Notes under the pieces: model-generated
The model's database searches: none
Told to the model about the DNA's origin: nothing
The model's input: the letters and a program-made list of their open reading frames with translations, nothing else
Translations under genes and position numbers: made by a program
In this document: piece by piece, positions 1 to 64,000 of the stretch
Layout: each line of letters opens with the position of its first letter
Numbering within the stretch: position 1 is the first letter of the stretch
Assembly (NCBI RefSeq): GCF_050320075.1
Contig: NZ_CP190018.1
Source: Escherichia coli
GTDB taxonomy: Bacteria > Pseudomonadota > Gammaproteobacteria > Enterobacterales > Enterobacteriaceae
DNA length: 64,000 nucleotides
Strand: one strand, 5' to 3'

Positions 1-1553
1 AACGCAACAACAGCCCCTGTTTGCCTGTCAACAACCTGTGCGCTCAGGACAGCGATATCATCACTTCCATCTTCGTTAACGATGCGCACTTCACGTTCTG
101 AACCGTACACTTCACGCGCCATTGACAGCCATACTTCACCAGCGCGTTTAAGACTTTTCGCCATATTGTCCAGATAGATAAACGAAGCCATATCTGCTCT
201 GTTCATCAAGTTGTTAACCGTTTCCTGAGCAATATTACTTGGCATCTGCTGCATGGCCTGACTGCCGCCTGTAACCTCCTGAATATCTGCACTGGTTTGC
301 TGTAGTAATGCAGCCAATGCCTGATTCATAACCGCAGGCTGTGTATATCCTGCCGGGGTAGCTCCAGCGATAATGTTGCCAGATTTATCTCTCACTTCGC
401 GCAACGGCAAGAACGCTGGGCGTTTCTTGTTGCGAGCCTCCCAGTGCTTCTCAAGTCCACGAATTTGCTCCATGCCAACTATAGGGATCTGACCGGGGTC
501 TTGCGCTGCAGTATCAGCCAGCATTGAAACCTGAAGGTTGTACAAACGCTGTGGATCCATTGCTTTTGCAATGTGCCCTTCGACACGCTCAATGTCATCA
601 ATGAACCAGCGTTTTCCATAAACCGGGATGAGGGGGATATGCTCACCAGGAATACGTCGAGGTTTCTCAAGGAAACCATCACCATCCACTACGGATACAT
701 ACACACGACGGCGCTTCACTGAGCGCCTTGCCACTTCCTGAAATCCAGATATTGCCAGTTCATCTTCAATATCTTCAACCTGATCACTGTCGTATGTTGC
801 AATCTCTCCAGTGATTGGATGTCGATAACTGATGACGTCAACAGACTCTTTACGAACTTCGTAATACTTCGCTATGTAAATAACATCTGCATCAAACCAG
901 TCATATTCCCAACTGGTCATAGACGTTACATCCAGAGAAGCAGGAGGTTTCTTTCCGTATTCAGCCTCATATTTTTCAGGTGACAACGAATACATGCAGA
1001 ACGCCCACAACGCGTCAGATTTGTCGTACTTCTTAGCGTCAGGGTCAAACCACACAGAGCGCGACGGGTCGTATATTGGTTCAATAGCAATGCGCTGACG
1101 ATCGTCCATGGGGTCGTATTCATTGACCAGCATCGACGTCAAACGGAAGCAACCGAAACCACCAGTAGCAGCGTCGTCAAATGCATTATCGCAAGCCTCA
1201 CCGCCATCAGTTTCTTCGTAGTCAGCACGGAACAGACCATTTAATTTATTGGCTAACTCTTCGCTTGCCTCTCTGTCACCAGGACGAAACTTAACGGTGA
1301 TTCTATTATTGCGGTATTCTGCAATGATGCGGTTAAGTTCAGTTGCTACCTTATTGATTTCAAACTTAGGATACTTCTCGAACTGCTCATCAAGCTTAGT
1401 TCCAGCCGCCGTTGCTCCTTCCCATTGACCTCCGGGGACACGAGCAAACCTCGTAGCTTCAATGCACTTTTCGCGCACTTCCTTCTGTGGAGAATAGGCG
1501 CGGTCAAACCTGAGCATGATCCGCTCATGTTTTTTCTCTAATGTCTCTGCCAT
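1..1553 (-). CDS. Phage portal protein, P22/Sf6-type (partial; C-terminus lies beyond the left edge)
   Basis: Open frame from ATG at 1553 to the window edge with no stop (absent from ORF track because it has no in-window stop); translation begins MAETLEKKHERIMLRFD and continues with portal-like sequence; start is 2 nt after the terL stop. Confidence 0.8.
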   Translation of the reverse strand, partial: MAETLEKKHERIMLRFDRAYSPQKEVREKCIEATRFARVPGGQWEGATAAGTKLDEQFEKYPKFEINKVATELNRIIAEYRNNRITVKFRPGDREASEELANKLNGLFRADYEETDGGEACDNAFDDAATGGFGCFRLTSMLVNEYDPMDDRQRIAIEPIYDPSRSVWFDPDAKKYDKSDALWAFCMYSLSPEKYEAEYGKKPPASLDVTSMTSWEYDWFDADVIYIAKYYEVRKESVDVISYRHPITGEIATYDSDQVEDIEDELAISGFQEVARRSVKRRRVYVSVVDGDGFLEKPRRIPGEHIPLIPVYGKRWFIDDIERVEGHIAKAMDPQRLYNLQVSMLADTAAQDPGQIPIVGMEQIRGLEKHWEARNKKRPAFLPLREVRDKSGNIIAGATPAGYTQPAVMNQALAALLQQTSADIQEVTGGSQAMQQMPSNIAQETVNNLMNRADMASFIYLDNMAKSLKRAGEVWLSMAREVYGSEREVRIVNEDGSDDIAVLSAQVVDRQTGAVVA

Positions 1554-1555
1554 GT

Positions 1556-2968
1556 TTACCAACCGGAGGATGAGGGAACGTATATTTCTGTTTCTTCGCG
1601 GACCAATGCCGGGCAATGCATACACATCATCAGCGCATCAGCCAGGTTAGGAGATGGAATACCGAGCTTCTGCTTCATTTCGACCTTAGTCATTAGCTCA
1701 AGCTTCCCGTTGTTATTGAATTTGCGCTGAATCTGCGTCAGTTCTGCAAACAGCTTCTCCAGCATCTTCTCGCCTATCGCTTCTTTGTCGAAGCTCAGCA
1801 TGTCGTCGGGGTCTGCATACTCACCGTGGACAACCGCCCGATATGTCAGATACAGCCTGTCAGCCAGCGCGTAATAGAATTGCGCTCGCTTATTGCGGAA
1901 TACATCGCCAATAGTGCGAACGTTGTCGCCCTGTACGACTTCATCAGCCCATGCTCCGGCCTGATAAGGCCCATCTTCATCGAATGGCGATTCGCTGCCC
2001 TTGAACATCGTGGCGGTAATTTTCTTGCCGGAGAATGCTTCCGTTGTCTGTCTGCGTAGCCCTGCACCGACACCATCGCCATCCCACAGGTAATGGTCAG
2101 CGCCGTCTTCAATCGCCAGCGAAGTAGCCCAGTCAGCACCCTCGTTGATGTCCATCAGCAGACCTTCGGCAATGCGCTTAACCACCGAACCGTGACGCGA
2201 TGCGTAACCTTTAGCATCTGGCCCTGTATCTGATGGATCATGTGCAGAGACAACAGCGCCTTTCGCTTTCCATCCGAGTTTCTTGTGCGCATCGGTTGCG
2301 GCTTCAAGCCATTCACGTTTGATGATTGCCATATCACTTGCGCTTACTGGCTCACCAAGCCAGATGTGACGATACAGTGTCGGGTTTCTGCGTTTACACT
2401 CTTCCATCTCCAGACGGAGAACTTCAGGAAAGTGCGGGTTGTCGGTGTAGTTCACCGTCAGCAGGCAAATATCATCTGGAGGATTTATGACGAATCGCTG
2501 ATAGGTATCGTCGAGAATGTTTTTCGGGTTAAAGCTCACCCATATTTCGGAAAACGGCTTGCGGATGGTTGGTATCAGGATATCCCATGATTCCTTCGTT
2601 ACCGCTTCCGCTTCCTCCACCCAGCAAATATCAATACCTTCTAGCGATTTAATCTTCGTCGGGTTGTTTTTGATGCCGTAGAACATGAATTCAGCATTCG
2701 TTCCGAGATGACGAATCATGGAACGCTGAATTTCAAACTCAGCCGAATAGCCTTCCCGCTCTATGGTGTCTTCAAGCAACCGGATTACCGAATCGCTGAT
2801 ACTGTTTTGCAGTTCACGAGCGCAGAGAATACGCACTGGCTGCCGACGCGCCGCTTCAACAAGCAGCCTCGCAATTGCCCATGACTTACCGCTACCTCGA
2901 CCGCCTTTGGCGACTTTGTAGCGATGCGCCTCAATGAACGGTTCAAAGATAGGATTAATCGAGGTCAT
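1556..2968 (-). CDS. Terminase large subunit (headful/pac type)
   Basis: 470 aa ORF with Walker A KGGRGSGKS near the N-terminus; matches Sf6/P22-family TerL from memory; sits between terS and portal. Confidence 0.9.
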   Translation of the reverse strand: MTSINPIFEPFIEAHRYKVAKGGRGSGKSWAIARLLVEAARRQPVRILCARELQNSISDSVIRLLEDTIEREGYSAEFEIQRSMIRHLGTNAEFMFYGIKNNPTKIKSLEGIDICWVEEAEAVTKESWDILIPTIRKPFSEIWVSFNPKNILDDTYQRFVINPPDDICLLTVNYTDNPHFPEVLRLEMEECKRRNPTLYRHIWLGEPVSASDMAIIKREWLEAATDAHKKLGWKAKGAVVSAHDPSDTGPDAKGYASRHGSVVKRIAEGLLMDINEGADWATSLAIEDGADHYLWDGDGVGAGLRRQTTEAFSGKKITATMFKGSESPFDEDGPYQAGAWADEVVQGDNVRTIGDVFRNKRAQFYYALADRLYLTYRAVVHGEYADPDDMLSFDKEAIGEKMLEKLFAELTQIQRKFNNNGKLELMTKVEMKQKLGIPSPNLADALMMCMHCPALVREETEIYVPSSSGW

Positions 2969-3405
2969 TTTCCGAATAGAGTGCTCATCGGTGATGTTTC
3001 AATCTGAATTGCGCCGCCGTCTTTGCCTGTTAGCTCGTGATCAACCTTGTCGCGCCATTTATCCTTCTGTCGGTTCTTAAGCCAGAAAATGGCAGCGGTT
3101 GTATCAGGCGGGTAATACTTCTCAAGCGGAGTTTCGACAATTCTGTTTTCAATAACACGAATATCGATATCTGGAGCCACGAAGCCCATAGCGCGTTGAT
3201 AAAGACGATCACTAACTTCTGCATCAGCGACGGCCTTACCCTTTTTTATGGACTCCGAAAACTTAGGATAATCAAGCTTCCACTTGTTAATAGTTGACTC
3301 ACTGACTTCAAAGAAATCAGCAAGTTCTGCATCGGTGTAGCCCAGCAAGCACAGTTTGCGTGCCTGTTCGGCATACGCCTCTTGATACTTTGTTGGGCGC
3401 GCCAT
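2965..3405 (-). CDS. Terminase small subunit
   Basis: 146 aa ORF overlapping the terL start by 4 nt; HTH-like N-terminus; position immediately upstream of terL. Confidence 0.7.
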   Translation of the reverse strand: MARPTKYQEAYAEQARKLCLLGYTDAELADFFEVSESTINKWKLDYPKFSESIKKGKAVADAEVSDRLYQRAMGFVAPDIDIRVIENRIVETPLEKYYPPDTTAAIFWLKNRQKDKWRDKVDHELTGKDGGAIQIETSPMSTLFGK

Positions 3406-3407
3406 GT

Positions 3408-3650
3408 TTATGCTCCGGTGGTGAACAGGTCTAACGCTTCCTTCGATTTACGCACCGCTTCGATAGTGCGGGTCGTGATATCCGAATTAGCGCCGCCTGA
3501 CTGGAAGTGAATTTTGAATAGCTCAAGCTTCAGCTCGTCAGTGCCAATGAACTGAAATGCTTCTTCTGCGGCTGCGTTCTGGTTCATGACCAGCTTGTAA
3601 ATCTCTAACTGGAATTTCTGTTCTTCAGTCATGGGAATAATCTCTGCCAT
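3408..3650 (-). CDS. Hypothetical phage protein upstream of terS
   Basis: 80 aa ORF, same strand, ends 3 nt before the terS start; no recognisable motif. Confidence 0.4.
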   Translation of the reverse strand: MAEIIPMTEEQKFQLEIYKLVMNQNAAAEEAFQFIGTDELKLELFKIHFQSGGANSDITTRTIEAVRKSKEALDLFTTGA

Positions 3651-3754
3651 TATTGGCTCCGTTTATCCGTTAAAAGGGATATCAGTTAAGTTATCCCGTG
3701 CAGGGTATAAGCCATTATCAAAGCCACTCTGTAGGGAATGGATTTTGTGATGGC

Positions 3755-3779
3755 AATAAAAAACCGCCCGTAGGCGGCA
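3755..3779 (-). terminator. Intrinsic terminator-like hairpin (GCCGCC-TACG-GGCGG followed by a U-run on the minus strand)
   Basis: Perfect GC-rich stem at 3764-3778 with an A-run on the plus strand (T-run on minus) at 3755-3762. Confidence 0.4.
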
Positions 3780-3890
3780 AAATTAATGTTTCGTAATTGC
3801 GTCAGATCATTAACCATAGTTATTGTGTAGCTGCTTTGTGTCGTTGGGGTGAACGACGAAAAAGCGAACAACATAATTAATGAGGTGACT

Positions 3891-4421
3891 ATGGAAGTCG
3901 AAAAAATGCTGGTCAAGGACCGGAAGTGTGGCTCTTGCTCAGTTTGCTGTGTTTCTTTGGCAATAGATGAGCCCGAATTGAAAAAAAAGCATGCGGTACC
4001 GTGTACCTATCTCAGGCCTCAGGGTGGTTGCTCGATCTATGCTGATCGACCGTCATTGTGCAAAACATGGCACTGCGGATGGCGGATGATGCCTTTCATG
4101 GGGCCTGCGTTAAGACCAGATCGGTCCAATCTCCTAGTGCGCTTCACGGGAGAATGTTGGATTTTCGGTGATGCTGACGACCAAAGGGAATCTGCATTAA
4201 TGAATAATGATACTTTAAACGCAATGAGCGCTCTGGTCTCGCGTAATATGAAAGTTTCAGTATCAGTTCCAACTAAGCCGGGTTATTGCGACGCTGAACA
4301 TGTCATCAATGATGATATTATGGAGGCGGTAAAAGAACGGTCTTTGTCAAAAGTTAAAGAAATAATTTGGACAGTAATTTGCCGGTGCAAAGTCTCCGCG
4401 ACCAACCCGCGAAAGCAATAA
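3891..4421 (+). CDS. YkgJ-like CxxCxxCC cysteine-cluster protein (putative Zn/Fe-binding), moron on the strand opposite the late genes
   Basis: ORF 3849-4421; preferred start is ATG 3891 preceded by GAGGTG; motif CGSCSVCC plus further Cys residues; opposite orientation to the flanking late operon. Confidence 0.6.
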   Translation: MEVEKMLVKDRKCGSCSVCCVSLAIDEPELKKKHAVPCTYLRPQGGCSIYADRPSLCKTWHCGWRMMPFMGPALRPDRSNLLVRFTGECWIFGDADDQRESALMNNDTLNAMSALVSRNMKVSVSVPTKPGYCDAEHVINDDIMEAVKERSLSKVKEIIWTVICRCKVSATNPRKQ

Positions 4422-4430
4422 ATTAAGCTG

Positions 4431-4460
4431 AACGCCAAATTTATCCGAAATTTGGCGTTA
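4431..4460. terminator. Bidirectional terminator-like hairpin between convergent genes
   Basis: Perfect 12-bp inverted repeat AACGCCAAATTT / AAATTTGGCGTT directly after the stop of 3891-4421 (+) and the stop of 4458-4646 (-). Confidence 0.4.
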
Positions 4461-4646
4461 CATTAATTCAAATGTCGGCATAGCCAACCAATCATCTGGT
4501 AAGCATGTGTTTTCGACAGACTGCATTAACCGCTCATCACTTCGACATGTGAAAGTTTCTTTGTGACCGAGCGAGCCCTGTGAAGAATTAGGGCAATCCA
4601 TATCTTCACCTGTTTTTTTCACTAGAGCGTTATTAATCTCAATCAT
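4458..4646 (-). CDS. Hypothetical small Cys-containing protein (62 aa)
   Basis: ORF ends at the convergent hairpin; no recognisable family. Confidence 0.3.
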   Translation of the reverse strand: MIEINNALVKKTGEDMDCPNSSQGSLGHKETFTCRSDERLMQSVENTCLPDDWLAMPTFELM

Positions 4647-4871
4647 TGTGAGTTCCAGACCTCAGACTAATTAATTTCAACCCCACTATTGCGAGGCTAA
4701 ATCCTGGTATTTGTAATGACTGGCTCTTATCTCAACGCAGCCCCTTACCGCGCGCAAGATGCTCAATATCAAGCATCAGCAATGAGATGTTTAATCTGGA
4801 TTCACTCCAGAAGTGATCACCACCCTGTCTACAGAGCCAGATGTGAAGGATGATGAGTAAAATTATCGCTA

Positions 4872-5309
4872 TCATCGAAGGCATTGCGTCCTGATGTACT
4901 CCTGCAGGTAGTTAACCTGCGCGGTTATCCTGTCGATTCCACTTCGGAGACGGTAATAATTGAGTTCAGCATCTGCTGTAAGTCTTGGGCTTTCTCCATC
5001 GCCCATGCTGCTGGCTCCGGTCGTTGACTTTGCACAGGTGGCGGCGACTTGCAGGCGTTTACGACCAGCAGAAACATCAGCACGGAGACTTTCGATAGTC
5101 GCGTTAGCATCAGCAAGCTCCTTTGTGTATCTGGCGTCGAGTTCTGCTACATCATGTTGCCGCTTCTGCATATCAGCGATAATAGATGTGGCTTTATCGC
5201 GCTGTTCTTTATAGGTAATGGCGTTATCACGGTAATGATTAACAGCCCATGACAGGCAGACGATGATGCAGATAACCAGAGCGGAGATAATCGCGGTTAC
5301 TCTGCTCAT
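4872..5309 (-). CDS. Rz: Rz i-spanin (lysis)
   Basis: 145 aa with N-terminal TM segment; lambda Rz-like; overlaps the R stop. Confidence 0.9.
4925..5116 (-). CDS. Rz1: Rz1 o-spanin lipoprotein embedded in the +1 frame of Rz
   Basis: 63 aa ORF nested inside Rz; lipobox-like VVNAC followed by a Pro-rich stretch, as in lambda Rz1. Confidence 0.7.
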
Positions 5310-5782
5310 ACCTCAATCTCTCTGACCGTTCCGCCAGCCTCTTTGAATTTTGCAATCAGGCTGTCAGCCTTATGCTCGAACTGACCATAACCAGCCCCCG
5401 GCAGTGAAGCCCAGATATTGCTGCAACGGTCGATAGCCTGACGGATATCACCGCGATCAATCATCGGCAAAGCGCCACGCTCCTTAATCTGCTGCAGCGC
5501 AACAGCGTCCTGGCTTTTGGGAGAGAAGTCTTTCAGTCCAAGCTGCTTGCGGTAAGCATCCCACCAACGGGAAAGAAGCTGGTAACGTCCGGCTGCTGTT
5601 GATTTGAGTTTTGGGTTTAGCGTGACAAGTTTGCGAGGGTGATCGGAGTAATCAGTGAATAGCTCTCCTCCTACAATGACGTCATAACCATGATTTCTGG
5701 TTTTCTGACGTCCGTTATCAGTTCCCTCTGACCACGCCAGCATATCGAGGAACGCCTTACGTTGATTATTGATTTCCACCAT
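5306..5782 (-). CDS. R: Endolysin, lambda R-type lytic transglycosylase
   Basis: 158 aa, [26 protein letters not shown]..., near-identical to lambda R from memory. Confidence 0.95.
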
Positions 5783-6089
5783 CTTCTACTCCGGCTTTTT
5801 TAGCAGCGAAGCGTTTGAGAAGCGAACCAATCGAGTCAGTACCGATGTAGCCGATGAACACGCTCGTTATATAAGCGAGATTGCTACTTAGTCCGGCGAA
5901 GTCGAGAAGGTCACGAATGAACCAGGCGATAATGGCGCACATCGTTGCGTCGATTACTGTTTTTGTAAACGCACCGCCATTATATCTGCCGCGAAGGTAC
6001 GCCATTGCAAACGCAAGGATTGCCCCGATGCCTTGTTCCTTTGCCGCGAGAATGGCGGCTAACAGGTCATGTTTTTCTGGCATCTTCAT
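5766..6089 (-). CDS. S: Holin, lambda S-type (dual-start MKMPEK)
   Basis: 107 aa, [35 protein letters not shown]..., lambda S-like. Confidence 0.95.
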
Positions 6090-6482
6090 GTCTTACCCCC
6101 AATAAGGGGATTTGCTCTATTTAATTAGGAATAAGGTCGATTACTGATAGAACAAATCCAGGCTACTGTGTTTAGTAATCAGATTTGTTCGTGACCGATA
6201 TGCACGGGCAAAACGGCAGGAGGTTGTTAGCGCGACCTCCTGCCACCCGCTTTCACGAAGATCATGTGTAGAAGGCCGCAGCGTAACTATCACTGATGAA
6301 TTCAGGATAGCCAGTGGCTACGGCTCAGTTTTGGTTGTGCTGTTGCTGGGCGGCGATGACGCCTGTACGCATTTGGTGATCCGGTTCTGCTTCCGGCATT
6401 CGCTTAATTCAGCACAACGATAAGAGCACTCGGTGCATTTAAGCCAAGCCCCATAAGGGAGAATGCTCTTACCTGTTGCACA

Positions 6483-6550
6483 GGTATAAAAAATCCCGAA
6501 ACCGTTATGCAGGCTCTAACTATTACCTGCGAACTGTTTCGGGATTGCAT
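6483..6550 (-). terminator. tR' late terminator (lambda-type)
   Basis: Minus-strand hairpin ATCCCGAAAC...GGTTTCGGGAT followed by TTTTTTATA; matches remembered lambda tR' sequence. Confidence 0.7.
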
Positions 6551-6679
6551 TTTGCAGACCTCTCAGCCTGCGATGGTTGGAGTTCCAGACGATACGTCGA
6601 AGTGACCAACTAGGCGGAATCGGTAGTAAGCGCCGCCTCTTTTTATCTCACTACCACAACGAGCGAATTAACCCATCGT
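6487..6679 (-). ncRNA. Lambda 6S-like short late transcript (pR' to tR')
   Basis: Interval between the pR' start region and tR'; ends are approximate. Confidence 0.45.
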
Positions 6680-6686
6680 TGGGTCA

Positions 6687-6715
6687 AATTTACCCAAGTT
6701 TATTCAAAAAGTCAA
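6687..6715 (-). promoter_or_regulatory. pR' late promoter (-35 TTGACT, 17-bp spacer, -10 TAAATT) with adjacent qut region
   Basis: Minus-strand TTGACT at 6715-6710 and TAAATT at 6692-6687; sequence tracks the lambda pR'/qut region. Confidence 0.65.
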
Positions 6716-6757
6716 TATTATGCCGTTAATATGTTGCCATCCGTGGCAATCATGCTG

Positions 6758-7381
6758 CTAACGTGTGACCGTATTCAAAATGTTGTCTGCGATTGACTCT
6801 TCTTTGTGGCATTGCACCACCAGAGCGTCATACAGCGGCTTAACAGTGCGTGACCAGGTGGGTTGAGTAAGGTTTGGGATTAGCATCGTTACAGCGCGAT
6901 ATGCGGCGCTTGCTGGCATTCTTGAATAGCCGACACCTTTGCATCTTCCGCATTCTTTCTCAACAACTATCCCCCACAGCTCTGTTTTTGATATATCAAC
7001 CGCACGGCCTGTACCGTGGCAATCTCTGCATCTTGCGCCCGGCGTCGCGGCACTACGGCAATAATCCGCATAAGCGAATGTTGCGAGCACTTGCAGTACC
7101 TTTGCCTTAGTATTTCCTTCAAGCTTTGCAACGCCACGGTATTTCCCCGATACCTTGTGTGCAAACTGCATCAGATAGTTGATAGCCTTTTGTTTGTCGT
7201 TCTGGCTGAGTTCGTGCTTACCGCAAAATGCAGCCATTCCGAATCCGGCTTGTGATTGCGCCATCCCCATAGCAGCCATCACATCAGTACCGGAAAGAGA
7301 GTCAGAAGCCGTAGCCCGTGGTGAGTCACTCATCATCGGGCTTTTTGGCGAATGAAATTTAGCTACGCTTTCGAGTCTCAT
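6758..7381 (-). CDS. Q: Late antiterminator Q (lambda type)
   Basis: 207 aa, MRLESVAKFHSPKSPMMSDSPRATASDSLSGTDVMAAMGMAQSQAGFG..., lambda Q-like including zinc-finger Cys residues. Confidence 0.95.
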   Translation of the reverse strand: MRLESVAKFHSPKSPMMSDSPRATASDSLSGTDVMAAMGMAQSQAGFGMAAFCGKHELSQNDKQKAINYLMQFAHKVSGKYRGVAKLEGNTKAKVLQVLATFAYADYCRSAATPGARCRDCHGTGRAVDISKTELWGIVVEKECGRCKGVGYSRMPASAAYRAVTMLIPNLTQPTWSRTVKPLYDALVVQCHKEESIADNILNTVTR

Positions 7382-7566
7382 GGCCTTCCCCTTTTGCCCT
7401 GCTTGACCATCAGGACGCCGTTAACTATTACGTGACGCTCGCCTTTGCTGTCTCGGTTGTACTTGAGCACTGTTCCTCTTGCGCAGGAAAGCATCCTTGC
7501 CACTTCGGTCTGATTGCCTCGTGTCTGGATAAGAAGCTCTGGTATCGTTTGAATTGTGGCGTTCAT
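7378..7566 (-). CDS. ninH: NinH-like small DNA-binding protein
   Basis: 62 aa; GNQTEVARMLSCARGTVLKY resembles lambda NinH; overlaps the Q start. Confidence 0.7.
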   Translation of the reverse strand: MNATIQTIPELLIQTRGNQTEVARMLSCARGTVLKYNRDSKGERHVIVNGVLMVKQGKRGRP

Positions 7567-7925
7567 GCGTTCTCCAGTTCGGTGATTTTTATTCCAAGCC
7601 TTCCGCCTGGTACTTTCACGCCACGAATTACGCGAATGTCATCGAATTGCTCGTCGTCTTCCGCAAATCCGGCGTGGATAAGGGAGTCGAGTAAACCTTT
7701 CAGGATGTTGTCGAGGTCGCGACGGCGGGAGTCCGGAACATCTACGATGACTTTGATGCGGAGTCGTGATTTGGTGAAAATGTCTAACTTAAGTTGGCGG
7801 ATGATTTGCTGAACGTCTTTTCGGTATTTCTGGCCTTTATCGCTGATGTAGTATTGGCTTCCCCGTCTTCGCCAGTAGGTGTTCAGCGACGGCGGGTATG
7901 GAAGCACAAACTGATATTCGTTCAT
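7563..7925 (-). CDS. rusA: Holliday junction resolvase RusA
   Basis: 120 aa; MNEYQFVLPYPPSLNTYW... with acidic catalytic residues; RusA family. Confidence 0.9.
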   Translation of the reverse strand: MNEYQFVLPYPPSLNTYWRRRGSQYYISDKGQKYRKDVQQIIRQLKLDIFTKSRLRIKVIVDVPDSRRRDLDNILKGLLDSLIHAGFAEDDEQFDDIRVIRGVKVPGGRLGIKITELENA

Positions 7926-8212
7926 GACTTAATCTTCCCCTCCTTCAGCAGTATCGCCTGCGTCCTGATAACGCCTTCGAGGTGGTAAAGTCTGGTGTCT
8001 TTGTTGTCGAGGTTATGGGTGCGTCGGTCGATTTCATCGTGACACGCGCTACAAGCCCATGCGCCGATCAGGTCGTCAGGCTTCATTCCCGTTCCGCAAA
8101 TTCCAGCCATCCGGTAATGTGCCAGAACTGTAGTTTCAGGATTGCCATTGCATATGCCGTAAATACGTACCTGGCATTCTCTGCCGCGCGCTTCTTTGCG
8201 TAGATTAGCCAT
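7922..8212 (-). CDS. YbcO-like DUF1364 protein (Cys-rich, putative nuclease)
   Basis: 96 aa; ARGRECQVRIYGICNGNPETTVLAHYR...CSACHDEIDRRTH resembles DLP12 YbcO. Confidence 0.7.
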   Translation of the reverse strand: MANLRKEARGRECQVRIYGICNGNPETTVLAHYRMAGICGTGMKPDDLIGAWACSACHDEIDRRTHNLDNKDTRLYHLEGVIRTQAILLKEGKIKS

Positions 8213-8934
8213 TAAGCAGCCTCACCTGTTACTTTCAGCATTCCGTTATCGAGCAGCTTTCTGGTCAGCCACTGTTGACCACGCCCGGTGATTTTTGTGG
8301 TGAACGATATCTGTATTCCGTGATTTGTGTTGACCGCTGTTTCTTTCACTGTGAAATAGCCGCGATCCATATATTCCTGCATTGGCACATTGCGCCGGGA
8401 ACCTGAAGCAATAAGGATTTTGTGATCGCGCATCCACGCAAACAGTTTGTTTGGACCAATACCGACAACTTTTGCAAAGTTTCCAATCAAAATTCCGCTG
8501 GCCTCGCCAACGCGATCGGCAAACTCAACTTTAGGTGCGGCAATTGCGAGCTGGTTTTCCAGTTGCATTTTCTGCTCAGCAAGATCAGCAGCAAGGCGCA
8601 ACGCTTCTGGTAGCGTTTTGGGGATATTAACCGCAGCTTCTTCAAGCTCTCGCCAACGGTCAACAAGGCGAGCGGTGAACTCTGGCGACAACTGGGCAAC
8701 AACGACAATACTATCTCGCTTACCTTGTTCGCCTTCGAAGACGTAATGCTCGTACTGAACATTGAACCCTAAGTTATTGATTCTTTCGAAAACCTCAATT
8801 TGAGGAAGCCGGATAACACCATTTTTAGCCAGCGTTTCGATGGTACGCTTCACATTGTCATGACGCTTACCAACCAACTCAGCGATTTCAATGCTTGTCA
8901 TTTTGATGGCATTGCCATTTATTAACTCATTCAT
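8212..8934 (-). CDS. Phage regulatory protein Rha / antirepressor-like (KilA-C type C-terminus)
   Basis: 240 aa; N-terminal Rha-like region and C-terminal antirepressor-like domain by motif recall. Confidence 0.65.
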   Translation of the reverse strand: MNELINGNAIKMTSIEIAELVGKRHDNVKRTIETLAKNGVIRLPQIEVFERINNLGFNVQYEHYVFEGEQGKRDSIVVVAQLSPEFTARLVDRWRELEEAAVNIPKTLPEALRLAADLAEQKMQLENQLAIAAPKVEFADRVGEASGILIGNFAKVVGIGPNKLFAWMRDHKILIASGSRRNVPMQEYMDRGYFTVKETAVNTNHGIQISFTTKITGRGQQWLTRKLLDNGMLKVTGEAA

Positions 8935-9097
8935 CGTCTTCTTCCTCGTACATTGAACTATTCGGATCGCTCATCAGTTCTGCGCAGCAATCGGAGCACA
9001 CGTGAACTTCCAGCACATGCAGCTTCTGACCGCAGTTAGCGCACGTTAAAGCCCGCTCGACGCTTTCTTGTTCGTAACTTCGATTTGGGTCAATCAC
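8927..9097 (-). CDS. ninF: NinF-like small Cys-rich protein (GTG start)
   Basis: 56 aa read from the sequence ([56 protein letters not shown]); GTG overlaps the ninE stop, stop overlaps the Rha start; not in ORF track. Confidence 0.6.
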
Positions 9098-9276
9098 CTT
9101 GTTTTCCTCGCACGTTCTCTAAGCCACCGGATATCCCACAGGTGAGCCGTGTAGTTGAAGGTTTTTACGTCAGATTCTTTTGGGATTGGCTTGCGTTTAT
9201 TTCTGGAGCGTTTCGTTGGAAGGTATTTGCAGTTTTCGCAGATTATGTCGGTGATGCTTCGTCGCTGTCGTCTCAT
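9094..9276 (-). CDS. ninE: NinE-like protein
   Basis: 60 aa [23 protein letters not shown]... resembling lambda NinE. Confidence 0.7.
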
Positions 9277-9683
9277 TCGTACCTCCTGTCGGTAAATCTG
9301 ACACCCTTACCAATAGCCCATGCTGTCGTGTACTCAATCAGACTTGCCATACGCTTCACGCTCATCTGTGCGCTGCTCTCACGAATGTTGACGTATTCGC
9401 CTTCAAGCCCGGGCAAAACATCAGCTTCCTGCTTTGTCGCCACTGCATGACCGCTTATCAACAAAACCTTCCATTGTTCTGGTTTTAACCATTTATCGCA
9501 CCATTGAACCTGACGTGCGATATCCGCCAGCATCGCGTGAAATTTTGCGTTCTGGTCAAGGTTGCGCTTGTAGTCAGTAATGCGGATGGTGACTGGCTTG
9601 TCTTTATCGAGTGGTGTTGCGAGGATGGCATTTATTGCAGCTTGCTGTTGTTGCTTAGTTCGGAGGAAGATTGTTTGCTTCAC
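9273..9683 (-). CDS. ninB: NinB recombination protein (lambda Orf family)
   Basis: 136 aa; lambda NinB-like including the [22 protein letters not shown] stretch. Confidence 0.85.
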
Positions 9684-9694
9684 TGAATACTCCT

Positions 9695-9886
9695 TTATTT
9701 TTTATGCCTGTAACCCCATTCTTCCAGCAACCTTGCGGCGTACCACCCAAGAAACAAAGGAAAGAACATTACAATGAGATATTCCCCGCCACGGTCAATG
9801 TTCGAAATTGACCAGATTACGATGTAACCAGTGCAGGACAGGAATATTACAAACCCCAAAAAGCTACTTCGTCGACTCATGCTCAC
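9695..9886 (-). CDS. Hypothetical small membrane protein
   Basis: 63 aa, hydrophobic core, in-operon position. Confidence 0.4.
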   Translation of the reverse strand: MSMSRRSSFLGFVIFLSCTGYIVIWSISNIDRGGEYLIVMFFPLFLGWYAARLLEEWGYRHKK

Positions 9887-10158
9887 TCCTTCACTTTTAT
9901 TCCAGCAGCGCGGATGTTTTCCTCATAAGCATCCATTGCATCACCGAAGCCATTGGAATAATCAACAGTAAACCCTTTGGCTAATGCTTCTCTGCTGTCG
10001 ATAAACTTTGGCGCGGTTATTTCAATAGCTGCGCGAGATGCCTGCCATGCCCTCCATGCCATTTCCGTGGATGAATAAACATACCCGCAATCACCATATG
10101 CAAGGCTTAAATTTTGCTTTTTCGCGAACTCCAAAAACTGCTTTCTTGATTCGTCCAT
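9883..10158 (-). CDS. Hypothetical phage protein
   Basis: 91 aa, 4-nt overlap with the downstream gene. Confidence 0.45.
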   Translation of the reverse strand: MDESRKQFLEFAKKQNLSLAYGDCGYVYSSTEMAWRAWQASRAAIEITAPKFIDSREALAKGFTVDYSNGFGDAMDAYEENIRAAGIKVKE

Positions 10159-10175
10159 CGATACTTACCCTCAGT

Positions 10176-10382
10176 TCAACTAACAAAACGCCACGCCATT
10201 TTTGCTACGACAACAGGCATAACACCGATAATCACCCAGACAAATGCAGCGCCAAACAACGTATACCATGGGTCTTTACCGTCATTCACAAGACGAATGT
10301 AGCTATGCAGAACAATAAAAAACGTCAGAAGAATCCATCCAACGCCAACGCATTTGCATGCGACGAGCATAAACTCAGCCAC
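10176..10382 (-). CDS. Hypothetical small membrane protein
   Basis: 68 aa with two hydrophobic segments. Confidence 0.4.
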   Translation of the reverse strand: MAEFMLVACKCVGVGWILLTFFIVLHSYIRLVNDGKDPWYTLFGAAFVWVIIGVMPVVVAKMAWRFVS

Positions 10383-10458
10383 GATTTACTCTCCCCCAAA
10401 TAAAAAGGCCTGCGATTACCAGCAGGCCTGTTATTAGCTCAGTGATGTAGATGGTCAT

Positions 10459-12339
10459 TTAATACTCCGTCACGTTTTCCTGTCGCCACGCCTCGTCATA
10501 TTCCGATTTCGGCATATTGGCGATGTAGCTATATGGCGATCCTGATTCAAGTTGCAGGAACTGGTGCGATTGCTCGTCAAGGAACAACGGGACACCACCT
10601 TCCCAACCTTCGCCGTTACGTTGCTTTTCAAGCATCAAAACAGATGCCGGAGATGCCAGTAGCTGTTCGTCCTTCTCTGACATCCTTTCACCACTCTGAA
10701 CTCTCTGTAACGCTCTCTCGCGAGCCTTGTTACGCCAGATGATGAAAAGGTTGTCTGTCAGGTCTGTTATCGCTCCAGAGCCTTTTACGTCCATTTTCCC
10801 GGTTGGTTTTTCTTCGCTGTCACCTTTTCGCGAGTGAGTAACGAGAATGACGTGGGAGTTTGTTTTGTTTTTGAAATCGCAAATCGAGTCAACAAACGCC
10901 TTCTGCCCGTTATAGTCATCGTCGCCTATGCCACATTTCATCAGGCTGTCGATGATGAATAACTGGATGCCGTATCGGCGGCGAGCGTAGTCGAATATTT
11001 CGATCAGCCTGTCGGCTTTCGCCGTTCCGGTCAGACCAAACACCCAAAGTCTTTCGTCATAAAATTTAAATGCAGAGTCAATTTCCAGCACTGGCGGCAT
11101 CTTGCAGCACGTCGCCTGACGGGTAAGTCGTTTAAGGAGAATGCCTGGCTTCAGCTCAAGTGACGCGATGCACGTCTTCACACCCTGACGCATTGCCTCA
11201 AGTGCCATATGCCCGACAACCTCCGTTTTTCCGTGACCGTTCACACCATTGACCAGCGTCAACTCGGCCTCACGGAACTGGAATTTATCTGCCAGAGATT
11301 CCCACGGTGGATTAAACAGATACTGCTGCTTGCCGTAGAAAGCGTTGATAGTGTCCTGGTAAAACTCTCGCGCGCTGTAGAGTTCTTCAGGATCGAAGTA
11401 GGATGCCGTGCCGATGTACTGCCAGATTTCATCCTCGGTAACACCGTTCATCAGGCATTCGTTGATGTCTTTGTACGGCAGAGTAACAAGACGGCAACGA
11501 TGTTCACCGAGTCGGCTTGCGATTTCCCTTGCGGCTTCACGACCAACATCATCAACGTCCATCGAGATGAATATTTCCTCAAACCTGTCGAGGTTGTGAT
11601 ACTCAAACTCAATCCACTGTTGCTTAGCGCCTTTCCCGCCACCAAACGGCACGGATAACGCCGAGATGCCGTATTGCGCATAGCTCATACAATCAATTTC
11701 GCCTTCGCAAAGTACAACCGCCCTCACGCCAGCGTCCAGAGCCTGCCATCCGAACAGACAAGGTTCGCAATCACCCTCTGCCATAATGACTTTCTTCCCG
11801 TCCGGGCGCTCAGTGCTGATTCGCTTGACCTGCAACAACTCACCATCGCGTTTGTACGGAAGCACCAGTGCATCAAGTTCTCGTTCTCCATTCCACACCT
11901 TGCCGCTGACAACCTCGTAGCGCTTTACGACTTCTGGCGATATGCCACGCGATTGCAGGTACTCAAGATGGGATTCTGTTCTGGTAACGTAGCGGGCGAT
12001 TTTCTTGCGGTCAGGTCTGGAGAATTTCTTCTCACGTTTGGCATCGAAATGGTGATCGTCATCCTTGATTCCGAGAAAGGCTTTCGCTTCCTGCATAGCC
12101 TGATGCAGGTTAATTCCACGACATGCCATCCACAAATCAAGCATGTCACCGCCGTCTCCCTCAGCGAAATCAGCCCATTTTTTCTTGCCGCTAAGGTTGA
12201 CCTTAAGGCTGTTTCCCTTGTCACCGTTGACGTTACCGGCAACCCACTCATGCCCCTCTTTCTTGCCGTTTGGCAACAGGTGCGGAGCCACCCTGTCAAC
12301 CTGCGCCCAAAGCAGGTCGCTAAGTTCACTTGGCGTCAT
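10459..12339 (-). CDS. Bifunctional DNA primase-helicase (Toprim primase + DnaB-family helicase)
   Basis: 626 aa; Toprim-like CEGEIDCMS, Walker A GVNGHGKTE, Walker B LFIIDSL. Confidence 0.8.
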   Translation of the reverse strand: MTPSELSDLLWAQVDRVAPHLLPNGKKEGHEWVAGNVNGDKGNSLKVNLSGKKKWADFAEGDGGDMLDLWMACRGINLHQAMQEAKAFLGIKDDDHHFDAKREKKFSRPDRKKIARYVTRTESHLEYLQSRGISPEVVKRYEVVSGKVWNGERELDALVLPYKRDGELLQVKRISTERPDGKKVIMAEGDCEPCLFGWQALDAGVRAVVLCEGEIDCMSYAQYGISALSVPFGGGKGAKQQWIEFEYHNLDRFEEIFISMDVDDVGREAAREIASRLGEHRCRLVTLPYKDINECLMNGVTEDEIWQYIGTASYFDPEELYSAREFYQDTINAFYGKQQYLFNPPWESLADKFQFREAELTLVNGVNGHGKTEVVGHMALEAMRQGVKTCIASLELKPGILLKRLTRQATCCKMPPVLEIDSAFKFYDERLWVFGLTGTAKADRLIEIFDYARRRYGIQLFIIDSLMKCGIGDDDYNGQKAFVDSICDFKNKTNSHVILVTHSRKGDSEEKPTGKMDVKGSGAITDLTDNLFIIWRNKARERALQRVQSGERMSEKDEQLLASPASVLMLEKQRNGEGWEGGVPLFLDEQSHQFLQLESGSPYSYIANMPKSEYDEAWRQENVTEY

Positions 12340-12446
12340 GATTCCCTCAGATTGAGATTTTTAAACCAGAAATCGACAAACGAAATACTTAACCAGCCGT
12401 GGTTATAACCAGCGACCAGTAGCGATTTGATTTTTGATTTCATGGT

Positions 12447-13307
12447 TCACCTGTCGAAAAACACGTAGCCAGTTTTCGATACGGTGATTGCGGATGGTGG
12501 TTTGGATTGTGGTTGAATGGTTTCTGGCTTTTCGTCGTTCCAGCGCTGACCGTTCAGGTAGCTCGATGGTAACAACCTGTCGAATCCGAACTGCTTACCA
12601 TTCCTGCATGCGATGTCTTCTGCCAGCATCGTGGCAAACTCGCTTGCCGTACCCCTTGTAGTTTTACGCCATTCCCTGAACTGTGTTCTGAATGCCGAAG
12701 CCGCGTTTTTCTTCCCGGCTTTCCGCATGCCTGCACACCAGAATATTTCCTCGAATGCCTTGTCGGTTTCTTCGTGACGGTCAGGTGATTTTTCACACTC
12801 CGTCCGAACACTTTCGGACATAGTGTTTTTATTATTTCTTTTTTCTTTTGTAATAGTTTCTTTTGTGTGTCCCTGTTTTGGTGACAGCGCTGTCACCGTT
12901 TTGGTGACACTTTTTGTCACCAATGCAGTGACATTATCACCAGAGTAGTGACACCCTTCGATTTGCCATTCCTCGATGTTCTTGTTAGGCCCGATTTGCT
13001 GGCCTTCGCGAAGGATTACCTTCATCGCGATAAGCTCATTCTTGGCCTTGTTTACCTTCTGTCTTGGCAGCCTGGTAATTTGAGCTAACTGACTATCAGA
13101 GATGCGATCCATCTTTTTACCGTAGCCGTATGTTTTACGGCATATGGCGTGGGCAACCTTGCTCTGATTTTTCGTTAAATCTGCGCCGATAAGCTCTTCA
13201 TACAGGGCATTTGCAAGACGGGTATAACCATCTTCAACTTCTGCCACACGACGCTCCACAGGCCGTTGTGAAGACCTTAAATGTGTTACGGTTGCAAGAT
13301 TACTCAT
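12447..13307 (-). CDS. Replication initiator with lambda O-like N-terminal DNA-binding domain
   Basis: 286 aa; position after cII; iteron-like repeats inside its coding region. Confidence 0.7.
12850..12960. repeat. Candidate replication origin: iteron cluster with flanking A+T-rich tract inside the O-like gene
   Basis: Repeated GGTGACAGCGCTGTCACC, GGTGACACTTTTTGTCACC, GTGACATTATCACC, GTGACACCC units; adjacent tract ttattatttcttttttcttttgtaatagtttcttttgtgtg. Confidence 0.5.
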
Positions 13308-13439
13308 GACCTTTCTCCTTCTGCATCAGCTTCACTTTTTCCAACTCAGCCCGGAATCGACCAGGCTGCTTGAAGCTGGACAGGAAGCGATCACGTAGTA
13401 TGTGTTTGTGAATTTTGTCCTGGTAAGGACTGAGTTGTT

Positions 13440-13521
13440 TTGTCATAATTACTTCTGTGGATTGATCCAGTCTTTCTACATCAGGCCTCGAAGAATTCGC
13501 CGTTCTTCGGGGCTTTTTCTT
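13440..13521 (+). ncRNA. OOP-like antisense RNA candidate overlapping the 3' end of cII
   Basis: Plus-strand hairpin CGAAGAA-TTCGCCG-TTCTTCG followed by GGGCTTTTTCTTTT inside the last codons of minus-strand cII; promoter not confidently placed. Confidence 0.3.
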
Positions 13522-13762
13522 TTGTCAGGTAATCGGCAAGCCGCTTAGTCAATTCAGCCATTTCATCGTCTTCGATTCCGTATTCCAGAACAGCAAGCAT
13601 CATGCTTACCTGCGAGAAGAAACCATTCTTCCATCGGCTTACCTGATATTCAGGAACCCCCATTGCTCGAGCGAATGTCTTCTGCCCCATCAGTGCCAGT
13701 TTGTTCAGCAAGGCTGACTCGATGCGAGCCGCTTTCTTGCTTTTAGTTGCAATAGTACCCAT
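13481..13762 (-). CDS. cII: CII transcriptional activator
   Basis: 93 aa; [14 protein letters not shown]...SRWK...FSMLLAVLEYG matches lambda CII from memory. Confidence 0.85.
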
Positions 13763-13839
13763 AGATAATTTCCTTAATGATTAGATAGAGTTGGCTTCGC
13801 AAAGAAACGCAAAACCATAGAGATTTGTTTCTGGTAATG

Positions 13840-13871
13840 CCCTTTTTCAGGGCTGTGATGTGTAAGAGCTA
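13840..13871 (-). promoter_or_regulatory. nutR (boxA GCTCTTACACA, boxB GCCCTGAAAAAGGGC)
   Basis: Minus-strand boxA/boxB downstream of cro. Confidence 0.7.
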
Positions 13872-13878
13872 GAATGTC

Positions 13879-14094
13879 TTAAGCGGCTTTGCGTTCCGGC
13901 GGGAACACGTCATCAAGACTGACTTTTGCGCCTAACTTGTTTAGGCACTCAACAAGAGCACGGCATGTTTTAAGGTCTGGGAAGCGACGACCAGATTCCC
14001 AATGTCCGATAGCTCCCTGTGTGCATCCAACTGCCTTAGCAAGTGTTGTTTGAGAGATATTCAGTGACTCTCGATATTTTCGTAGGTTGCTCAT
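13879..14094 (-). CDS. cro: Cro-like HTH repressor
   Basis: 71 aa from ATG 14094 (MSNLRKYRESLNISQTTLAKAVGCTQGAIGHWESG...); ORF track extends further upstream to 14265. Confidence 0.8.
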   Translation of the reverse strand: MSNLRKYRESLNISQTTLAKAVGCTQGAIGHWESGRRFPDLKTCRALVECLNKLGAKVSLDDVFPPERKAA

Positions 14095-14205
14095 ATGCCC
14101 TCCATAGTAACCATGAAACAATAATACGATATGTACTTTTAGAATGCAAACAAAAAATACATCTTGTGCGTGGATGATTTTAGTACAGAGCGTAATAATA
14201 AGGGT

Positions 14206-14865
14206 ATGAAAATGAAATGGTATGAACTGGCTAGATCCAGAATGAAAGAGCTCGGCATAACTCAAGAGAAGTTAGCTGAAGAGCTTGGTATGACGCAGGG
14301 TGGAATTGGTCACTGGTTGCGCGGATCTCGTCATCCATCTCTTGACGAGATTGGTGTGGTGTTTAAATACCTTGGTATTGATAACGTCTCATTCAACCAC
14401 GACGGTACATTTTCACCTGTTGGCGAATACTCATCTGCCCCCGTTAAAAAACAATATGAGTACCCTGTTTTTTCTCATGTTCAGGCCGGGATGTTCTCGC
14501 CTGAGCTTAGAACCTTTACCAAAGGTGATGCGGAGAGATGGGTCAGCACAACCAAAAAAGCCAGTGATTGTGCGTTCTGGCTTGAAGTTGAAGGTAATTC
14601 CATGACCGCGCCAACAGGATCCAAGCCAAGCTTTCCTGACGGGATGTTAATTCTCGTTGACCCTGAGCAGGCTGTTGAGCCAGGTGATTTCTGCATAGCC
14701 AGACTTGGTGGTGACGAGTTTACCTTCAAGAAGCTGATCAGGGATAGCGGGCAGGTGTTCCTACAGCCACTAAACCCGCAATATCCAATGATTCCATGCA
14801 ATGATAGCTGTTCCGTAGTAGGGAAAGTTATCGCCAGCCAGTGGCCTGAAGAGACATTTAGTTAA
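14206..14865 (+). CDS. cI: CI repressor (LexA-like S24 autocleaving); lambda-type C-terminal domain with a different N-terminal DNA-binding domain
   Basis: C-terminal [26 protein letters not shown]...[17 protein letters not shown]... near-identical to lambda CI; N-terminal HTH differs; divergent from cro. Confidence 0.9.
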
Positions 14866-14888
14866 CAGCCTCACAACTCTAAAACACA

Positions 14889-14920
14889 CATCAATAACCC
14901 GACCTTAGCGTCGGGTTTTC
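14889..14920 (+). terminator. Terminator-like hairpin after cI
   Basis: CCCGAC-CTTAGC-GTCGGG followed by TTTTCTTTTT. Confidence 0.5.
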
Positions 14921-14990
14921 TTTTTCCAAAATATAAACCCATTAAATACAAAGCGTTATAAAAAACTAATTATATTTAGAACATTTTGTA

Positions 14991-15019
14991 TTGACTCGAT
15001 AAAGTACAAATCGTACTAT
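14991..15019 (+). promoter_or_regulatory. pL-like promoter (-35 TTGACT, 17 bp, -10 TACTAT) overlapping a palindromic operator candidate AGTACAAATCGTACT
   Basis: Hexamers at 14991-14996 and 15014-15019; palindrome 15003-15017; upstream of nutL and N. Confidence 0.45.
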
Positions 15020-15058
15020 TTAGCCATCAGCAGGACGCACTAACCACCATGAAGGTGA

Positions 15059-15089
15059 TGCTCTTAAAAATTTAGCCCTGAAGAAGGGC
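15059..15089 (+). promoter_or_regulatory. nutL (boxA-like GCTCTTAAAAATT, boxB GCCCTGAAGAAGGGC)
   Basis: boxB at 15075-15089 is identical to the remembered lambda nutL boxB. Confidence 0.7.
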
Positions 15090-15199
15090 AGCATTCAAAG
15101 CAGAAAGCTTTGAGTAGCGCGAAATGCAGCTGCAAGACAGCAACCGTGGAGATAAGCATCACGGCGCGTTACTCAAAGCTAACTGACAGGAGAATCCAG

Positions 15200-15526
15200 A
15201 TGAATGCACAAACACGCCGCCGCGAACGTCGCGCAGAGAAACAGGCTCAATGGAAAGCAGCAAATCCCCTGTTGGTTGGGGTAAGCGCAAAACCAGTTAA
15301 CCGCCCAATTCTCTCGCTGAATCGCAAACCGAAATCACGAGTAGAAAGCGCACTGAATCCGATAGACCTTACGGTGCTGGCTGAATACCACGAACAGATT
15401 GAAAGCAACCTGCAACGTATTGAGCGCAAGAATCAGCGCACATGGTACAGCAAGCCACGCAGTGAAATGGGTGTGACTTGTGTTGGTCGCCAGAAAATGA
15501 AATTAGGCAGCAAACCACTTATTTGA
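15200..15526 (+). CDS. N: Antiterminator N (lambda type)
   Basis: From ATG 15200 preceded by AGGAG; arginine-rich motif MNAQTRRRERRAEKQAQWKAAN; ORF track start 15110 is upstream. Confidence 0.9.
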   Translation: MNAQTRRRERRAEKQAQWKAANPLLVGVSAKPVNRPILSLNRKPKSRVESALNPIDLTVLAEYHEQIESNLQRIERKNQRTWYSKPRSEMGVTCVGRQKMKLGSKPLI

Positions 15527-15534
15527 GGTGAGAT

Positions 15535-15786
15535 ATGGAGTTTCATGAAAGTGCGATTTGTGATTTTCGCGCTAACGCAAATTCAGTAAAACCACAGCCA
15601 ATTGCAGTTCTTTTTAAAACAATGGGGGCGTGGGCTGTTTTATGCTTCGCCGCTGACGACACTGACGCAAGAATGGCAATAGGCCAAGAGATGGAGATGG
15701 ACCCGACAAACGATGAATTCATAATTTATGGCGCTCCATCTAATTACTTACTTGATACCTGCAACATTTACAACAAGGCTGCCTGA
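15535..15786 (+). CDS. Small early protein, possibly Ral-like
   Basis: 83 aa with a good RBS (GAGGTGAG); C-terminal NKAA as in lambda Ral; weak similarity only. Confidence 0.4.
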   Translation: MEFHESAICDFRANANSVKPQPIAVLFKTMGAWAVLCFAADDTDARMAIGQEMEMDPTNDEFIIYGAPSNYLLDTCNIYNKAA

Positions 15787-16012
15787 TGGTGGCCTTTATT
15801 TTTGGCATAAACAACAGAATAAACACTGCACTGTGTATTCATTCCAACGAGTGAATACACGGAGCAATGTCGCTCGTAACTAAACAGGAGCCGACTTGTT
15901 CTGATTATTGGAAATCTTCTTTGCCCTCCAGTGTGGGGGCTTTTTTATATGCATACCAATAACGCTTCACTCGAGGCGTTTTCGTTATGCAATCAAACAG
16001 AAGGAGCATCCT

Positions 16013-16183
16013 ATGCAACAGTTCGCTATTGCAGGGGCGGCATCGGTTCGCCCTTTCAACCCGATTTTATCGGTACAGCATTCACGAAAAAATATTTTAA
16101 CCGGAGCAGACTTTAAACAACCAAGAATGAAAAGTTTGCTCGAAAAGCTTTGGGATATTTTGAAACAACAAGGCCGTCCATGA
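16013..16183 (+). CDS. cIII: CIII-like protein
   Basis: 56 aa from ATG 16013 after GGAG; AIAG...SLLEKLWDILKQQGRP resembles lambda CIII. Confidence 0.7.
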   Translation: MQQFAIAGAASVRPFNPILSVQHSRKNILTGADFKQPRMKSLLEKLWDILKQQGRP

Positions 16184-16338
16184 GTTTTACGGATAACTGG
16201 TCAGACGAAGAATTCATTCGTCAGATGAAAGAATTAATCGGTAACGAAGGAGATATTCATGTCACTTGCAACCACAGTGAAGGAGAGCAAGTTACAGAGA
16301 CGCATGTACACGCAGAAAGCTCTCTGGTATCGCCATAA
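16180..16338 (+). CDS. Hypothetical small protein, translationally coupled (ATGA overlap) to cIII
   Basis: 52 aa from the internal Met of ORF 16150-16338. Confidence 0.35.
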   Translation: MSFTDNWSDEEFIRQMKELIGNEGDIHVTCNHSEGEQVTETHVHAESSLVSP

Positions 16339-16439
16339 TGGCGACCGCGAAGGAATGCGGGTATGCCTTAATTTGTCCCGAGTCGAAGTATTAAATCAGC
16401 GTTATTTCCTTGGGCCATGTCCATTCTGAGAACAATCAT

Positions 16440-17045
16440 ATGAGCAAAGAATTTTACGCAAGACTGGCAGCTATTCAGGAGAATCTGAACGCGCCAAAGA
16501 ATCAGTACAACTCATTCGGTAAATATAAATACAGAAGCTGCGAAGACATTCTTGAAGGCGTTAAGCCGTTACTGAATGGCCTGTTTTTATCAATCAGCGA
16601 TGAAGTTGTGTTGATTGGTGATCGGTATTATGTGAAAGCCACGGCAACTATTACCGATGGCGAAAACAGTCATACGGCAACCGCACTAGCACGAGAGGAA
16701 GAAAGCAAGAAAGGAATGGATTCTGCACAAGTTACGGGGGCTACAAGCTCTTATGCACGCAAGTATTGCCTCAATGGTTTGTTCGGCATTGATGATGCGA
16801 AAGATGCAGATACCGACGAGCATAAACATCAGCAGAACGCAGCAGCAAAGCAATCAAAACCATCACCTACACCTGAACAGGTTCTAAAAGCATTCACTGA
16901 CGCAGCAATGCAGAAAAACACCGTAGAAGAGCTTAAACAGGCGTTCGCCAAAGCGTGGAAGATGCTCGAAGGGACGCCGGAGCAGCACAAAGCGCAGGAC
17001 GTTTACAACATCAGACGAGGCGAATTAGAAGGGGCAACTGCTTAA
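16440..17045 (+). CDS. erf: Erf single-strand annealing protein (P22 Erf family)
   Basis: MSKEFYARLAAIQENLNAPKNQYNSFGKYKYRSCEDILEGVKPLL... matches P22 Erf from memory. Confidence 0.9.
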   Translation: MSKEFYARLAAIQENLNAPKNQYNSFGKYKYRSCEDILEGVKPLLNGLFLSISDEVVLIGDRYYVKATATITDGENSHTATALAREEESKKGMDSAQVTGATSSYARKYCLNGLFGIDDAKDADTDEHKHQQNAAAKQSKPSPTPEQVLKAFTDAAMQKNTVEELKQAFAKAWKMLEGTPEQHKAQDVYNIRRGELEGATA

Positions 17046-17428
17046 TGGCACATTCGATTACAGTAAGACTAAACAAGCCCGCAAGAGAGTTTCAGGCCGG
17101 GGAAAATATCGGATTCAACATCCGTGCTGGCGTTCAGTATTACGATCGCCAGACAAAAAAGAAAGAATGGACAAACTACAGCGCCGTTGTATTTGCCAAG
17201 CCGGGGGCGCAAGCGGATTACTACCGTAGTGTTCTTGTTGAAGGTGGCATTGTTGAAGTTACCGGAGAAAACATCAGGGTTGATGTTTATCAGGGGCAAA
17301 ATGGTCAATCAATCACTCTTGAATTACTGAATGCAAAGATTGGATTTGCAGCTTCAGGAAACAGCCAACAGCAGCAAAGTAGCAATCATCAAAATAATCC
17401 TGAATACGACGATTCAATTCCCTTCTAA
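17045..17428 (+). CDS. SSB-like single-stranded DNA-binding protein
   Basis: 127 aa from ATG 17045 (TAATG overlap with erf stop); ends with the SSB-type acidic tail ...EYDDSIPF. Confidence 0.75.
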   Translation: MAHSITVRLNKPAREFQAGENIGFNIRAGVQYYDRQTKKKEWTNYSAVVFAKPGAQADYYRSVLVEGGIVEVTGENIRVDVYQGQNGQSITLELLNAKIGFAASGNSQQQQSSNHQNNPEYDDSIPF

Positions 17429-17451
17429 ATTAGCAAAATAAGGATTCCATT

Positions 17452-17748
17452 ATGCCAGCGCCTCTGTATGGTGCGGATGACCCGCGCCGCTGTTCCGGCA
17501 ATTCCGTATCGGAGGTGCTGGATAAATTCAGAAAAAACTACGATCGGATAATGTCGCTACCGCAGGAAACGAAAAAGGAAAAGGAATTTCGCCACTGTAT
17601 ATGGCTTGCAGAGAAAGAAGAACGCGAGCTAATTTACCAGACATCAATCCGACCATTCCGCAAAGCCACATATACCCACTTCCCTGAATATATCGACCCG
17701 CGCCTGCGTAATTACCGCTCACGCTATGGCGCTATCAGTAATGACTGA
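17452..17748 (+). CDS. Hypothetical early accessory protein
   Basis: 98 aa ORF in the early-left operon. Confidence 0.5.
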   Translation: MPAPLYGADDPRRCSGNSVSEVLDKFRKNYDRIMSLPQETKKEKEFRHCIWLAEKEERELIYQTSIRPFRKATYTHFPEYIDPRLRNYRSRYGAISND

Positions 17749-17758
17749 GGAATTAACA

Positions 17759-18049
17759 ATGAAAACAATGAAGATAAACATCGACCTCGGAAAATACGTT
17801 ATTACCGGAACCAAACACGATCTGATTCTTAGTGAAAGAGGAATTATCAAAGAAGGCGAGAATGCAGGGAAAGAAACACTAAGCCGTATCGGTTATTACA
17901 GCAAGTTTGAGCATCTGGTTAAAGAATTATGCAACCGTGAAATCCTGTTATCTCAGGCGCAGACGCTACAGGATATTCAGCAACATATCGAGAATTTAGG
18001 TGTGTCACTTAGCATGGCTATTGACCAGTTCGTGGAGAGTAAATCATGA
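17759..18049 (+). CDS. Hypothetical early accessory protein (start uncertain)
   Basis: Internal Met of ORF 17726-18049. Confidence 0.4.
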
Positions 18050-18206
18050 GAGGACTTGCATACAATCCCGGCATTCTTCCGGCAGAAATGATTATTCGCC
18101 AACGCGTAAAGCCAATGCCATCGAGAGAGGAATTGCTCAAGAGAAATTCTTTTCCGTCAGTAAATCAAAACAAATATCTGAATGCGATGTGGCGGAGTGG
18201 GAAGAA

Positions 18207-18647
18207 ATGAAACAAATGTCACTAATTGAGATGGATGGTTTTCTGAAAGGTAAATGCATCCCAAGTGATTTAAAGGTTAACGAAACAAACGCTGAATATC
18301 TTGTCCGTAAGTTCGGTGAACTTGAATCAAAACTCAACGAGCAGCGTGAGTATTACGAAGGTGTTATCTCGGATGGGAGTAAGCGTATTGCAGAACTGGA
18401 AAGCAACGAAGTCCATGAAGACGGAAATCAGTTTCTTGTTGTTCGCCACCCCGGGAAATCTCCGGTAATCAAGCACTGCACTGGTGACCTGGAAGAGTTT
18501 CTGCGGAAGTTAATCGAACAAGACCCGTTAGTAACTATCGACATCATTACGCATCGCTATTACGGGATTGGCGGTCAATGGGTTCAGGATGCAGTTGAGT
18601 ATCTGCATATGATGTCTGAAGCTGGCATTCGCATCAAAGGAGAGTGA
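18207..18647 (+). CDS. Hypothetical early accessory protein (start uncertain; ORF track gives 18000)
   Basis: In-frame Met after GGAG; shares a ...SPVI... stretch with the next gene. Confidence 0.4.
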
Positions 18648-18648
18648 T

Positions 18649-19728
18649 ATGAGCACTATCACTAAAGAACGTATCGAATTGTTCATTAAATCCCCGCTTG
18701 AAAACGGGCTTACCCGTGGCGAACAAATGGAACTGGCACGAATTGCACTGGCATCACTGGAACGCGAACAGATTCGCCACGAGCATGCCAAATGGTCTGA
18801 CTCCACATTTGGCTGCGTTGGCCCCATTGGTCCACTGAAACACCTCTCAAAAGAGGCACTGGAAGCCGCAGCCGAACCAGACGATCTTAGCGAGTGGGCT
18901 GATATGCAGTTTCTGTTGTGGGATGCACAGCGCCGTGCTGGCATCAGCGATGCTGAAATTACCGCTGCTATGGAAGATAAATTGAAGATCAACATGGAGC
19001 GCCAGTGGCCTGAACCAAAAGATGGTGAGCCTCGCTTGCACATTAAAGAACCCGGCAACTCTCCGGTAATTCCGGATGGTTTATCCACGGTATGCGCTGA
19101 GGCTTATCAGGTTGTAGGAGTTATGGCAGATGCGCTTGGTGTATTCGGTGATGCAGCAGTACAGAAAGTTCTGGATAACCTGTCACAGCAAAAACTTGTT
19201 CACAGAGATGTGCTGCCGTTCTCGCTTCCGGTGACTCCGGATGGTTGGATAAGCTGTAGTGAGCGAATGCCTGTAATTGGCGAGCTAAATTGGAGAACTA
19301 GTTTTCCTTTACTGGTTACGTGTGAGATCGGCGTTATACCTGCTTATTACGGCTTTGTGAGCGTTAATGGTGATAGGCATTATGGCTTTATGGAGAGTCT
19401 TAAATACGGAGACGATAACGGCAACCATCCTCAAACTAATGAATATGGTCTGATTAGCAATGTCACACACTGGATGCCACTACCAGAACGCCGCAGGAGT
19501 CGAACAGTGAATAATGCAGAGTTATTTCAGAAAATTTCGGCTCTCGCGACTGAATGCCACGCTATAGCATCTGAGCTTGATGTTGGCGATGAACGAACCG
19601 AGATGTTCGAAATATACAGTGTGCTGCGCAATCTCTGTCGGCGTGGCTACGCCACTCAAGTAGGGCGAATGACTAACCCACTACTCTCATTCTGTGATGA
19701 GGATGACTCGGATGAGGATGACGAATGA
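18649..19728 (+). CDS. Two-domain early accessory protein with DUF551-like C-terminal region
   Basis: 359 aa; W-x-S-x-S-E-R-x-P motif (WISCSERMP); acidic C-terminus. Confidence 0.55.
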   Translation: MSTITKERIELFIKSPLENGLTRGEQMELARIALASLEREQIRHEHAKWSDSTFGCVGPIGPLKHLSKEALEAAAEPDDLSEWADMQFLLWDAQRRAGISDAEITAAMEDKLKINMERQWPEPKDGEPRLHIKEPGNSPVIPDGLSTVCAEAYQVVGVMADALGVFGDAAVQKVLDNLSQQKLVHRDVLPFSLPVTPDGWISCSERMPVIGELNWRTSFPLLVTCEIGVIPAYYGFVSVNGDRHYGFMESLKYGDDNGNHPQTNEYGLISNVTHWMPLPERRRSRTVNNAELFQKISALATECHAIASELDVGDERTEMFEIYSVLRNLCRRGYATQVGRMTNPLLSFCDEDDSDEDDE

Positions 19729-20108
19729 TGCATAAATCAGTAGCCGGTGAGTTTCAGAAGGAAGTCGATAATACCACTGATCTATTGGACGATATTTTAA
19801 GCATTCTCGCGCTGCTTGAGGCTGGCGATTGGTCAGAACATTGCACTAAAACAGAGCTAGGCGGTCGGCTTGAAAGAGAGATTACACGACTGATTAGCGA
19901 TGCCCAAAATGATTTGTCACCTGAGCATCTCCCCTGCGATGTAGTTCTTGTGCCAGGGATGAGGATACACGAAGGCGTCAGAACGAAAACATTATTAACC
20001 GCATTACAGAGGAGAGCCGAACTAAGCTCGCGGATAAAGTTGATGCCATCCAAAATATTTGATGTCGTCAAATTTACGCCATCGCAACATACTGAGAGAG
20101 ATAAATGA
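19725..20108 (+). CDS. Hypothetical early accessory protein
   Basis: 127 aa; 4-nt overlaps with neighbours. Confidence 0.5.
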   Translation: MMHKSVAGEFQKEVDNTTDLLDDILSILALLEAGDWSEHCTKTELGGRLEREITRLISDAQNDLSPEHLPCDVVLVPGMRIHEGVRTKTLLTALQRRAELSSRIKLMPSKIFDVVKFTPSQHTERDK

Positions 20109-20731
20109 GCACGGTAGCGAACGATCTCACAGAAGATATTCTCAATGAAATTATTGCTGGTGCAAATACCTCGCTTGAGCAACTTCTTGCGTTAGCACTG
20201 AGAGCCGAACGTCGAGACAGAAATCGTTTTTATGAGCGATTACCAGGGAAGCGACCAGATAGATCGGATGAAGAAGGTTGCGATATAGACTACATGGAGC
20301 CTTCAGAGATTTATCAACTTGGTAAAGATGACGGCTGGAACGCTTATCACGATGCTGTGATGAAGTTGGATGAAAAAGTTAAACCTCTTTCTCGACCGGT
20401 AGATCACGGTTTCCGCGATAACTGCGAATGCTCTAGTTGCCAGACCACGACCCGTATTTGTTCCGAATTGACAGATAAGTCCAGCCTAATCTACGAAGTT
20501 AATGTAGGCGGTAATACATGGGTCGAATGCACAAGAGCTGCATACGTAAGAGCAAAAGACAAGGGTGAATTAACCAGAGTTGTTACCAATCACCCAAATA
20601 ATGAGCTTAAAGATCACCAGATTCGAGAACTGGTGAACGAGTTGAGAGATATTGCGGTTCAGTACCACGGAACGCAGCAATTGCGGGAGAAGATTGCCAG
20701 AGCAGTGAACAACTCAGTCCGTAAAAAATAA
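20105..20731 (+). CDS. Hypothetical early accessory protein (Cys cluster CECSSCQ)
   Basis: 208 aa ORF; last gene before the ORF-free gap. Confidence 0.55.
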   Translation: MSTVANDLTEDILNEIIAGANTSLEQLLALALRAERRDRNRFYERLPGKRPDRSDEEGCDIDYMEPSEIYQLGKDDGWNAYHDAVMKLDEKVKPLSRPVDHGFRDNCECSSCQTTTRICSELTDKSSLIYEVNVGGNTWVECTRAAYVRAKDKGELTRVVTNHPNNELKDHQIRELVNELRDIAVQYHGTQQLREKIARAVNNSVRKK

Positions 20732-20748
20732 GCAATAGTACGATAAAG

Positions 20749-20773
20749 AGGCCCCATGCTCTTGATGGGGCCT
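20749..20773 (-). terminator. Intrinsic terminator for the small peptide gene
   Basis: 9-bp stem AGGCCCCAT/ATGGGGCCT with 7-nt loop, 14 nt after the peptide stop; on the minus strand followed by CTCTTTATCG...TTATTTTTTAC. Confidence 0.45.
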
Positions 20774-20786
20774 GTAGCAACTAGCG

Positions 20787-20870
20787 TTATGGACGCTGGT
20801 TTACGTACTCAATGATCGCTTTGATAATCGCGAACATCGGCGGCACGATTTTGAACAGTAAGTTAACCAT
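20787..20870 (-). CDS. Candidate type I toxin: 27-aa hydrophobic peptide MVNLLFKIVPPMFAIIKAIIEYVNQRP
   Basis: ATG 20870 preceded by GAGG at -8; stop 20787-20789; terminator follows; not in ORF track (below size cutoff). Confidence 0.4.
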   Translation of the reverse strand: MVNLLFKIVPPMFAIIKAIIEYVNQRP

Positions 20871-21117
20871 AACAGGCCTCACTTAGTTTTATCGCGCCTA
20901 GCTGCAAATACCTTTGGGCTTGCCTTTGCAGTTGCAATATCTGTAGTCGCCAGATACTTACGGCACGATTTCGAGTTAAGGTAAGGTTTTAGAGTCACCA
21001 AAAACCTGGACTTAAATCTTCTTTGAGAACAACGATGTTTAGTAAATGGTCATTATTACCTGGTATGACCACTCAACGTTTCTTGATGAATCCAGTACAT
21101 TCGGTTAATCTTAATTC

Positions 21118-21201
21118 AGTCGCCAGATACTTATGGCTCAGGAACAGAGCCGCAAACTCTGTTTCCTTTTAAAAAGCCCAGCCTAGTCAACTGGGCTTTT
21201 T
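21118..21201 (+). ncRNA. Candidate antitoxin sRNA with 5' seed complementary to the peptide mRNA leader
   Basis: Promoter-like TTGATG (21083-21088), 17 bp, TAATCT (21106-21111); 5' AGUCGCCAGAUACUUAUGG pairs with the leader copy at 20945-20963; internal hairpin; intrinsic terminator AGCCCAG...CTGGGCT + T-run at 21171-21201. Confidence 0.4.
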
Positions 21202-21496
21202 AATGTCTATTTTTAACCCAATGAACCTTCAATACCGTAACATCAGTGTCTTGCGAATTAAGATAGTGTGTATAGGTTATGCATGCAAGTACATAACTCT
21301 GTGGATAACTCAGGAAGGAAAAAGTAGCTCCCGCGCAATTTAGGCCAGACAAGGCTTTCGCAAAAGTCAACAGAGAGAAAAAATTTGTTAAAAATAACGT
21401 TTGTTGGAATTGTATATATTTATGCCTTTCAATAGTTAGCATCTTATTAACATCTTTTTTAAGAGATAGAGTTCAAAAATATATAGCTTCAACATA

Positions 21497-21516
21497 TACT
21501 GTATGTGTATACAGTA
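21497..21516 (+). promoter_or_regulatory. LexA (SOS) box TACTGTATGTGTATACAGTA upstream of the humD-like gene
   Basis: Perfect CTGT-N8-ACAG palindrome about 17 bp upstream of ATG 21533. Confidence 0.75.
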
Positions 21517-21532
21517 TTAAGAGGCGAGTATT

Positions 21533-21922
21533 ATGGGCTTCCCTTCTCCTGCGGCGGATTATGCTGAGAGCCGTATTTCTCTTGATCAGCAGATAATTAG
21601 ACATCCTTCAGCGACCTACTTCATGAGGGCAGCTGATAGTCATCATCGTGAGGGAATATTACAGGGTGCATTGCTGGTGGTCGATTCCTCACTTACCCCG
21701 GTTGATGGTTCTCTGCTTGTATGCGCTCTGGATGGGGAATATCGCGTAAAAAGATACCGGAAGTATCCACGTCAGCATCTGGAGGATTTAAGAACCGGTA
21801 AGAAGGAAGCATTGCCAAAGGATGACGATGGATGCACGGGCAGCAATGCCGTGTTTGGTGTGATCACTCACATTATCAACGACGCAAGAAGTGGCGAGTT
21901 TGATGATTGTCCCGTGATGTAG
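21533..21922 (+). CDS. UmuD/HumD-like S24 peptidase (translesion synthesis accessory)
   Basis: 129 aa; UmuD-like sequence; SOS box upstream; no umuC partner in the window. Confidence 0.75.
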   Translation: MGFPSPAADYAESRISLDQQIIRHPSATYFMRAADSHHREGILQGALLVVDSSLTPVDGSLLVCALDGEYRVKRYRKYPRQHLEDLRTGKKEALPKDDDGCTGSNAVFGVITHIINDARSGEFDDCPVM

Positions 21923-22227
21923 GAGAACTGATTAGGCGGTGCAATGCACCGCCTTTTTATCACACTGCGCGGAATGCGATTTCGCCAGGTATTACTTCAC
22001 CTTGCCAATACATTTGGACAGCAGACTTTCGGCGATGCGTTGCACTTGTTGAGCAGATTCCAGAAATCAGAGATTCATTCGACAAGGTTGCAAAGCGCGT
22101 TCCGGCATTCAAAGGAATCCTCAACGAATGGGATTCCCTCGTTGATCTGTTGAAGTCTGAAATGAAGATACACGGAAACAAAGCACCAGAGACTTACAGA
22201 AGAATTAGCGAGTTACGCAAGGACTAA
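21907..22227 (+). CDS. Hypothetical protein downstream of the humD-like gene
   Basis: 106 aa ORF overlapping the humD end; no recognisable motif. Confidence 0.35.
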   Translation: MSRDVGELIRRCNAPPFYHTARNAISPGITSPCQYIWTADFRRCVALVEQIPEIRDSFDKVAKRVPAFKGILNEWDSLVDLLKSEMKIHGNKAPETYRRISELRKD

Positions 22228-22317
22228 CCACAGCCTCATACTCGATGAGGCCTGTTCATTGCTCAATGATATCCAGACCTACCGCAATAATACCAATCCA
22301 ATAAATGGAGATTCCAG

Positions 22318-22665
22318 GTGGAAGAAGAAATCTTCACTCGTGAAGAGGCAGCGTCGTATCTGAAGGTAGACAAAGGCACTATCACGCAGTGGATACGAAG
22401 TGGACGACTTCAGGCCGCAAAGATAAATCCAGATAAACCTAAAAGCCCATATCGCATTTGCAAGTCAGACTGCATTGCGGCGCTTAAGTCTGTGAGACAC
22501 AATAGCGCGGTGAATGCGGTTGATGTGCAGGAGGTTAAAGCATGTCAATCAAACTACGCGGTGGCACGTGGCACTGCGATTTCGTCGCGCCAGATGGATC
22601 AAGAGTTAGACGCTCTCTTGAAACATCGGACAAAAGGCAAGCGCAAGAACTTCACGATCGTCTGA
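22318..22665 (+). CDS. xis: Excisionase (Xis), P22-like; 3' end uncertain
   Basis: Immediately upstream of int; ORF overlaps the int start by about 120 nt. Confidence 0.55.
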   Translation: MEEEIFTREEAASYLKVDKGTITQWIRSGRLQAAKINPDKPKSPYRICKSDCIAALKSVRHNSAVNAVDVQEVKACQSNYAVARGTAISSRQMDQELDALLKHRTKGKRKNFTIV

Positions 22666-23702
22666 AAGCAGAAGCGTGGAGAGTAAAAAATCTCGGGGAA
22701 TCACCGAAAAAGCTATTCAAGGAAGCCTGCATACGGTGGCTGCGTGAGAAATCGGATAAGAAGTCCATTGATGATGACAAGAGCATTATATCGTTCTGGA
22801 TGTTGCACTTCAGAGAAGCCATTCTCTCTGACATAACAACAGAAAAAATAATGGAGGCGGTAGATGGGATGGAAAACCGCCGCCATCGCCTGAACTGGGA
22901 GATGAGCCGGGACAGGTGTTTGCGACTTGGCAATCCGGTGCCGGAGTATAAACCAAAGCTTGCAAGCAAAGGAACGAAGACGAGGCATCTGGCAATACTT
23001 CGCGCCATTCTCAATATGGCTGTTGAATGGGGATGGCTTGACAGGGCACCCAAAATATCAACACCACGCGTTAAGAATGGACGCATCAGATGGCTTACAG
23101 AGGAGGAATCGAAGCGCCTGTTTGCAGAAATTGCTCCTCACTTCTTCCCTGTGGTCATGTTTGCAATCACGACAGGCCTTCGCCGTTCCAACGTTACAGA
23201 CCTTGAGTGGTCACAGGTCGATCTGGATAAGAAAATGGCATGGATACACCCTGATGAAACAAAAGCTGGCAATGCGATCGGAGTTCCTCTTAACGAAACC
23301 GCATGCCAGATATTAAGAAAACAGCAGGGGCTCCATAAGAGATGGGTATTTGTCCACACCAAACCTGCCTACCGAAGCGACGGAACAAAAACAGCAGCGG
23401 TAAGGAAGATGAGAACCGACAGCAACAAGGCATGGAAGGGAGCGTTAAAGCGGGCAGGCATTAGTAACTTCCGCTTCCATGATCTGAGGCATACCTGGGC
23501 AAGCTGGCTGGTTCAGTCCGGTGTCTCTCTTCTTGCACTTAAAGAGATGGGAGGATGGGAAACTCTCGAAATGGTTCAAAGATACGCCCACCTTTCAGCC
23601 GGGCATCTCACCGAGCACGCAAGCAAAATCGATGCGATTATAAGTCGCAATGGCACAAATACGGCACAAGAGGAGAACGTGGTGTATTTAAATATGGGGT
23701 AA
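22542..23702 (+). CDS. int: Tyrosine integrase, P22-type, thrW-specific
   Basis: 386 aa; aligns from the N-terminus with remembered P22 Int; catalytic HDLRHTWASWLVQ...YAHL motif; adjacent to tRNA-Thr. Confidence 0.9.
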   Translation: MSIKLRGGTWHCDFVAPDGSRVRRSLETSDKRQAQELHDRLKAEAWRVKNLGESPKKLFKEACIRWLREKSDKKSIDDDKSIISFWMLHFREAILSDITTEKIMEAVDGMENRRHRLNWEMSRDRCLRLGNPVPEYKPKLASKGTKTRHLAILRAILNMAVEWGWLDRAPKISTPRVKNGRIRWLTEEESKRLFAEIAPHFFPVVMFAITTGLRRSNVTDLEWSQVDLDKKMAWIHPDETKAGNAIGVPLNETACQILRKQQGLHKRWVFVHTKPAYRSDGTKTAAVRKMRTDSNKAWKGALKRAGISNFRFHDLRHTWASWLVQSGVSLLALKEMGGWETLEMVQRYAHLSAGHLTEHASKIDAIISRNGTNTAQEENVVYLNMG

Positions 23703-23716
23703 CTACTTGATTTAAA

Positions 23717-23792
23717 TGGTGCCGATAATAGGAGTCGAACCTACGACCTTCGCATTACGAATGCGCTGCTCTACCAACTGAGCTATATCGGC
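23717..23792 (-). tRNA. thrW: tRNA-Thr (anticodon CGU)
   Basis: 76-nt minus-strand sequence GCCGATATAGCTCAGTTGGTAGAGCAGCGCATTCGTAATGCG...CGGCACCA with cloverleaf. Confidence 0.95.
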
Positions 23793-23906
23793 CCTGAAAG
23801 GACATGTTCACGAACGTGAATCACGGTGGACAAGGTTAAAACTAACCGGGCGATGCGTCAATGGCCTTGTGAATCAAATGGCTACTTTTGCATCACCCGG
23901 TTTTAT

Positions 23907-25160
23907 TTACGCACGAATGGTGTAATCACCAATGCCGATCCACTTGTAAGTGGTCAGTGCTTCCAGCCCCATTGGGCCACGCGCGTGGAGTTTTTGTGTG
24001 CTTACCGCCACTTCCGCACCCAGACCAAACTGGCCGCCATCGGTAAAACGCGTAGAGGCGTTAACGTAAACAGCGGACGAATCCACTTCGTTAACAAAAC
24101 GCTGGGCGTTGCGCATATCGCGGGTCAGGATCGCATCGGAGTGTTGTGTGCCGTGTTCACGAATATGGGCGATGGCATCGTCAAGATCGCTGACGATTTT
24201 AACGTTCAAATCTAATGACAGAAACTCATCGTCATACTCTTCGGCTTTAACAGCCACCACCTTCGCGGGGCCTGCCTGCAACTGCGCCAGCGCAGCTACA
24301 TCTGCGTGTAATGCCACGCTGCTTTCCGCCATTTGCTTGCTTAATGCGGGCAGGAAGCTATCGGCGATGTTTTTATTTACCAGCAACGTTTCTACCGTAT
24401 TACATGTGCTCGGACGCTGAGTTTTTGCGTTGACGATTACTTTCAGGGCTTCAGCGATCTCTGCACTTTCATCAACGTAAATATGGCATACGCCTATACC
24501 GCCTGTGATCACCGGGATTGTCGACTGTTCGCGGCACAGCTTATGCAGGCCAGCGCCTCCACGCGGGATCAGCATGTCGATGTATTTATCCATACGCAGC
24601 ATTTCACTGACCAGCGCACGGTCAGGATTATCAATCGCCTGCACGGCACCCGCCGGTAAGCCGCAGGATTTCAGGGCGTCCTGAATCACCGCTACCGTTG
24701 CAGCGTTAGTGCGACAGGTTTCTTTGCCACCACGCAGGATCACCGCGTTACCGGTTTTCAGGCACAGCGAAGCGACATCAACCGTCACGTTCGGGCGCGC
24801 TTCATAAATCACGCCAATAACCCCCAGCGGTACGCGACGACGCTCAAGACGCAGGCCGCTGTCCAGTACGCCGCCATCGATTACCTGCCCCACCGGATCG
24901 GCGAGATTACACACCTGACGCACATCGTCGGCGATGCCTTTCAGCCGTGCGGGCGTCAGTGCCAGACGGTCAAGCATCGCTTCGCTAAGGCCATTGGCAC
25001 GCGCGTCAGCAACATCCTGGGCGTTAGCGTTGAGGATGATTTCGCTTTGTGCTTCCAGTTCATCGGCGATTTTTTCCAGCACGCGATTTTTTTCGCGGCT
25101 GGAGAGTTGCGCTAATTTATACGAGGCTTGCTTCGCGGCAATGCCCATTTGTTCCAGCAT
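23907..25160 (-). CDS. proA: Gamma-glutamyl phosphate reductase
   Basis: 417 aa; [19 protein letters not shown]... Confidence 0.95.
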
Positions 25161-25171
25161 CAGCCTGCTCC

Positions 25172-26275
25172 TTAACGGGTAATCATGTCATCACGGTGAA
25201 CGGCAACCGGGCCATATTCATATCCCAGTATTGCATCAATTTCTTGCGAGTGGTGTCCGGCAATGCGGCGTAATGCATCGCTGTTGTAACGACTGACGCC
25301 GTGAGCGATATCGCGACCTTCGAGGTTGCAAATGCGGATGACTTCACCACGCGAGAAATTGCCAGTCACGCTTTTAATGCCTTTCGGCAACAGGGAACTG
25401 CCGCGTTCAAGAATGGCGGCAGTTGCCCCTTCATCTACCGTGATTTCACCCGCCGGCGGCGCACCGAAAATCCAGCGTTTACGGTTTTCAAGCGGAGTCG
25501 CCTGGGCATGGAACAGCGTACCGACGGAAATGCCTTCCATCACATCACCAATAACGCCCGGCTTGCTGCCCGCGGCAATAATGGTGTCGATACCCGCACG
25601 GCAAGCCACGTCCGCGGCCTGCAATTTGGTACTCATGCCGCCAGTTCCGAGGCCTGAAACGCTGTCACCGGCAATCGCGCGCAGTGCGTCATCAATGCCG
25701 TAAACATCTTTAATCAGTTCTGCCTGCGGATTGCTGCGCGGGTCAGCGGTATACAAACCTTTTTGATCGGTCAGCAGCAACAGTTTATCGGCACCCGCCA
25801 GAATCGCCGCCAGCGCAGAAAGGTTATCGTTATCGCCGACCTTAATCTCTGCCGTAGCGACAGCATCGTTCTCATTGATTACCGGAACGATATTGTTATC
25901 GAGCAACGCACGCAGGGTGTCGCGGGCGTTCAGGAAGCGTTCACGGTCTTCCATATCAGCACGAGTCAGCAGCATTTGCCCGACGTGAATGCCATAAATC
26001 GAAAACAGCTGTTCCCACAGTTGAATCAGTCGACTCTGCCCTACCGCCGCCAGCAGTTGTTTCGAGGCGATAGTCGCTGGCAGTTCCGGGTAACCCAGGT
26101 GCTCACGTCCGGCGGCGATCGCGCCCGACGTCACAATAACAATCCGATGCCCGGCGGCATGTAACTGCGCGCACTGGCGAACAAGTTCAACGATATGGGC
26201 ACGGTTCAGGCGGCGCGATCCGCCTGTTAGCACACTGGTGCCGAGTTTTACCACCAGCGTCTGGCTGTCACTCAT
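25172..26275 (-). CDS. proB: Glutamate 5-kinase
   Basis: 367 aa from ATG 26275 ([19 protein letters not shown]...); ORF track start 26362 is an upstream extension. Confidence 0.95.
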
Positions 26276-26463
26276 GATTCTCTGCCATTCAATTTTAGGA
26301 AAAATGATATCAAACGAACGTTTTAGCAGGACTGTCGTCGGTTGCCAACCATCTGCGAGCAAAGCATGGCGTTTTGTTGCGCGGGATCAGCAAGCGTAGC
26401 GGCAGTTGTTTACGCTTTTATTACAGATTTAATAAATTACCACATTTTAAGAATATTATTAAT

Positions 26464-26483
26464 CTGTAATATATCTTTAACAA
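26464..26483 (+). promoter_or_regulatory. Pho box (PhoB site) of the phoE promoter
   Basis: CTGTAATATATCTTTAACAA about 80 bp upstream of phoE. Confidence 0.65.
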
Positions 26484-26562
26484 TCTCAGGTTAAAAACTT
26501 TCCTGTTTTCAACGGGACTCTCCCGCTGAATATTCGCGCGTTAATTAAAATCAGGAATGAAA

Positions 26563-27618
26563 ATGAAAAAGAGCACTCTGGCATTAGTGGTGATGGGCAT
26601 TGTGGCATCTGCATCCGTACAGGCCGCAGAAATATATAACAAAGACGGTAATAAACTGGATGTCTATGGCAAAGTTAAAGCCATGCATTATATGAGTGAT
26701 AACGACAGTAAAGATGGCGACCAGAGTTATATCCGTTTTGGTTTTAAAGGCGAAACACAAATTAACGATCAACTGACGGGTTATGGTCGTTGGGAAGCAG
26801 AGTTTGCCGGTAATAAAGCGGAGAGTGATACTGCACAGCAAAAAACGCGTCTCGCTTTTGCCGGGTTGAAATATAAAGATTTGGGTTCTTTCGATTATGG
26901 TCGTAACCTGGGCGCGCTGTATGACGTGGAAGCCTGGACCGATATGTTCCCGGAATTTGGTGGCGACTCCTCGGCGCAGACCGACAACTTTATGACCAAA
27001 CGCGCCAGCGGTCTGGCGACGTATCGGAACACCGACTTCTTCGGCGTTATCGATGGCCTGAACTTAACCCTGCAATATCAAGGGAAAAACGAAAACCGCG
27101 ACGTTAAAAAGCAAAACGGCGATGGCTTCGGTACGTCATTGACATATGACTTTGGTGGCAGCGATTTCGCCATCAGTGGGGCCTATACCAACTCCGATCG
27201 CACTAACGAGCAGAACCTGCAAAGCCGTGGCACAGGCAAGCGTGCAGAAGCATGGGCAACAGGTCTGAAATACGATGCCAATAATATTTATCTGGCAACT
27301 TTCTATTCTGAAACACGCAAAATGACGCCAATAACTGGCGGCTTTGCCAATAAGACACAGAACTTTGAAGCGGTCGCCCAATACCAGTTTGACTTTGGTC
27401 TGCGTCCGTCGCTGGGTTATGTCTTATCGAAAGGGAAAGATATTGAAGGCATCGGTGATGAAGATCTGGTCAATTATATCGACGTCGGTGCTACATATTA
27501 TTTCAACAAAAATATGTCAGCGTTTGTTGATTATAAAATCAACCAACTGGATAGCGATAATAAGCTGAACATCAATAATGATGATATTGTCGCGGTTGGC
27601 ATGACCTATCAGTTTTAA
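26563..27618 (+). CDS. phoE: Outer membrane phosphoporin PhoE
   Basis: 351 aa from [21 protein letters not shown]; porin sequence ending ...VAVGMTYQF. Confidence 0.95.
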
Positions 27619-27656
27619 TGGATATTGCCGGATGTGATGCATCCGGCACATTTCAC

Positions 27657-28115
<459 letters not shown>

Positions 28116-29360
28116 TTAACACAATCGTTTTTCAATCCAGTCTGTTATTTCCTGAAGACCTTTGTCAAAATTCCGATACACCGGGTTAAATGGGATCTCT
28201 AACAATTTACCGTCAGCAGATGATGAGGTGATTAAGCGTGAGTCCTCTTCCGGGCTGAACGGATCGTTCTTCCAGTAGCCTGATAACATTGGCGTTGGGC
28301 AGCGACGTCCCAGCAATCCTTGCACTTTTAATGAATAGCGATTCAGCTCCACGCGCAACGCTTCGTCGGAAGCATCATGCATCCCCAAACGGCTCGCCAG
28401 AACGTCAAGATACATTTCCGGCACCTGTTGCTGGCACTTAAAATCACTCAACAGGGTATGAACTACCGGACCAAGACAGGCAACCGCTTTCAGACGCGGC
28501 GATTCAAGGTATGCCAGACGCACGGCAACGTTAGCGCCGAAACGGAAACCAAAGGCCGCGACGCGAGTGTGATCTACCCACGGTACGTTAGGCAGCGCCT
28601 TTAAGACGTGCTGATGCAACAGGCTGGAGTCCTGGGTGAGCTTCCATTTTGAAGAAAAGCCCACCGACGGCATATCAATAGTCAGCATCGCAATGCCGCG
28701 CGGCGCAAAATAACGTTCATACAGGCTGTAATAGTCCGTCTGCATCGCATCCAGACCACCACACATTAATACTGTCGGGAACGGGCCATCGCCTTTCGGC
28801 ATATGCAAAAAGCCGGTGATGGGCGCACCGCCGGGTACGGTAAACTCCATCTGCCGCATGGTGCCCGGCAGACGCTGAGCGGCCTCTTCATAGGCGCGGT
28901 TTGACAAAGCCTGCGCTTGCTCGGCCAGGTCATCTCCTTTCAGATGAGGATAGGCGGCAATGTTGTACAACGTAGCCGCATGCAGCCAGTGACGACCACT
29001 GAGTTGCGGATCTTCTTCCGCACAGGCTTTTTGTTGCCACACCATCGCCTGGGTGGCCCACTCATAAATCCAGTTGCCACCACGGTAGCCAATCACCGTA
29101 TCGTATAAATCATCGTCGGTACGTTCGGCATCGCTCATCACAATACGTGCCTGGACGTCGAGGATTTCACGTGGGTCAATGCCGCGCCAGATCCACATCA
29201 GACGGTTAATCATGCGATACCAGTGAGGGATGGTTTTACCATCAAGGGCCGACTGCACAGGCGGTTGTGCGCCGTGATTAAAGCGGCGGACTAGCGTCGA
29301 GGTTTCAGGATGTTTAAAGCGGGGTTTGAACAGGGTTTCGCTCAGGTTTGCCTGTGTCAT
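28116..29360 (-). CDS. frsA: Esterase FrsA
   Basis: 414 aa; alpha/beta hydrolase. Confidence 0.95.
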
Positions 29361-29451
29361 GGATGCAGCCTCCAGAATACTTACTGGAAACTATTGTAAC
29401 CCGCCTGAAGTTAAAAAGAACAACGCCCGGCAGTGCCAGGCGTTGAAAAGA

Positions 29452-29910
29452 TTAGCGACCGGAGATTGGCGGGACGAATACGACGCCCATATCCCACGGT
29501 TGTTCGATCCAGGTATCTTGCGGGATATCAACAACATAGTCATCAACCAGCGGACGACCAGCCGGTTTTGCGAAGATGGTGACAAAGTGCGCTTTTGGAT
29601 ACATTTCACGAATCGCAACCGCAGTGCCACCGGTATCCACCAGGTCATCAATAACGATGAAGCCTTCGCCATCGCCTTCTGCGCGTTTCAGCACTTTAAG
29701 CTCGCGCTGGTTGTCGTGATCGTAGCTGGAAATACAAACGGTATCGACATGACGAATACCCAGTTCACGCGCCAGTAACGCACCCGGTACCAGACCGCCA
29801 CGGCTTACGGCAATAATGCCTTTCCATTGTTCAGAAGGCATCAGTCGGCTTGCGAGTTTACGTGCATGGATCTGCAACATGTCCCAGGTGACGATGTATT
29901 TTTCGCTCAT
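29452..29910 (-). CDS. gpt: Xanthine-guanine phosphoribosyltransferase
   Basis: 152 aa; [23 protein letters not shown]... Confidence 0.95.
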
Positions 29911-30170
29911 GTGAAGTGTCCCAGCCTGTTTATCTACGGCTTAAAAAGTGTTCGAGGGGAAAATAGGTTGCGCGAGATTATAGAGATCTGGCGCACTAAA
30001 AACCAGTATTTCACATGAGTCCGCGTCTTTTTACGCACTGCCTCTCCCTGACGCGGGATAAAGTGGTATTCTCAAACATATCTCGCAAGCCTGTCTTGTG
30101 TTGACAACATTTTCTGCTAACCCTGTGACCTGCAATACTGTTTTGCGGGTGATCGACAAGGAGACTTAAC

Positions 30171-31628
30171 GTGTCTGAACTGTCTCAATTATCTCCACAG
30201 CCGCTGTGGGATATTTTTGCCAAAATCTGTTCTATTCCTCACCCGTCCTATCATGAAGAGCAACTCGCTGAATACATTGTTGGTTGGGCAAAAGAGAAAG
30301 GTTTCCATGTCGAACGCGATCAGGTAGGTAATATCCTGATTCGTAAACCTGCTACCGCAGGTATGGAAAATCGTAAACCGGTCGTCTTGCAGGCCCACCT
30401 CGATATGGTGCCACAGAAAAATAACGACACCGTGCATGACTTCACTAAAGATCCTATCCAGCCTTATATTGATGGCGAATGGGTTAAAGCGCGCGGCACC
30501 ACGCTGGGTGCGGATAACGGCATTGGTATGGCGTCTGCGCTGGCGGTTCTGGCTGACGAAAACGTGGTTCACGGCCCGCTGGAAGTGCTGCTGACCATGA
30601 CCGAAGAAGCCGGTATGGATGGTGCTTTTGGCTTACAGAGCAACTGGTTGCAGGCTGATATTCTGATTAACACCGACTCCGAAGAGGAAGGTGAAATCTA
30701 CATGGGTTGCGCGGGGGGTATCGACTTCACCTCCAACCTGCATTTAGATCGTGAAGCAGTTCCAGCTGGTTTTGAAACCTTCAAGTTAACCTTAAAAGGT
30801 CTAAAAGGCGGTCACTCCGGCGGTGAAATCCACGTTGGCCTGGGTAATGCCAACAAACTGCTGGTGCGCTTCCTGGCGGGTCATGCAGAAGAGCTGGACC
30901 TGCGCCTTATCGATTTCAACGGTGGCACACTGCGTAACGCCATCCCGCGTGAAGCCTTTGCGACCATTGCTGTCGCAGCTGATAAAGTCGACGCCCTGAA
31001 ATCTCTGGTGAATACCTATCAGGAAATCCTGAAAAACGAGCTGGCAGAGAAAGAGAAAAATCTGGCATTGCTGCTGGACTCTGTTGCGAACGATAAAGCT
31101 GCCCTGATTGCGAAATCTCGCGATACCTTTATTCGTCTGCTGAACGCCACCCCGAACGGTGTGATCCGCAACTCCGACGTGGCAAAAGGTGTGGTCGAAA
31201 CCTCCCTGAACGTCGGTGTGGTGACCATGACTGACAATAACGTAGAAATTCACTGCCTGATCCGTTCTCTGATCGACAGCGGTAAAGACTACGTGGTGAG
31301 CATGCTGGATTCGCTGGGTAAACTGGCTGGCGCGAAAACCGAAGCGAAAGGCGCATATCCTGGCTGGCAGCCGGACGCTAATTCTCCGGTGATGCATCTG
31401 GTACGTGAAACCTATCAGCGACTGTTCAACAAGACGCCGAACATCCAGATTATTCACGCGGGCCTGGAATGTGGTCTGTTTAAAAAACCGTATCCGGAAA
31501 TGGACATGGTTTCTATCGGGCCAACAATCACCGGTCCACACTCTCCGGATGAGCAAGTTCACATCGAAAGCGTAGGTCATTACTGGACACTGCTGACTGA
31601 ACTGCTGAAAGAAATTCCGGCGAAGTAA
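30171..31628 (+). CDS. pepD: Cytosol non-specific dipeptidase PepD
   Basis: 485 aa; M20 peptidase. Confidence 0.95.
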   Translation: MSELSQLSPQPLWDIFAKICSIPHPSYHEEQLAEYIVGWAKEKGFHVERDQVGNILIRKPATAGMENRKPVVLQAHLDMVPQKNNDTVHDFTKDPIQPYIDGEWVKARGTTLGADNGIGMASALAVLADENVVHGPLEVLLTMTEEAGMDGAFGLQSNWLQADILINTDSEEEGEIYMGCAGGIDFTSNLHLDREAVPAGFETFKLTLKGLKGGHSGGEIHVGLGNANKLLVRFLAGHAEELDLRLIDFNGGTLRNAIPREAFATIAVAADKVDALKSLVNTYQEILKNELAEKEKNLALLLDSVANDKAALIAKSRDTFIRLLNATPNGVIRNSDVAKGVVETSLNVGVVTMTDNNVEIHCLIRSLIDSGKDYVVSMLDSLGKLAGAKTEAKGAYPGWQPDANSPVMHLVRETYQRLFNKTPNIQIIHAGLECGLFKKPYPEMDMVSIGPTITGPHSPDEQVHIESVGHYWTLLTELLKEIPAK

Positions 31629-31684
31629 TTATTTGATTTGCTGCCGGATGGCGTTTAATCGCCTTCCGGCAGTTTCATCCTTCA

Positions 31685-32240
31685 TTATCCTTCGATAAAA
31701 GCCATCCCTGTAAATGTCCGTCTCGGGTTGCCACGTTCAATCTGGTGATGGAACATTCGCCGCTGCGATTTCAGCACCGCGCTATTTTCCTGTTGCTGTT
31801 GTTCCAGCTTCCAGGCAATCAGCAATCGCGCCAGCCGCTTGTTAGCATGCCCAGAAACAAGTTTTTGCGCCCATGATGAGGCCGATACGGACTCGGACAA
31901 ATCCACTGAATAGTGCCGCACCAACTTTCGCTTAATGCCCATGCGTTATCGCCATCCAGAGAAATCAGCGCCGAACGCAGCGTGTCAGAGCAGCGGCCCG
32001 TTTCTGTTTCCAGCACCGTTACCGCGACGTCTTGCCGGGTAAAAACGACCAACAGAGAATAACGCTGCGCCAATCGGGTAGCCGCGTCCGGGGTGTAAAT
32101 CTGGCATCCCTACTACGCGCTGCATGTTGGGTAAATTTGCCGTGGTGTGTAATTGTTGGATCGCTAAACTCTCGATCCACAGGTCATCAGATGCGATGGT
32201 AAATACCGCATCGGATAAGGGACGAATATATTTGCCCATG
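31685..32240 (-). pseudogene. prfH: Remnants of an rtcB-like / prfH ribosome-rescue pair (fragmented)
   Basis: Three overlapping ORF fragments in different frames: RtcB-like N-terminal fragment, PrfH-like middle and PrfH C-terminus. Confidence 0.7.
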
Positions 32241-32484
32241 TATCATTCCATTTATACTCGTCATACTTCAAGTTGCATGTACTGCGACTCGAATTATTTA
32301 GAGTATATAAATATAAAAATCAGGAAATGGCAGACGAATCCAGGGCAAGAAAAAAAGAATTAATCCTGGAAAGGTCTGCAAAGAGTCATTGATAAAGGAT
32401 TTGTCATGATTTACCTCCTTGCAGTTTGTGGAATAAGAAAACGCGCACATACTAGGCGGGCGTTATTTTCATTGCAAGCTGGAT

Positions 32485-32937
32485 TTAATGTTGCGGTTTA
32501 TATCGTATATAAAAATTAGTAAACCACGCTCCCCGGCATTCAACGCGCTGCTGCTTAACTGTCTGAAAACCATAACGTTCAAAAAAGGGTTTTGCGGTTA
32601 TGCTGGCATCTACCGTTAGTTCGGATTCAGACTTAATCAAAGGTTTTAACAAAGCGCTGGCAACCCCACGGCGGGTGTATTCAGGGTCAACAAATAACAT
32701 ATCGATATAATGTTCAACGCAGGTAATAAAGCCGACCAGTTTTGCATTAATGACTGCAACCCGCACTTGTGATTTCGCGAGTTTCTCCTTCCAGCGAGAT
32801 TCGTCAATCTGCGCCCAGGCGGCAATTTGTTGTGGTGAATAATGCTGACTGGCGGTCATCGTAACCGCTCTAATGAAAATAGCGCATAGTTGCTGAAAAT
32901 CGCCAGGCTGATAATCTCTTATTTGTATGTTATTCAT
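32485..32937 (-). CDS. yafP: GNAT acetyltransferase YafP
   Basis: 150 aa; last gene of the dinB operon. Confidence 0.9.
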   Translation of the reverse strand: MNNIQIRDYQPGDFQQLCAIFIRAVTMTASQHYSPQQIAAWAQIDESRWKEKLAKSQVRVAVINAKLVGFITCVEHYIDMLFVDPEYTRRGVASALLKPLIKSESELTVDASITAKPFFERYGFQTVKQQRVECRGAWFTNFYIRYKPQH

Positions 32938-32946
32938 AATATAAAT

Positions 32947-33345
32947 TCAAAAACGCATGCGAAACGCTTCTGCCATTTTTCCAATTTTATGCATTTGGTT
33001 GTTATCTCGAGCCAGTTTATGAGGTTCAGGCTTCAGAATGGCAATGAGCAACCATGCTTGCTCATCAAACGCACCCTGACAATATACCAAATGCGCTTCG
33101 TCATTCGTTCTGCTGAATTGGCGCAACTGTGGCGGAAATGGATTATTCACATTTGCCAGATGAATATGAGCAACTCGCTCAAATTTGATTAATGGCCAGG
33201 TAAACGAGTCGTCGTAGAGTGCATCGCGACCAAATATATCTGGCAAAACACCGTCACGCTTATAGGAAATAAAATCCGCCGTTAACGCATCAAGTTCCTC
33301 TGCTGTAAGTTGCAGGCGAATAAGTTTTGTTTTGAATACCCGCAT
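32947..33345 (-). CDS. yafO: YafO ribosome-dependent mRNA interferase toxin
   Basis: 132 aa; follows yafN. Confidence 0.9.
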   Translation of the reverse strand: MRVFKTKLIRLQLTAEELDALTADFISYKRDGVLPDIFGRDALYDDSFTWPLIKFERVAHIHLANVNNPFPPQLRQFSRTNDEAHLVYCQGAFDEQAWLLIAILKPEPHKLARDNNQMHKIGKMAEAFRMRF

Positions 33346-33347
33346 CC

Positions 33348-33641
33348 TTATTCCTTAAAGTCATTGAAATCATCATCCGTCATATCATTAAGATATTGTT
33401 CAGCGCGGCGTGTAATTTCCTCTAATCTTGCGGCACTCGGACGGAAGCGCGCCTTCACCAGTTTTTTCTCCTCTTGTTCTGCAAGCATGTCCATTAACGC
33501 TTCGAATGCGCTGGCACTTAAGAGATATCCTGCGGGGCGATTATTAGAAAGAACCGCAACCGGTTGATCAATAAAGTATTTTGCTGGATTTTTACGTAAC
33601 TCAGTGATATTGACCGATTTTTCAGCGAGAATTCGATGCAT
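33348..33641 (-). CDS. yafN: YafN antitoxin
   Basis: 97 aa; Phd/YefM-like. Confidence 0.9.
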   Translation of the reverse strand: MHRILAEKSVNITELRKNPAKYFIDQPVAVLSNNRPAGYLLSASAFEALMDMLAEQEEKKLVKARFRPSAARLEEITRRAEQYLNDMTDDDFNDFKE

Positions 33642-33692
33642 ACAGTGATACCCTCATAATAATGCACACCAGAATATACATAATAGTATACA

Positions 33693-34748
33693 TCATAATC
33701 CCAGCACCAGTTGTCTTTCCATTTGCGGGTCAAGCAACGTCACATGCAGCCCCACCAGCCGCACACCGCGCCCGCCGCGACGTTCATCCCAGGTTTTACG
33801 CGCGGTGGCAATTAAGTCAGCTTTATTCAGCCGCGGCCAGACGTGCTCCTGAGTGGTTTGCTGAAAATCATCAAACTTTAATTTCACCCCCTGGCGAGCA
33901 ATCAGTAAATCAGGTTTTACTTTTGCCAGACGGCGTTCAAGTTCCGGGTACAGCCGCTCGATAATCGCTTCACATTCAGACCAGTGATGAATATCTTCCG
34001 CCATCGTGCGTTCCACGCCGACGGATTTTCGCAACCGTTCGCTGTTAACGTCGCGCTCGTCAATCCCCTGACTACGCTCCCACAAAATGCGGCCAAATTT
34101 GCCAAAACGTTTGAGCAGAGTCACCAGATCACACTTTTGCACATCACCGCAGGTCCGCAGCCCCATCGCTTCCAGTTTTGCCGCCGAGACTTTGCCGACG
34201 CCGGGGATTTTTGCCAGCGGTAAGGTTTGTAAAAATGTCGGAACTTCTGCCGGCGTAATCACAAACTGGCCGTTGGGTTTATTCATGTCGGAGGCGATTT
34301 TGGCGAGAAACTTTACTGGTGCCACGCCCGCAGACGCCGTCAGTTGCAGCTCGCTGAAAATCGTCTGGCGGATTTCCTGGGCGATGAGGGTCGCAGAACC
34401 GTGGCAATGGACGCTATCGGTGACATCGAGATAGGCCTCATCCAGTGACAACGGTTCAATGCGCGAGGTGTAGCGCGAGAAGATTTCACGGATATGATTT
34501 GAGGCTTCTTTGTAGGCGTCAAAGCGCCCCGGAAGCAAGGTGAGATGTGGGCATAATTTGAGCGCCATCCCAGTAGGCATAGCGCTACGTACGCCAAATT
34601 TACGCGCGGGATAATTGGCGGTGCTGATCACCCCCCGACGTTCGCGGCTGCCGCCAATAGCAATAGGGATATCGCGCAGGGCGGGATTGTCGCGCATCTC
34701 CACTGCGGCGAAAAAGCAGTCCATATCCACATGAATGATTTTACGCAT
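33693..34748 (-). CDS. dinB: DNA polymerase IV
   Basis: 351 aa; [33 protein letters not shown]... Confidence 0.95.
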
Positions 34749-34762
34749 TGCTCACCTCTCAA

Positions 34763-34782
34763 CACTGGTAAAGTATACAGTG
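34763..34782 (-). promoter_or_regulatory. LexA box of dinB (CACTGTATACTTTACCAGTG)
   Basis: Minus-strand SOS box about 15 bp upstream of the dinB ATG. Confidence 0.85.
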
Positions 34783-34818
34783 ATTTCAGGGTTTGAGAAA
34801 TGCGTAAAGATTCAGCAT

Positions 34819-35515
34819 CTAGCGCGTTCGCTGCGAAAGCACCTGCTGCTTATCCAGCTTTTGCACCAGCGGCTGCACCACTTTATCCCCATGCTGACCA
34901 AAGTATTGATACAGCGTATCGGACGCACTTTTGGTCAGCACCATAATCTCAATGCGTCGGTTGCCCGCGCTTTGCGGATTTTTCGCGTCCAGCAGCATCT
35001 GGTCCGCCATCGCGCTCACCTGCATCACTTTATCTTCCGGCATTCCGGCCTCTTCCAGCACCCGACGAGCCGAAAGCGCGCGATCGCCCGAAAGGTTCCA
35101 GTTGTTGTAGATATTGTTTTTGTAGGCCATCGCATCGGTATGCCCGGTAATAATAATTTTGTTATCGAGCGAGTCGAACACTGGCGCGAGCTCCACCAGC
35201 AAAGTTTTAAAGAACGGCATAATCTGTGCGCTGCCGCGTTCAAACATATTGCGGTTCTGGTCATCTTTAATCAGCACGCGCAGTCCCTGGGGAACAATCT
35301 CCATCTCCAGATTCGCTTCCATATGTGCATCACGGGCAATGGTGTTGATACTGGTCGCCAGCTCGCCAAGCTCAGTAGCGGATTTCTTCTTCAGCAGCGC
35401 CGTTTTCTCATTGACGTCACGCGCTTTTTTCTCCGTCTCTTCCGGCACCGCCACGGTGGCAGGTTTTGGCGGATGAGACAGGCTGATTTTATTTAACGGC
35501 GACAACCCGCCGCCA
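34819..35515 (-). pseudogene. lafU: lafU (mbhA) remnant, MotB-like, N-terminally truncated (Flag-2 remnant)
   Basis: OmpA-like peptidoglycan-binding C-terminal region; upstream part of the ORF is not protein-like and overlaps lfhA. Confidence 0.7.
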
Positions 35516-37288
35516 TTGAAAATCGACTGCCCGTGCAGCGCGGCGATAATGCTTTCACGCTCGGATTTACTGACGCTGTTGACAATCAACTTTATCGTCG
35601 TCACCAAAGGGGCCGAGCGTATTTCCGAGGTTTCTGCCCGCTTTACCCTGGACGCGATGCCCGGCAAACAGATGGCGATTGACGCCGATCTTAACGCCGG
35701 GTTGATCAACCAGGCGCAGGCGCAAACCCGGCGTAAAGATGTTGCCAGCGAGGCCGATTTCTACGGCGCAATGGACGGGGCATCGAAGTTTGTGCGCGGG
35801 GATGCCATCGCCGGGATGATGATTCTGGCGATCAACCTGATCGGCGGCGTCTGTATCGGGATCTTCAAATACAACCTGAGCGCCGATGCCGCCTTCCAGC
35901 AATATGTGCTGATGACCATCGGCGACGGCCTGGTGGCGCAGATCCCGTCCCTGCTGCTTTCCACCGCGGCGGCGATTATCGTCACCCGCGTCAGCGACAA
36001 CGGCGATATTGCCCATGACGTGCGTAACCAGTTGCTGGCAAGCCCGTCGGTGCTCTACACCGCCACCGGGATCATGTTTGTGCTGGCGGTTGTGCCGGGG
36101 ATGCCGCATCTGCCGTTTTTGCTGTTCAGCGCCCTGCTTGGTTTTACCGGCTGGCGGATGAGCAAACGCCCGCAGGCGGCGGAGGCGGAGGAGAAAAGCC
36201 TCGAAACGCTGACCCGCACCATCACCGAAACCAGCGAGCAACAGGTCAGTTGGGAGACTATTCCGCTGATCGAACCCATCAGTTTAAGCCTCGGTTACAA
36301 ACTGGTGGCGCTGGTCGATAAAGCGCAGGGTAACCCACTCACCCAGCGTATTCGCGGCGTGCGGCAAGTGATATCCGACGGCAACGGCGTGCTGCTGCCG
36401 GAGATCCGTATTCGGGAAAACTTCCGCCTCAAGCCCAGCCAGTACGCCATATTCATCAACGGCATTAAGGCCGATGAAGCGGATATTCCGGCGGATAAAC
36501 TGATGGCCCTGCCCTCCAGCGAAACCTACGGCGAGATTGACGGCGTGCTGGGGAACGACCCGGCGTACGGGATGCCGGTGACCTGGATCCAGCCCGCGCA
36601 GAAAGCGAAAGCGCTGAATATGGGGTATCAGGTGATCGACAGCGCCAGCGTGATCGCTACCCATGTGAACAAGATTGTGCGCAGCTATATTCCTGATTTG
36701 TTTAACTATGATGACATCACGCAGTTGCATAACCGTTTGTCGTCGATGGCACCGCGCCTGGCGGAAGATTTGAGCGCGGCGCTCAATTACAGCCAATTGC
36801 TGAAAGTGTACCGGGCGCTGCTGACCGAAGGCGTTTCCCTGCGCGATATTGTCACCATCGCCACCGTGCTGGTCGCCAGTAGCACAGTGACCAAAGATCA
36901 TATCCTGCTGGCGGCCGATGTGCGCCTGGCATTGCGGCGCAGCATTACCCATCCGTTCGTTCGCAAGCAGGAGCTGACGGTGTATACGCTGAATAATGAG
37001 CTGGAAAATCTGCTCACCAACGTGGTGAATCAGGCGCAACAGGGCGGGAAAGTGATGCTCGACAGCGTGCCGGTCGATCCGAATATGCTCAACCAGTTCC
37101 AGAGTACGATGCCGCAGGTAAAAGAGCAGATGAAAGCGGCGGGGAAAGACCCGGTGCTGCTGGTGCCGCCGCAGTTGCGTCCTTTGCTGGCGCGTTATGC
37201 AAGGTTGTTTGCGCCGGGGCTGCATGTGCTGTCGTATAACGAAGTGCCGGACGAGCTGGAGTTGAAGATTATGGGGGCGTTGAGTTGA
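35516..37288 (+). pseudogene. lfhA: lfhA remnant, FlhA-family export-gate protein lacking its N-terminus (Flag-2 remnant)
   Basis: FHIPEP-family sequence from about residue 45 of the ORF; garbled N-terminal 40 aa. Confidence 0.75.
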
Positions 37289-37371
37289 TTGAGGAATCTT
37301 TTCCATGCTTTGCAGCACCTGACACCATTAATTGACGTCACACTGCAAAGAGACTACGATGACACCATACA

Positions 37372-37671
37372 ATGACGTCATGGATTGATAGTATGATTAA
37401 GGTCAGCGCGCTAGGCTCTCGTCATAGAAAAACATTCGACGATGTAATGACGGAGCCGCCAAAATCTGGAATTAAATGGGATGATGTTGTTGCACTCATT
37501 AAAGCTGTGGGTGGAACAATAAAAAATAACAACGGCTCCAGACGAAAATTTCAGATTGGAACGACCAAATTCAGCACACATGAGCCACATCCAAAGAATG
37601 TGATGGATAAAGGCGCAGTAGCAGGTCTTAAGGAGTGGTTTGTTAACTGTGTAGGGGTAGATTATGAATAA
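37372..37671 (+). CDS. HicA/YcfA-family toxin-like protein (start uncertain)
   Basis: GSRRKFQIG...THEPHPKNVMDKGAVAGLKEW resembles the HicA G-S-H...PHPKKD core; followed by a HicB-like gene. Confidence 0.55.
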   Translation: MTSWIDSMIKVSALGSRHRKTFDDVMTEPPKSGIKWDDVVALIKAVGGTIKNNNGSRRKFQIGTTKFSTHEPHPKNVMDKGAVAGLKEWFVNCVGVDYE

Positions 37672-38020
37672 AGCATCGAACATTATCACAATTAAAGGTC
37701 AACCAGCCGCAGTGACATTTGAAGCCGATATCAACGCATTTCGCGGCAAGTTCCTCAATGTAAACGGTTATTGTGACTTTGTAGCCACAAGTATTGAGGC
37801 ATTATATCGTGAAGGCGAAAGCGCGCTGGATGAGTGGATGGCGGATTGTGAAGAGGACGGTATTGCCCCTTTTCGTGAAGAAGAAGAGCAAAAACGCCTG
37901 ACGCTTCGTGTTCCTCATCACATTGATTCGCGGCTGACCATCGTCGCCAGACAACATTCCATTTCAAAAAACCAGCTCATTGTTGATGTCTTAGAACGTG
38001 AGTTTTCAGCCCAGATGTAA
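37664..38020 (+). CDS. HicB-family antitoxin-like protein with C-terminal RHH-type region
   Basis: 118 aa; ATG after AGGGGTAG; overlaps the upstream stop; C-terminus RLTLRVPHHIDSRLTIVARQHSISKNQLIVDVLEREF. Confidence 0.55.
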   Translation: MNKASNIITIKGQPAAVTFEADINAFRGKFLNVNGYCDFVATSIEALYREGESALDEWMADCEEDGIAPFREEEEQKRLTLRVPHHIDSRLTIVARQHSISKNQLIVDVLEREFSAQM

Positions 38021-38076
38021 ACAGGTCGGATGCCGCGTGGCATCCGACCTTTTGCCAGTTCGTCAATATTACCCAT

Positions 38077-38835
38077 TTACAAAATCGTCTCTTCCGTCAA
38101 AATCCGGCGCGCGCCTAAAAAATGGTCCTGCCAGAAAGGTTCAGCTAACCGACTTACCCGTATGGTTTCCCCGGTGCGCGGCGACTCAATAAACTGTCCA
38201 TCGCCCAGATACACGCCCATATGGTCGGCAATCTCGCGGCTGTGGATATGAAAAAACAGCAAATCTCCCCGGCGCAGGTCGTTATTCGCCACAATGGTTG
38301 CCCGGCGATAGTGATACATCTCATTAGCCGTGCGTGGGAGCTTCGCCTCGAGGATCTTGTTGTAGGCATAAAAAACCAACCCGCTACAGTCGAAGCCTTG
38401 ATCGGGCCGCGTGCCGCCCCAGACGTAAGGCTTGCCAAGCTGCTGCTCCAGGCGGTGAATCGCCACTTCGGTGATGTTGTGTAGATGGTCGCTGCTTAAG
38501 AAATGGTTGTTCTCCGCCAGCGCCTGCCAGCGTCTGTCACTTGCCTTGAGCGGCGCAGGAAACCATTCTGGATGCTGTTTTATCTGTTCGCGGTTGTGCT
38601 GGCGCAGCGCCTTTCTGCTTTCGGCATTGCCTTCCACAATATAGCTGGCCTGTTTTTTCAGATGGGTTTGGTACTGTTTTAATAAACGCGCACGGTTTTG
38701 CATCCGCTGGCGGGCGGCGTAGCTGAAAGAGATATGTGATGTGGTGGCGCTGGCGAGTAAAGGGAGCAAAACGCATAACGAAAACACGCCTGGATGCAGA
38801 AATCTGCCGAGCAAGAACGAAGACATGAAGGACAT
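38077..38835 (-). CDS. yafL: NlpC/P60-family lipoprotein peptidase YafL
   Basis: Signal peptide; catalytic region DCSGLVFYAY. Confidence 0.85.
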   Translation of the reverse strand: MSFMSSFLLGRFLHPGVFSLCVLLPLLASATTSHISFSYAARQRMQNRARLLKQYQTHLKKQASYIVEGNAESRKALRQHNREQIKQHPEWFPAPLKASDRRWQALAENNHFLSSDHLHNITEVAIHRLEQQLGKPYVWGGTRPDQGFDCSGLVFYAYNKILEAKLPRTANEMYHYRRATIVANNDLRRGDLLFFHIHSREIADHMGVYLGDGQFIESPRTGETIRVSRLAEPFWQDHFLGARRILTEETIL

Positions 38836-39126
38836 AAACCGGCTGAATGAAGGTGAGAATTTTAAAAGACCAGAGGAGTAAACGGGATTATTAATTGCTT
38901 ATTTGCATATTACTATTGAGGTTTCATAATCTTAGGAAATAAATGATACATGCGCTTTTCGGACTATTGAAAACTGCCCCTGTGCTAAATTTGTAAACCC
39001 TGCGCCGACAGGCTTGCGTAAAACTCTTTTGGTGATAATGTGAGCCTTCCCAATCCAGACTATTCCGATTTGGGATCCATTTTGCCGTCCTGGCGTGTGT
39101 AACCGTTTTATCAAGGAATAAGCAGT

Positions 39127-39867
39127 ATGCGTAAAATCGCATTAATTCTTGCGATGTTGTTGATCCCGTGCGTTTCGTTTGCCGGTTTGCTGGGCAGCAG
39201 TAGCTCGACCACGCCAGTGAGCAAAGAGTATAAGCAGCAGTTGATGGGATCCCCTGTCTACATCCAGATCTTCAAGGAAGAACGTACACTCGATCTCTAC
39301 GTCAAAATGGGCGAGCAATATCAACTGCTCGACAGCTATAAAATCTGTAAATATTCCGGCGGCTTAGGGCCAAAACAGCGTCAGGGCGATTTCAAAAGCC
39401 CGGAAGGGTTTTATAGCGTCCAGCGTAATCAGTTAAAACCAGACAGCCGTTACTACAAAGCGATTAATATTGGATTCCCCAATGCCTATGACCGTGCGCA
39501 TGGTTATGAAGGGAAATATCTGATGATCCACGGCGATTGTGTTTCCATCGGCTGCTACGCGATGACCAATCAGGGTATTGATGAGATCTTCCAGTTCGTT
39601 ACTGGTGCGCTGGTTTTTGGTCAGCCGAGCGTGCAAGTGAGTATTTACCCGTTCCGCATGACCGACGCCAATATGAAGCGCCATAAATATTCCAACTTTA
39701 AGGACTTCTGGGAGCAACTGAAGCCGGGCTACGACTACTTTGAGCAAACCCGTAAGCCACCGACCGTTTCTGTGGTCAATGGCCGTTACGTGGTCAGCAA
39801 GCCGTTAAGCCACGAAGTTGTGCAACCACAGCTGGCATCAAACTACACGCTCCCCGAGGCAAAATAA
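39127..39867 (+). CDS. yafK: L,D-transpeptidase-domain protein YafK
   Basis: 246 aa with signal peptide and YkuD-like region. Confidence 0.9.
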
Positions 39868-40605
39868 GCGCCATTCGCCTGGCATAATCTTTTGCCAGGT
39901 TTCATTGCCCGTCAGCGGCTGTGTCGCAATCACCGTGACCACATCATTCGGTGTGGTCTGCGAGCTGAAGTCGATTTCCACATCCTGATCCAGCAACGTT
40001 GCCACGCCAAACGGCGCGCGGCGGGTGATCCAGTGTAAATTAGTCGAGCAATACGCCATTACATAGCGCCCGTCAGAAAGCAGCATGTTGAAAACGCCCT
40101 TCTGCCGCAGTTCATCCGCCAGTGAGGCGATATATTTAAACACTGCCGCCATGTTGCCCGGTGTGCGCGGGTAACGCTGCGTTAATTTATGCAGGAGCCA
40201 GCAGAAGGCTTTTTCGCTGTCGGTTTCACCGACCGGGCGGAAGTTGCCGGTTTCCAGTGATTTGTATCCCGTCAGTTGTCCGTTATGGGCATAAGTCCAG
40301 TTACGCCCCCATAACTCGCGGGTAAACGGGTGAGTATTTTCCAGCGCCACCTCGCCCCGATTCGCCTGGCGAATATGAGCCACCACCGAACAGGATTTTA
40401 TCGGGTAGTCCTGGACAAGTTTGGCGATGGGGGAATTAAAGCTGGGTTGCGGATCTTTAAATGTGCGACAGCCTTTACCTTCGTAAAAGGTAATGCCCCA
40501 GCCATCTTTATGTGGCCCGGTTCCACCACCACGCTGTACAAGTCCGGTGAAACTAAAGCAGATATCGGTAGGGACGTTGGCGCTCATCCCGAGCAATTCG
40601 CACAT
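39838..40605 (-). CDS. yafJ: Class II glutamine amidotransferase YafJ
   Basis: Starts [12 protein letters not shown] (N-terminal nucleophile Cys) from ATG 40605. Confidence 0.9.
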
Positions 40606-40709
40606 AGGTAACCCCCACAACAGCGGGAGCGCATGGCCCCCGGCGAAGATTGATTTAAGTATTTTCAGGTCGGATGCGGCGTAAACGCATTATTCGGCCT
40701 ACGCCAGAC

Positions 40710-41288
40710 TTACTTAACCATCTCTTTTTCAATTAACTGGATCAGGATATGGATCACTTTAATGTGGATCTCCTGAATGCGGTCGGCATAACCAAAGTGC
40801 GGTACGCGAATTTCGATATCCGCTGTGCCAGCCATTTTACCGCCGTCTTTACCGGTCAGGGTGATCACTTTCATCCCCTTCTCACGCGCCGCCGCGATCG
40901 CTTTGATCACGTTTGCAGAGTTACCGGAGGTGGAGATCCCCAGTAGTACATCGCCTTCGCGACCTACCGCTTCAACGTAACGGGAGAAAATATCGTTGAA
41001 ACCAAAATCGTTACCGACGCAGGAAATATGACTAACGTCAGAAATGGCAATCGCCGGATAGCCCGGACGGTTTTCACGGTAGCGCCCCGTCAACTCTTCG
41101 GCAAAGTGCATAGCGTCGCAATGGGAGCCGCCGTTGCCACAGGAAAGCACTTTGCCACCAGCTTTAAAACTGTCTGCTAACAGGACCGCCGCGCGCTGAA
41201 TGGCGTGAATATTGGCGTCATCTTTTAAAAAGTTAGCCAGCGTTTCCGCCGCTTCGTTCAGTTCGTTACGAATAAGATCCTGGTACAT
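40710..41288 (-). CDS. gmhA: Phosphoheptose isomerase
   Basis: 192 aa from ATG 41288 ([21 protein letters not shown]...). Confidence 0.95.
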
Positions 41289-41527
41289 GAGGATATCCTT
41301 CAGCATAAATGTAATAGACAAAATGCAGTGTACCGGATACCGCCAAAAGCGAGAAGTACGGGCAGGTGCTATGACCAGGACTTTTTGACCTGAAGTGCGG
41401 ATAAAAACAGCAACAATGTGAGCTTTGTTGTAATTATATTGTAAACACATTGCTAAATATTTTTACATCCACTACAACCATATCATCACAAGTGGTCAGA
41501 CCTCCTACAAGTAAGGGGCTTTTCGTT

Positions 41528-43972
41528 ATGATGATTTTGAGTATTCTCGCTACGGTTGTCCTGCTCGGCGCGTTGTTCTATCACCGCGTGAGCTTATTTA
41601 TCAGCAGTCTGATTTTGCTCGCCTGGACAGCCGCCCTCGGCGTTGCTGGTCTGTGGTCGGCGTGGGTACTGGTGCCGCTGGCCATTATCCTCGTGCCGTT
41701 TAACTTTGCACCTATGCGTAAGTCGATGATTTCCGCGCCGGTATTTCGCGGTTTCCGTAAGGTGATGCCGCCGATGTCGCGCACTGAGAAAGAAGCGATT
41801 GATGCGGGCACCACCTGGTGGGAGGGCGACTTGTTCCAGGGCAAGCCGGACTGGAAAAAGCTGCATAACTATCCGCAGCCGCGCCTGACCGCCGAAGAGC
41901 AAGCGTTTCTCGACGGCCCGGTAGAAGAAGCCTGCCGGATGGCGAATGATTTCCAGATCACCCATGAGCTGGCGGATCTGCCGCCGGAGTTGTGGGCGTA
42001 CCTTAAAGAGCATCGTTTCTTCGCGATGATTATCAAAAAAGAGTACGGCGGGCTGGAGTTCTCGGCTTATGCCCAGTCTCGCGTGCTGCAAAAACTCTCC
42101 GGCGTGAGCGGGATCCTGGCGATTACCGTCGGCGTGCCAAACTCATTAGGCCCGGGCGAGCTGCTGCAACATTACGGCACTGACGAGCAGAAAAATCACT
42201 ATCTGCCGCGTCTGGCGCGTGGTCAGGAGATCCCTTGCTTTGCACTGACAAGCCCCGAAGCGGGTTCCGATGCGGGCGCGATTCCGGACACCGGGATTGT
42301 CTGCATGGGCGAATGGCAGGGCCAGCAGGTGCTGGGCATGCGTCTGACCTGGAACAAGCGTTACATTACGCTGGCACCGATTGCGACTGTGCTTGGCCTG
42401 GCGTTTAAACTCTCCGACCCGGAAAAACTGCTGGGTGGCGCAGAAGATTTAGGTATTACCTGTGCGCTGATCCCGACCACCACGCCGGGCGTGGAAATTG
42501 GTCGTCGCCATTTCCCGCTGAACGTACCGTTCCAGAACGGACCGACGCGCGGTAAAGATGTCTTCGTACCGATCGATTACATTATCGGCGGACCAAAAAT
42601 GGCCGGGCAAGGCTGGCGGATGCTGGTGGAGTGCCTCTCGGTAGGCCGCGGCATCACCCTGCCTTCCAACTCAACCGGCGGTGTGAAATCGGTAGCGCTG
42701 GCAACGGGCGCGTATGCGCACATTCGCCGTCAGTTCAAAATTTCTATTGGTAAGATGGAAGGGATTGAAGAGCCGCTGGCGCGTATTGCCGGTAATGCCT
42801 ATGTGATGGATGCTGCGGCATCGCTGATTACCTACGGCATTATGCTCGGTGAAAAACCTGCCGTGCTGTCGGCTATCGTTAAGTATCACTGTACCCACCG
42901 CGGGCAGCAGTCGATTATTGATGCGATGGATATTACCGGCGGTAAAGGCATTATGCTCGGGCAAAGCAACTTCCTGGCGCGTGCTTACCAGGGCGCACCG
43001 ATTGCCATCACCGTTGAAGGGGCTAACATTCTGACCCGCAGCATGATGATCTTCGGACAAGGAGCGATTCGTTGCCATCCGTACGTGCTGGAAGAGATGG
43101 AAGCGGCGAAGAACAATGACGTTAACGCGTTCGATAAACTGCTGTTCAAACATATCGGTCACGTCGGCAGTAACAAAGTTCGCAGCTTCTGGCTGGGCCT
43201 GACGCGCGGTTTAACCAGCAGCACGCCAACCGGCGATGCCACTAAACGCTACTATCAGCACCTGAACCGCCTGAGCGCCAACCTCGCCCTGCTTTCTGAT
43301 GTCTCGATGGCTGTGCTGGGCGGCAGCCTGAAACGTCGTGAGCGTATCTCGGCCCGCCTGGGGGATATTTTAAGCCAGCTTTACCTCGCCTCTGCCGTTC
43401 TGAAGCGTTATGACGACGAAGGCCGTAATGAAGCCGATCTGCCGCTGGTGCACTGGGGCGTACAGGATGCGCTGTATAAGGCTGAACAGGCGATGGACGA
43501 TTTACTGCAAAACTTCCCGAACCGCGTGGTTGCCGGGCTGCTGAATGTAGTGATCTTCCCGACCGGACGTCATTATCTGGCACCGTCTGACAAGCTGGAT
43601 CATAAAGTGGCGAAGATTTTACAAGTGCCGAACGCCACCCGTTCCCGCATTGGTCGCGGTCAGTACCTGACGCCGAGCGAGCATAATCCGGTTGGCTTGC
43701 TGGAAGAGGCGCTGGTGGATGTGATTGCCGCCGACCCAATTCATCAGCGGATCTGTAAAGAGCTGGGTAAAAACCTGCCGTTTACCCGTCTGGATGAACT
43801 GGCGCATAACGCGCTGGCGAAGGGGCTGATTGATAAAGATGAAGCCGCTATTCTGGTGAAAGCTGAAGAAAGCCGTCTGCGCAGTATTAACGTTGATGAC
43901 TTTGATCCGGAAGAGCTGGCGACGAAGCCGGTAAAGTTGCCGGATAAAGTGCGGAAAGTTGAAGCCGCGTAA
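41528..43972 (+). CDS. fadE: Acyl-CoA dehydrogenase FadE
   Basis: 814 aa from [11 protein letters not shown]; ORF track start 41450 is upstream. Confidence 0.95.
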
Positions 43973-43978
43973 TTGAAT

Positions 43979-44005
43979 AACGGAGCCGAAAGGCTCCGTT
44001 TCTTT
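43979..44005. terminator. Bidirectional terminator between fadE and ivy
   Basis: CGGAGCC-GAAA-GGCTCCG followed by TTTCTTT. Confidence 0.5.
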
Positions 44006-44014
44006 ATCCGCTAA

Positions 44015-44488
44015 TTATTTAAAATTAAAGCCATCCGGATGGTTTTCCAGGCTGCCGGTCAACGCCGCGAACAGCACCGTTTTACCATCAATCGAAAGCG
44101 CATCGTTCACATTCAGCCAGGTGAGTTTCTCTTGCGACGTTTTCTCATCAATAGTCGAGAACAGCCCCGTCATCTGATTAGATTTCTCGGACCACATCAC
44201 AGCGATACGTTGCGAGCCACAGTCATGCGGTTTGCACGCGCTCATCACCTGATACGTCTCATCTCCCAACGTTACGGTTTGTGCGGGAGTATAAGTACCG
44301 CCTTTCATCACCCATGCAGGTAGCTTATGCCCTTGCACCATCTGATTAAACGCAGCTTTGGTGGTTTCGCCCTTTGCAAGGCTGCTAATGGTTAAATCAT
44401 CCTGCGCCATTGCACTGGTGGCGATGACCAGAGCGGCGACTGTCGTTATTGCCTTAAACATCATTCCTCCCGAGCTTATCCTGCCCAT
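44015..44488 (-). CDS. ivy: Inhibitor of vertebrate lysozyme Ivy
   Basis: 157 aa with signal peptide; MKGGTYTPAQT...CKPHDCGSQRIAVMW. Confidence 0.9.
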   Translation of the reverse strand: MGRISSGGMMFKAITTVAALVIATSAMAQDDLTISSLAKGETTKAAFNQMVQGHKLPAWVMKGGTYTPAQTVTLGDETYQVMSACKPHDCGSQRIAVMWSEKSNQMTGLFSTIDEKTSQEKLTWLNVNDALSIDGKTVLFAALTGSLENHPDGFNFK

Positions 44489-44641
44489 GTTATTAACCTC
44501 CTAAAGCCTGGCGATAACACGATAATTTGCAAATCAGATATTTCCAATATCAGCATTTGTTATCAATTTATTCTGCGCTAAGGCAACTGCCTGATAAGGT
44601 GTTAGAGTTATAAAACCCTTCGCATAAAGGAGTTGTACACC

Positions 44642-45412
44642 GTGTCTGGTTTGAAGATTACGCTTTTACAGCAACCACTGGTGTGGATGGATGGTCCTGC
44701 CAACCTGCGTCATTTTGATCGTCAACTGGAAGGTATTACCGGACGCGATGTGATCGTTCTACCGGAGATGTTTACCAGCGGCTTTGCCATGGAAGCGGCA
44801 GCTTCGTCGCTAGCACAAGATGACGTAGTGAACTGGATGACAGCCAAAGCGCAGCAGTGCAATGCGCTGATTGCAGGCAGTGTTGCATTACAAACGGAGT
44901 CTGGTTCGGTTAACCGCTTTTTGCTGGTTGAGCCGGGCGGCACGGTACATTTTTATGATAAGCGTCATCTGTTCCGCATGGCAGATGAGCATCTACATTA
45001 TAAAGCGGGCAATGCGCGAGTGATTGTGGAATGGCGCGGCTGGCGTATTTTGCCGCTGGTGTGCTACGACTTACGTTTTCCTGTGTGGTCGCGCAATCTC
45101 AACGATTATGACCTCGCCCTATACGTCGCCAACTGGCCTGCTCCGCGCTCTCTGCACTGGCAGGCATTGCTGACGGCCCGCGCGATTGAGAATCAGGCGT
45201 ATGTGGCGGGATGCAATCGCGTCGGCAGCGATGGCAACGGCTGCCATTATCGCGGTGACAGCCGGGTGATTAATCCACAGGGCGAGATTATCGCTACTGC
45301 CGACGCGCATCAGGCAACGCGCATTGATGCGGAGCTGTCGATGGTGGCGTTGCGGGAATATAGAGAAAAGTTTCCGGCATGGCGGGATGCGGATGAGTTT
45401 AGGTTGTGGTGA
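44642..45412 (+). CDS. yafV: Carbon-nitrogen hydrolase (omega-amidase) YafV
   Basis: Preferred GTG start 44642 after AGGAG; 256 aa. Confidence 0.9.
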   Translation: MSGLKITLLQQPLVWMDGPANLRHFDRQLEGITGRDVIVLPEMFTSGFAMEAAASSLAQDDVVNWMTAKAQQCNALIAGSVALQTESGSVNRFLLVEPGGTVHFYDKRHLFRMADEHLHYKAGNARVIVEWRGWRILPLVCYDLRFPVWSRNLNDYDLALYVANWPAPRSLHWQALLTARAIENQAYVAGCNRVGSDGNGCHYRGDSRVINPQGEIIATADAHQATRIDAELSMVALREYREKFPAWRDADEFRLW

Positions 45413-45463
45413 GTGGGTGTTGTGTTTAGGGGCGGGGTAAGACTACGGGTCAGGGCAAGATTA

Positions 45464-45831
45464 CGAAAGCCCGGAGCCTGTCCATCATTCTGTGTAAATG
45501 CCTTTCTCAGAAGTGACCGTCAAGGCGGTCACCGAACTCGATAATAAAGCGACTCATCCCTATCCGCCAGTCCTGAAGTGGCATCGTCCATTTTTGCGAC
45601 GCTGACTGGAAAGCCAGCCACACCACTTTTTTCACCGACTCATCTGTCGGGAACACTTTCCGTTTCTTTATCGCATGTGTGATGATGCTATTCAGCGATT
45701 CGATTGCGTTAGTGGTGTAGATAACCTTGCGGATCGCCTCCGGGTACACGAAGAATGTGGCAACATTCGGCCAGTTTGCCCGCCAGCTGCGACTTATCTG
45801 CGGGTACCGTGCATCCCATTCCTTCCCAGGG
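45464..45831 (-). mobile_element. IS256-family transposase remnant (C-terminal fragment only)
   Basis: ORF 45507-45749 resembles the C-terminal end of mutator/IS256-type transposases; bracketed by a 15-bp direct repeat AGATTACGAAAGCCC at 45449-45463 and 45832-45846. Confidence 0.55.
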
Positions 45832-45836
45832 AAAGA

Positions 45837-46958
45837 TTACGAAAGCCCGCTCCCCGCAAGGACTGACGCCAGATAGTTTCTGTCCATGGCTGCTTTTCGC
45901 ATCTTACGTCTTAACCCTGCCTTGAATACCTTATCATTCGTCAAAATATTAATAGCGATGTGCCGTATCCCTGAAAATAATTCTGCTGCGTTTCCTCTTC
46001 TTATTTTGCAGTCGTCTTCATTCATTACCACGTCCAGACGCCAGTGCAGCTTATTCTCCACGTGCCAGTGGTTTCGGATTGCTGTGGCGAACTTCTCTGC
46101 GGTTAAATCAGCAGAACTAATATAATATCTGACCGTCATTTCTGGCTCTTTCTTTTGTTCTGCTATTATTGACCGAAAGGAGACTGCCACGCATAATTTC
46201 TTCAGACCTTTCCATTCAAACGTGAAATCAATAAGTTCATCAGGGACATCGCAAACAATGTGAAGACGGATTTCTTCTCTGCCGTGACTCTTTTCACTCA
46301 TTGCGTAACTGTCATGCTCTGGATTATTTAATTCTTTCAGCGGAAATTTTTCCTCGAAGGCTTTATTTAGCCGCCCCTGGTTTCCTTTTACAGCGAATAA
46401 ATAATCACCTCCCTGTTTTTGTATCTTCTCTGCAATATCTTTCTGGCAACCCATCGCATCAGTTGTGATGATTTTTCCTTTAATATCCAGCATGTTAAGA
46501 AGTTCTGGGATAGCTATAATTTCATTGGATTTCTCATCCGTCCTGATCTGTCCGATGACCAGACTGTGCATTGTTGAGAACGCACTAATGACATGAATCG
46601 CTCCCTTGCGGCGACTCTTGTCATAAGAATGCCGGAGTGTTTTTCCATCAATTGCGATGACGTCTTTATCATCTGAAGTATGGCAATCTCGCATCCAGTT
46701 AATAAAGCACTCGTGAAATTTTGCAGGACTGATACAGGATACAACTCTGGCGATGGTATCGTGAACAGGAATACCATTTTCAAAATCACCGTATTGTTTT
46801 AAAAAATCGAGATGTGTTTCCCCAAAATCCTCTATATCTTCCCAACCTTCCGCACCCGAAATAACGGCACAAATAGTCAACAGTAGAATATCCGATAATT
46901 TATGTTCCACTTTCCAGGCTTGTCTGTAATCGGGGATAATAGAAATATGCCCCATCAA
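45837..46958 (-). CDS. ISAs1-family (H-repeat) transposase
   Basis: 373 aa; H-rpt/ISAs1-type transposase; directly downstream of an Rhs toxin-immunity pair. Confidence 0.85.
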
Positions 46959-47193
46959 TTTTTTAAGTTCTATTTTGTTCTCCTTAATTATGTAAGGAGT
47001 ATTTGATCATGTATAAGCAATAAAAAACAGCTTTAGGTAATGAGGAATATCTCAATTTTTAAACATAAAATGCGAATTATTTAGTACAAAAAAGCAGCGT
47101 TACGTGATCTTTCCCTGCACTTCACCCTAACTTTAATTTAACTTCAAGAAGTATTAAGGCCTCAATAGCGAACTTAATACTTCTTAAAGAATA

Positions 47194-47571
47194 TCACTCC
47201 TGACCAAAATCTTTCCACACTAATGCATGAGACTTTGATTTATCACCCAAAAATTTACTTACATCTTTCCAAAGTAAAGAATTGCTATCGGTCGCAGTGA
47301 CTATTGCCTCTATAAGCCCTGTAGCTACAACTGTGGCCAATTCATCATCAATCGAGACCATACCATCTTCGACATGTTTAAATATTTTTTCTCTTTCAAT
47401 ATCACCCATTTCATAAAAATTTTTTACAATCGTTTTTCCAATCTGAGAGAACAACATAACCACCGGTGGAGTTTCTGGATGCCAGTATTCATTAGCTAAT
47501 GAGACTGTCTCAGACAAAACAGTGGAAAACGATGCCATTTTTTCTATATAATTAGCAATATATTGGTTCAT
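47194..47571 (-). CDS. Putative immunity protein for the Rhs C-terminal toxin
   Basis: 125 aa, low-GC ORF starting at the Rhs stop; position is the only evidence. Confidence 0.5.
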   Translation of the reverse strand: MNQYIANYIEKMASFSTVLSETVSLANEYWHPETPPVVMLFSQIGKTIVKNFYEMGDIEREKIFKHVEDGMVSIDDELATVVATGLIEAIVTATDSNSLLWKDVSKFLGDKSKSHALVWKDFGQE

Positions 47572-50500
47572 TACTTGCCTCCCAAAGCATTCTGTAAATC
47601 CTGAAGAACGTTTTCTGCTGCTGCTCGATCCCCTGGAGATGCTGTTGGATTCTTATCCAACCAATCCTGTAAAGCCCTTGTATAATCCTGTGCTTTCAAT
47701 ACATGTCCTCTACCACCAACTTTTTCACCTGTGGCCAATTCATAACGAACAGCATCTGCTGTGCTTCCACTTCCTACTTTTGCATTTGGCCGATAAAGAT
47801 CGTCTATAATATTTTTCAAATTTGAATCTGTAACGTCAGGTTTTCCCATCTTCTGTCGCAATTCATCTTTATACCGTTCATGCTGCATACGATCTCTTGC
47901 GCTATTCTCATCTTCTGGTCCCCATCCTCCCGGGCTTCCCGTACTGCCACCACCCAGGCAGTTCTTCTCTTCCTCCGTCAAATCCTTCCCGACATTTGGA
48001 TTCTCTTTTGATGAATCATCATTTCCAAACACGCTGGAAAAAGCACCATAGGGATCTCGCCAGAATTCCATTTGACTTTGTGCATTTAATAATTCGGCTT
48101 CACCCTGCATCTCCATACTTTTCTCAATCGCGTCCCCAACAGCCTCGCGATTGTTGTATATTATTATACCACCACCAATAACCACCGTACCGACTGCCGC
48201 ACCGACTAACATCCCCGGAGGGCCTCCTACCGAACCGATCTCTGTACCTACTTCAGAACCAGTTCCCATGGCAGTTAATGCTCCTGCGCCCAACGCCGCA
48301 CTTAATCCCAGCGGATCCAGCCGTTGCACCGGGTTCAGTGGATACGCATACAGGTTCCATCCCCCCTTCAGCCCAATCGGATCCTGGGTGATATACCTCC
48401 CCTGTAGCGGGTCATAGTACCGGTGACGGTTGTAGTACAGCCCCGACTCCTCATCATACTGCTGCCCCGGCAGACGGAGTGACTGTTGAAGGTGCTGCGT
48501 GCTTTCCTCTCCCAGCAGGTTTCCCCACTCGTCATACTCCCCGCGCCACGCCGTTTCCCCTTCCGGGCTGATAAGCGCCTGCGGCAGCCCACGGTGGTCA
48601 CAGTGGTAAAGATGAAGTTTCCTCTCCGGGATGTATTCCGCCTCCAGTTGCGCCGCCATCTGTTCCGCCGTCAACCCACACTGTGCAAGCCACTGCTGGC
48701 TTTCTTCACTCACGCTGCCCTGCCGCAGTTCCCGCTCCAGCCTCCCCAGCATCACCGCCAGCTCCGCCGGTAGCGTCACACCCGTGTCCTCCTGCAACAC
48801 CTCCGCCAGGCTACGGTGCCGCGCCTTCGCCTGTTCGCCATTCTCTGTTTCGATTCTCAGGAGCGGCGTGAAGCTCCCCGGCTGGTATACCGTCTGGATA
48901 CGCGTGGTGTCGGTCTGTACCGTCGTCAGCCTGTCGCCGTCCCACCCGTACCAGGTCACCTCCGGTTTACGCGACAGCGACATCCACCCCGTCAGGTCAC
49001 GCTCCCGCCGCCACACCCGTTTTCCCGTCCGGCGGCCCAGCGGGTCATAGAGGTAGCGGCTCTCCACCTGTGGCTCGCCGTGCTGTATCCGCGTGTAGAA
49101 CACCAGGCGGTGCTGGCTGTCGTAATGGTAGTGGTGCGTCCGCTCGTCGTGCATCCGTATCACCCCTTCCGGGATACGGTCCGTCTTCTCCGCCAGCCTG
49201 CCGTATTCATCGTAGCGGTAGACATAGTGCGCATCTTCCGTGATGCGGTTATCCGGCCATGCCGTGAGGGTGCTGTCCGGGTGCAGTTCCGGGTCCGGCA
49301 GCCGGTTTCCTGCCGGGTCCGTCGCATACGGGATATCAATGTCCAGGTTCGCTGCCGTGGTGTGGACGCCCGTCAGCCTTCCCGTGTCGCTGTAACGGTA
49401 CTCCCGGCTCTCCTGCGGGCCGCTGATGCGAATTAGCTGTCCGTTGTCGTTCCAGTCGTAGTCACGGTCAAGCTGCGGAAGGTTCAGGTGCCTGCTCCGG
49501 AGCTGGCCGCTGGTATTCCAGGCGGTGGCAAGCTCATATGCCTCCCCGCCGAAGCTGCGGGCCGTCTCACGGTGCAGCCGGTCCCGCGTGTACTCGACCA
49601 GTGGCGTACCACCCAGCTTCATTCCCGCAAGATAACCGCTGCCATACGTCAGCCACTCCACCGGCGGCAGACCGTCCGGCTCCTGACGGGTCGCCAGCCC
49701 CTGTTCGCTGTACGCGTGCTTCGTCTCATGCTCCCACAGCATCTCCCCCGTCTCCGGGTTCTCCACCGTCTGCCGTTCGCCCGTCAGGCGGCCTTTATCG
49801 TCGTGGCCGTAGTGGACCGCCACACGGTGGCCTTCGCTGATATGGCTGATTTCTGTCAGCCAGCCGTGCTCATCATACTGCCACTGCTCCGCCGGGTCGC
49901 CGTTCACCGTCCGGTGCGTGATGCGGTCCGACGCATCGTAATGCCAGAGGGTGATAAGTCCCTCGTCTTCACTGTGGACAAGCTGCCCTGTGGCGCTGTA
50001 CCGGTAACGCTGCGTCCTGCCGTCAAAGCCGCGCTGCTCCGTCAGCCTGTCCACCGGGTCATACCGGAACGTGGACTGGCTGCCGTTCTCGTTGGTCAGC
50101 ACGGTGATGCGCCCGGCAGCGTCATACCCCATGCTGCGCGTCAGACCGCCTTCCGTCACACTCACCGGACGCCCGCGTTTATCATATTCGATGGTGCTGC
50201 GTTTACCGTCCGGTGATATCGTTGCTGTCAGGTCGCCTGCGGCGCTGTACTCATAACGGGTTTCACGCCCCTGCGCATCCTTCTGACTGACCAGTTGGCC
50301 TCGCGGGTTATAACTGCTGTAAGTGCTGATGCCTTCCTCCCGGTGAACGGCGATTTGTTGACCGTACCGGTCATACTCATACCGCGTCATGTACCCCGAG
50401 CAGTCCGTGAAGGCCCGAAGCTGACCGTACCGGTTTCGCGTTATTCTCCGCGTCACCCCGATTCCGTCTTCCACCGCGCCGGGCAGGCTACTGCGGGGGG

Positions 50501-50792
50501 AGTCATAAAACCAGCGCGTAATGTTACCGTTGCGCGAGATCTCTTCTGCCAGTCGGCCCTGACGGTCATATTTCCGGCTGCTGCGTAAACCATCCGGATA
50601 TGTCACTGAAGTCAGTTGCAACTGGCTGTTGTAACCATACCGTACCGTCCTGCCGTCCGGCAGTATCACTGAAGTCAGCTTTCCAGACGCCATATGCAGC
50701 CGGTACTCCGTCCGCCGTCCTGCCGCATCCGTCTGCGCCTTCAGCCTCCCCCGCCTCATCATACTCGCTGCGGGTGATGCTCCCGTCGGCAT
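47571..50792 (-). CDS. Rhs polymorphic toxin, core YD-repeat region and variable C-terminal toxin domain (downstream part of a frameshifted gene)
   Basis: 1073 aa; YD repeats; DPxGL boundary (RLDPLGL) then Gly-zipper segment and about 150 aa unassigned C-terminal domain. Confidence 0.85.
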
Positions 50793-52071
50793 GCTCCTTC
50801 TTCACCACACGCTTCAGGCCACCCCCGCCTTCCGTGTACAGCACCTCCCGCCGGTTCAGGCTGTCCGTGATGGTCACACGGTCCTGCCCGTACTCAAAGC
50901 GGTAGTCCAGCCCCTCCGGGTTGACCTGCTCCGTCACCCGCCCGGTATCATCATACCGGTAGCGGCTCTCCGGCCTCCCTGCATAATGGTGCGCCACCAT
51001 CCGCCCGGCGTGCTCCGCATCATAAGTAAACCCGCGCACCTGCGTCCCGCTGCGGTCATACACCGCCCGCAGTTCTCCGCTGGCCGTGTACGTATAGCGC
51101 GCCAGCGGCGCAGTCGGCTGTTCATCCGGGTATGCCGGGTCGTGTGTCAGCCACACCGCCTCCAGCCGGATACCGTTATCGGCACCGTATTCTGTACCGG
51201 CGGGCAGCGTATCGGGGAAAACCTGAGAAGAGGAAACAGAACGGGGACCGGCTGGAGAAGATAAAGAAGAGGCGCGCTGTTTACGGAAGGCTTCCGCCCG
51301 CTGCGCCTGCGTGCTCAGCGCCAGGTGAAAACAGCGGCCCGCGCCGTCCGTCACCCCCGTCACCGCACCCGCCACGTCACCCTCTGCCGCCCGGTGGAAG
51401 GCCAGCGTCCGCCCGAAGCCGTCCACCACGCCCGTCAGCACCCGGTATGCGGGCGGCTCCGGCGGCAGCACCTCGTCCGCCCCCGGCACCCGCTCCGGCC
51501 AGCCGAGCACCAGCCACTGCCCGGTTGTGCTGGCAGCCATCATATAGATGTGTGGACTCAGACGGACCGCTTCCGGCAACGCCCGCCAGAGCCGCGCAAG
51601 CGGGTGGCCTTTGTGCTGTTTCAGCACCCCGCACCGCGCCAGCCAGAACGACTCGCTGCGGCTGTAGCTTATCTCGCCGGGAAACAGGGGTTCAAAGTGA
51701 ATGCTCCTGCCGCCGCTGTCGTTGAGTATCAGGCCTTCATCGCGTATCTGTAAGCGGATATCGAAGGGGGCTTTCCAGCCGGGACCAAACCCCCCCACCG
51801 GCGCGGGCGTCCTGGTCCGGTAGCTGCTGTAGGCGCGGAAAAGAACAAACGGCAGCGGGCCGGACAGTGCCAGGTCGGTTTCAGCAGGCAGCACCTTCGC
51901 TCCCAGCAGCGGGTTTACCGGATTGCCATATTTCGGCGTGGCTTCCCCTGTGGGACACACCGAGCAGGCCACACCGGTTGGCGCACCTATCAGCACCCCT
52001 GCTGAACCCTGCACAATATCCAGTCCCTTGCGGGTCATGTCACCCTGCCGCGCCGCCGGTTTTCCACCCAT
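50566..52071 (-). CDS. PAAR-domain N-terminal part of the Rhs effector (upstream part of the frameshifted gene)
   Basis: 501 aa starting [13 protein letters not shown] (PAAR-like); overlaps the downstream ORF at 50566-50792 in another frame. Confidence 0.8.
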
Positions 52072-52146
52072 GAATCAATTCCTTCTGCTTTTAATATGGT
52101 TTATCTGGTCACTGCACCAGTTCCGTTTTAATTTTTTGCACCTGAC

Positions 52147-54288
52147 TCAAAATTGCCGCATATCCGGCATTCCGGGGGGTAAATCTTTCGGCACAGGCGC
52201 ATCCGGTACAGGTTGTGTGGCACCACAGTTCCAGTTAATCACCGGCGCATCACCGTTCACATCCGACTCTCCTTCCAGATGAATGTGCGTACCATTGAGA
52301 AATATGCTTCCGTCCTTCGTCAGCACCAACCTTGCCTTACCGCAGCAGAGTTCCAGATGCTCACCGGCAGAATAAACTGCTGTTTGTCCGGTGTTTTCCT
52401 TCATCGTCTTGCCCACCGAGAAGGTGACGTTATTCCCTACATTGACGCTGTAGCCCATTCCCACCATCAGTGATTTATGCAGCCCTACCTGTGAGGACTG
52501 CAACAACGCCACCGAGGTATTCATGATGCCGCCTACCGTCGTCTGGTAAGCCACGCCCACCGTCAGCGCACGAATGATCCCCACCTTTTCAACCTGGTTT
52601 GAACCCACTTTGACAATCTGGTTGCTGCCTACCGTTTCCACCTGGTTGACACCAACCGTCTGTATCTGATTAACGCCAATGTTCTGGATCTGGTTATTGG
52701 TAACGGTGATCGCCTGGTTGTTACCTATTTTTTCGGCATGGTTGTTTATCACATCAGTGGTGCGGTTATTCAGCACCTCGGTGTTCATGTTCTTCTGCGC
52801 GTGGATGTAGACCTGTTCTTTCCCTGTCGCATCGTCAAACTTCAGTTCATTAAACCCGCTGCCCTTATAGGTTTTTGAACGAATGGTCATCTGCGTCTTT
52901 GTTCCCGGCAGGCTGCCGGGGGTGCGGTTTTCCTGGTGGTAGGTGCGCCCCATAATAATCGGCTGGTCCGGATCGCCGTTGAGGAAGTCCACAATGACTT
53001 CCTGACCCACACGCGGTATCGCCAGGTTGCCAAAGCCGGTGCCTGCCCACGCCTGTGCCACACGGATCCAGCATGAACTGTCCTGGTTTGACGGGTTATA
53101 GCGGTCCCAGTTAAATTTCACCCGCACGCGGCCATGTTCATCACAGAAGATTTCTTCTCCTGCCGGTCCCGTCACGACGGCGCTCTGCGGGCCGTCCACC
53201 AGCGGTTTCAGCAACGGCTGTGGCCGCCATGTTCTGTCTGCCGGTATTACCGCAAAGTGGTTATTCAGCGTGGTACCTGAACCCCTGCGTCCCGGCACCG
53301 CCTGCGGCTGCTCGCCGTGCAGTTCACTTGCCACCACCTGCCATTCCCGGTTCAGGTTCGCCTGCGGATGCCCCGTCAGCGCAATTCGCCGTCCCGGCCA
53401 TATCTCCGGCGAACGGCTTGTTCCGCGCGCCACTTCTGCGTTGTTTCGCCAGCCATCCATCTGCCAGCAGGCAAAGTTCTGCCCGTGGGCACCCTTGAAA
53501 CGTCCGGGGTAGTCATACACTTCATACTGTGTGCGCTGGTAATCCTGGTGCTGGCCTTCCTGATCAAAACGCCCTGCCCAGCCGGGTCGTTTAAAGGTGT
53601 AGTCTTTGGTCACCACGGAAGATGGGCGGATTTGTGCGCTGTAGAGGAACTGGCTGATGCATAGGGTGCTCACCTCGGTACGGGTGTTCGGATTCCAGGG
53701 GATCTCAAAGGACTCCGGCAGATAACGCACGGTGTCGCACAGGACCAGGCTCTGGTCGGTACTTTTTTGCGCGTGCTCCTCATAAAAGAAGATGCCTTCC
53801 TCCGCCGCCATCCGGCACAGGAAATCGTAATCGGTTTCGCCGTACTGGACACAAAACTCACGGGAAGGATGCGGCTCGCTGAACAGCGGACTCCACTCGG
53901 TCACCCCGTTTTCTTTCAGGATCGTCGCGAGTATGCTTTCGATGTCCTCATTCTGGAAGATACGGAAGTTCTGGCGCAGCCCTGTGCGCCACAGCGGTGG
54001 GCACACCTTCATGCTGTACAGCATCTGGTTTTTGTCGTTCTCCCCCAGTTCAAACCAGGTCACCACACCTTTCACCCGGCGCTGTACGTCATCGCCCTGC
54101 CATACCGTCAGGTAGGCCATTTTGTCCAGCACCTGCGCAAATTCAAGGGAGAGAAACTGCTGGCTGACCAGAGAGAGATCGAGGGAAAAGAGCGAAGAGA
54201 GTGACTGGTTCAGATGAAAGGAGACCACCGCAAACGCGTCCGGTGGCAGGCCGTCCACTTCCAGCGTGAAACGTAATCCGGTTGACAT
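52147..54288 (-). CDS. vgrG: Type VI secretion spike protein VgrG
   Basis: 713 aa; gp27/gp5-like with C-terminal beta-helix repeats. Confidence 0.9.
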   Translation of the reverse strand: MSTGLRFTLEVDGLPPDAFAVVSFHLNQSLSSLFSLDLSLVSQQFLSLEFAQVLDKMAYLTVWQGDDVQRRVKGVVTWFELGENDKNQMLYSMKVCPPLWRTGLRQNFRIFQNEDIESILATILKENGVTEWSPLFSEPHPSREFCVQYGETDYDFLCRMAAEEGIFFYEEHAQKSTDQSLVLCDTVRYLPESFEIPWNPNTRTEVSTLCISQFLYSAQIRPSSVVTKDYTFKRPGWAGRFDQEGQHQDYQRTQYEVYDYPGRFKGAHGQNFACWQMDGWRNNAEVARGTSRSPEIWPGRRIALTGHPQANLNREWQVVASELHGEQPQAVPGRRGSGTTLNNHFAVIPADRTWRPQPLLKPLVDGPQSAVVTGPAGEEIFCDEHGRVRVKFNWDRYNPSNQDSSCWIRVAQAWAGTGFGNLAIPRVGQEVIVDFLNGDPDQPIIMGRTYHQENRTPGSLPGTKTQMTIRSKTYKGSGFNELKFDDATGKEQVYIHAQKNMNTEVLNNRTTDVINNHAEKIGNNQAITVTNNQIQNIGVNQIQTVGVNQVETVGSNQIVKVGSNQVEKVGIIRALTVGVAYQTTVGGIMNTSVALLQSSQVGLHKSLMVGMGYSVNVGNNVTFSVGKTMKENTGQTAVYSAGEHLELCCGKARLVLTKDGSIFLNGTHIHLEGESDVNGDAPVINWNCGATQPVPDAPVPKDLPPGMPDMRQF

Positions 54289-54497
54289 AGCAACCTCCGG
54301 GTTTAAGGAAAAACAGACAGTTCGCTGTTAAAGCGGCTGTAACAGTACAGTGTTACGCTTGCGTTCAGGCACGCTACCGCCGAAGTTTCCGGCATCCGCC
54401 ATCTCCCGTGAACGTAACCCCTTACTGACAACCTTTCTTTTTACGGCGTAATACAAAAACAGCATCCGGCCTAATAGCCGGATGCTGTTGGCTTAAC

Positions 54498-55016
54498 TTA
54501 TGCTTCCAGCGGTGCGCGCCAGTCGTCGGCACCGGAGGTGCCAGACTTGACGTGTTCCCACTCTATTTTGCGGTAGGCCAGTGAAACTTCGAGCAACTGG
54601 GTGAACTCGCGTTTCGCCGGATCCTGGCAATGCGGCATATGCAGTTTCATATCGACAATCGTCGAATCGGTCAGGCGGGTGGTGAAATAATGCTCCTGTT
54701 TGCCTTCCACAGAGGTACGCCACCAGTGAAGTTCAGTGGTTGGCAGCATTTCGCCGGAGGCCAGTGCGTTGTACATCAGCGGAACAGCTTTGTTCAGCGC
54801 CACGGTAAAAATGAACGGCTTGTGAGCACGCTGACCCGCAGGCTGGCCGGACTGAGGATCGGTCGGGACAGTAACGTTATGCAGGAATTCCTGCACCAGC
54901 ATCTCGTCTTCGTGCCCCTGCACATAGATGTTGCCGACAGAATCAGCGGTAAATGCACCTGCAGTAATATTTCCCTGGGTCTGACCAGTGATGGAGATAT
55001 AACACGGTGTTGGCAT
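54498..55016 (-). CDS. hcp: Type VI secretion tube protein Hcp
   Basis: 172 aa; Hcp-family sequence upstream of vgrG. Confidence 0.9.
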   Translation of the reverse strand: MPTPCYISITGQTQGNITAGAFTADSVGNIYVQGHEDEMLVQEFLHNVTVPTDPQSGQPAGQRAHKPFIFTVALNKAVPLMYNALASGEMLPTTELHWWRTSVEGKQEHYFTTRLTDSTIVDMKLHMPHCQDPAKREFTQLLEVSLAYRKIEWEHVKSGTSGADDWRAPLEA

Positions 55017-55712
55017 TTGTAAACTCCTTGTTAACGTGGTTAATTACTACTTACAATGACCTGCCGTTAATCCCAGACAGGCAGATGCAACTCACTTCAC
55101 GGAACCGCATCATTTTTCAGTATTTTTTACATACAAACCGAGCTAGAATTTACGGTTGTCGTAAAAACTATTTTTAAAATCATTAAATCTCTTATTCAGC
55201 AATAAGTTAATAATATATATCTGGATAACCATACCCAACTGTTCAAAGTCCGTATTGCCTCCATAAAATGGCCAAAGCTGAATCATGAATAAATATTGTA
55301 TTTATCCTTTCTGAATTATCATTTTGATAATTTTTGAGATATTCCTTAAAAATACCCACTTAATCAATCACAAAACAAATATATAAACAAGCAATCATCA
55401 GATTAGCTTATGTTTAATGAAATTATTATATAATTCAATAAGTTACATAAAAACTCTATATTTAAATTATTGCCATAATACACCTGACGCGAATTTCGCA
55501 GGTTCACACAATCTATTTAACGCTTGCAGAATACCTCTCTTTACGATCGATAAAAAGTCCTTTTCTTATTTATTTTGAAGCGTAGAATGCGGGGTGATGA
55601 AGGAGTGGTGATTTTATTTTCACCGCCATTAGGGCGGCATTGCCGATATTTTTTTGCGGTACAAATATGCCGTGTTCATGGCCTGTACGAGATAACATGA
55701 CGGATCACTTTT

Positions 55713-56213
55713 ATGAGCAAAAAATTTGAAGGCAGCGTCGCGCCTCGCGAGCGTATAAATATATCCTATGTCCCGAAGACGGACGGCCAGACGGCTGAAG
55801 TGGAGCTTCCGCTTAACATGCTCGTTGTCGGCGATACCGGAAATACGCAGGAGACATCCCCACTGGATGAACGTCAGGCAGTTTCCGTTAACAAGCACAA
55901 TTTCGGTGCGGTGATGGCTGAAGCAGCCATTGGCCTCAATTTTACCGTCCCCGCCACGCTGAAGGGAAGCACAACGGACGATGAACTGAATGTGGCGCTG
56001 AATATCAAGTCACTGGATGATTTTTCACCGGACAGCGTGGCCCGGCAGGTTCCGGAAGTTAATAAATTGCTGGAATTGCGTGAAGCACTGACTGCGCTGA
56101 AGGGGCCGATGGGCAACCTTCCGGCATTCCGTACCCAGCTCCAGGCATTGCTGGAAAATGAGGAGTCCCGCGAGCAGTTGCTCAAAGAAATCGGCCAAGT
56201 GAGTGGGAAATAA
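55713..56213 (+). CDS. tssB: T6SS sheath small subunit TssB (VipA)
   Basis: 166 aa; MSKKFEGSVAPRERINISY... Confidence 0.9.
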   Translation: MSKKFEGSVAPRERINISYVPKTDGQTAEVELPLNMLVVGDTGNTQETSPLDERQAVSVNKHNFGAVMAEAAIGLNFTVPATLKGSTTDDELNVALNIKSLDDFSPDSVARQVPEVNKLLELREALTALKGPMGNLPAFRTQLQALLENEESREQLLKEIGQVSGK

Positions 56214-56247
56214 CCACCACTATTTCATTAAACAGGGTTATCCAGAC

Positions 56248-56472
56248 ATGGCGGCACACAAAAATATCTCCGGGAAACACCCCCTCTCTGACGAAGACAT
56301 TTTGCAGGCGGTTTACCGGGTATGTTTCAGCCCGTCCGGTGAAATCAACCGGGATGGCGTGGATGCGCTGATTACAACACTGGATCGCCGTATCAGTGAT
56401 CTATTGGATGAGATTATCCATCTTTGTGAGTTTCAGCAGAGCGCGCCGTACTGGCGGCGCGTACTTCACTGA
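56248..56472 (+). CDS. Small hypothetical ORF between tssB and tssC
   Basis: 74 aa from the internal ATG of ORF 56203-56472; no recognisable family. Confidence 0.3.
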   Translation: MAAHKNISGKHPLSDEDILQAVYRVCFSPSGEINRDGVDALITTLDRRISDLLDEIIHLCEFQQSAPYWRRVLH

Positions 56473-56522
56473 CGGCGAAAACCCGGTTTCAGAAACACAG
56501 CTAAAACAGAAGGATTTTCAGT

Positions 56523-57998
56523 ATGTCTTTACAGGAAGAGGAACTCGTTTCCAGTCATGCCGGGCAGACTGATCAGGCATCGTCGCTGCTTGATCAAATC
56601 ATGGCTCAGACCCGTATTCAGCCCGGTTCAGAAGGTTATGACGTTGCCCGCCAGGGTGTGACAGCCTTTATTGCCAGCATCCTGCAATCCACTGCATCTG
56701 CCGAACCGGTCAATAAACTGGCCGTGGACAGCATGATTGCAGATATTGATGAACGCATCAGCCGCCAGATGGATGTCATCATCCATGCGCCTGCCTTTCA
56801 GCAGGTCGAGTCGTTCTGGCGCTCACTGAAAACCATGGTGGATCGCGTTGATTTCCGTGAAAACATCAAGGTCAACGTGCTTCATGTCACCAAGCAGGAA
56901 CTTCTGGAAGACTTTGAGTTTGCGCCAGAAATTATTCAGTCCGGATTTTATAAGCACGTTTATTCGTCCGGTTTCGGACAGTTTGGCGGTGAACCCATCG
57001 CTGCCGTGCTGGGCGCTTATGAGTTCAAAAATACCGCGCCTGACATGAAACTGCTGCAATACGTCAGTGCCGTGGGCGCAATGGCGCACGCACCGTTCCT
57101 GTCCTCCGTTTCCCCGGAGTTTATGGGGCTGAACTCGTGGACCGAACTGCCTAATATCAAAGATCTTTATGCCATCTTTGAAGGTCCGGCCTACACCAAA
57201 TGGCGCGCCCTGCGTGACTCGGAAGATTCGCGCTATTTAGGGCTTACGGCACCCCGCTTCCTGCTTCGCCAGCCCTATTCACCAACAGATAACCCTGTTA
57301 AGAACTTTAACTATTACGAAGATGTCAGCCAGAACCACGAAGATTATCTGTGGGGTAATACGGCCTGGATGCTGGCATGCAATATCGCAGACAGTTTTGC
57401 CAAATACCGCTGGTGTCCAAACATTATCGGTCCGCAAAGCGGCGGCGCAGTGAAAGATCTGCCGGTGCATCTGTTCGAAACGATGGGGCAGATTCAGGCC
57501 AAAATCCCAACCGAGGTGCTGGTCACCGATCGCCGCGAATTTGAACTGGCTGAAGAGGGTTTTATCACCCTTACCATGCGTAAAGACTCTGATAATGCAG
57601 CCTTTTTCTCTGCAAACTCGGTACAAAAACCGAAGCACTTTCCGGGAAAAGACGCAGAAACCAACTATAAGCTGGGTACGCAGCTTCCTTATCTCTTCAT
57701 CATCAATCGGTTAGCGCACTACATCAAGGTGTTGCAGCGTGAACAACTGGGGTCATGGAAAGAAAGGAGCGACTTAGAAAGAGAGCTTAATACCTGGATC
57801 CGTCAGTATGTTGCCGACCAGGAAAACCCGCCTGCAGACGTGCGCAGCCGCAAACCTCTGCGCGCTGCCAAAGTTGAGGTTATGGATGTAGAAGGCGAAC
57901 CCGGCTGGTACCAGGTTGCGCTAAGCGTGAGGCCTCATTTTAAATTTATGGGGGCAAATTTTGAGCTTTCCCTGGTTGGCCGGTTAGACAGGGAGTAA
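56523..57998 (+). CDS. tssC: T6SS sheath large subunit TssC (VipB)
   Basis: 491 aa. Confidence 0.95.
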   Translation: MSLQEEELVSSHAGQTDQASSLLDQIMAQTRIQPGSEGYDVARQGVTAFIASILQSTASAEPVNKLAVDSMIADIDERISRQMDVIIHAPAFQQVESFWRSLKTMVDRVDFRENIKVNVLHVTKQELLEDFEFAPEIIQSGFYKHVYSSGFGQFGGEPIAAVLGAYEFKNTAPDMKLLQYVSAVGAMAHAPFLSSVSPEFMGLNSWTELPNIKDLYAIFEGPAYTKWRALRDSEDSRYLGLTAPRFLLRQPYSPTDNPVKNFNYYEDVSQNHEDYLWGNTAWMLACNIADSFAKYRWCPNIIGPQSGGAVKDLPVHLFETMGQIQAKIPTEVLVTDRREFELAEEGFITLTMRKDSDNAAFFSANSVQKPKHFPGKDAETNYKLGTQLPYLFIINRLAHYIKVLQREQLGSWKERSDLERELNTWIRQYVADQENPPADVRSRKPLRAAKVEVMDVEGEPGWYQVALSVRPHFKFMGANFELSLVGRLDRE

Positions 57999-58004
57999 CA
58001 CACC

Positions 58005-58418
58005 ATGATACCGGATCGGGAAAGAACCACAGGTTCTCTTTTTGAGCGTATGGAAGCCTCTTCAGCCAGAAACCGGCAGGGAGGCAGTATTCATTCGCTC
58101 AGGCAATCCATTCGCCAGAACCTACGAAACATTCTTAATACCCGGTCCGGTAGTTGCCGGGGTGCGCCTGAGCTGGGCATTGATGAACCGGAAGGGGCTG
58201 AAAACTTCCGCGAATCAATGAGTCGGGCCATCGCGCAATGTATAGAACGCTATGAACCCCGGATCTCACGCGCTGAAGTGCAGGCAGTGGTTTCATCCGC
58301 CTCCAGCCCGCTGGATATGACGTTTCATATTACAGCCTGGGTGACATTTAACGAAACGCATGAGGTGCTTGAATTTGATATGGCACCGAATGGCAGCCAG
58401 CATTACCGGGTGGACTGA
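58005..58418 (+). CDS. tssE: T6SS baseplate protein TssE (gp25-like)
   Basis: 137 aa. Confidence 0.85.
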   Translation: MIPDRERTTGSLFERMEASSARNRQGGSIHSLRQSIRQNLRNILNTRSGSCRGAPELGIDEPEGAENFRESMSRAIAQCIERYEPRISRAEVQAVVSSASSPLDMTFHITAWVTFNETHEVLEFDMAPNGSQHYRVD

Positions 58419-58421
58419 CAA

Positions 58422-60272
58422 ATGGAATTTGAAGAACGCTATTTCCGGGAAGAACTCGATTACCTGCGCCAGCTTAGCAAGCTGCTGGCAACGGAAAAAC
58501 CCCATCTGGCCCGCTTCCTGGCCGAAAAAGATGCAGATCCGGATATTGAACGCCTGCTGGAAGGGGTGGCTTTTCTTACCGGCAATCTCCGCCAGAAAAT
58601 TGAGGATGAATTCCCAGAACTGACGCACGGGCTTATTAAGATGCTATGGCCTAATTACCTGCGTCCGGTTCCGGCAATGACCCTTATTGAATATACGCCG
58701 GATATGGATAAGTCTTCTGTGCCGGTGTTAATCCCCCGTAATGAGCAGTTTACAACCAACGCCGGGGAAATTAGAGTCGATGAAGTGCTGCCCTCCGATG
58801 CTAAAAAGGAGGAGCCGCCTCCCTGTACCTTCACCCTCTGCCGGGATATCTGGCTGCTGCCCGTTCGCCTGGAGCAGATTGAAAACCGCAGTACGACCCG
58901 TAATGGTGTTATCAACATCACCTTTTCGGTCGCACCGGGAACGGACTTCCGCACGCTGGATCTGAACAAACTTCGCTTCTGGCTCGGCAATGACGACAAC
59001 TATACCCGTGACCAGCTTTATTTATGGTTCTGTGAATACTTGCAGGGTGCCGACCTGACTGTGGGTGAACAGCATATTCGCCTGCCTGAGTTTATGCTGA
59101 AAGCTGTCGGTTTTGAGCCACAGGATGCCATGCTGCCCTGGCCGAAAAACGTCCACAGCGGCTACCGGATCCTTCAGGAGTATTTCTGTTACCCGGATGC
59201 GTTTCTCTTTTTTGATCTTTGTGGTTGTCCGGCGTTGCCTGACGGATTGCAGGCTGAATCCTTTACCCTGCAACTGCGTTTTTCGCGCCCATTGCCCGTG
59301 GACATCCGGTTGCGCCGCGACTCCCTGCGCCTGTATTGCGCACCTGCCATTAATTTATTTATCCACCATGCAGAAGCCATCACGCTGGACAACCGGCGGG
59401 CAGACTATCCGCTGGTTCCCAGCCGCCATTATCCGGAACATTACGATGTCTTTTCCGTTAACGGCGTGATAAGCCAGGTGCAGGATATGTTCAGGAAAAA
59501 AGATCTGGGGCGTCCTGTTTCGACGCAGGCCGCGCGCCAGTGGCCTGCCTTTGAAAGTTTCAGCCATCAGATGGAATACAGCCGGAAGCGGGAAGTGGTG
59601 TACTGGCATCACCGGACCAAAACATCCCTGTTCCATCGCGGCTTTGATCATACCCTTGCTTTTATACATGCTGATGGCAGTTATCCGTCAGACGAATCGC
59701 TGCTCAGTAATGAAGTGGTTTCGGTATCGCTGACCTGTACCAACCGTGAGCTTCCGTCACAAATTCGTTCCGGCGATATCACCGGCACAACCGGTAAAAA
59801 TGCGGCTGTTGCTTCATTTCGCAACATTACCCGCCCGACGCAACCGCTCTGGCCGGTCATTGATGGCAGCCTGCACTGGTCCCTGCTCTCCGCCATGAAC
59901 CTGAATTATCTGTCATTACTGGATACGGACGCGCTGAAGCAGGTCATCGCCAACTTTGATCGCCACGCAATCCATCATCCGCAGACGGCGCGGCTGTCAC
60001 AACAAAAGCTGGATGCCATTGAGCGTCTGGAGACTCGCCCTGTCGACCGCCTGTTTACGGGCATTCCCGTCCGGGGGCTGGCCTCCACGCTGTATCTGCA
60101 CCCGGAGCCGTTTGTCTGTGAAGGGGAAATGTATCTGCTCGGTACGGTGCTTTCGCATTTTCTGTCGCTGTACGCCAGCGTTAACTCATTCCACATGCTG
60201 ACCGTTGTGAACACAGAAAGCCAGGAGACATGGAAATGGACGGAAAGAACCGGGCAGCATCCTCTTATCTGA
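58422..60272 (+). CDS. tssF: T6SS baseplate protein TssF
   Basis: 616 aa. Confidence 0.9.
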   Translation: MEFEERYFREELDYLRQLSKLLATEKPHLARFLAEKDADPDIERLLEGVAFLTGNLRQKIEDEFPELTHGLIKMLWPNYLRPVPAMTLIEYTPDMDKSSVPVLIPRNEQFTTNAGEIRVDEVLPSDAKKEEPPPCTFTLCRDIWLLPVRLEQIENRSTTRNGVINITFSVAPGTDFRTLDLNKLRFWLGNDDNYTRDQLYLWFCEYLQGADLTVGEQHIRLPEFMLKAVGFEPQDAMLPWPKNVHSGYRILQEYFCYPDAFLFFDLCGCPALPDGLQAESFTLQLRFSRPLPVDIRLRRDSLRLYCAPAINLFIHHAEAITLDNRRADYPLVPSRHYPEHYDVFSVNGVISQVQDMFRKKDLGRPVSTQAARQWPAFESFSHQMEYSRKREVVYWHHRTKTSLFHRGFDHTLAFIHADGSYPSDESLLSNEVVSVSLTCTNRELPSQIRSGDITGTTGKNAAVASFRNITRPTQPLWPVIDGSLHWSLLSAMNLNYLSLLDTDALKQVIANFDRHAIHHPQTARLSQQKLDAIERLETRPVDRLFTGIPVRGLASTLYLHPEPFVCEGEMYLLGTVLSHFLSLYASVNSFHMLTVVNTESQETWKWTERTGQHPLI

Positions 60273-61318
60273 GTCCGGGAAATCCCCCGGCAGATAAAGA
60301 GCAGAATGATCCGCTGGCACAGGTTTTTCATAACGCCTGCTCTTACAATTTTTTTGCGATGGCGGAGCTGTTGCACCGCCTGGCACAGGGTGAAAAGGGG
60401 ACGCCGGAATTATCCCTGCGCGACGATCCGGCACAGGAAACCCTGCGTTTCAGCGCCGATGCCAGCCTTGCGTTTCCCCTGAGTGATATCAGTGCGCTGA
60501 AACGGGATACGTCAGGGGCATTCAGGATGACCACTACCTTTATGGGGTTACAGGGGAGCCAGTCGCCTCTCCCCGGTTATTACCTCGATCACCTGGCCTG
60601 GAAAGCGGTACATGAACAAAGTCCGGTAGGTGATTTTCTGGATATGTTCAGCCACCGCCTGACCCAGTTTGTCTGGCATATCTGGCGTAAGTACCGCTAT
60701 CACATCAGTTTTCGTAACGGCGGTGTGGATGCGTTCTCGCAGCGCATGTACTCCCTTGTTGGGCTGGGCCACCGCCAGCTTCGCGATAAGCTGGCGATTA
60801 ATCACAGCAAAATGCTGGCGTATTCCGGGATCCTGGCAAATCCGGGACGATCCCCGGAAATAATCTGCGGTCTGGTGTCCCACTGTTTTGATTTGTCAGA
60901 CGTGACGCTGCAAAACTGGCAACGTCGCAAGGTGGATATTGAACCGGATCAGCAAAATAGCCTGGGGAGTTATTCACTTAAAAATGGCGAAAAACTGGCA
61001 GGAAGATCGGTACTGGGCAACTTTGTTCTGGGTACACGGGTGCCCGATCTCAGCGGAAAATTCCAGCTCAGTATTACCAGCCTGACCCGAAAACAGTTCC
61101 TCTCTTTTCTGCCGTCCGGCGAAAACTTCCTGCCACTGACGATGTTTGTGTCCTTCATCCTGCGCGATCAGCTTGCCTGGGACTTACATCTGGGGCTGGC
61201 GCCGGAGCAGGTGGGCGCAATGCGCCTGGGCGATAACAAAAGTGCGCTGCTGGGCTGGACCAGCTTCCTCGGCACACCGGAAGAACGACCTTCAGTCACC
61301 ATCAGGGTACGGTCGTAA
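60236..61318 (+). CDS. tssG: T6SS baseplate protein TssG
   Basis: Start at second ATG after AGGAG; overlaps the tssF end. Confidence 0.85.
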   Translation: MDGKNRAASSYLSPGNPPADKEQNDPLAQVFHNACSYNFFAMAELLHRLAQGEKGTPELSLRDDPAQETLRFSADASLAFPLSDISALKRDTSGAFRMTTTFMGLQGSQSPLPGYYLDHLAWKAVHEQSPVGDFLDMFSHRLTQFVWHIWRKYRYHISFRNGGVDAFSQRMYSLVGLGHRQLRDKLAINHSKMLAYSGILANPGRSPEIICGLVSHCFDLSDVTLQNWQRRKVDIEPDQQNSLGSYSLKNGEKLAGRSVLGNFVLGTRVPDLSGKFQLSITSLTRKQFLSFLPSGENFLPLTMFVSFILRDQLAWDLHLGLAPEQVGAMRLGDNKSALLGWTSFLGTPEERPSVTIRVRS

Positions 61319-61342
61319 ATTATGATAATCACGGAGCAGAAT

Positions 61343-62623
61343 ATGCCGGAAGAGAAACTACAGACGCTTTCATTGCAGGTCATTAACGGCAGTGAGCTGG
61401 AAAGCGGGCGGGCGGCGCGCTGTCTGTTCACACAGCAGGGAAATGTCGGCCATGGCCCCGAATGCCACTGGTCGGTACAGGATCGTCAGCAGAGCATTCC
61501 GGCTCAGGCTTTTACCGTTATCCTGCACGATGGCACATTTTGTCTGCGCCCGCAGACGGCACAACTGTGGCTGAACCAGGCAAAAGTCACAGCAACATCA
61601 GACCTGATACAGCTGCGCCAGGGCGATGAGATCCAGATAGGGCGTCTGATGGTGAGGGTTCATCTGAACCGGGGAGATATCCCCCATTACGATGAGGAAA
61701 TGGCCACTCCCGAAACCATCGTCACCAATCGCGATATGCTCACGGATACCCTGCTGTCAACGGAGGGTGCGCCACACTATCCGGGAATGACTCACCGGCA
61801 TCAGCTTGCAGACACCGTGGTAAACGGTTTTTCTACCGATCCACTCCAGGCACTTCAGTCCGAAAGCCTGATTACCACGGGCGATCCGCTTTCAGGCATT
61901 GCGGCTGTCCGGCCATCGGCACCGCTGTCCGATCCGGCAAGTAATGGTGGGATCAATACTCCGTTTATGGATCTACCGCCCATTTATGCCAGCCCCGGCG
62001 ATCGTAATGATGACTTCCCTGTGGCAGAAATGGCGCAACGCCACCTTGCGGTCACCCCCTTACTGCGCGGTCTCGGCGGCTCGCTTACCGTGAGCAATTC
62101 TGACGATGCGGATGATTTTCTGGAAGAGGCCGGACGCACGTTACAGGCCGCAATAAAAGGTCTGCTCGATTTGCAGCAACAGCGTAACAGCCTCTCAGAC
62201 AAACATTTGCGCCCGCTGGAAGATAACCCGCTGCGCCTGAACATGGATTACGCCACCGCGCTCGACGTGATGTTTGCCGAAGGTAAAAGTCCGGTACATC
62301 TGGCGGCTCCCGCCGCTGTCAGTGAAAGCCTGCGTAATGTCCGCCACCACGAAGAAGCTAACCGGGCAGCGATTGTGGAGTCACTTCGTGTCCTGCTTGA
62401 CGCTTTCTCACCACAAAATCTGCTGCGCCGCTTTGTGCAGTACCGCCGCAGCCATGAACTGCGCCAGCCGCTGGATGATGCCGGAGCATGGCAAATGTAC
62501 AGCCATTATTACGAAGAACTGGCCTCCGATCGCCAGCAGGGGTTTGAGATGCTGTTTAACGAGGTCTACGCCCAGATCTATGACCGGGTGCTTCGTGAAA
62601 AACAGCGGGAGCCGGAAGCATGA
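61343..62623 (+). CDS. tagH: T6SS FHA-domain protein TagH
   Basis: N-terminal FHA-like region; start at ATG 61343 after GGAG (ORF track 61322). Confidence 0.8.
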   Translation: MPEEKLQTLSLQVINGSELESGRAARCLFTQQGNVGHGPECHWSVQDRQQSIPAQAFTVILHDGTFCLRPQTAQLWLNQAKVTATSDLIQLRQGDEIQIGRLMVRVHLNRGDIPHYDEEMATPETIVTNRDMLTDTLLSTEGAPHYPGMTHRHQLADTVVNGFSTDPLQALQSESLITTGDPLSGIAAVRPSAPLSDPASNGGINTPFMDLPPIYASPGDRNDDFPVAEMAQRHLAVTPLLRGLGGSLTVSNSDDADDFLEEAGRTLQAAIKGLLDLQQQRNSLSDKHLRPLEDNPLRLNMDYATALDVMFAEGKSPVHLAAPAAVSESLRNVRHHEEANRAAIVESLRVLLDAFSPQNLLRRFVQYRRSHELRQPLDDAGAWQMYSHYYEELASDRQQGFEMLFNEVYAQIYDRVLREKQREPEA

Positions 62624-63144
62624 ACAGGAAGGCGTTTCTGGCCTGCGTGCTGATGTGCGTCATATTAACCGGCTGCGAAACGGCGAAAAAAATCAGCGAG
62701 GTGATCAAAAACCCGGATATCCAGGTCGGGAGCCTGAAGGAGCAACCTTCGGAAATAACCGTCACCCTGCTGACCGAACCGGACACCAATACCAATGCGG
62801 AGGGTGAATCAGCCGCCGTGGATGTGCAACTGGTGTACCTGACTGACGACTCAAAATTGCTGGCAGCCGACTATGACCAGATAGCCAGTACGCCGCTACC
62901 GGATGTGTTGGGTAAAAACTATATCGACCACCAGGATTTCAACCTGTTGCCGGACACCATCAAAACCCTGCCGCCGGTAAAGCTGGATGAGAAAACGCAG
63001 TTTATTGGTGTCGTGGCCTATTTCTCCGATGACCAGGCCACTGAATGGAAACAAATCGAGACGGTGGAAGGAACCGGCCACCATTACCGCCTGCTGGTGC
63101 ATGTACGTCAAAGCAGCATCGAAATGAAAAAAGAGGATGAATAA
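62620..63144 (+). CDS. tssJ: T6SS outer-membrane lipoprotein TssJ
   Basis: 174 aa with lipobox LTGC. Confidence 0.8.
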   Translation: MNRKAFLACVLMCVILTGCETAKKISEVIKNPDIQVGSLKEQPSEITVTLLTEPDTNTNAEGESAAVDVQLVYLTDDSKLLAADYDQIASTPLPDVLGKNYIDHQDFNLLPDTIKTLPPVKLDEKTQFIGVVAYFSDDQATEWKQIETVEGTGHHYRLLVHVRQSSIEMKKEDE

Positions 63145-63146
63145 TT

Positions 63147-64000
63147 ATGGCAACCACCCGCAACAAGGTGATGTGGCAGGAAGGGATGCTGATGCGCCCA
63201 CACCATTTCCAGCAACAGCAGCGTTACAACGACTACCTGGATAACCAGCGTTTCCGGGCCATGAATGATTTATCCTGGGGATTTACCGAACTCACCCTCA
63301 ACAATGAACTGCTGGCGCAGGGTAAGATCATGATTGACAGCGCGTCAGGCACACTGCCCGACGGCACCGTCTTTTCTATCCCCGACCAGGACGCACTGCC
63401 CGATCCGCTGCACCCGCAACATTTTCCGGACGAAAGAAGCCGCAATATTTACCTCGCTCTGCCGGTCGCCAGTGATGTGAGAAATGAAATCAGCGACGGG
63501 CGGCGAATCGGGCGTTACCGGCTGAATTATGCCGATGTCCGGGATCTGCATTCAGAAGAAGGTGACGCGCGAACACTGACGCTGGGTCAACTGACGCCGC
63601 GCATTATGAGCGGTGCAGAAGATATGAGCGCCTATATTACGCTCCCGCTTTGCCGTATCAGCGATCGCCATGCCGACGGCTCCCTGACGCTGGATGACGA
63701 TTTTATCCCCTCCTGCCAGAATATTCAGGTCAGTAAGAAACTGCGTGTTTATCTCAAAGAGGTACAGGGGGCCATTGGCGGACGGGCAAGCGATCTGGCA
63801 AACCGCATTGGCTCTCCGGCGCAGAGCGGCATCGCGGATGTGGCGGAATTTATGATGTTGCAGTTACTTAACCGTAACCAGACCCGGTTTACCCATCGCG
63901 CTCGTCGATCCCAGCTCCACCCGGAAGATTTCTACCTTGATCTTGCCGGGTTGCTGGGTGAACTGATGACCTTTACCGAGCCGTCGCGCCTGCCCTGCCC
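63147..64000 (+). CDS. tssK: T6SS baseplate protein TssK (partial; continues past the right edge)
   Basis: ATG 63147; MATTRNKVMWQEGMLMRPHHFQQQQRY...; open to the window end (not in ORF track). Confidence 0.85.
   Translation, partial: MATTRNKVMWQEGMLMRPHHFQQQQRYNDYLDNQRFRAMNDLSWGFTELTLNNELLAQGKIMIDSASGTLPDGTVFSIPDQDALPDPLHPQHFPDERSRNIYLALPVASDVRNEISDGRRIGRYRLNYADVRDLHSEEGDARTLTLGQLTPRIMSGAEDMSAYITLPLCRISDRHADGSLTLDDDFIPSCQNIQVSKKLRVYLKEVQGAIGGRASDLANRIGSPAQSGIADVAEFMMLQLLNRNQTRFTHRARRSQLHPEDFYLDLAGLLGELMTFTEPSRLPC

Follow-up and report, generated by a model that had tools for sequence, protein, structure and literature searches.

A remnant of the rtcB2-prfH ribosome repair operon in Escherichia coli, opened by two deletions and still preceded by a conserved leader

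The locus in this report raises a simple question: do the three short open reading frames (ORFs) between pepD and yafP in an Escherichia coli chromosome still encode a ribosome repair module, and what does the DNA upstream of them now control? The window, by which we mean the whole stretch of 64,000 nucleotides that was analyzed, has 100% identity over its full length to positions 3991582-4055581 of NZ_CP123240.1, the chromosome of E. coli YZLc1-3. In the PGAP annotation of that record, prfH (window 31685-32037) is a pseudogene, “frameshifted; incomplete; missing N-terminus,” and an RtcB-family pseudogene corresponds to window 32033-32239. The rtcB2-prfH remnant is an already known and already annotated pseudogene pair, and its decay in K-12 has been in print since 2006. 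It lies between pepD and yafP in the K-12-like order pepD / prfH / ykfJ / yafP, and a search of the chromosome found this single matching place.

The intact pair repairs ribosomes that have been cut by toxins. Colicin E3 and CdiA-CT(ECL) cleave 16S rRNA between A1493 and G1494; PrfH recognizes the damaged 70S ribosome and frees the peptide by means of its GGQ motif, in which Q122 is essential; and the 16S rRNA is finally resealed in the 30S subunit by RtcB2 (PMC9304027, PMC13166195). Strain ATCC 25922, with an intact operon, is protected from colicin E3, whereas BW25113, with a truncated operon, is unprotected (PMC9223846).

The coding remnants and their flanks are listed here in window coordinates.
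30171-31628, plus strand: pepD, one flank of the remnant
31641..31672, no strand: inverted repeat of 16+16 nt, 88% complementary, between the convergent pepD and prfH ends
31685-31942, minus strand: ORF 1, 85 aa
31685..31849, minus strand: C-terminal PrfH remnant (residues 151-204 and stop), read in frame within ORF 1
31819-32073, minus strand: ORF 2, 84 aa
31847..31850, no strand: junction of the 169-bp deletion, with ATGC microhomology
31852..32037, minus strand: middle PrfH remnant (residues 32-93), read in frame within ORF 2
31985-32239, minus strand: ORF 3, 84 aa, a YkfJ-type chimera of RtcB2 residues 1-69 and 15 out-of-frame residues from prfH DNA
32033..32039, no strand: junction of the 1027-bp deletion, with imperfect TGYCGG microhomology
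From 32485, minus strand: yafP-yafO-yafN-dinB, the other flank of the remnant

The initial annotation spoke of three overlapping ORF fragments in different frames, a description that needs two adjustments. There are indeed three minus-strand ORFs at these positions, with overlaps at 31819-31942 and 31985-32073, but ORFs 1 and 3 do not overlap each other; and although the middle ORF is in another frame, only two frames are involved, since ORFs 1 and 3 share one frame and are separated by stop codons. Plus-strand ORFs and a 50-aa minus-strand intergenic ORF were rejected as genes for want of any Pfam match. The inverted repeat between the two gene ends is probably a bidirectional terminator hairpin.

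The ORFs were correctly taken as pieces of an RtcB-like ligase and a PrfH-like factor, with E values of 1e-15 to 1e-30 against NF007153 and TIGR03072. ORF 3 begins at the native rtcB2 start codon, and its exact 84-aa sequence is present in public data as YkfJ in at least 1,000 contigs. Its RtcB2 piece matches positions 1-69 of 379 in NF007153 (E=1.5e-30) at 106.5 bits, compared to a cutoff of 407 and a score of 642.5 bits for the intact protein of strain SX23; PF01139 gives 23.4 bits, under its cutoff of 27. The middle and C-terminal PrfH pieces match positions 32-93 (E=7e-24) and 150-200 (E=1.4e-15) of the 200 positions in TIGR03072, scoring 84.4 and 57.3 bits versus a cutoff of 166.65 and 328.4 for intact PrfH, and they align with PDB chain 7sa4_8 (cryo-EM structure 7SA4) at residues 32-95 and 150-204. 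The residues that remain are little changed: the 151-204 remnant is identical in amino acids to intact PrfH, and the 32-93 remnant has three differences. No remnant fragment matched PF00472 (RF-1 domain) in Pfam, no full-length RtcB2 or PrfH match above the curated cutoffs of NF007153, PF01139, and TIGR03072 was found at the remnant, and three-frame translation of 31685-32239 gave no continuous rtcB2 or prfH reading frame, the observation that would have spoken for intact genes.

What has been lost is the catalytic part of each protein. RtcB2 homology stops at residue 69, and the GNDIGCG block, which starts at residue 72 of the intact protein, lies with everything after it inside the 1027-bp deletion. 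The catalytic core of RtcB comprises this metal-binding block together with the downstream His residues, including the guanylylated His. PrfH residues 32-94 and 151-204 are still encoded, in different frames, and residues 1-31 are gone. The rRNA-recognition domain of PrfH comprises residues 2-98 and 180-204 (PMC9304027).

The deletions were mapped by BLAST with the intact SX23 locus as the reference, in which rtcB2 encodes 379 aa, prfH encodes 204 aa, and the rtcB2 stop and prfH start overlap by 4 nt. Such an alignment had been proposed at the outset as the way to place the deletion and the frameshifts, and it resolved the window into three aligned blocks with exactly two gaps, of 169 and 1027 bp. 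Outside the gaps the window DNA is 94-99% identical to intact loci; about 68% of the coding DNA of the intact module is missing, all catalytic motifs included. That other strains carry an intact pair was likewise correct: SX23 and SE15 both encode a 379-aa RtcB2 and a 204-aa PrfH, in agreement with the literature (PMC1586002, PMC9304027, PMC9223846).

With the 1027-bp deletion, RtcB2 is lost over residues ~68-379 and PrfH over residues 1-30/31, and what remains of the two genes is joined out of frame. Its junction sequence is identical in K-12 DH1, and the BLAST breakpoints are equal in K-12 DH1, O157:H7, Res13, SWYHX138, and EcPNK004; those of NC19 are at most 1 nt off. In this deletion the decay is, as had been suggested, that of laboratory E. 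coli. The breakpoints are thus common to seven alleles of different lineages, among which further decay varies. Baranov et al. described a deletion of ~1000 nt in K-12 and O157:H7 (PMC1586002), and Tian et al. considered that the K-12 deletion presumably inactivates both genes (PMC9304027).

The 169-bp deletion (BLAST offsets 4000 to 4169 in the intact SX23 locus) takes PrfH residues ~95-150, the GGQ at 120-122 among them, and causes a +1 frameshift, and as a result the prfH ORF of K-12 is split in two in the window allele. This junction is also found in EcPNK004 and NC19 and is absent from K-12; the window allele is therefore more decayed than the laboratory (K-12) allele by one deletion. In SWYHX138 the internal deletion is another one, of ~170 bp, and NC19 combines the 169-bp deletion with a long ERIC (enterobacterial repetitive intergenic consensus) element. 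These differences are consistent with a single early inactivation and subsequent erosion, separately in each lineage; the 1027-bp deletion would then have come first and the 169-bp deletion later.

A probable ERIC element is a further source of length variation at the locus.
32253..32307, no strand: probable ERIC short form, an inverted repeat of two terminal arms, 55 nt, between the leader and the rtcB2 start
SE15 has no ERIC element, the window and SX23 have the 55-nt short form, and K-12, O157:H7, and NC19 have the full form of ~127 nt. A full ERIC is a ~127-nt imperfect palindrome with sites for the primers ERIC1R and ERIC2. K-12 has 72 more bases at the site, which match both primers with one mismatch each, and the window copy consists of the outer arms only, without either primer site. 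A sub-threshold Rfam match to the isrH sRNA at 32251-32317 coincides with the ERIC arms and was rejected.

Several features of the flanks and of the wider window were noted in passing. In SX23 and SE15, which have the intact operon, yafP directly overlaps dinB and the yafN-yafO toxin-antitoxin pair is absent, whereas in the deletion strains YZLc1-3 and DH1 yafN-yafO is present (window counterpart 32485-34748); with two strains per side, this pairing may be a coincidence or may reflect linked haplotypes. Positions 1-23792 hold a lambdoid or P22-like prophage (portal, terminase, lysis cassette, ninB-ninH, cII/cI-like regulators, and ERF recombinase) with its integrase at 22548-23702, integrated at tRNA-Thr (23717-23792), beside proA, as read from the YZLc1-3 annotation and an Rfam tRNA match. 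Beside dinB, lafU and an N-terminally truncated flhA-like pseudogene (34819-37288) look like another decayed remnant, that of a lateral-flagellar (Flag-2) cluster, and a hicA/hicB toxin-antitoxin pair (37393-38020) sits between the flhA remnant and yafL. Two transposase genes, one partial and one of ISAs1, lie in 45507-64000 along with an RHS core protein gene that is frameshifted (47571-52071), with vgrG and hcp, and with the first part of a type VI secretion cluster, from tssB on.

How widespread the deletions are was counted with probes taken from the deleted segments. Among 5,426 complete E. coli genomes, a biased collection whose counts are not population frequencies, the 996 bp central to the 1027-bp deletion are kept in 2,715, so that about half are without the segment; a contiguous arrangement like that of the window occurs in 2,669; and a 157-bp segment encoding the GGQ is kept in 4,756, leaving about 670 (12%) without it. 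The window allele itself is matched by 262 records at 99% identity or better over 961 bp. Two 81-nt junction probes were dropped: the one on the 169-bp junction was confounded by pieces joined across the gap, and the one on the 1027-bp junction gave an undercount (1,931 genomes versus ~2,700), probably through short-query sensitivity. Because about half of the complete genomes lack the center of the operon, its presence or absence is a common polymorphism; it is one that bears on bacterial competition, and the nested deletions make convenient lineage markers.

A rival reading is that the remnant has acquired a new function under selection, be it the 84-aa YkfJ under a stalling-responsive leader or the leader peptide or RNA itself. 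In 7/7 deletion alleles the YkfJ ORF is unbroken and keeps its start codon, and among the deletion alleles the leader core has 1 segregating site in 103 nt versus 38 in 555 nt of the remnants. In addition, the part of PMC3516279 that cites Morita 2006 reports K-12 ykfJ to be inducible by 4-azaleucine. The YkfJ fragment, however, is without every catalytic part of RtcB, and low divergence is to be expected anyway, since the deletion is recent and the ancestors were functional. The dN/dS of the remnants relative to the intact allele, 0.17 from only 14 substitutions, is unlike neutral decay but mostly reflects divergence that predates the deletions and is uninformative on decay after them. The window allele has a G-to-A change in the ribosome-binding region of rtcB2, at 32243, and several lineages have further deletions, which is a pattern of decay. 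The K-12 PrfH fragment gave inclusion bodies on expression (reviewer comment, PMC1586002). We regard such a new function as very unlikely.

Programmed frameshifting or another form of recoding that would join the fragments into a working PrfH-like or RtcB-like protein, as in prfB, comes to mind because a programmed +1 frameshift is part of release factor 2 expression and because the remnant has overlapping fragments in different frames; it has practically no chance of being right, since the DNA for PrfH residues 95-150 (the GGQ domain), PrfH residues 1-30, and RtcB2 residues ~68-379 is physically absent, so that recoding is unable to restore the catalytic parts, and the fragments score under the curated family cutoffs. 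Frame breaks in single assemblies are often artifacts, but sequencing or assembly errors in genes that are really intact are scarcely conceivable here, given that the missing DNA amounts to 169 and 1027 bp rather than to single-base indels, that the 961-bp region recurs at 99% identity or better in the 262 records, that the same 1027-bp breakpoints are found in independent complete genomes including K-12 and O157:H7, and that about 2,700 genomes lack the central segment.

The region is almost certainly what remains, in non-functional form, of the two-gene rtcB2-prfH operon. In strains with the intact pair, PrfH, a release-factor homologue, enters the A site of the cut ribosome, and RtcB2 then religates the rRNA. 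In the window a presumably old 1027-bp deletion at a short microhomology removed RtcB2 residues ~68-379 and PrfH residues 1-30, and a presumably later 169-bp deletion at ATGC removed the GGQ segment, with a shift of frame. Three short out-of-frame ORFs are left, none of them expected to ligate RNA or to hydrolyze peptidyl-tRNA. [quoted passage not shown] Ribosomes cleaved by colicin E3 or CdiA-CT are predicted to go unrepaired in strains with the window allele.

Upstream of the remnant, the leader of the operon is still in place. Its features are the following.
32449..32477, minus strand: putative promoter-like site, TTGCAA (32472-32477), 17 nt, TAGTAT (32449-32454), just downstream of the yafP stop
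32414-32420, minus strand: strong leader Shine-Dalgarno AAGGAGG, 6 nt upstream of the mini-ORF
32360..32407, minus strand: leader mini-ORF MTNPLSMTLCRPFQD, 15 codons plus stop, homologous to Pseudomonas aeruginosa PA5471.1
32234..32429, minus strand: leader RNA region, a covariance-model match of 104.6 bits
32415-32424 with 32376-32385, minus strand: helix P1, CUGCAAGGAG with CUCUUUGCAG, the leader Shine-Dalgarno region paired with a site inside the ORF
32374-32379 with 32330-32335, minus strand: helix P2, GCAGAC with GUCUGC, recovered by RNAalifold
32365-32369 with 32340-32344, minus strand: inner helix of P2, CCAGG with CCUGG
32323-32330 with 32243-32249, minus strand: helix P3, CCAUUUCC with GGAAUGA, covering the rtcB2 ribosome-binding site

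The spacer between yafP and rtcB2 is 245 nt long and unusually conserved, with ~138 nt of it invariant across seven E. coli alleles, including that of the B2 strain SE15; in coding DNA, rtcB2 differs by ~5% between SX23 and B2-type alleles such as that of SE15. The mini-ORF is invariant across the seven alleles. The promoter-like site scores 8/12, under the scanner threshold of 9/12, and the sigma-70 promoter scan returned nothing on the minus strand; a -10-like TAnnAT is visible in the upstream regions of Citrobacter, Ralstonia, and Pseudomonas as well.

A scan of representative bacterial genomes found 80 rtcB2 loci, and an ORF of 13-17 codons lies upstream of rtcB2 on the same strand at all 80 and at 3/3 plasmid or megaplasmid loci. 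The hosts include Enterobacterales, Pseudomonas, Ralstonia, Cupriavidus, Achromobacter, and others. Nearly all of the leader ORFs have a (T/S)LC(R/G) core, with variants in Achromobacter, P. fuscovaginae, and a Klebsiella plasmid, and the synonymous positions of the conserved codons are fixed, always CUU UGC, which argues that the constraint is mainly on the RNA. The leader motif matches no Rfam family, and MG1655 has no feature annotated at the leader. No mention of the leader in E. coli or elsewhere outside Pseudomonas was found in the searchable literature, a search to which Morita et al. 2009 (PMC2715736) did not belong.

Two groups of loci were noted separately. The K. pneumoniae IncC plasmid NZ_CP086440.1 (1026-2912) carries a divergent rtcB2-prfH pair, with RtcB2 53% identical and a leader ORF of its own, MQNTSTSFAGLVR, immediately upstream of sul1; since this pair sits on a conjugative IncC resistance plasmid, the ribosome repair module is also mobile. 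The Achromobacter and P. fuscovaginae loci (L085, L092, and L095) have the variant leader ORFs MQNTMQQQTSHAAGRV and MQNTASSLAERAQA and were missed by the covariance model, and in L095 the pairing between Shine-Dalgarno and ORF seems to be kept through a compensatory change (GCCA with UGGC).

The helices share bases. The consensus of P2 pairs GCAGRC, made up of the last four bases of the P1 3' arm and two more, with GYCUGC 40-80 nt downstream, and the 5' arm of P3 consists of the bases directly after P2. As P2 overlaps P1 as well as P3, the helices are arranged as in a classical four-segment attenuator (1:2 and 3:4 versus 2:3). Across 51 sequences, 87% of the structure is paired and the covariation score is 0.332; scores of 0.33-0.34 compare with 0.19 in shuffles, of which 0/500 reach the observed value, and slid controls do not exceed 0.134. 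Pairing in P2 amounts to 97-99%, and three to four of its six pairs show double-sided changes. In an alignment of 81 distinct sequences, which was fitted to the covariance model and so favors the structure, P2 is 98.8% paired with double-sided changes at 4/6 pairs, and P3 is weaker, at 75% paired. P1 hardly varies and is therefore beyond the reach of a covariation test.

The covariance model was built mostly from enterobacterial and non-aeruginosa Pseudomonas leaders, many of the 86 sources searched being held out. It gave exactly one match in 83 of them, each directly upstream of rtcB2 and on the rtcB2 strand; in the window, 32234-32429 is its only match in 64 kb, and it also matches the locus of P. 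aeruginosa PA7. Among the seven deletion alleles, a G-to-A change (minus strand) at 32243, in the P3 and rtcB2 ribosome-binding region, is present only in the window allele and EcPNK004. The leader of the window allele is otherwise complete.

The P. aeruginosa homologue suggests what such a leader does. PA5471.1 is a peptide of 13 aa with Q3 and F4 (PMC3516279, PMC13041342), and its leader has been modeled as a four-segment attenuator that senses ribosome stalling (PMC13041342, PMC12057347). In this model, full translation of the leader keeps the operon off and early ribosome stalling turns it on; the mechanism of induction by stalling has been shown only in P. aeruginosa (PMC13041342). By homology to PA5471.1, the leader in the window most likely still senses ribosome stalling, and the reported induction of K-12 ykfJ by 4-azaleucine (PMC3516279, where Morita 2006 is cited) fits a leader that is still active in deletion strains. 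With its promoter-like site, its 15-codon ORF, and its three helices, it would now control only the 84-aa YkfJ fragment. On a broader reading, to which we give about even odds, the leader would serve generally to regulate rtcB2-prfH operons in cis throughout Gamma- and Betaproteobacteria, with P2 competing with P1 and with P3; it would detect stalled or damaged ribosomes and turn on the repair genes, and in about half of E. coli strains it would be an intact but orphaned switch ahead of a pseudogene. If it senses in the manner of PA5471.1, ribosome damage would be linked directly to induction of the repair enzymes, and the enterobacterial leader would offer a compact model of a switch of this type.

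The output of the switch may differ between groups. A canonical intrinsic terminator in the enterobacterial leader was not adopted as a reading, the U-rich tract lying 8-12 nt after P2, inside the P3 loop. In the compact enterobacterial form, no U-run follows the last helix, which covers the ribosome-binding site; this arrangement makes translational control the likelier mechanism there.

Among known systems, the remnant closely resembles that of K-12, whose ykfJ (b0235) and prfH (b0236) pseudogenes occupy the same place with the same 1027-bp junction and whose YkfJ differs from the 84-aa ORF of the window by one residue (F60L). K-12 is without the 169-bp deletion and has the full ~127-nt ERIC, whereas the window has the 169-bp deletion and the 55-nt short form. 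The intact RtcB2-PrfH modules of ATCC 25922, CFT073, SX23, and SE15 (PDB 7SA4) have DNA orthologous to that of the window, the same leader, and the same neighbors. In P. aeruginosa, PA5471.1, armZ (PA5471, RtcB2 family), and PA5470 (PrfH) form the same type of operon with a leader ORF, and a TLCR core is common to the leader ORF of PA7, MIQFSTLCRLRLA, which is the known PA5471.1 peptide, and to that of E. coli. The P. aeruginosa spacer is longer, at ~212-250 nt, and has been described as a transcription terminator, and ArmZ has taken on an anti-MexZ role there; the enterobacterial spacer measures 60-100 nt, and its last helix lies over the rtcB2 ribosome-binding site.

Follow-up and report, generated by a model that had tools for sequence, protein, structure and literature searches.

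The lafU/lfhA scar of the Flag-2 cluster in Escherichia coli and the question of whether its exact junction arose once or many times

In the 64,000-nucleotide stretch of Escherichia coli DNA analysed here (the window), two truncated genes of the Flag-2 (lateral flagellar) cluster lie back to back between positions 34819 and 37288. On the minus strand is a remnant of lafU, which codes for a MotB-like lateral-flagellar stator protein (34819..35587; codons 53-307 and the stop, as delimited by protein alignment, blastn and Pfam), and on the plus strand is a remnant of lfhA, which codes for an FlhA-like export-gate protein (35588..37288; codons 132-697 and the stop, by protein alignment and the profile PF00771). 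The pair is flanked on the left by dinB (33693..34748, minus strand; open reading frame list and RefSeq), the conserved left neighbour of the Flag-2 site, and on the right, according to the annotation, by the hicA/hicB toxin-antitoxin pair (37372..38020, plus strand). In other strains, deleted as well as intact, rayT is found at the position of hicA/hicB. A 4.5-kb query around the two remnants is 100% identical to many complete E. coli genomes, in which RefSeq annotates dinB, lafU, an flhA pseudogene and hicA/hicB in this region.

Inspection of the protein alignments shows what is left of each gene. The truncated lafU product, LafU', aligns with residues 53-307 of the intact 307-aa LafU of strain 4/4 and ends at the stop at 34819. 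The intact protein matches two Pfam domains, of which OmpA (PF00691) is kept in LafU' and MotB_plug (PF13677) is gone; with the N-terminal 52 codons the transmembrane helix, the conserved Asp39 and most of the plug region have been lost. The start assigned by PGAP is a GTG at 35604, which lies inside antisense lfhA, and the first six codons are therefore chimeric: the 5' extension at 35588..35604 (minus strand; RefSeq and open reading frame list) contributes V-T-T-I-K-(L) from the antisense strand of lfhA. The RefSeq lafU of an identical strain (L001 4020-4805) corresponds to window positions 34819-35604, and the mechanically called ORF reaches further, to a TTG at 35709. The lfhA product, LfhA', aligns with residues 132-697 of the intact 697-aa LfhA in a frame that is still open, and spans positions 104-656 of the 657 positions of the FHIPEP profile PF00771, the first 103 being absent. 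The missing N-terminal ~131 codons include the first transmembrane helices, and the RefSeq label for this gene is a pseudogene 'missing N-terminus'. An earlier note on this DNA had described lafU as N-terminally damaged and lfhA as lacking its N-terminus; these alignments bear out both descriptions, and both genes, examined for full length, prove to be 5'-truncated. No intact strain was seen with a full-length lafU or lfhA equal to that of the window.

A functional MotB-type stator combines a transmembrane helix carrying the Asp with the plug and the OmpA-like domain, of which the OmpA domain alone is left in LafU', and a functional FlhA/FHIPEP export gate has complete N-terminal transmembrane and cytoplasmic domains, which LfhA' does not. 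LafU' and LfhA' cannot serve as flagellar parts, because the former has neither a membrane anchor nor the Asp that binds protons and has kept little of its plug, the latter is without its first transmembrane helices, and their partners are gone.

Opposite lfhA lie two long minus-strand ORFs of 224 aa (35567..36241) and 344 aa (36284..37318), both in the codon-aligned antisense frame of lfhA. Neither the 224-aa nor the 344-aa ORF has a Pfam match, and in 1000 synonymous-codon shuffles of lfhA an antisense stop-free run of at least 224 codons was present in 100%, and one of at least 344 codons in 82%. For the longer ORF the polymorphism pattern adds to this, as 213 of the 249 sites that vary among 14 alleles are third positions of the lfhA frame. 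The two ORFs are by-products of the amino-acid and codon composition of lfhA, and the suspicion in the earlier note that they are artefacts was correct. That they might be real genes after all, or that lafU and lfhA might both be full-length, has nothing more in its favour than the existence of long ORFs; given the missing N-termini and the antisense runs expected from the lfhA codon composition, either can be dismissed with near certainty.

The extent of the loss becomes apparent on comparison with the intact locus of strain 4/4, which has the same neighbours, the full 697-aa lfhA and 307-aa lafU at its two ends, and ~40 flagellar and cargo genes between them. The end points were located by blastn and by a three-way DNA alignment of the window with both ends of the intact locus. 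In blastn, window 33693-35587 matches L002 43289-41395, the lafU/dinB end in strain 4/4, and window 35576-37283 matches the lfhA end, with the two matches overlapping at 35576-35587. This overlap is the deletion junction. Here the two ends of the intact locus share an imperfect 12-nt direct repeat, which reads CTGTTGACAATC in lafU and CTGATGATCATC in lfhA (9/12 matching) and in which ATC at 35585-35587 is the sole exact microhomology. In protein terms, the boundary between W52 and I53 of LafU is joined to that between I131 and N132 of LfhA. What is missing amounts to 38,138 bp relative to strain 4/4 (L002 3257-41394) and 34,904 bp relative to strain AHB5. The alignment to an intact locus, which the earlier note had proposed as a check, thus defines both end points and reveals only a weak repeat at the join; the whole stretch that links codon 131 of lfhA to codon 52 of lafU is absent relative to intact loci, as expected from the claim that the intervening cluster was deleted. 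The zone given there for the junction, 35,516-35,709, does contain it, but is itself a mere overlap of two maximal ORFs. With the remnants abutting at the chromosomal Flag-2 site, between its dinB and yafL sides, and the interior Flag-2 genes absent, the region 34819-37288 is almost certainly a non-functional scar of the Flag-2 cluster.

Such a scar is already known, as the published fhiA-mbhA (lfhA-lafU) remnant of K-12. It goes back to Ren et al. 2005, as cited in passages of PMC6993521 and PMC3032704, the former of which attributes to that study a deletion inside lfhA and lafU that is bounded by direct repeats. In the passages available from De Maayer et al. 2020 (PMC6993521), the lfhA/lafU pseudogene pair is reported from 531 Enterobacterales strains as the outcome of en bloc deletions, is said to occur mainly in taxa that also have an intact flag-2, and is attributed to direct repeats. 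A further study saw no intermediate attrition forms of Flag-2, and the Flag-2 region has been reported as a recombination region in ST131. In the present survey, the junction was found in 4,072-4,085 of 5,426 complete E. coli genomes (~75%; 4,072 with a 44-nt query) and Flag-2 interior sequence in ~1,290-1,330 of the 5,426, counts that are not of independent events since the collection is clonally sampled.

Within the window, then, the feature is an ordinary one, a textbook case of the 'genomic archaeology' of E. coli, and the unexpected part is the population genetics of its junction. The junction string is identical in seven deleted E. coli strains. For a base-level comparison, 8 deleted and 9 intact E. 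coli alleles were used overall, with 7 of each for the 1701 nt of lfhA'. All of the latter are gap-free and open, and the deleted alleles are polyphyletic among the intact ones. Pairs of deleted alleles differ at up to 109 of 1701 nt (dS ~0.2), and the flank haplotypes of E. coli, which are 3-6% apart, each exist as a deleted and as an intact form. For example, the deleted strain YZ_2_1 matches the intact strain ARS-C301 at every position of both flanks (lfhA, 1701 nt; dinB-lafU, 1895 nt), a single nucleotide separates the K-12-type deleted alleles from the intact strain 1506, and the deleted 1008S13 equals the intact VL7S7 on the lafU side. The window, whose haplotype is rather distinctive, has a comparable counterpart in the intact strain AHB5, found with chimeric queries, which shows 0/1701 and 0/1895 differences in the flanks, right up to the junction. 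Outside the scar, one SNP separates the two in 23744-34818 and three in 37289-64000 (4 in ~38 kb; 4 in 41 kb overall), so that AHB5 and the window form a near-clonal pair differing by the 34.9-kb cluster, with no recombination footprint. Flag-2 was therefore lost in the lineage of the window recently relative to the age of the local haplotype, because a near-clonal intact strain has the same flanks up to the junction.

These comparisons also bear on whether the truncated genes might be kept for an acquired function, e.g., modulation of the primary flagellum by the C-terminal domain of LfhA in soluble form or by an OmpA-like LafU' in the cytoplasm. Such a function would account for the open reading frames. 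Both ORFs are open in 8/8 deleted E. coli alleles, and also in Kluyvera, Citrobacter and Atlantibacter, and dN/dS among the deleted lfhA' alleles is 0.039. However, the value among intact alleles is 0.030, and with deleted alleles identical or nearly so to intact ones the low ratio is inherited from the intact gene. Further, the E. albertii copy of lfhA' is frameshifted, LafU' is without an export signal, RefSeq treats lfhA as a pseudogene, and a reading of the sequence at the junction finds no convincing promoter or ribosome-binding site, a promoter scan there returning only weak 9/12 matches. An acquired function is accordingly hard to credit.

The nearest common SNP, C/T at 35596, lies only 9 nt from the junction and was counted in ~5,300 genomes with state- and allele-specific queries of 44-45 nt. 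Deleted records carry C in 1995 cases and T in 2054 (C frequency 49.3%), and intact records carry C in 618 and T in 659 (48.4%). Across the ~5,300 genomes there is no linkage of the deletion state with this SNP (r2 ~6e-5); the allele at 35596 tracks the surrounding haplotype and not the deletion state. In intact strains the haplotypes are continuous across the break point, and the flanking region is highly mosaic in both states.

The same junction is found beyond E. coli. A contig scan with the full LfhA was dominated by the generic FlhA motif DAMPGKQM, and its useful products were C. werkmanii (intact) and E. albertii (scar), the type strain of the latter having an identical junction string. 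Other genera were reached by protein searches followed by inspection of the DNA of the loci, with one or two loci per genus. A search with the chimeric LafU' recovered truncated LafU proteins without MotB_plug and with the N-terminus (V/M)TTIKL-IVNSVSK (the dash marking the join) in Citrobacter gillenii, C. amalonaticus, Kluyvera ascorbata, Atlantibacter hermannii and Enterobacteriaceae H11S18; full-length LafU is also present in those genera. At the DNA level these loci carry lfhA' and lafU' back to back with the join at the identical position, and their flanks are genus-specific, with the synonymous divergence that each genus would lead one to expect. In Kluyvera, the lafU/dinB region is ~98.6% identical on the lafU side between deleted and intact forms, and both are therefore native. 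Truncated LfhA proteins that begin at the same point were recovered by a further protein search from Atlantibacter subterranea, from a metagenome contig and from 'Enterobacter sp. Ap-916', whose LfhA is ~70% identical to the query, the LfhA' of Kluyvera. In distant taxa LafU' reads KL-IMGAVTEEER and KL-ILSSVNQKER, i.e., the codon join is the same and the retained lafU-side DNA is quite different. In total the junction position is common to at least eight taxa. Across them the microhomology shrinks from the ATC of E. coli to AT, and in C. amalonaticus, Atlantibacter and the distant taxa the T after AT must derive from an ATT codon of lfhA. The break-point DNA that is conserved across taxa lies on the deleted sides only, in the codons for LafU ...ALFMTLW and LfhA ...FVVFIILMII, each of which is the end of a transmembrane helix.

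That the same codons are joined in several genera and in unrelated E. coli backgrounds is hard to account for by one old deletion, and what the earlier note calls a deletion may not be a single historical event. The alternative is that the exact deletion joining W52/I53 of LafU to I131/N132 of LfhA arose independently many times, in various E. coli haplotypes and in at least five genera of the Enterobacteriaceae, to which we assign a probability of roughly one half (0.45-0.55). Such recurrence fits all the population patterns without extra assumptions. The observations on its side are the polyphyly of the deleted alleles, the identity of YZ_2_1 with ARS-C301, the zero linkage at 35596, and the use of the same codons across genera with genus-specific flanks, unconserved lafU-side DNA and intact forms in the same genera. 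Recurrence also fits the statement in PMC6993521 that scars occur mainly where intact loci persist; such scars would be short-lived.

The competing explanation, which we hold to be a serious one at somewhat under even odds, is a single ancient deletion that is identical by descent wherever it is found, having been kept as a polymorphism or moved by homologous recombination while the flanks were overwritten by tracts ending at the heterology. Descent combined with such flank-overwriting recombination could mimic all the population patterns. It predicts, as a sequence-specific hot spot does not, that the junction position should be conserved where the retained lafU-side DNA is not; the mosaic structure of the region in both states and its reported status as a recombination region in ST131 point the same way, as does the failure to find a mechanism for precise recurrent deletion. 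Sampling also tempers the case for recurrence, the genomes being clonally sampled and just 8 deleted and 9 intact alleles having been compared base by base. However, a single scar places heavy demands on recombination. Conversion tracts would have to end within 9 nt of the junction with a frequency that leaves no linkage in ~5,300 genomes, at least three haplotypes must have had both flanks exchanged with no footprint left behind, and the haplotype break at the boundary that might then be looked for is absent in intact strains. Between genera it needs either a lasting polymorphism or transfer across taxa whose LfhA is just 70-93% identical, and the identical runs near the junction in such comparisons are ~11-12 nt, which is not enough for homologous recombination to act on.

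The identical flanks in both states, the absent linkage and the fixed junction would likewise be accounted for if Flag-2 were an excisable and re-integrating island, from which a site-specific recombinase excises a circle that can restore the locus with its flanks untouched. The conserved DNA on the deleted side of both break points, which holds an imperfect inverted repeat G.G.TGTTTAT.A..CTG with 13/18 matches, could be taken as a hint of this. However, the repeat is marginal (p ~0.03, an estimate) and is explained by the hydrophobic codons; no recombinase is present among the 47 genes annotated from lfhA to lafU in the intact locus; the shared core is just 2-3 nt, ATC in E. coli or AT in other genera, with no identical att repeats; and intact haplotypes run continuously across the boundary. 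The reciprocal (circle) junction was found in 0/5,426 genomes and in no plasmid, assemblies being a weak test for a transient circle. Thus, an excisable island is very improbable. The cluster without an annotated recombinase and the reciprocal junction at 0/5,426 count against recurrence of the deletion as well.

Three candidate elements at the break points were considered and rejected. Involvement of RayT and REP elements was dropped, as rayT is beside lfhA in many E. coli and is absent from the window and from the Kluyvera, Citrobacter and Atlantibacter loci. A XerCD/dif-like site at the lfhA break point matches at 15/28 positions by eye, with a poor XerD arm and the break outside the central region, and was judged to be a chance resemblance. 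Palindromes are present around the lafU break (GACGCTGT..ACAGCGTC) and before the lfhA break (GATGATCATC), but neither Kluyvera nor the distant taxa conserve them.

The deletion that put lafU after codon 52 next to lfhA codon 131/132 took out ~35-38 kb (~40 genes), and with it the promoter-proximal halves of lfhA and lafU and all other Flag-2 genes. As to how the junction forms, we infer that the join is made at the AT/ATC microhomology of 2-3 nt, where in each gene the codons of a transmembrane helix come to an end. The remnants then decay, as seen in the E. albertii type strain with its frameshifted lfhA'. An ordinary microhomology-mediated deletion uses one of the best repeats available, with end points that differ between independent events, and this pattern is not seen here: the lafU and lfhA regions share 18 exact direct repeats of greater length (9-14 nt) that were ignored, and one end point is used in at least eight taxa. 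A nearby 11-nt repeat (GATGCCCGGCA), ~70 nt from both break points, is not used. The same short microhomology and unused repeats, together with the mechanism that was not found, weigh against recurrence. If the deletion does recur, this would imply a conserved, undescribed hot spot, or a site-preferring illegitimate recombination at the ends of the cluster. That a topoisomerase, or some other illegitimate process with a preference for certain sites, lies behind the join is conceivable, as a matter of pure speculation.

Either outcome would be of consequence. Recurrence, if true, would mean an undescribed mechanism of precise large-scale gene loss in enterobacteria and a built-in irreversible off-switch, so that the presence or absence of lateral flagella would reflect a recurrent switch and not a historical accident. 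A single old event, if true, would mean that flanking DNA can be swapped by homologous recombination as far as the very edge of a 35-kb heterology, which would be informative for models of bacterial recombination and for the use of indels as phylogenetic markers.

Set against known systems, the scar of the window is closest to the K-12 remnant, which has the same two truncated genes between dinB and yafL with the interior cluster gone, and in the K-12-like strain NBRC 3301 (L003) the junction string is identical to that of the window. The two differ at 68/1701 nt in lfhA', and the window has hicAB instead of rayT beside it. The lfhA/lafU pseudogene pair is likewise shared with the account in De Maayer et al. 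2020 (PMC6993521), whose available passages do not contain the same-nucleotide junction across genera, the haplotypes shared by deleted and intact forms, or the absent linkage; these come from the present analysis. Within the same window, the rtcB-prfH scar, left by a deletion between two genes, likewise brings two pseudogene halves together at a short and imperfect repeat, but that repeat is of 9 nt with 8/9 matching, whereas the Flag-2 join has 3 nt and passes over 18 longer repeats. The skin element of B. subtilis and the nifD and fdxN elements of Anabaena are instances of a precise and repeatable removal of tens of kb, in which the element brings its own recombinase and one gene is restored. 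The Flag-2 deletion, for which no recombinase was found, resembles these systems in the removal of tens of kb at fixed points and is unlike them in its product, which is two broken genes.

The dinB-lafU-lfhA alleles (window 33693-37288, compared with loci L002-L021) are strongly mosaic and very divergent among E. coli, with dS of about 0.2 and nucleotide divergence of up to 6.4%; for E. coli core genes, a divergence of a few percent at most is expected. This mosaic pattern suggests either a region that is hot for recombination or the persistence of old introgressed haplotypes.

Several features around the Flag-2 scar vary in presence. The yafN-yafO toxin-antitoxin pair, situated between dinB and yafP (32947-33641), is missing from strains 4/4, ARS-C301, E21845, YZ_2_1 and D1, in all of which dinB directly overlaps yafP. 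It is a further presence/absence polymorphism within the same few kilobases as the Flag-2 scar and the hicAB/rayT slot. In the latter, the window carries the hicA/hicB toxin-antitoxin genes between the lfhA remnant and yafL (37372-38020), and other E. coli, with the Flag-2 cluster deleted and intact alike, have rayT, a REP-associated tyrosine transposase, in their place. The hicAB and rayT genes are alternative cassettes, independent of the Flag-2 state. Farther to the left, the match of the window to the near-clonal strain AHB5 (L111) ends at about 23744 (window 1-23743 lying beyond it), and the island at the thrW tRNA differs between the two, that of AHB5 comprising an integrase remnant, an RNA-directed DNA polymerase gene and AbiE genes.

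Besides that at Flag-2, the window contains a second deletion scar, namely the truncated prfH and rtcB pseudogenes at 31685-32255. These are joined at about 32033-32041 across an imperfect 9-nt repeat, TGCCGGGTA / TGTCGGGTA, and approximately 1.0 kb of strain 4/4 (44135-45152 of its locus L002) is absent from the window at this join. At the Flag-2 junction, an 11-nt exact repeat, GATGCCCGGCA, is shared by window 35656-35666 and the lafU interior of strain 4/4; in that strain it is found on either side, about 70 nt past the break point and almost collinear with the repeat at the junction, and the deletion made no use of it.

The lafU-lfhA junction region was also recovered in 13-18 plasmid records of the E. 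coli collection, which may represent chromosomal segments carried on F-prime-like plasmids or mis-assigned contigs. Outside E. coli, the lfhA remnant of the E. albertii type strain NBRC 107761 (about 3010-4700 of its locus, L027) has a frameshift and several indels seen in none of the eight deleted E. coli alleles examined. This remnant appears to represent a copy of the same Flag-2 scar that is either older or has been overwritten less frequently.

Follow-up and report, generated by a model that had tools for sequence, protein, structure and literature searches.

The hicAB locus described here lies on the chromosome of Escherichia coli, within an analysed stretch of 64,000 nucleotides (the window), and consists of two overlapping genes with a predicted promoter and four predicted operator boxes in front of them and a probable terminator behind (Table 1). 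Positions 37200-38100 are 100% identical to many RefSeq genomes, and the PGAP names in RefSeq are 'HicA family toxin' (start 37393, 92 aa, WP_000598760.1) and 'HicB family antitoxin' (118 aa). An earlier reading of the DNA (the original prediction) had proposed a HicA/YcfA-like open reading frame (ORF) followed by an overlapping HicB-like ORF, and both ORFs are indeed present, with an overlap of 8 nt. Searched against the HicA and HicB profiles of Pfam, both proteins score above threshold. For HicA this is a marginal pass (PF07927, HicA_toxin; 30.2 bits at a cut-off of 27, E = 4.9e-7, residues 36-84 of a 99-aa form), and the HicB match (PF05534; 40.5 bits at a cut-off of 21) covers residues 60-110 only. 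Phage protein families give longer matches, with PHROG 8887 ('toxin') on residues 9-85 of HicA (2.4e-20), PHROG 9151 ('HicB-like antitoxin') on residues 6-114 of HicB (4e-13) and an Arc-like repressor PHROG on HicB residues 72-115.

Table 1 Features of the hicAB locus, in window coordinates.
Feature	Position	Strand	Description
Whole hicAB cassette	37284..38077		Segment without a K-12 counterpart
Operator box 1 TGACACCA (predicted)	37320..37327	+	Fits TGRYRYCA; almost every homologous promoter has a box at -73/-72/-75 relative to the ATG
-35 hexamer TTGACG (predicted)	37332..37337	+	Promoter scan, 9/12 match together with the -10, 17-nt spacer; position and spacing conserved
Operator box 2 TGACGTCA (predicted)	37333..37340	+	Overlaps the -35 hexamer
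-10 hexamer TACGAT (predicted)	37355..37360	+	TAGAAT, TACAAT or TATTAT at the same place in homologues
Operator box 3 TGACACCA (predicted)	37360..37367	+	Adjoins the -10; the inferred transcription start falls within it
Operator box 4 TGACGTCA (predicted)	37373..37380	+	In the 5' leader; takes in the spurious upstream ATG 37372
Shine-Dalgarno-like GGAT, weak	37382..37385	+	7 nt 5' of the hicA start; read from the sequence
hicA	37393..37671	+	92 aa; toxin homologue with a dsRBD fold, in the 'long HicA' subfamily, which has an N-terminal helix, GSR for GSH and an HxPHP motif
Shine-Dalgarno AGGGG for hicB, strong	37653..37657	+	Inside the end of hicA
hicB	37664..38020	+	118 aa; partial RNase H-like HicB domain at the N-terminus (about residues 7-65), DNA-binding domain of the ribbon-helix-helix type (RHH; about 77-117) at the C-terminus
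Probable intrinsic terminator	38023..38054	+	12-bp G+C-rich stem, GCGU loop, then UUUU; hairpin 38023-38050

The pair has the layout by which Class 4 hicAB operons are recognized, hicA followed by hicB and a C-terminal RHH in HicB. In the census of Gerdes 2024 (Table S1) the identical HicA (UIV62394.1) is listed as part of a Class 4 module, that is, one with an RHH-type HicB, and the Class 4 HicB given there differs by one residue from that of the window. The pair is therefore already catalogued and, given that it is also annotated, the novelty of the module is low. Both records support the interpretation made in the original prediction, that of a HicAB-like toxin-antitoxin pair. As an E. coli operon of this kind the locus is ordinary and annotated already; what sets it apart is one feature, a toxin from a subfamily without the usual catalytic histidine. 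Neither HicA nor HicB is matched by a relevant NCBIfam model or has a defence-system entry in PADLOC. No structured RNA or RNA antitoxin is indicated at the locus, as an Rfam scan of 37100-38300 returned nothing except a chance snoRNA-like match (E = 0.81). A literature search found no experimental work on this hicAB module or on its HicA subfamily, and what is gained here is mainly anatomical: the start codon, the promoter, the operator, the terminator and the boundaries of the insertion.

The predicted folds agree with the assignment of both genes. The HicA model (pLDDT 91.6) consists of a helix followed by alpha-beta-beta-beta-alpha, and its best matches are solved HicA structures, at a Foldseek E-value of 0.44. 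In the HicB model (pLDDT 82), four strands and a long helix span residues 7-65, a partial RNase H-like fold that is predicted to neutralise HicA, and an RHH built from a short strand and helices 85-97 and 102-117 forms the C-terminus. The top Foldseek match of HicB is B. pseudomallei HicB (6g26_B, probability 1.0), and further matches (4p7d_A, 4p78_A, 2dsy and 6hpb_B among them) include Y. pestis HicB3, TTHA0281 and E. coli HicB. The C-terminus also matches the RHH of Arc, CopG and VapB; its last 40 residues match Arc and CopG in fold, and match the phage Arc-like family as well. An RHH-type C-terminus, as originally proposed for the HicB-like ORF, is thus backed by the predicted fold, by Foldseek and by the Arc-like PHROG matches. 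The presumed base-contacting strand, K77-R-L-T-L-R-V-P84, is specific to this HicB family. At the sequence level, the two proteins share only about 10-18% identity with their solved counterparts, a weak similarity that counts against reading the locus as a hicAB operon. Searching the solved structures by phmmer with HicA or HicB returned nothing meaningful, and the subfamily profile alone reached solved HicA chains (E = 0.005).

Upstream of hicA, the original prediction described two imperfect 20-bp direct repeats, GACACCATTAATTGACGTCA at 37321-37340 and GACACCATACAATGACGTCA at 37361-37380, each holding a palindrome. Extended by one base 5', the repeats are 21 nt long (TGACACCATTAATTGACGTCA, 37320-37340; TGACACCATACAATGACGTCA, 37360-37380), identical at 18 of 21 positions and spaced by 40 nt, and the palindrome TGACGTCA is found in both, at 37333 and 37373. 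When the 105-nt intergenic region between lfhA and hicA was shuffled, a repeat of 18/21 arose in 0 of 2000 trials, and two copies of the same 8-bp palindrome in 18 of 20000. The repeats are therefore real, but two direct repeats is not the best description of them, given that each resolves into a pair of 8-bp boxes, TGRYRYCA, lying 13 bp apart, with 40 bp between the pairs. It is only the variant TGACACCA, common to boxes 1 and 3, that gives the E. coli boxes the appearance of direct repeats. The paired arrangement TGRYRYCA-N5-TGRYRYCA occurs twice in the 64-kb window, both times at the hicA promoter, against 0 expected, and single TGRYRYCA boxes are not enriched there (25 found, 18.3 expected). 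The box TGACGTCA appears to resemble the 8-bp met box of MetJ, AGACGTCT. Arc, CopG and MetJ, RHH repressors whose sites are short boxes in tandem or in pairs, are stand-alone proteins, unlike the HicB of this operon, and the spacing of 13 bp within and 40 bp between pairs is a further difference from them. Transcription is predicted to start near 37366-37368. A separate 8-bp inverted repeat in the same region, CTTTGCAG (37308-15) and CTGCAAAG (37343-50), was considered as part of the operator and rejected; it is probably due to chance, since it carries uncompensated changes in a diverged E. coli allele (WAT) and is absent from other genera.

A search through one genome per species gave homologous loci in Photorhabdus, Morganella, Providencia and Proteus, and others were added by look-up (Salmonella colicin plasmids, Brenneria, one enterobacterial metagenome contig and the diverged E. 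coli allele). We compared 13 promoters, that of the window and 12 homologous ones, of which 11 are from six other genera and one is from the metagenome contig. Relative to the hicA ATG, the four boxes of the homologous promoters lie near -73, -60, -33 and -20. In all 13, a TTGAyr -35 begins one base 5' of box 2, and a TAnnnT -10 follows 16-18 nt after the -35 and ends on the first base of box 3, while the sequence around boxes and hexamers has diverged freely. The box variants, such as TGACGTCA, TGATATCA, TGACATCA, TGGTGTCA and TGACACCA, fit TGRYRYCA, a few of them with one mismatch. In the WAT allele, which is 97% identical overall, every upstream substitution falls outside the four boxes and both hexamers, and box 1 is unchanged. 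At a distant homologue on a Piscirickettsia plasmid, the upstream region reads TGGTGTCA-N4-TGACACCA with a third TGACACCA further upstream, and TGACACCA and its complement form an inverted pair.

Because the same boxes recur around the same promoter in Photorhabdus, Morganella, Providencia, Proteus, Salmonella and Brenneria, the four boxes are very probably the operator of HicB, and the conserved four-box layout strongly supports the earlier suggestion of an autoregulatory operator at the repeats. It is very improbable that the repeats are something other than HicB operators, whether a local duplication that is vestigial or due to chance, or sites at which a host regulator recognizes TGACGTCA-like palindromes. 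HicB binding is predicted by comparison, and boxes 1 and 3, which in E. coli are imperfect palindromes and count against the operator to that extent, depart from the palindrome in the same way, as a recent 21-bp duplication could explain. However, the layout travels with hicAB into unrelated contexts, genera and plasmids, the substitutions of the diverged E. coli allele spare the boxes, and single boxes show no enrichment elsewhere in the window. We also considered boxes 1 and 3 as decayed sites and rejected this, given that TGACACCA fits the family-wide TGRYRYCA and is present at the Piscirickettsia homologue, which marks it as a genuine box variant. The start of hicA bears on the same region. 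ATG 37372 does lie inside the second repeat, so that the repeat overlaps the start on the ORF track as originally noted, and if hicA began there the toxin would have 99 aa. This ATG is in frame and opens the longest ORF, and in one database cluster (P0001) the gene is called at 99 aa, but we regard a start at 37372 as scarcely credible. HicA homologues are nearly all 92 aa long, PGAP places the start at 37393, in Photorhabdus the frame of the equivalent upstream ATG meets a TGA before the real start, and ATG 37372, which falls within box 4, has no ribosome site and is about 5 nt away from where transcription is predicted to begin. On these comparisons the true start of hicA, which the original prediction had called unclear, is ATG 37393 and not 37372.

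Translation signals are kept as well. GGGAT, GGAAT or GGAT stands at the place of the weak hicA ribosome site in the homologues, and AGGGG or AGGAG is found 6 nt 5' of the hicB ATG in all nine enterobacterial loci compared; in the Piscirickettsia locus the hicB Shine-Dalgarno is GGAG and lies further upstream. The 8-nt overlap, ATGAWTAA, is kept in eight of the nine enterobacterial loci and also in the Piscirickettsia locus. With a weak site for hicA and a strong one for hicB, low translation of the toxin and high translation of the antitoxin are therefore expected.

We consider it likely that the locus is a self-contained type II hicAB operon, toxin first and with an RHH antitoxin, that represses itself through the four boxes. 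As is typical of type II toxin-antitoxin modules, it is a patchily distributed two-gene cassette with its own predicted promoter and terminator. The sigma-70 promoter (TTGACG-17-TACGAT) would give a bicistronic mRNA with a short leader, on which hicA would be translated from the weak site at ATG 37393 and hicB from the strong site across the 8-nt overlap, yielding more antitoxin than toxin. The N-terminal domain of HicB would bind and neutralise HicA, and dimers of its C-terminal RHH would bind the four TGRYRYCA boxes. These cover the -35, the -10 and start site, and the early leader, and bound HicB would thus shut off the operon. The RHH-type HicB of Y. pestis and B. pseudomallei represses the hicA promoter via palindromes at the -35 and -10 (PMC11594946), and if HicB acts on the boxes as Y. 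pestis HicB3 and B. pseudomallei HicB do at these positions, it would block RNA polymerase. One HicB tetramer may either cover a 13-bp pair or bridge the two pairs. Depletion of HicB or an excess of HicA would lift the repression, and free HicA would arrest growth, most probably by acting on RNA. We infer the binding of HicB to the boxes, the stoichiometry, and the toxicity of HicA and its chemistry. The transcript probably ends at the hairpin of 38023-38054, which folds at -27.1 kcal/mol (z = -5.3). The terminator scan reported no site, as the hairpin misses its rule of 5 T in 8 bases, and the presence of only four U counts against a self-contained operon. The terminator lies within the segment that is absent from K-12.

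The toxin belongs to a long HicA subfamily, for which a profile search over 1.8 billion representatives returned 737 relatives, 115 of them at E <= 1e-10. They range from Enterobacterales to Deinococcus and Piscirickettsia and also occur in phage protein families. Most match from about residue 7 onward, which makes the N-terminal helix a feature of the subfamily. Among 141 aligned members, P22, W29, G48, S49, H63, P65, H66 and P67 are near-invariant, and the subfamily has a conserved HxPHP motif. Position 50 is Arg in 120 of the 141 and His in 2; the window's HicA accordingly reads G48-S49-R50 where canonical proteins have G-S-H with the catalytic His. In the profile alignment, R50 falls on the catalytic residue, which is His24 in B. 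pseudomallei HicA and His28 in Y. pestis HicA3, H66 falls on the His of 'PHP' in these two proteins and H63 on a Thr. Judged by this alignment, the protein is a homologue of HicA but falls outside the canonical GSH type. In all HicA proteins tested, toxicity requires the His that opens strand beta-2, and the PHP histidine is dispensable in gonococcal HicA. This sizeable subfamily is without the histidine that every mutational study treats as essential and, with Arg50 in place of the catalytic His, RNase activity is not to be assumed. In the HicA model beta-2 comprises residues 50-55 and beta-3 residues 58-63, so residues 50 and 63 would pair across the hairpin, and His63, as the cross-strand neighbour of residue 50, and/or His66 may take over the catalytic role.

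Two further readings follow from this substitution. In one, the pair is disarmed or repurposed: HicA would be no growth-arresting RNase but inert or able merely to bind RNA, and the locus would serve only as a HicB repressor, autoregulated and aided by a co-factor. The position of Arg50 on His24 and His28, and the loss of toxicity on mutation of the catalytic His in every system tested, speak for it, and so does the apparent dispensability of hicA: damaged hicA copies exist elsewhere, and with hicB in 1479 and hicA in 1370 complete E. coli genomes, about 109 with hicB alone are implied. Sampled genomes of this class do have hicB and lack hicA. One orphan-hicB allele that we inspected carries an in-frame deletion fusing the first codons of hicA to hicB, and retains the -10 and boxes 3 and 4, with box 3 as TGACATCA. 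We nevertheless hold a disarmed pair to be unlikely. The loss is one-sided, with no sign of hicA without hicB in the counts or in the sampled E. coli genomes, and the damaged copies fit the same picture of toxin loss. Such loss, of the toxin and never of the antitoxin by itself, is what one would expect of a working toxin. Purifying selection on hicA is strong (two E. coli alleles have 10 differences, all synonymous and 0 non-synonymous), G48, S49, H63, P65, H66 and P67 are almost invariant across the subfamily, and the weak-toxin, strong-antitoxin translation signals are kept. Homologues moreover occur on colicin plasmids, next to further toxin-antitoxin pairs and among phage protein families, settings expected of functioning addiction or defence modules. 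Purifying selection, one-sided loss and the inspected orphan allele together suggest, indirectly, that the HicA toxin is live. The other reading, which we put forward tentatively and at somewhat less than even weight, is that the long HicA subfamily has moved its catalytic centre, with, as a smaller second point, a four-box HicB operator architecture undescribed for characterised systems. With Arg50 in place of His, a different site that cleaves or binds RNA, possibly with other targets, would be made up of His63, His66 and the extra N-terminal helix. If long HicA proteins are still toxic, the accepted catalytic scheme for HicA is incomplete.

The closest known systems are Y. pestis HicA3-HicB3 and B. 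pseudomallei HicAB, both Class 4. They share with the self-repressing operon proposed here the toxin-first order, a dsRBD-fold HicA and a HicB with a partial RNase H-like N-terminus and an RHH C-terminus, and their hicA promoters have palindromic operators at the -35 and -10, as is predicted here. In contrast to the HicA of these species, the protein of the window has 92 aa, an extra N-terminal helix, GSR for GSH and the conserved HxPHP. The genes overlap by 8 nt here, compared with a gap of 174 bp in Y. pestis (PMC11594946), and the operator has four 8-bp boxes in two pairs, compared with two 15-bp inverted repeats in Y. pestis and a single palindrome in B. pseudomallei. The four defined boxes provide a testable operator model for an RHH-type HicB. 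The HicAB system of E. coli K-12 (hicA/yncN - hicB/ydcQ) is from the same species and has the same toxin-first order, but it is a different locus, and K-12 is without the present module. K-12 HicB has a helix-turn-helix and its operon two promoters, one of them for the antitoxin only (PMC11594946), whereas the HicB here has an RHH and, inside hicA, the promoter scan reported nothing promoter-like on the + strand.

Homology with K-12 extends to 37283, where the lfhA remnant stops, and starts again at 38078, at the yafL stop. Between these points K-12 has rayT and REP elements (902 bp), and the window has the hicAB cassette (794 bp). The original prediction had placed dinJ-yafQ and neighbours in this slot of K-12-like genomes, which was mistaken, as in K-12 dinJ-yafQ lies beyond yafL, between yafL and dpaA. 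Across E. coli, RefSeq annotates the pair in about 1,370 of 5,426 complete genomes and the full cassette is found in 1369 of the 5426, so that about one E. coli genome in four has this accessory toxin-antitoxin module, whose annotation is routine. Homologues occur in other contexts, on colicin plasmids, next to relB/parE, on Piscirickettsia plasmids, in phage protein families and, with an RHH HicB, near McrB on the D. radiodurans megaplasmid; the hicAB module is mobile on an evolutionary scale.

A plasmid origin was considered and rejected, as three E. coli 'plasmid' records carry the same chromosomal neighbourhood; the one that we inspected is a 404-kb replicon with flhA, yafL and dinJ-yafQ aboard. 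The HicAB of the IncI2 mcr-1 plasmid appears not to be a member of the subfamily, given that only 5 Escherichia plasmid records matched. The strain of the window is without dinJ-yafQ and has 232 non-homologous nt (38755-38986) in their place. Overall, rayT is present at >=80% coverage in 3564 genomes, and hicAB and rayT, as alternative fillings of one chromosomal gap, mark the history of E. coli lineages.

The gap between the lfhA and yafL stop codons has two alternative contents, hicAB in the window and rayT with REP elements in K-12, and the breakpoints between the two coincide exactly with these stop codons. Across 5,426 complete E. coli genomes, rayT is present in 3,564 and the full hicAB cassette in 1,369. 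On the lfhA side, the Flag-2 remnant is the same as in K-12, and dinB-yafNOP lies further left of the lfhA/lafU remnant. On the other side, the window lacks dinJ-yafQ, in place of which it carries a segment that has no K-12 counterpart and also replaces approximately codons 1–24 of yafL, so that the YafL N-terminus is unlike that of K-12.

Coordinates of features at the hicAB locus and in compared loci
Feature	Position	Remark
Flag-2 remnant	window 34819-37288	
lfhA, flhA-like, N-terminally truncated, annotated pseudogene	within window 34819-37288	overlaps lafU on opposite strand
lfhA stop-yafL stop gap, hicAB	window 37284-38077	794 bp
lfhA stop-yafL stop gap, rayT + REP elements	K-12 (L019) 4462-5363	902 bp
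Inverted repeat, CTTTGCAG	window 37308-37315	8 bp
Inverted repeat, CTGCAAAG	window 37343-37350	8 bp
Putative terminator hairpin, GGTCGGATGCC GCGT GGCATCCGACC	window 38023-38050	single occurrence in window
Segment in place of dinJ-yafQ	window 38755-38986	232 nt
FDAARGOS_1281 orphan-hicB allele	L020 2916-3347	counterpart of window 37289-38020

The 404-kb E. coli TUM18781 replicon pMTY18781-1, typed as a plasmid, has the chromosomal gene run fadE-lpcA-yafJ-dpaA-yafQ-dinJ-yafL-hicBA together with intact Flag-2 flhA, flhB and fliPQR. The cassette is thus also found beside a complete Flag-2 end and with dinJ-yafQ.

A hicB-only state occurs in approximately 109 complete E. coli genomes (hicB in 1,479 versus hicA in 1,370). 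In the one such allele inspected, from E. coli FDAARGOS_1281, an in-frame deletion joins the initial hicA codons to hicB; the predicted -10 hexamer and putative HicB operator boxes 3 and 4 are retained, and boxes 1 and 2 are gone. Damage to hicA itself was seen elsewhere: in a metagenome contig that shares the window's lfhA/yafL context, the HxPHP motif is disrupted by a double frameshift (L030 3001-3282), E. coli HicA clusters P0021, P0028 and P0033 are truncated to 61–65 aa, and in Providencia vermicola (L015 3001-3201) hicA is shortened to 66 aa with hicB intact.

Boxes 1 and 2 are flanked on both sides by the inverted repeat, which is altered without compensation in the WAT allele, a diverged E. 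coli hicAB allele 97% identical overall, and is not present in the other genera compared; it is therefore probably due to chance. The putative terminator hairpin resembles the core of an E. coli REP element; in the WAT allele, its stem differs by two non-paired substitutions.

In Salmonella contigs (L022–L024), HicA is 64% identical to that of the window, and the hicAB homologue has a ParA-like/SprT-like pair on one side and a cluster of colicin DNase, immunity and lysis genes on the other; it probably serves as an addiction module of a colicin plasmid.

Follow-up and report, generated by a model that had tools for sequence, protein, structure and literature searches.

That H-rpt elements lie downstream of Rhs tips is a classical finding, and island edges commonly carry nested IS scars. 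Locus b0215-b0221 is already on record as an Rhs/T6SS site (PMC3032704), and transposition of H-rpt has reportedly never been observed (PMC3032704). When compared with the H-rpt/ISEc1 elements of E. coli Rhs loci, the copy present in the 64-kb stretch of E. coli chromosomal DNA analysed here, hereafter the window, has the same length, the same termini (CAGGG...CCCTG) and a single DDE transposase. It likewise lies just downstream of an Rhs toxin/immunity pair, but its terminal inverted repeat (IRR) abuts an IS256 fragment and not host DNA. That fragment resembles IS1414 and a 1313-bp relative (e.g. the nudI copy, plasmid pN51a) in its terminus and in the sequence of the transposase C-terminus, but only the last 353 bp are kept in the window. 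In K-12 the yafF pseudogene has the same position and orientation right after yafV and marks the corresponding edge of the aspV-yafV variable region; there, however, the H-rpt tip is diverged (CGGGGTATTACTACG...), there is no IS256 fragment and the T6SS/Rhs island has been lost. An IS1414 insertion at ydcC provides a further comparison. Its orientation is the same as that of the fragment in the window but it lies 31 nt, rather than 23 nt, into the IRR end of an H-rpt. Complete, flanked by a target site duplication (TSD) and found at another locus, it would represent the undamaged first step of the process proposed below.

We consider it very likely that the window contains a nested IS scar where the aspV-yafV T6SS/Rhs island borders on yafV, and that the direct repeat which first drew attention to the region is the IRR of H-rpt/ISEc1. 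The original prediction of an insertion/deletion scar is borne out in that nested IS remnants, including a truncated IS256, are found at the island edge. The two IS pieces already carry PGAP annotations in an identical genome, and the scar itself is ordinary. The main gain is a corrected anatomy, in which the repeat is the inverted-repeat tip of the neighbouring element, not a footprint of the fragment that it brackets.

The gene order in the window is fadE, ivy, yafV, the IS region, a small gene overlapping the Rhs stop, Rhs, VgrG, Hcp and the T6SS core. The yafV gene (44642-45412, plus strand), encoding a 2-oxoglutaramate amidase according to RefSeq annotation of an identical strain and a Pfam CN_hydrolase match, is the final conserved core gene ahead of the island edge. 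On the right-hand side of the IS region are found Hcp, VgrG, TssB/C/F/G, an FHA-domain protein and the Rhs gene, so the IS remnants do sit, as had been proposed, at the edge of the island between yafV and the Rhs/T6SS genes. The Rhs core/toxin gene (47571-52071, minus strand) is split into two overlapping ORFs, 47571-50792 (1073 aa) and 50566-52071 (501 aa). RefSeq describes it as 'frameshifted' in the identical strain, and it is intact in strain TUM1886, which carries the same immunity gene. The putative immunity gene of the window, so named from its position, is a 125-aa gene (47194-47571, minus strand) overlapping the Rhs stop codon; in Pfam it has only a weak, sub-threshold match to DUF7674. 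Between its stop and the far end of the H-rpt is a hairpin with a 17-nt stem, 94% complementary, and a 14-nt loop (47142-47189), possibly an operon terminator. An Rfam scan of positions 44000-48000 gave no match. The sole tRNA in the window is a tRNA-Thr(CGT) at 23717-23792, presumably thrW, while aspV, the far boundary of the island, lies outside it.

The H-rpt/ISEc1-like element is a complete 1291-bp member of the ISAs1 family (45827-47117, minus strand), with IRR at 45827-45851 and the opposite inverted repeat, IRL, at 47093-47117. A repeat search shows these arms to be 25 nt long, 80% complementary and 1241 nt apart. The same limits emerge from comparison with ISEc1 copies elsewhere (ydcC, yhhI, ybfD and others), homology to which ends at 45826/7 and 47117/8. 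Identity to the ydcC ISEc1 is 97.4% (1257 of 1291 nt), and the transposases are identical at 372 of 379 aligned positions (378 codons and the stop). The transposase ORF (45837-46973), labelled 'ISAs1 family transposase' by RefSeq/PGAP in the identical genome, matches both DDE_Tnp_1 and its N-terminal associated domain in Pfam (PF13808, E=2e-33; PF01609, E=2.5e-29). Its description as intact-looking proves only partly right: with 378 codons it is full length and has no internal stop, but where ISEc1 has its ATG start, right after an AAGGAG ribosome-binding site, the window has ATA (46971-46973). The next in-frame starts are TTG at 46956-46958 and ATG at 46953-46955, and the transposase may be poorly translated from an ORF that is otherwise intact. 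A search for a TSD around the element found its flanks, CATTCCTTC and CACTTCACC, to be unrelated, so that a simple insertion cannot be shown. The missing duplication fits a copy that has been rearranged rather than one newly inserted, and has no bearing on the family assignment.

Between yafV and this element lies the right end of an IS1414-related element of the IS256 family (45474-45826, minus strand), with an intact IRR terminus, GAGCCTGTCCATCATTCTGTGTAAATGCC, at 45474. The claim that a C-terminal transposase fragment is present here is fully supported: the last 105 codons and the stop of a Mutator/IS256-type transposase are encoded at 45507-45824 on the minus strand, and match Pfam PF00872 (Transposase_mut) at profile positions 299-377 of 379 (E=3e-18), that is to say at the C-terminus only. 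The length given for it, about 370 bp, requires revision to 353 bp. The fragment is 96-98% identical to a 1313-bp IS256-family relative, 96% identical to the copy on plasmid p1RM9088 and 82-83% identical to IS1414; in a strain that is 100% identical to the window over 45250-47250, RefSeq labels it 'transposase, incomplete, missing N-terminus'. Its right terminus was set by convergence on GAGCC of three differing flanks in other records and that of the window. In addition, all strong matches among 5,426 complete E. coli genomes to a chimeric query, comprising the yafV spacer, the tip described below and more than 353 bp of the IS256-like element, start exactly at the base corresponding to 45474. 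The inner end of the fragment, by contrast with this terminus, results from a break within the element, at position 353 of 1313, and there it meets the H-rpt terminus exactly, save for an ambiguity of a single nucleotide (C at 45827). Complete copies of the relative are 1313 bp long with an 8-bp TSD (TAAAACCC). The remainder of the element was sought throughout the 64-kb window and is absent. What is left, 27% of the element, is not a full element of around 1.3 kb with a TSD of 8-9 bp: the left end, the TSD and the catalytic region are all missing, making the fragment, as judged from its sequence, a dead remnant not able to move.

The direct repeat around the fragment is real, the 15-mer AGATTACGAAAGCCC occurring exactly twice in the whole window, at 45458-45472 and 45834-45848; the positions originally reported for it, 45449-45463 and 45832-45846, were displaced by 9 and 2 bp. 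A repeat search lengthens it to 23 nt, of which 22 match, with sharp limits on both sides. Copy 1 (CAGGGCAAGATTACGAAAGCCCG, 45451-45473) and copy 2 (CAGGGAAAGATTACGAAAGCCCG, 45827-45849) are 376 bp apart with the IS256 fragment between them. Copy 1 matches, without a difference, nucleotides 1-23 of the canonical ISEc1 IRR at ydcC. In copy 2, the IRR of the adjacent element, position 6 is A where the canonical base is C, and the sequence runs unbroken into the body of the H-rpt, with its inverted partner at the other end of the element (47093-47117). The same 23-mer begins ISEc1 at unrelated loci. The repeat is the IRR of the ISAs1-family H-rpt/ISEc1, present twice, with copy 1 an orphaned tip of H-rpt 38 bp past the end of yafV; after nucleotide 23 of this tip the sequence turns into the IS256-like terminus. 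It had been suggested that the repeat belonged to the IS256 fragment it brackets, which is not the case, since both copies are H-rpt IRR sequence. Membership of a longer host repeat family unrelated to the IS had been named as grounds for rejecting the prediction; a longer family does exist, in the form of H-rpt ends with several copies per genome, but it is that of the neighbouring IS and not an unrelated host repeat.

Immediately upstream of copy 1 is a possible remnant of an older H-rpt tip, CGGGGTAAGACTACG (45436-45450). All of its 15 positions agree with the beginning of the diverged H-rpt tip after yafV in strain LHM10-1, and 14 of the 15 with the tip in strain GPEC1337; it is followed by GGT and then by the canonical 23-nt tip. 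It represents either a further, third layer of H-rpt end, older than the others, or the product of an 18-bp tandem duplication. The former would hint at a still older round of the same process.

Strains differ considerably at this locus. The arrangement of the window is found in 259-276 of the 5,426 complete genomes (about 5%). In strain 4848, as in K-12, the H-rpt directly after yafV has a diverged tip, and IS256 sequence is absent. Around 270 bp of H-rpt are left in K-12, annotated as yafF, so that the comparison with this island-free strain, which had been recommended for defining the boundary, indeed finds the same edge, marked by that remnant. An O169:H41 strain has a tip/IS256 junction identical to that of the window followed by just 8 bp of IS256 (GAGCCTGT) and then a complete H-rpt (5 genomes), while in GPEC1337 a tip of 57 nt is followed by 77 bp of an IS256-like end that differs slightly, and then by a complete H-rpt (38 genomes). 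LHM10-1 combines a 41-nt tip with a complete 1313-bp IS256-like element, lacking both a TSD and an H-rpt body. In EH08-18-36 the tip/IS256 junction of the window leads into IS1 and the island is deleted up to aspV, and in STEC1585 a complete H-rpt tip is preceded by around 185 bp of unrelated AT-rich DNA. Intact IS1414 copies with 8-bp TSDs are seen within the H-rpt of EEC_W5 (TCCATGGC) and, at ydcC, 31 nt inside the H-rpt tip of WP5-S17-ESBL-10 and four other genomes (CTCCCCGT); TUM1886, which is otherwise of the window type, has a further IS1414 within the fragment, likewise with an 8-bp TSD (GAACTCGA). THO-008 has two H-rpts in direct tandem at the yafV edge, 21 bp apart, the spacer being a piece of diverged H-rpt. 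In the same strain, at record positions 5449-7917, a yafV-edge H-rpt contains a group II intron (ltrA), in agreement with the reported use of Rhs IS elements as homing targets by E. coli group II introns (PMC3522654). In APEC O2-211 (record positions 2501-4295) a second Rhs locus, at 1.73 Mb, has an H-rpt whose IRL adjoins some 500 bp of this IS256-like right end; this junction is not base-precise, around 5 nt being unassigned, and on its other side is an orphan Rhs fragment. To the right of IRL (from 47118 in the window), the sequence differs from the first base in every strain compared, so that the H-rpt end forms a sharp homology boundary of the variable Rhs toxin/immunity cassette.

The proposed history begins with a resident H-rpt beside yafV, as still seen in K-12 (the yafF remnant) and in many of the sampled strains. 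An IS256-like element would then have inserted into its IRR end, at a depth of 23 bp, and oriented like the intact IS1414 that lies 31 bp inside the ydcC H-rpt. In a third step a complete H-rpt end would have been placed inside the IS256-like element, at its position 353. This might have come about through transposition of an H-rpt into that element followed by homologous recombination with the broken downstream H-rpt, or through an adjacent deletion mediated by an H-rpt end; by either route around 960 bp of IS256 would have been lost and the 23-nt tip stranded. We infer this order, the third step being proposed from the anatomy of the junctions. Base-precise joins of the H-rpt terminus are seen with IS256 position 8, 77 or 353, depending on the lineage, and elsewhere with other sequences, which makes an event defined by the transposase at the H-rpt end the most economical explanation. 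A collapse through recombination is plausible since direct tandem H-rpts 21 bp apart do occur at the yafV edge. The predicted intermediate, with the 23-nt tip, more than 353 bp of the IS256-like element and a broken H-rpt, was present in none of the 5,426 genomes, in which no match to the chimeric query crosses the tip junction. The reciprocal junction, in which the left end of IS256 would be followed by AAAGCCCG and the rest of the H-rpt, was sought and not found at yafV; the search did recover the intact analogue at ydcC and a second IS1414 insertion in a window-type strain. Single nucleotide polymorphisms along five H-rpt copies are reticulate, with no clear two-parent mosaic. Weighing against the third step, too, are the loss of the ATG start in this copy and the reported lack of any observed H-rpt transposition. 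Ectopic gene-conversion repair of a broken H-rpt was also considered and is rejected, as it would drag in donor flank whereas in several independent variants the junctions coincide exactly with the IS terminus.

Of other origins for the repeat itself, a chance match without common ancestry has its short length and nothing else to commend it. Set against the 0.16 matches to the 15-mer expected from shuffling, even with two mismatches tolerated, are two exact occurrences, the extension to 22 matches in 23 nt and the fact that both copies match the ISEc1 end, and we attach practically no weight to coincidence. The interpretation implied by the original prediction, namely that the repeat is a TSD or insertion footprint of the IS256-family element, can point to the two copies flanking the fragment 376 bp apart. 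We nevertheless judge it extremely unlikely. The relatives of this element generate 8-bp duplications, as seen in all four of the sequences given above, whereas the repeat is 23 nt long; the fragment has an element end on one side only, the other being an internal break; and both copies belong to another IS, the second continuing into the H-rpt and having its inverted-repeat partner there.

Other possibilities accept the same parts but assemble them differently. The second junction may have been produced by an adjacent deletion, in which the H-rpt transposase brings the IRR of the downstream H-rpt to attack a site in IS256 intramolecularly, with no new insertion or homologous recombination. 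In favour of this are the precise joins to different IS256 positions at this locus, the constancy of the left tip/IS256 junction in two of these cases, the H-rpt without a flanking TSD, the existence of tandem H-rpts at the locus and also the junction of IRL with an IS256-like fragment at the second Rhs locus, imprecise though that is. Yet the H-rpts of the variants with 353 bp and 8 bp of IS256 differ at 43 of 1291 positions, so that neither is a simple deletion derivative of the other. Adjacent deletions are typical of replicative transposition, which the ISAs1 family is not known to use, and there is no established transposition chemistry for its elements. On balance we view this route as rather unlikely, though worth keeping in mind. 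Alternatively, the block of tip, IS256, H-rpt, immunity gene and Rhs C-terminus may have been recombined in ready-made from another strain or Rhs locus. The strain-specific sequence to the right of IRL indicates that Rhs-tip cassettes are evidently exchanged along with their H-rpt, and an IS256-like fragment adjoins an H-rpt at the second Rhs locus too. There, however, the H-rpt has the opposite orientation and a different IS256 flank. Furthermore, the 23-nt tip is joined to the yafV spacer in all 259 genomes that have the junction, and also in variants with other right-hand structures, which argues that the tip/IS256 junction belongs to this locus. Import of the scar therefore appears improbable, and a nested scar formed in place around the end of a resident H-rpt is the explanation we favour.

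For a scar formed in this way no function is evident. A role for the orphan tip as a promoter or terminator of yafV was considered, with nothing found in its support. The true edge of the island can now be placed at the H-rpt tip 38 bp after yafV, which is the edge kept by K-12 as yafF, and the different junction states could act as cheap lineage markers.

The same junction states may also be read as indirect evidence of past activity of H-rpt ends which, together with a possible insertion hot spot, is the sole mildly novel lead to emerge. IS256-family insertions are found in different strains and loci at positions 23, 31, 41, 57 and around 64-72 of the H-rpt IRR, four of the five in the same orientation, in a sample subject to ascertainment bias since the queries were centred on the H-rpt tip. 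We therefore suggest only tentatively that H-rpt/ISEc1 may have been repeatedly active at this locus and that IS1414-like elements may favour the first 72 bp or so of its IRR end as a target. If both were true, H-rpt ends would be active recombination anchors, helping to reshuffle Rhs toxin/immunity cassettes.

What the first reader, a model, noticed from the sequence alone, without database searches (positions are those of the whole stretch)
47194..52071. PAAR-Rhs T6SS effector with an unassigned C-terminal toxin domain, cognate immunity candidate, and a homopolymer frameshift
Downstream of hcp-vgrG is an Rhs gene beginning with a PAAR-like motif and carrying YD repeats to the DPxGL boundary (RLDPLGL). 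After that, GC content drops and the sequence becomes a Gly-zipper segment plus about 150 aa I cannot assign, followed by a 125-aa ORF in the immunity position and an ISAs1/H-rpt transposase. The gene is split into two overlapping ORFs (50566-52071 and 47571-50792). The break maps to a run of five C on the forward strand at 50748-50752 (G5 on the coding strand): removing one G restores ...[22 protein letters not shown]... So this is a pseudogene, a homopolymer sequencing error, or a slippage-prone site.
Basis: partly seen in the sequence, partly recalled or inferred. Interest (0 to 1): 0.6.

Follow-up and report, generated by a model that had tools for sequence, protein, structure and literature searches.

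The report
Frameshifted Rhs toxin gene, unnamed toxin
This is an E. coli type VI secretion "Rhs" toxin gene that a real one-base insertion has switched off in a whole lineage, while its protective immunity gene stays intact; the small toxin module at its end belongs to a large, widespread toxin family that no database has named and whose activity is unknown.

Summary
The hcp-vgrG-rhs-immunity-ISAs1 order, the two overlapping ORFs, the DPxGL boundary, the GC drop and the G5 run at 50748-50752 are all there.

The frameshift is not an assembly error. The exact G5 context occurs in 130 of 5,426 complete E. coli genomes, and RefSeq already annotates the gene as a frameshifted pseudogene. At least two near-identical loci (strains Ch1 and TUM1886) keep G4 and an intact 1,499-aa protein, which in Ch1 is identical to the repaired window protein. 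Other lineages have lost the same effector through unrelated stops, frameshifts or deletions, yet keep the immunity gene.

The C-terminal region has three parts:
- a hydrophobic Gly-zipper sub-domain;
- a flexible linker shared with CdiA-CT(EC536);
- a 92-108-aa five-helix toxin domain.

The two sub-domains recombine independently at the linker, as in CDI toxins.

The toxin domain matches nothing in Pfam, NCBIfam, PADLOC or PHROGs, and no PDB sequence. It defines a family of at least 2,356 clusters (50% identity), always C-terminal, on Rhs, CdiA and other polymorphic-toxin scaffolds. The 125-aa ORF is a weak DUF7674 member, and homologues follow the toxin in all three unrelated loci that held a full-length toxin gene.

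Activity is unknown. There is a weak fold resemblance to the Ntox28 tRNase.

Verdict: an ordinary pseudogene carrying an uncharacterised toxin-immunity family.

The parts
54498..55016 (-). hcp (T6SS tube protein)
   Evidence: ORF. The identical locus in strain 144 is annotated 'Hcp family type VI secretion system effector'.
52147..54288 (-). vgrG (T6SS spike), immediately upstream of rhs
   Evidence: 713-aa ORF, annotated 'type VI secretion system tip protein VgrG'.
50753..52071 (-). rhs 5' part in the native frame (residues 1-440): KPAAR motif, DUF6531, first YD repeats
   Evidence: Pfam gives DUF6531 at residues 49-126 (E 1.8e-17) and RHS_repeat hits, but no PAAR_motif hit.
50748..50752 (-). 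G5 homopolymer (C5 on + strand): a +1 G insertion relative to the G4 of intact alleles; frameshift at codon 441
   Evidence: Read directly. The exact G5 95-mer occurs in 130 genomes and the exact G4 94-mer in 12. G4 is present in Ch1, TUM1886, WP7, EC052 and OX442407.
50566..50747 (-). Out-of-frame tail of the upstream ORF (60 codons to its stop at 50566); in the native frame the same bases encode YD repeats
   Evidence: the 501-aa ORF ends at 50566; first stop in frame 0 at codon 502.
48303..50747 (-). rhs 3' part in the native frame: YD-repeat shell and Rhs-associated core, ending in DPIGL...DPLGL (48369-48383 and 48303-48317)
   Evidence: NCBIfam RHS_core covers residues 1-1256 at 2,500 bits, with YD_repeat_2x and Rhs_assc_core at 1179-1256. 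PDB homologues: Tse5 at E 1.8e-116 and RhsA at 2e-81.
48015..48302 (-). C-terminal region sub-domain 1 (residues 1257-1352): Gly/Ala-rich hydrophobic 'Gly-zipper' segment plus a short helical region; candidate membrane-entry module
   Evidence: Kyte-Doolittle peak of 2.1 over [19 protein letters not shown]. The same sub-domain is fused to a different toxin in the 150-aa orphan ORF WP_000960006.1; about 600 genomes carry a 90-95% identical copy of this stretch, and the fusion was checked in one locus, L007. It is replaced by a different hydrophobic sub-domain upstream of the same toxin at the rhsE-like locus.
47898..48014 (-). Flexible linker ([35 protein letters not shown]), the recombination junction between the two sub-domains
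   Evidence: It matches the linker of CdiA-CT(EC536) in PDB entries 5j43, 5j5v and 8zyc (E about 1e-5 with the helix that follows, 0.01 alone). The junctions are seen.
47574..47897 (-). Toxin domain (residues 1392-1499): predicted five-helix domain, unnamed family. Conserved residues: Y1426, R1427, G1433-S-G-S-T1437, E1444, H1456, K1459 and the [12 protein letters not shown] motif
   Evidence: Alignments A1-A3. AF2 model with pLDDT 85.6. 2,356 cluster representatives, always C-terminal among the 150 listed. No Pfam, NCBIfam, PADLOC, PHROG or PDB sequence match.
47194..47571 (-). Cognate immunity gene (125 aa, soluble, weak DUF7674 match). Its start overlaps the rhs stop (TAATG) and it has its own GGGAGG Shine-Dalgarno sequence
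   Evidence: Pfam DUF7674 at E 5.7e-4. Homologues lie directly downstream of the toxin in L005, L009 and L010. The sequence was read.
45837..46973 (-). ISAs1-family (ISEc1, 'H-rpt') transposase flanking the Rhs element
   Evidence: ORF, annotated 'ISAs1-like element ISEc1 family transposase' in the identical locus. An ISAs1 copy also flanks the module at the second locus.

Best explanation
The region is a vgrG-linked Rhs (YD-shell) type VI secretion effector gene, inactivated by insertion of one G (G4 to G5) at codon 441. The mutation is real and is carried by a whole E. coli lineage.

Inferred mechanism for the intact allele, from the solved homologues Tse5, RhsA and Tre23:
- The N-terminal region mounts the protein on the VgrG spike.
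- The YD shell encloses the C-terminal region.
- The aspartyl-protease motif DPIGL...DPLGL cuts the C-terminal region free after Leu1256.
- The T6SS fires the package into a neighbouring cell.

The released 243-aa C-terminal region has a hydrophobic Gly-zipper sub-domain and a toxin domain joined by a flexible linker. I infer that the Gly-zipper sub-domain helps the toxin cross the target's inner membrane, as CdiA-CT entry domains do. The toxin is a 92-108-aa five-helix domain that acts in the cytoplasm. It belongs to a large unnamed polymorphic-toxin family. Its most likely activity is an RNA- or nucleotide-directed enzyme that uses the conserved His, Lys and Glu and a GSGST phosphate-binding-type loop. 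This step is speculative.

The 125-aa soluble DUF7674-family protein encoded next door is the cognate immunity protein.

In the window strain, translation stops 60 codons after the frameshift, so no loadable, encapsulated effector is made. The immunity gene has its own ribosome-binding site and is conserved, so it probably still protects against relatives that carry the intact allele.
For: Shown:
- Gene order and ORFs.
- The frameshift geometry; the repaired product is identical to the intact WP_045146456.1 of strain Ch1.
- G5 in 130 genomes against exact G4 in 12, with every other Rhs homologue listed or fetched showing the G4 spacing.
- 58 of the 60 best-matching genomes carry G5.
- PGAP labels the gene 'frameshifted'.
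- Full-length RHS_core match and homology to solved T6SS Rhs effectors.
- Modular swapping of the two C-terminal sub-domains at the linker, and linker homology to CdiA-CT(EC536).
- The toxin family is large and always C-terminal, on Rhs, FHA/CdiA (VENN), PT-TG, CpnT-like, T7SS-signal and Hint scaffolds.
- Homologues of the 125-aa ORF lie immediately downstream of the toxin in a CdiA locus (47% identity, E 2e-25), a giant Rhs locus (E 5e-5 to 5e-11) and a VgrG/DUF4280 locus (DUF7674, E 1.6e-4).
- Independent inactivation elsewhere, with the immunity gene kept.

Inferred:
- A cytoplasmic target, because the immunity protein has no signal peptide or transmembrane segment.
Against: - Pfam does not detect a PAAR domain.
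- The entry-domain role of the Gly-zipper segment rests only on analogy and on its modularity.
- I did not map G4 and G5 on a genome phylogeny. Ch1 and TUM1886 could therefore be revertants rather than carriers of the ancestral state. Their loci differ from the window by only 2-4 SNPs.
Confidence: 0.8

Rival explanations
1. The extra G is a homopolymer sequencing or assembly error, and the gene is really intact in this strain.
For: Homopolymer indels are a common error class. The break is a single base in a G run. Two near-identical loci are assembled with G4.
Against: The exact G5 95-mer is present in 130 independent complete genomes from many laboratories, hosts and countries. At least 12 genomes match the whole 5,051-nt region at the full score and many more differ by about one base. 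Every other Rhs homologue listed or fetched was assembled with G4 at the same site, so there is no systematic bias towards G5.
Confidence: 0.03
2. The G tract is a functional switch: either phase variation by slipped-strand mispairing, or a programmed +1 ribosomal or transcriptional slip, lets a fraction of cells make full-length effector.
For: The break sits on a homopolymer. Both G4 and G5 exist among almost identical loci that differ by 2-4 SNPs in 8-12 kb. A second in-frame G5 run lies 70 nt upstream.
Against: Five bases is shorter than typical contingency tracts of 7 or more (established knowledge). A +1 shift would move the ribosome from the common codon GAG onto the rare codon AGG, with no recognisable stimulator (read; inference). 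PGAP treats it as a plain frameshift. Other lineages inactivated the gene by unrelated lesions, which fits decay rather than regulation.
Confidence: 0.07
3. The C-terminal region is a membrane-depolarising, pore-forming toxin (like Tse5-CT or the CDI ionophores). On this view the Gly-zipper is the killing part, and the last 108 aa are accessory.
For: There is a Gly/Ala-rich hydrophobic stretch with GxxxG spacing right after DPLGL. Tse5 is the closest solved Rhs homologue for the shell. The CDI ionophore domains are also five-helix bundles joined to entry domains by linkers (PMC11630599).
Against: - The immunity protein is soluble and polar, whereas ionophore immunity proteins are small and very hydrophobic (PMC11630599).
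- The part that co-varies with the immunity family across Rhs, CdiA and VgrG loci is the polar C-terminal domain, not the Gly-zipper.
- The Gly-zipper sub-domain is found joined to a different toxin, with a DUF3969 gene next downstream.
- The toxin domain has many invariant polar residues, as enzymes do.
Confidence: 0.06
4. The split gene is still used: the downstream part or the toxin domain alone is expressed from internal starts and, with the immunity protein, acts as an intracellular toxin-antitoxin-like module.
For: Salmonella Rhs elements have been reported to behave as type II TA modules (PMC7043789, title and abstract only). A Met at the start of the toxin domain is nearly invariant across the family, and many genomes have a 92-aa ORF called from it. 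Promoter-like hexamers occur inside the AT-rich C-terminal region.
Against: The promoter matches are consensus hits in AT-rich DNA, 12 found against 6 expected. The 92-aa ORFs are most simply gene-caller products on pseudogenes and orphan fragments. The conserved Met may be structural. There are no expression data.
Confidence: 0.08

Closest known systems
T6SS Rhs effectors with solved structures: Tse5 (P. aeruginosa, 8cp6), RhsA (P. protegens, 7q97), Tre23 (7pq5), Salmonella bongori Rhs (8qj*)
   Same: They share the YD-repeat shell, the Rhs-associated core with the DPxGL...DPxGL autoprotease motif, the position next to vgrG, and a polymorphic C-terminal toxin followed by an immunity gene.
   Different: The toxin domain is unrelated to any of theirs. 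The window copy is frameshifted. Pfam detects no PAAR domain here.
CdiA-CT(EC536/UPEC536): FtsH-dependent entry domain plus the Ntox28 (PF15605) CysK-activated tRNA anticodon nuclease
   Same: Both have a bipartite layout (N-terminal sub-domain, flexible linker, small all-helical toxin). The linker sequence NPN[VI]GKDLT.(E/A)EK..LGG.GSG is clearly homologous. It is the top Foldseek PDB hit for the toxin model. A His at the start of the third long helix can be aligned with the catalytic H178 (PMC11724271).
   Different: The Pfam Ntox28 model does not match, and profile-profile comparison is not significant. The Ntox28 signature D, K[DE], [DN]HxxE (PMC3482391) is replaced by YR, GSGST, E, HxxK and DRAAAEN. 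There is no C-terminal GYGI tail. The N-terminal sub-domains are unrelated, and the delivery system is T6SS rather than T5SS.
E. coli Rhs-CT effector-immunity modules catalogued by Ma et al. 2017 (Rhs-CT1 to CT10, plus an 'unknown' clan), as summarised in PMC6730261
   Same: The same gene architecture and the same species; T6SS-cluster-encoded Rhs proteins with polymorphic C-termini.
   Different: The named CT1-CT10 carry recognised domains (metallopeptidase, REase, RNase and others). This one carries none and would fall in the 'unknown' clan. I could not read the original paper to check whether it is listed there.
DUF7674 (PF24722)
   Same: The 125-aa ORF matches weakly (E 5.7e-4). The gene downstream of a distant toxin homologue has a precomputed DUF7674 hit.
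   Different: The match is marginal for the E. coli protein. No paper in the searched library mentions this family, so naming it adds no functional information.

Membership tests
Rhs / YD-repeat T6SS effector (NCBIfam NF041261 RHS_core) | Full-length match to the RHS_core model above its curated cut-off | tested here: met
   2,500.4 bits against a cut-off of 2,000, covering residues 1-1256, on the intact Ch1 allele, which is identical to the repaired window protein.
Rhs / YD-repeat T6SS effector (NCBIfam NF041261 RHS_core) | YD repeats and an Rhs-associated core ending in the DPxGL...DPxGL autoprotease motif | tested here: met
   TIGR01643 at E 1.4e-48; TIGR03696 at residues 1179-1256; DPIGL-(17 aa)-DPLGL read in the translation.
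Rhs / YD-repeat T6SS effector (NCBIfam NF041261 RHS_core) | One uninterrupted reading frame | tested here: not met
   The +1 G at 50748-50752 gives a stop after codon 501. RefSeq flags the gene as 'frameshifted'.
Rhs / YD-repeat T6SS effector (NCBIfam NF041261 RHS_core) | Genetic linkage to vgrG/hcp and a T6SS cluster | tested here: met
   hcp and vgrG lie directly upstream; tssB, C, E, F and G are divergent.
Rhs / YD-repeat T6SS effector (NCBIfam NF041261 RHS_core) | N-terminal PAAR domain | tested here: inconclusive
   The literal KPAAR is at residues 4-8, but Pfam PAAR_motif gives no hit at E<=10 and only DUF6531 is found. The CDD PAAR_RHS model was not available. Reviews describe E. coli Rhs-CTs as PAAR-bearing.
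Rhs / YD-repeat T6SS effector (NCBIfam NF041261 RHS_core) | T6SS-dependent secretion and killing | not testable with these tools
   Needs competition assays with an intact-allele strain.
Ntox28 tRNase (PF15605, CdiA-CT EC536) | Match to the Pfam model | tested here: not met
   No hit at E<=10 for the window toxin or for any of 27 diverse family members, whereas true EC536 relatives carry PF15605.
Ntox28 tRNase (PF15605, CdiA-CT EC536) | Same fold | tested here: inconclusive
Ntox28 tRNase (PF15605, CdiA-CT EC536) | Catalytic D155, W176, H178, E181 and the C-terminal GYGI CysK-binding tail | tested here: not met
   Only the His can be aligned. The residue aligned to D155 varies across the family. 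HxxE is replaced by HxxK, and the protein ends in GGK. The residue roles come from PMC11724271.
DUF7674 (PF24722) as the immunity family | Match to the Pfam model | tested here: inconclusive
   E 5.7e-4, 20.4 bits, covering residues 24-119. Whether this passes Pfam's own threshold was not reported.
Cognate toxin-immunity pair of a polymorphic toxin system | A homologous small gene immediately downstream of the toxin in unrelated loci and delivery systems | tested here: met
   All three full-length-toxin loci examined have one: L009 (CdiA, 47% identity, E 2e-25), L010 (Rhs, E 5e-5 to 5e-11) and L005 (VgrG-linked, DUF7674, E 1.6e-4). A fourth locus, L006, holds only a 78-aa toxin fragment and its neighbouring ORF is unrelated.
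Cognate toxin-immunity pair of a polymorphic toxin system | Toxicity of the domain and specific neutralisation by the partner | not testable with these tools
   Needs co-expression assays.
CdiA-CT-type bipartite toxin region (entry domain + toxin) | The two sub-domains are joined by a flexible linker and recombine independently | tested here: met
   The same toxin sits behind a different hydrophobic sub-domain at the rhsE-like locus. The same Gly-zipper sub-domain sits in front of a different toxin in WP_000960006.1. The linker is homologous to that of CdiA-CT(EC536).
CdiA-CT-type bipartite toxin region (entry domain + toxin) | Import depends on a specific inner-membrane protein | not testable with these tools
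   Needs selection of resistant target mutants.
Phase-variable contingency locus | Long homopolymer, with tract-length heterogeneity among close relatives | tested here: not met
   The tract is 5 nt. Among the 60 closest genomes, 58 are G5 and 2 are G4, with no other lengths. Totals are 130 against 12.

The most novel reading that the evidence does not exclude
The 92-108-aa C-terminal domain founds a biochemically new class of cytoplasm-acting polymorphic toxin. It is a five-helix enzyme built around a GSGST phosphate-binding-type loop and an E/H/K centre, and it is not a diverged Ntox28 tRNase. It is used by T6SS Rhs, CDI and Gram-positive or actinobacterial toxin scaffolds alike, always with DUF7674-type immunity. 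The Gly-zipper sub-domain would show that T6SS-delivered Rhs toxins use CDI-like, swappable inner-membrane entry modules.
Probability: 0.25. Interest if true: 0.6.

Novelty: new member of a known kind. Interest (0 to 1): 0.35.

Why it matters
The frameshifted gene is routine: it is already flagged in RefSeq, and it is one more case of a T6SS effector decaying while its immunity gene is kept. Three results have some value.

1. The toxin domain and its immunity partner form a large family (at least 2,356 clusters at 50% identity) that is phylogenetically broad and completely unannotated. E. coli strains carry natural intact alleles (Ch1, TUM1886, WP7-S17-ESBL-04) and natural null alleles, so toxicity and target can be tested directly.

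2. The C-terminal region shows the same two-module, linker-joined organisation as CDI toxins, even sharing the linker sequence. This bears on the open question of how T6SS-delivered cytoplasmic toxins cross the inner membrane.

3. About 7% of complete E. coli genomes (402 of 5,426) carry the module. Four of the seven copies I examined in detail are disrupted, with the immunity gene intact in all seven, which is a useful case for immunity-gene retention.

Tried and rejected
- **Family libraries.** Pfam, NCBIfam, PADLOC and PHROGs scans of the toxin domain, of 27 diverse family members and of 28 full-length relatives gave no toxin family.
- **PDB by sequence.** With the whole C-terminal region, only the linker and the following helix of CdiA-CT(EC536) match. 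With a toxin-only profile the best E is 0.29, so nothing matches.
- **Homology to Ntox28.** hhalign of the family profile against the EC536 sequence gave probability 0.6%. Against an Ntox28 profile it gave E 0.27. I therefore reject this as a membership claim and keep it only as a lead.
- **HEPN (Rx4-6H), Fic/Doc, RES, ART and P-loop kinase motifs.** I considered these from memory and rejected them because the conserved-residue pattern or the all-helical fold does not fit. They were not tested with models beyond Pfam.
- **Literature.** Searches for the motif ([10 protein letters not shown]), the accessions WP_001077735 and WP_045146456, and DUF7674/PF24722 found no papers. Ma et al. 2017 is not in the library; I saw only reviews of it.
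- **Failed look-ups.** The look-up of encoding contigs returned nothing for P0042 and P0070. L006 held only a 78-aa toxin fragment with an unrelated neighbour.
- **Relatedness of G4 and G5 strains.** SNP comparison of the loci was too sparse (2-4 SNPs) to decide between ancestral G4 and reversion.

Full report
**1. Observation**

The window is E. coli chromosome. On the minus strand the order is hcp (54498-55016), vgrG (52147-54288), a 501-aa ORF (50566-52071), an overlapping 1,073-aa ORF (47571-50792), a 125-aa ORF (47194-47571) and an ISAs1-family transposase (45837-46958). Beyond these lie yafV and ivy.

The coding strand reads GAT GAG GCG GGG GAG GCT, with five G at 50752-50748. Removing one G joins the two ORFs into a 1,499-aa protein that reads ...[22 protein letters not shown]....

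The Rhs core ends with DPIGL-(17 aa)-DPLGL. GC then falls from 0.60-0.66 in the core to 0.42-0.48 in the C-terminal region and 0.32-0.35 in the small ORF.

**2. Is the frameshift real?**

- At least 12 complete E. coli genomes match 47100-52150 at the full score, and many more differ by about one base. RefSeq/PGAP annotates the gene in strain 144 as 'RHS element core protein, frameshifted'.
- I searched a 3,756-nt query with one G removed. One genome (strain Ch1) matched perfectly. A second (TUM1886) matched with one mismatch over the same 3,756-nt span. The other 58 of the top 60 span 3,757 nt, meaning G5.
- I then took a census with about 95-nt probes centred on the run. The exact G5 context occurs in 130 genomes and the exact G4 context in 12. 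Every other Rhs homologue listed or fetched has the G4 spacing.
- Ch1 and TUM1886 carry annotated intact genes, WP_045146456.1 and WP_264831625.1. The Ch1 protein is identical to the repaired window protein.

The extra G is therefore a genuine, derived mutation carried by a lineage, not an artefact of this assembly. Strain names suggest ST38 and relatives, but I did not type them.

A 5-nt tract, the near absence of length variation, and the codon context all argue against a regulated switch. A +1 shift would move the ribosome from a common GAG codon onto a rare AGG codon. The loci of the G4 strains differ from the window by only 2-4 SNPs, so I cannot say whether they are ancestral or revertant.

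**3. The same effector decays repeatedly**

The toxin-immunity module (47194-47900) occurs in 402 of 5,426 genomes, at two chromosomal sites.

- At the yafV/T6SS site, strains P15-25 and E308 have lost hcp, vgrG and the 5' part of rhs but keep the toxin end and the immunity gene.
- At a second, rhsE-like site (nhoA-yddH-pptA), the copy in OX442407 has an internal stop at codon 571 plus a stop inside the toxin. The copy in EC052 has a frameshift near codon 1278. Both have G4 at the window's site.
- WP7-S17-ESBL-04 has an intact 1,506-aa allele.

This is independent loss of the effector with retention of immunity.

**4. What the gene is**

The intact allele scores 2,500 bits on NCBIfam RHS_core (cut-off 2,000). 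YD repeats and the Rhs-associated core lie at residues 1179-1256. It is homologous to the solved T6SS Rhs effectors Tse5 (E 1.8e-116), RhsA, Tse15, the S. bongori Rhs and Tre23.

Pfam finds DUF6531 and RHS repeats in the N-terminal 501 aa, but no PAAR domain. The 'PAAR' label therefore rests on the literal KPAAR motif and on the literature for E. coli Rhs proteins.

**5. Anatomy of the C-terminal region**

The 243 residues after DPLGL divide as follows.

1. Residues 1-96 are a Gly/Ala-rich hydrophobic stretch (hydropathy peak 2.1 over [19 protein letters not shown]), followed by a short helical segment.
2. Residues 97-135 are a linker, [35 protein letters not shown].
3. Residues 136-243 are the toxin domain.

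The linker is the only part with a PDB sequence match. It matches the linker of CdiA-CT(EC536) in 5j43, 5j5v and 8zyc. I confirmed this by reading cdiA of strain 536.

The linker is also a recombination junction.
- At the rhsE-like locus the same toxin follows a different hydrophobic sub-domain, and the sequences converge at ...[13 protein letters not shown].
- In the locus I read (L007), the window's Gly-zipper sub-domain and linker continue into a different C-terminus within a 150-aa orphan ORF, WP_000960006.1, with a DUF3969 gene next downstream. About 600 genomes carry a 90-95% identical copy of this stretch, also annotated as a hypothetical protein.

This is the entry-domain/toxin-domain organisation established for CDI toxins (PMC11630599, PMC11724271). 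By analogy I infer that the hydrophobic sub-domain helps the toxin cross the target's inner membrane. That step is not shown.

**6. The toxin domain**

No Pfam, NCBIfam, PADLOC or PHROG model matches it. None of 27 diverse relatives matches any Pfam family either. A toxin-only profile finds no PDB sequence (best E 0.29).

A profile search of 1.84 billion cluster representatives finds 2,356 relatives at E<=1e-3, of which 1,588 are at <=1e-10. In the 150 listed, the domain is always at the extreme C-terminus.

The scaffolds include:
- Rhs proteins and a filamentous-haemagglutinin/CdiA protein;
- PT-VENN, PT-TG and Hint proteins;
- CpnT-like N-terminal and T7SS-signal proteins from Actinobacteria.

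The conserved residues are Tyr-Arg, the Gly-Ser-Gly-Ser-Thr loop, Glu, His-x-x-Lys, Trp, Asn-Pro and Asp-Arg-Ala-Ala-Ala-Glu-Asn. AlphaFold2 gives a confident five-helix model (pLDDT 85.6).

I therefore do not file it under Ntox28. I keep 'small helical RNase-like enzyme' as the leading guess, at roughly 30%.

**7. The immunity gene**

The 125-aa protein is polar, with no signal peptide or membrane segment. It matches DUF7674 weakly (E 5.7e-4).

The decisive evidence is synteny. In three unrelated metagenomic loci the gene immediately after the toxin is a homologue:
- downstream of a 2,634-aa CdiA (47% identity, E 2e-25);
- downstream of a 2,622-aa Rhs (E 5e-5 to 5e-11);
- next to VgrG/DUF4280 (precomputed DUF7674 hit; E 1.6e-4 pairwise).

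A soluble cytoplasmic immunity protein implies a cytoplasmic target, which follows from established knowledge of T6SS effector-immunity pairs. It also argues against the pore-forming reading, because the ionophore immunity proteins are small and very hydrophobic.

In the window, the immunity start overlaps the rhs stop (TAATG) and is preceded by GGGAGG. It can therefore be translated without the upstream gene.

**8. Verdict**

The region is a real, lineage-fixed pseudogene of an ordinary vgrG-linked Rhs effector, already flagged in RefSeq.

The part worth following up is the cargo. It is an unnamed, very widespread toxin domain with a conserved DUF7674-type immunity partner, carried in a CDI-like two-module C-terminal region. 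Natural intact and null alleles are available in E. coli for testing.

Nothing found places it outside the known logic of polymorphic toxin systems.

Noticed in passing
window 47846-47848 (Met1408, start of MGKPDV...), within the toxin domain: A Met at the start of the toxin domain is nearly invariant across very distant family members (invariant in alignment A2). Many genomes have a 92-aa ORF called from exactly this Met and named 'type IV secretion protein Rhs', a misnomer; cluster P0001 is seen on at least 1,000 contigs. It could be structural, or it could mark an internal start.
   Followed up: partly
window 50822-50826: A second run of five G on the coding strand (GGC GGG GGT, encoding the GGGG of YTEGGGGLK) lies about 70 nt upstream of the frameshift and is in frame. 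It is another potential slippage site in the same gene.
   Followed up: no
L007 8853-9305 and 8393-8587 (NZ_OX442407.1); the same genes in L012: At the rhsE-like locus an orphan 150-aa ORF (WP_000960006.1) carries the window's Gly-zipper sub-domain and linker fused to a different short C-terminus. A DUF3969 gene follows about 265 nt downstream. About 600 E. coli genomes carry a 90-95% identical copy of the Gly-zipper stretch. It is probably another toxin-immunity remnant.
   Followed up: partly
L002 (strain P15-25) and L003 (strain E308), yafV-T6SS locus: In these lineages a deletion removed hcp, vgrG and the 5' part of rhs (and much of the T6SS cluster in E308). The toxin end and the immunity gene were left next to the ISAs1 element.
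   Followed up: partly
window 45507-45749 (-): A truncated transposase remnant, annotated 'transposase, incomplete' in strain 144, lies between yafV and the ISEc1 copy. This points to earlier IS activity at the edge of the Rhs element.
   Followed up: no
window 46516: The window has A where strains 144, Ch1 and TUM1886 all have G. This is a private SNP inside the ISEc1 transposase gene.
   Followed up: no
window 47806-47834 and 47557-47585 (- strand): Sigma-70-like hexamer pairs lie inside the AT-rich toxin-coding region, upstream of the immunity gene. They are consensus matches only (12 found against about 6 expected in the scanned region). They could drive immunity expression independently of rhs.
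   Followed up: no
window 23717-23792 (-): A tRNA-Thr(CGT) gene is the only Rfam or ARAGORN hit in the 64-kb window. It is unrelated to the finding.
   Followed up: no
window 56203-56472 (+): A small ORF sits between tssB and tssC. A 225-nt part of it is annotated as a hypothetical protein in strain 144. I did not examine it.
   Followed up: no
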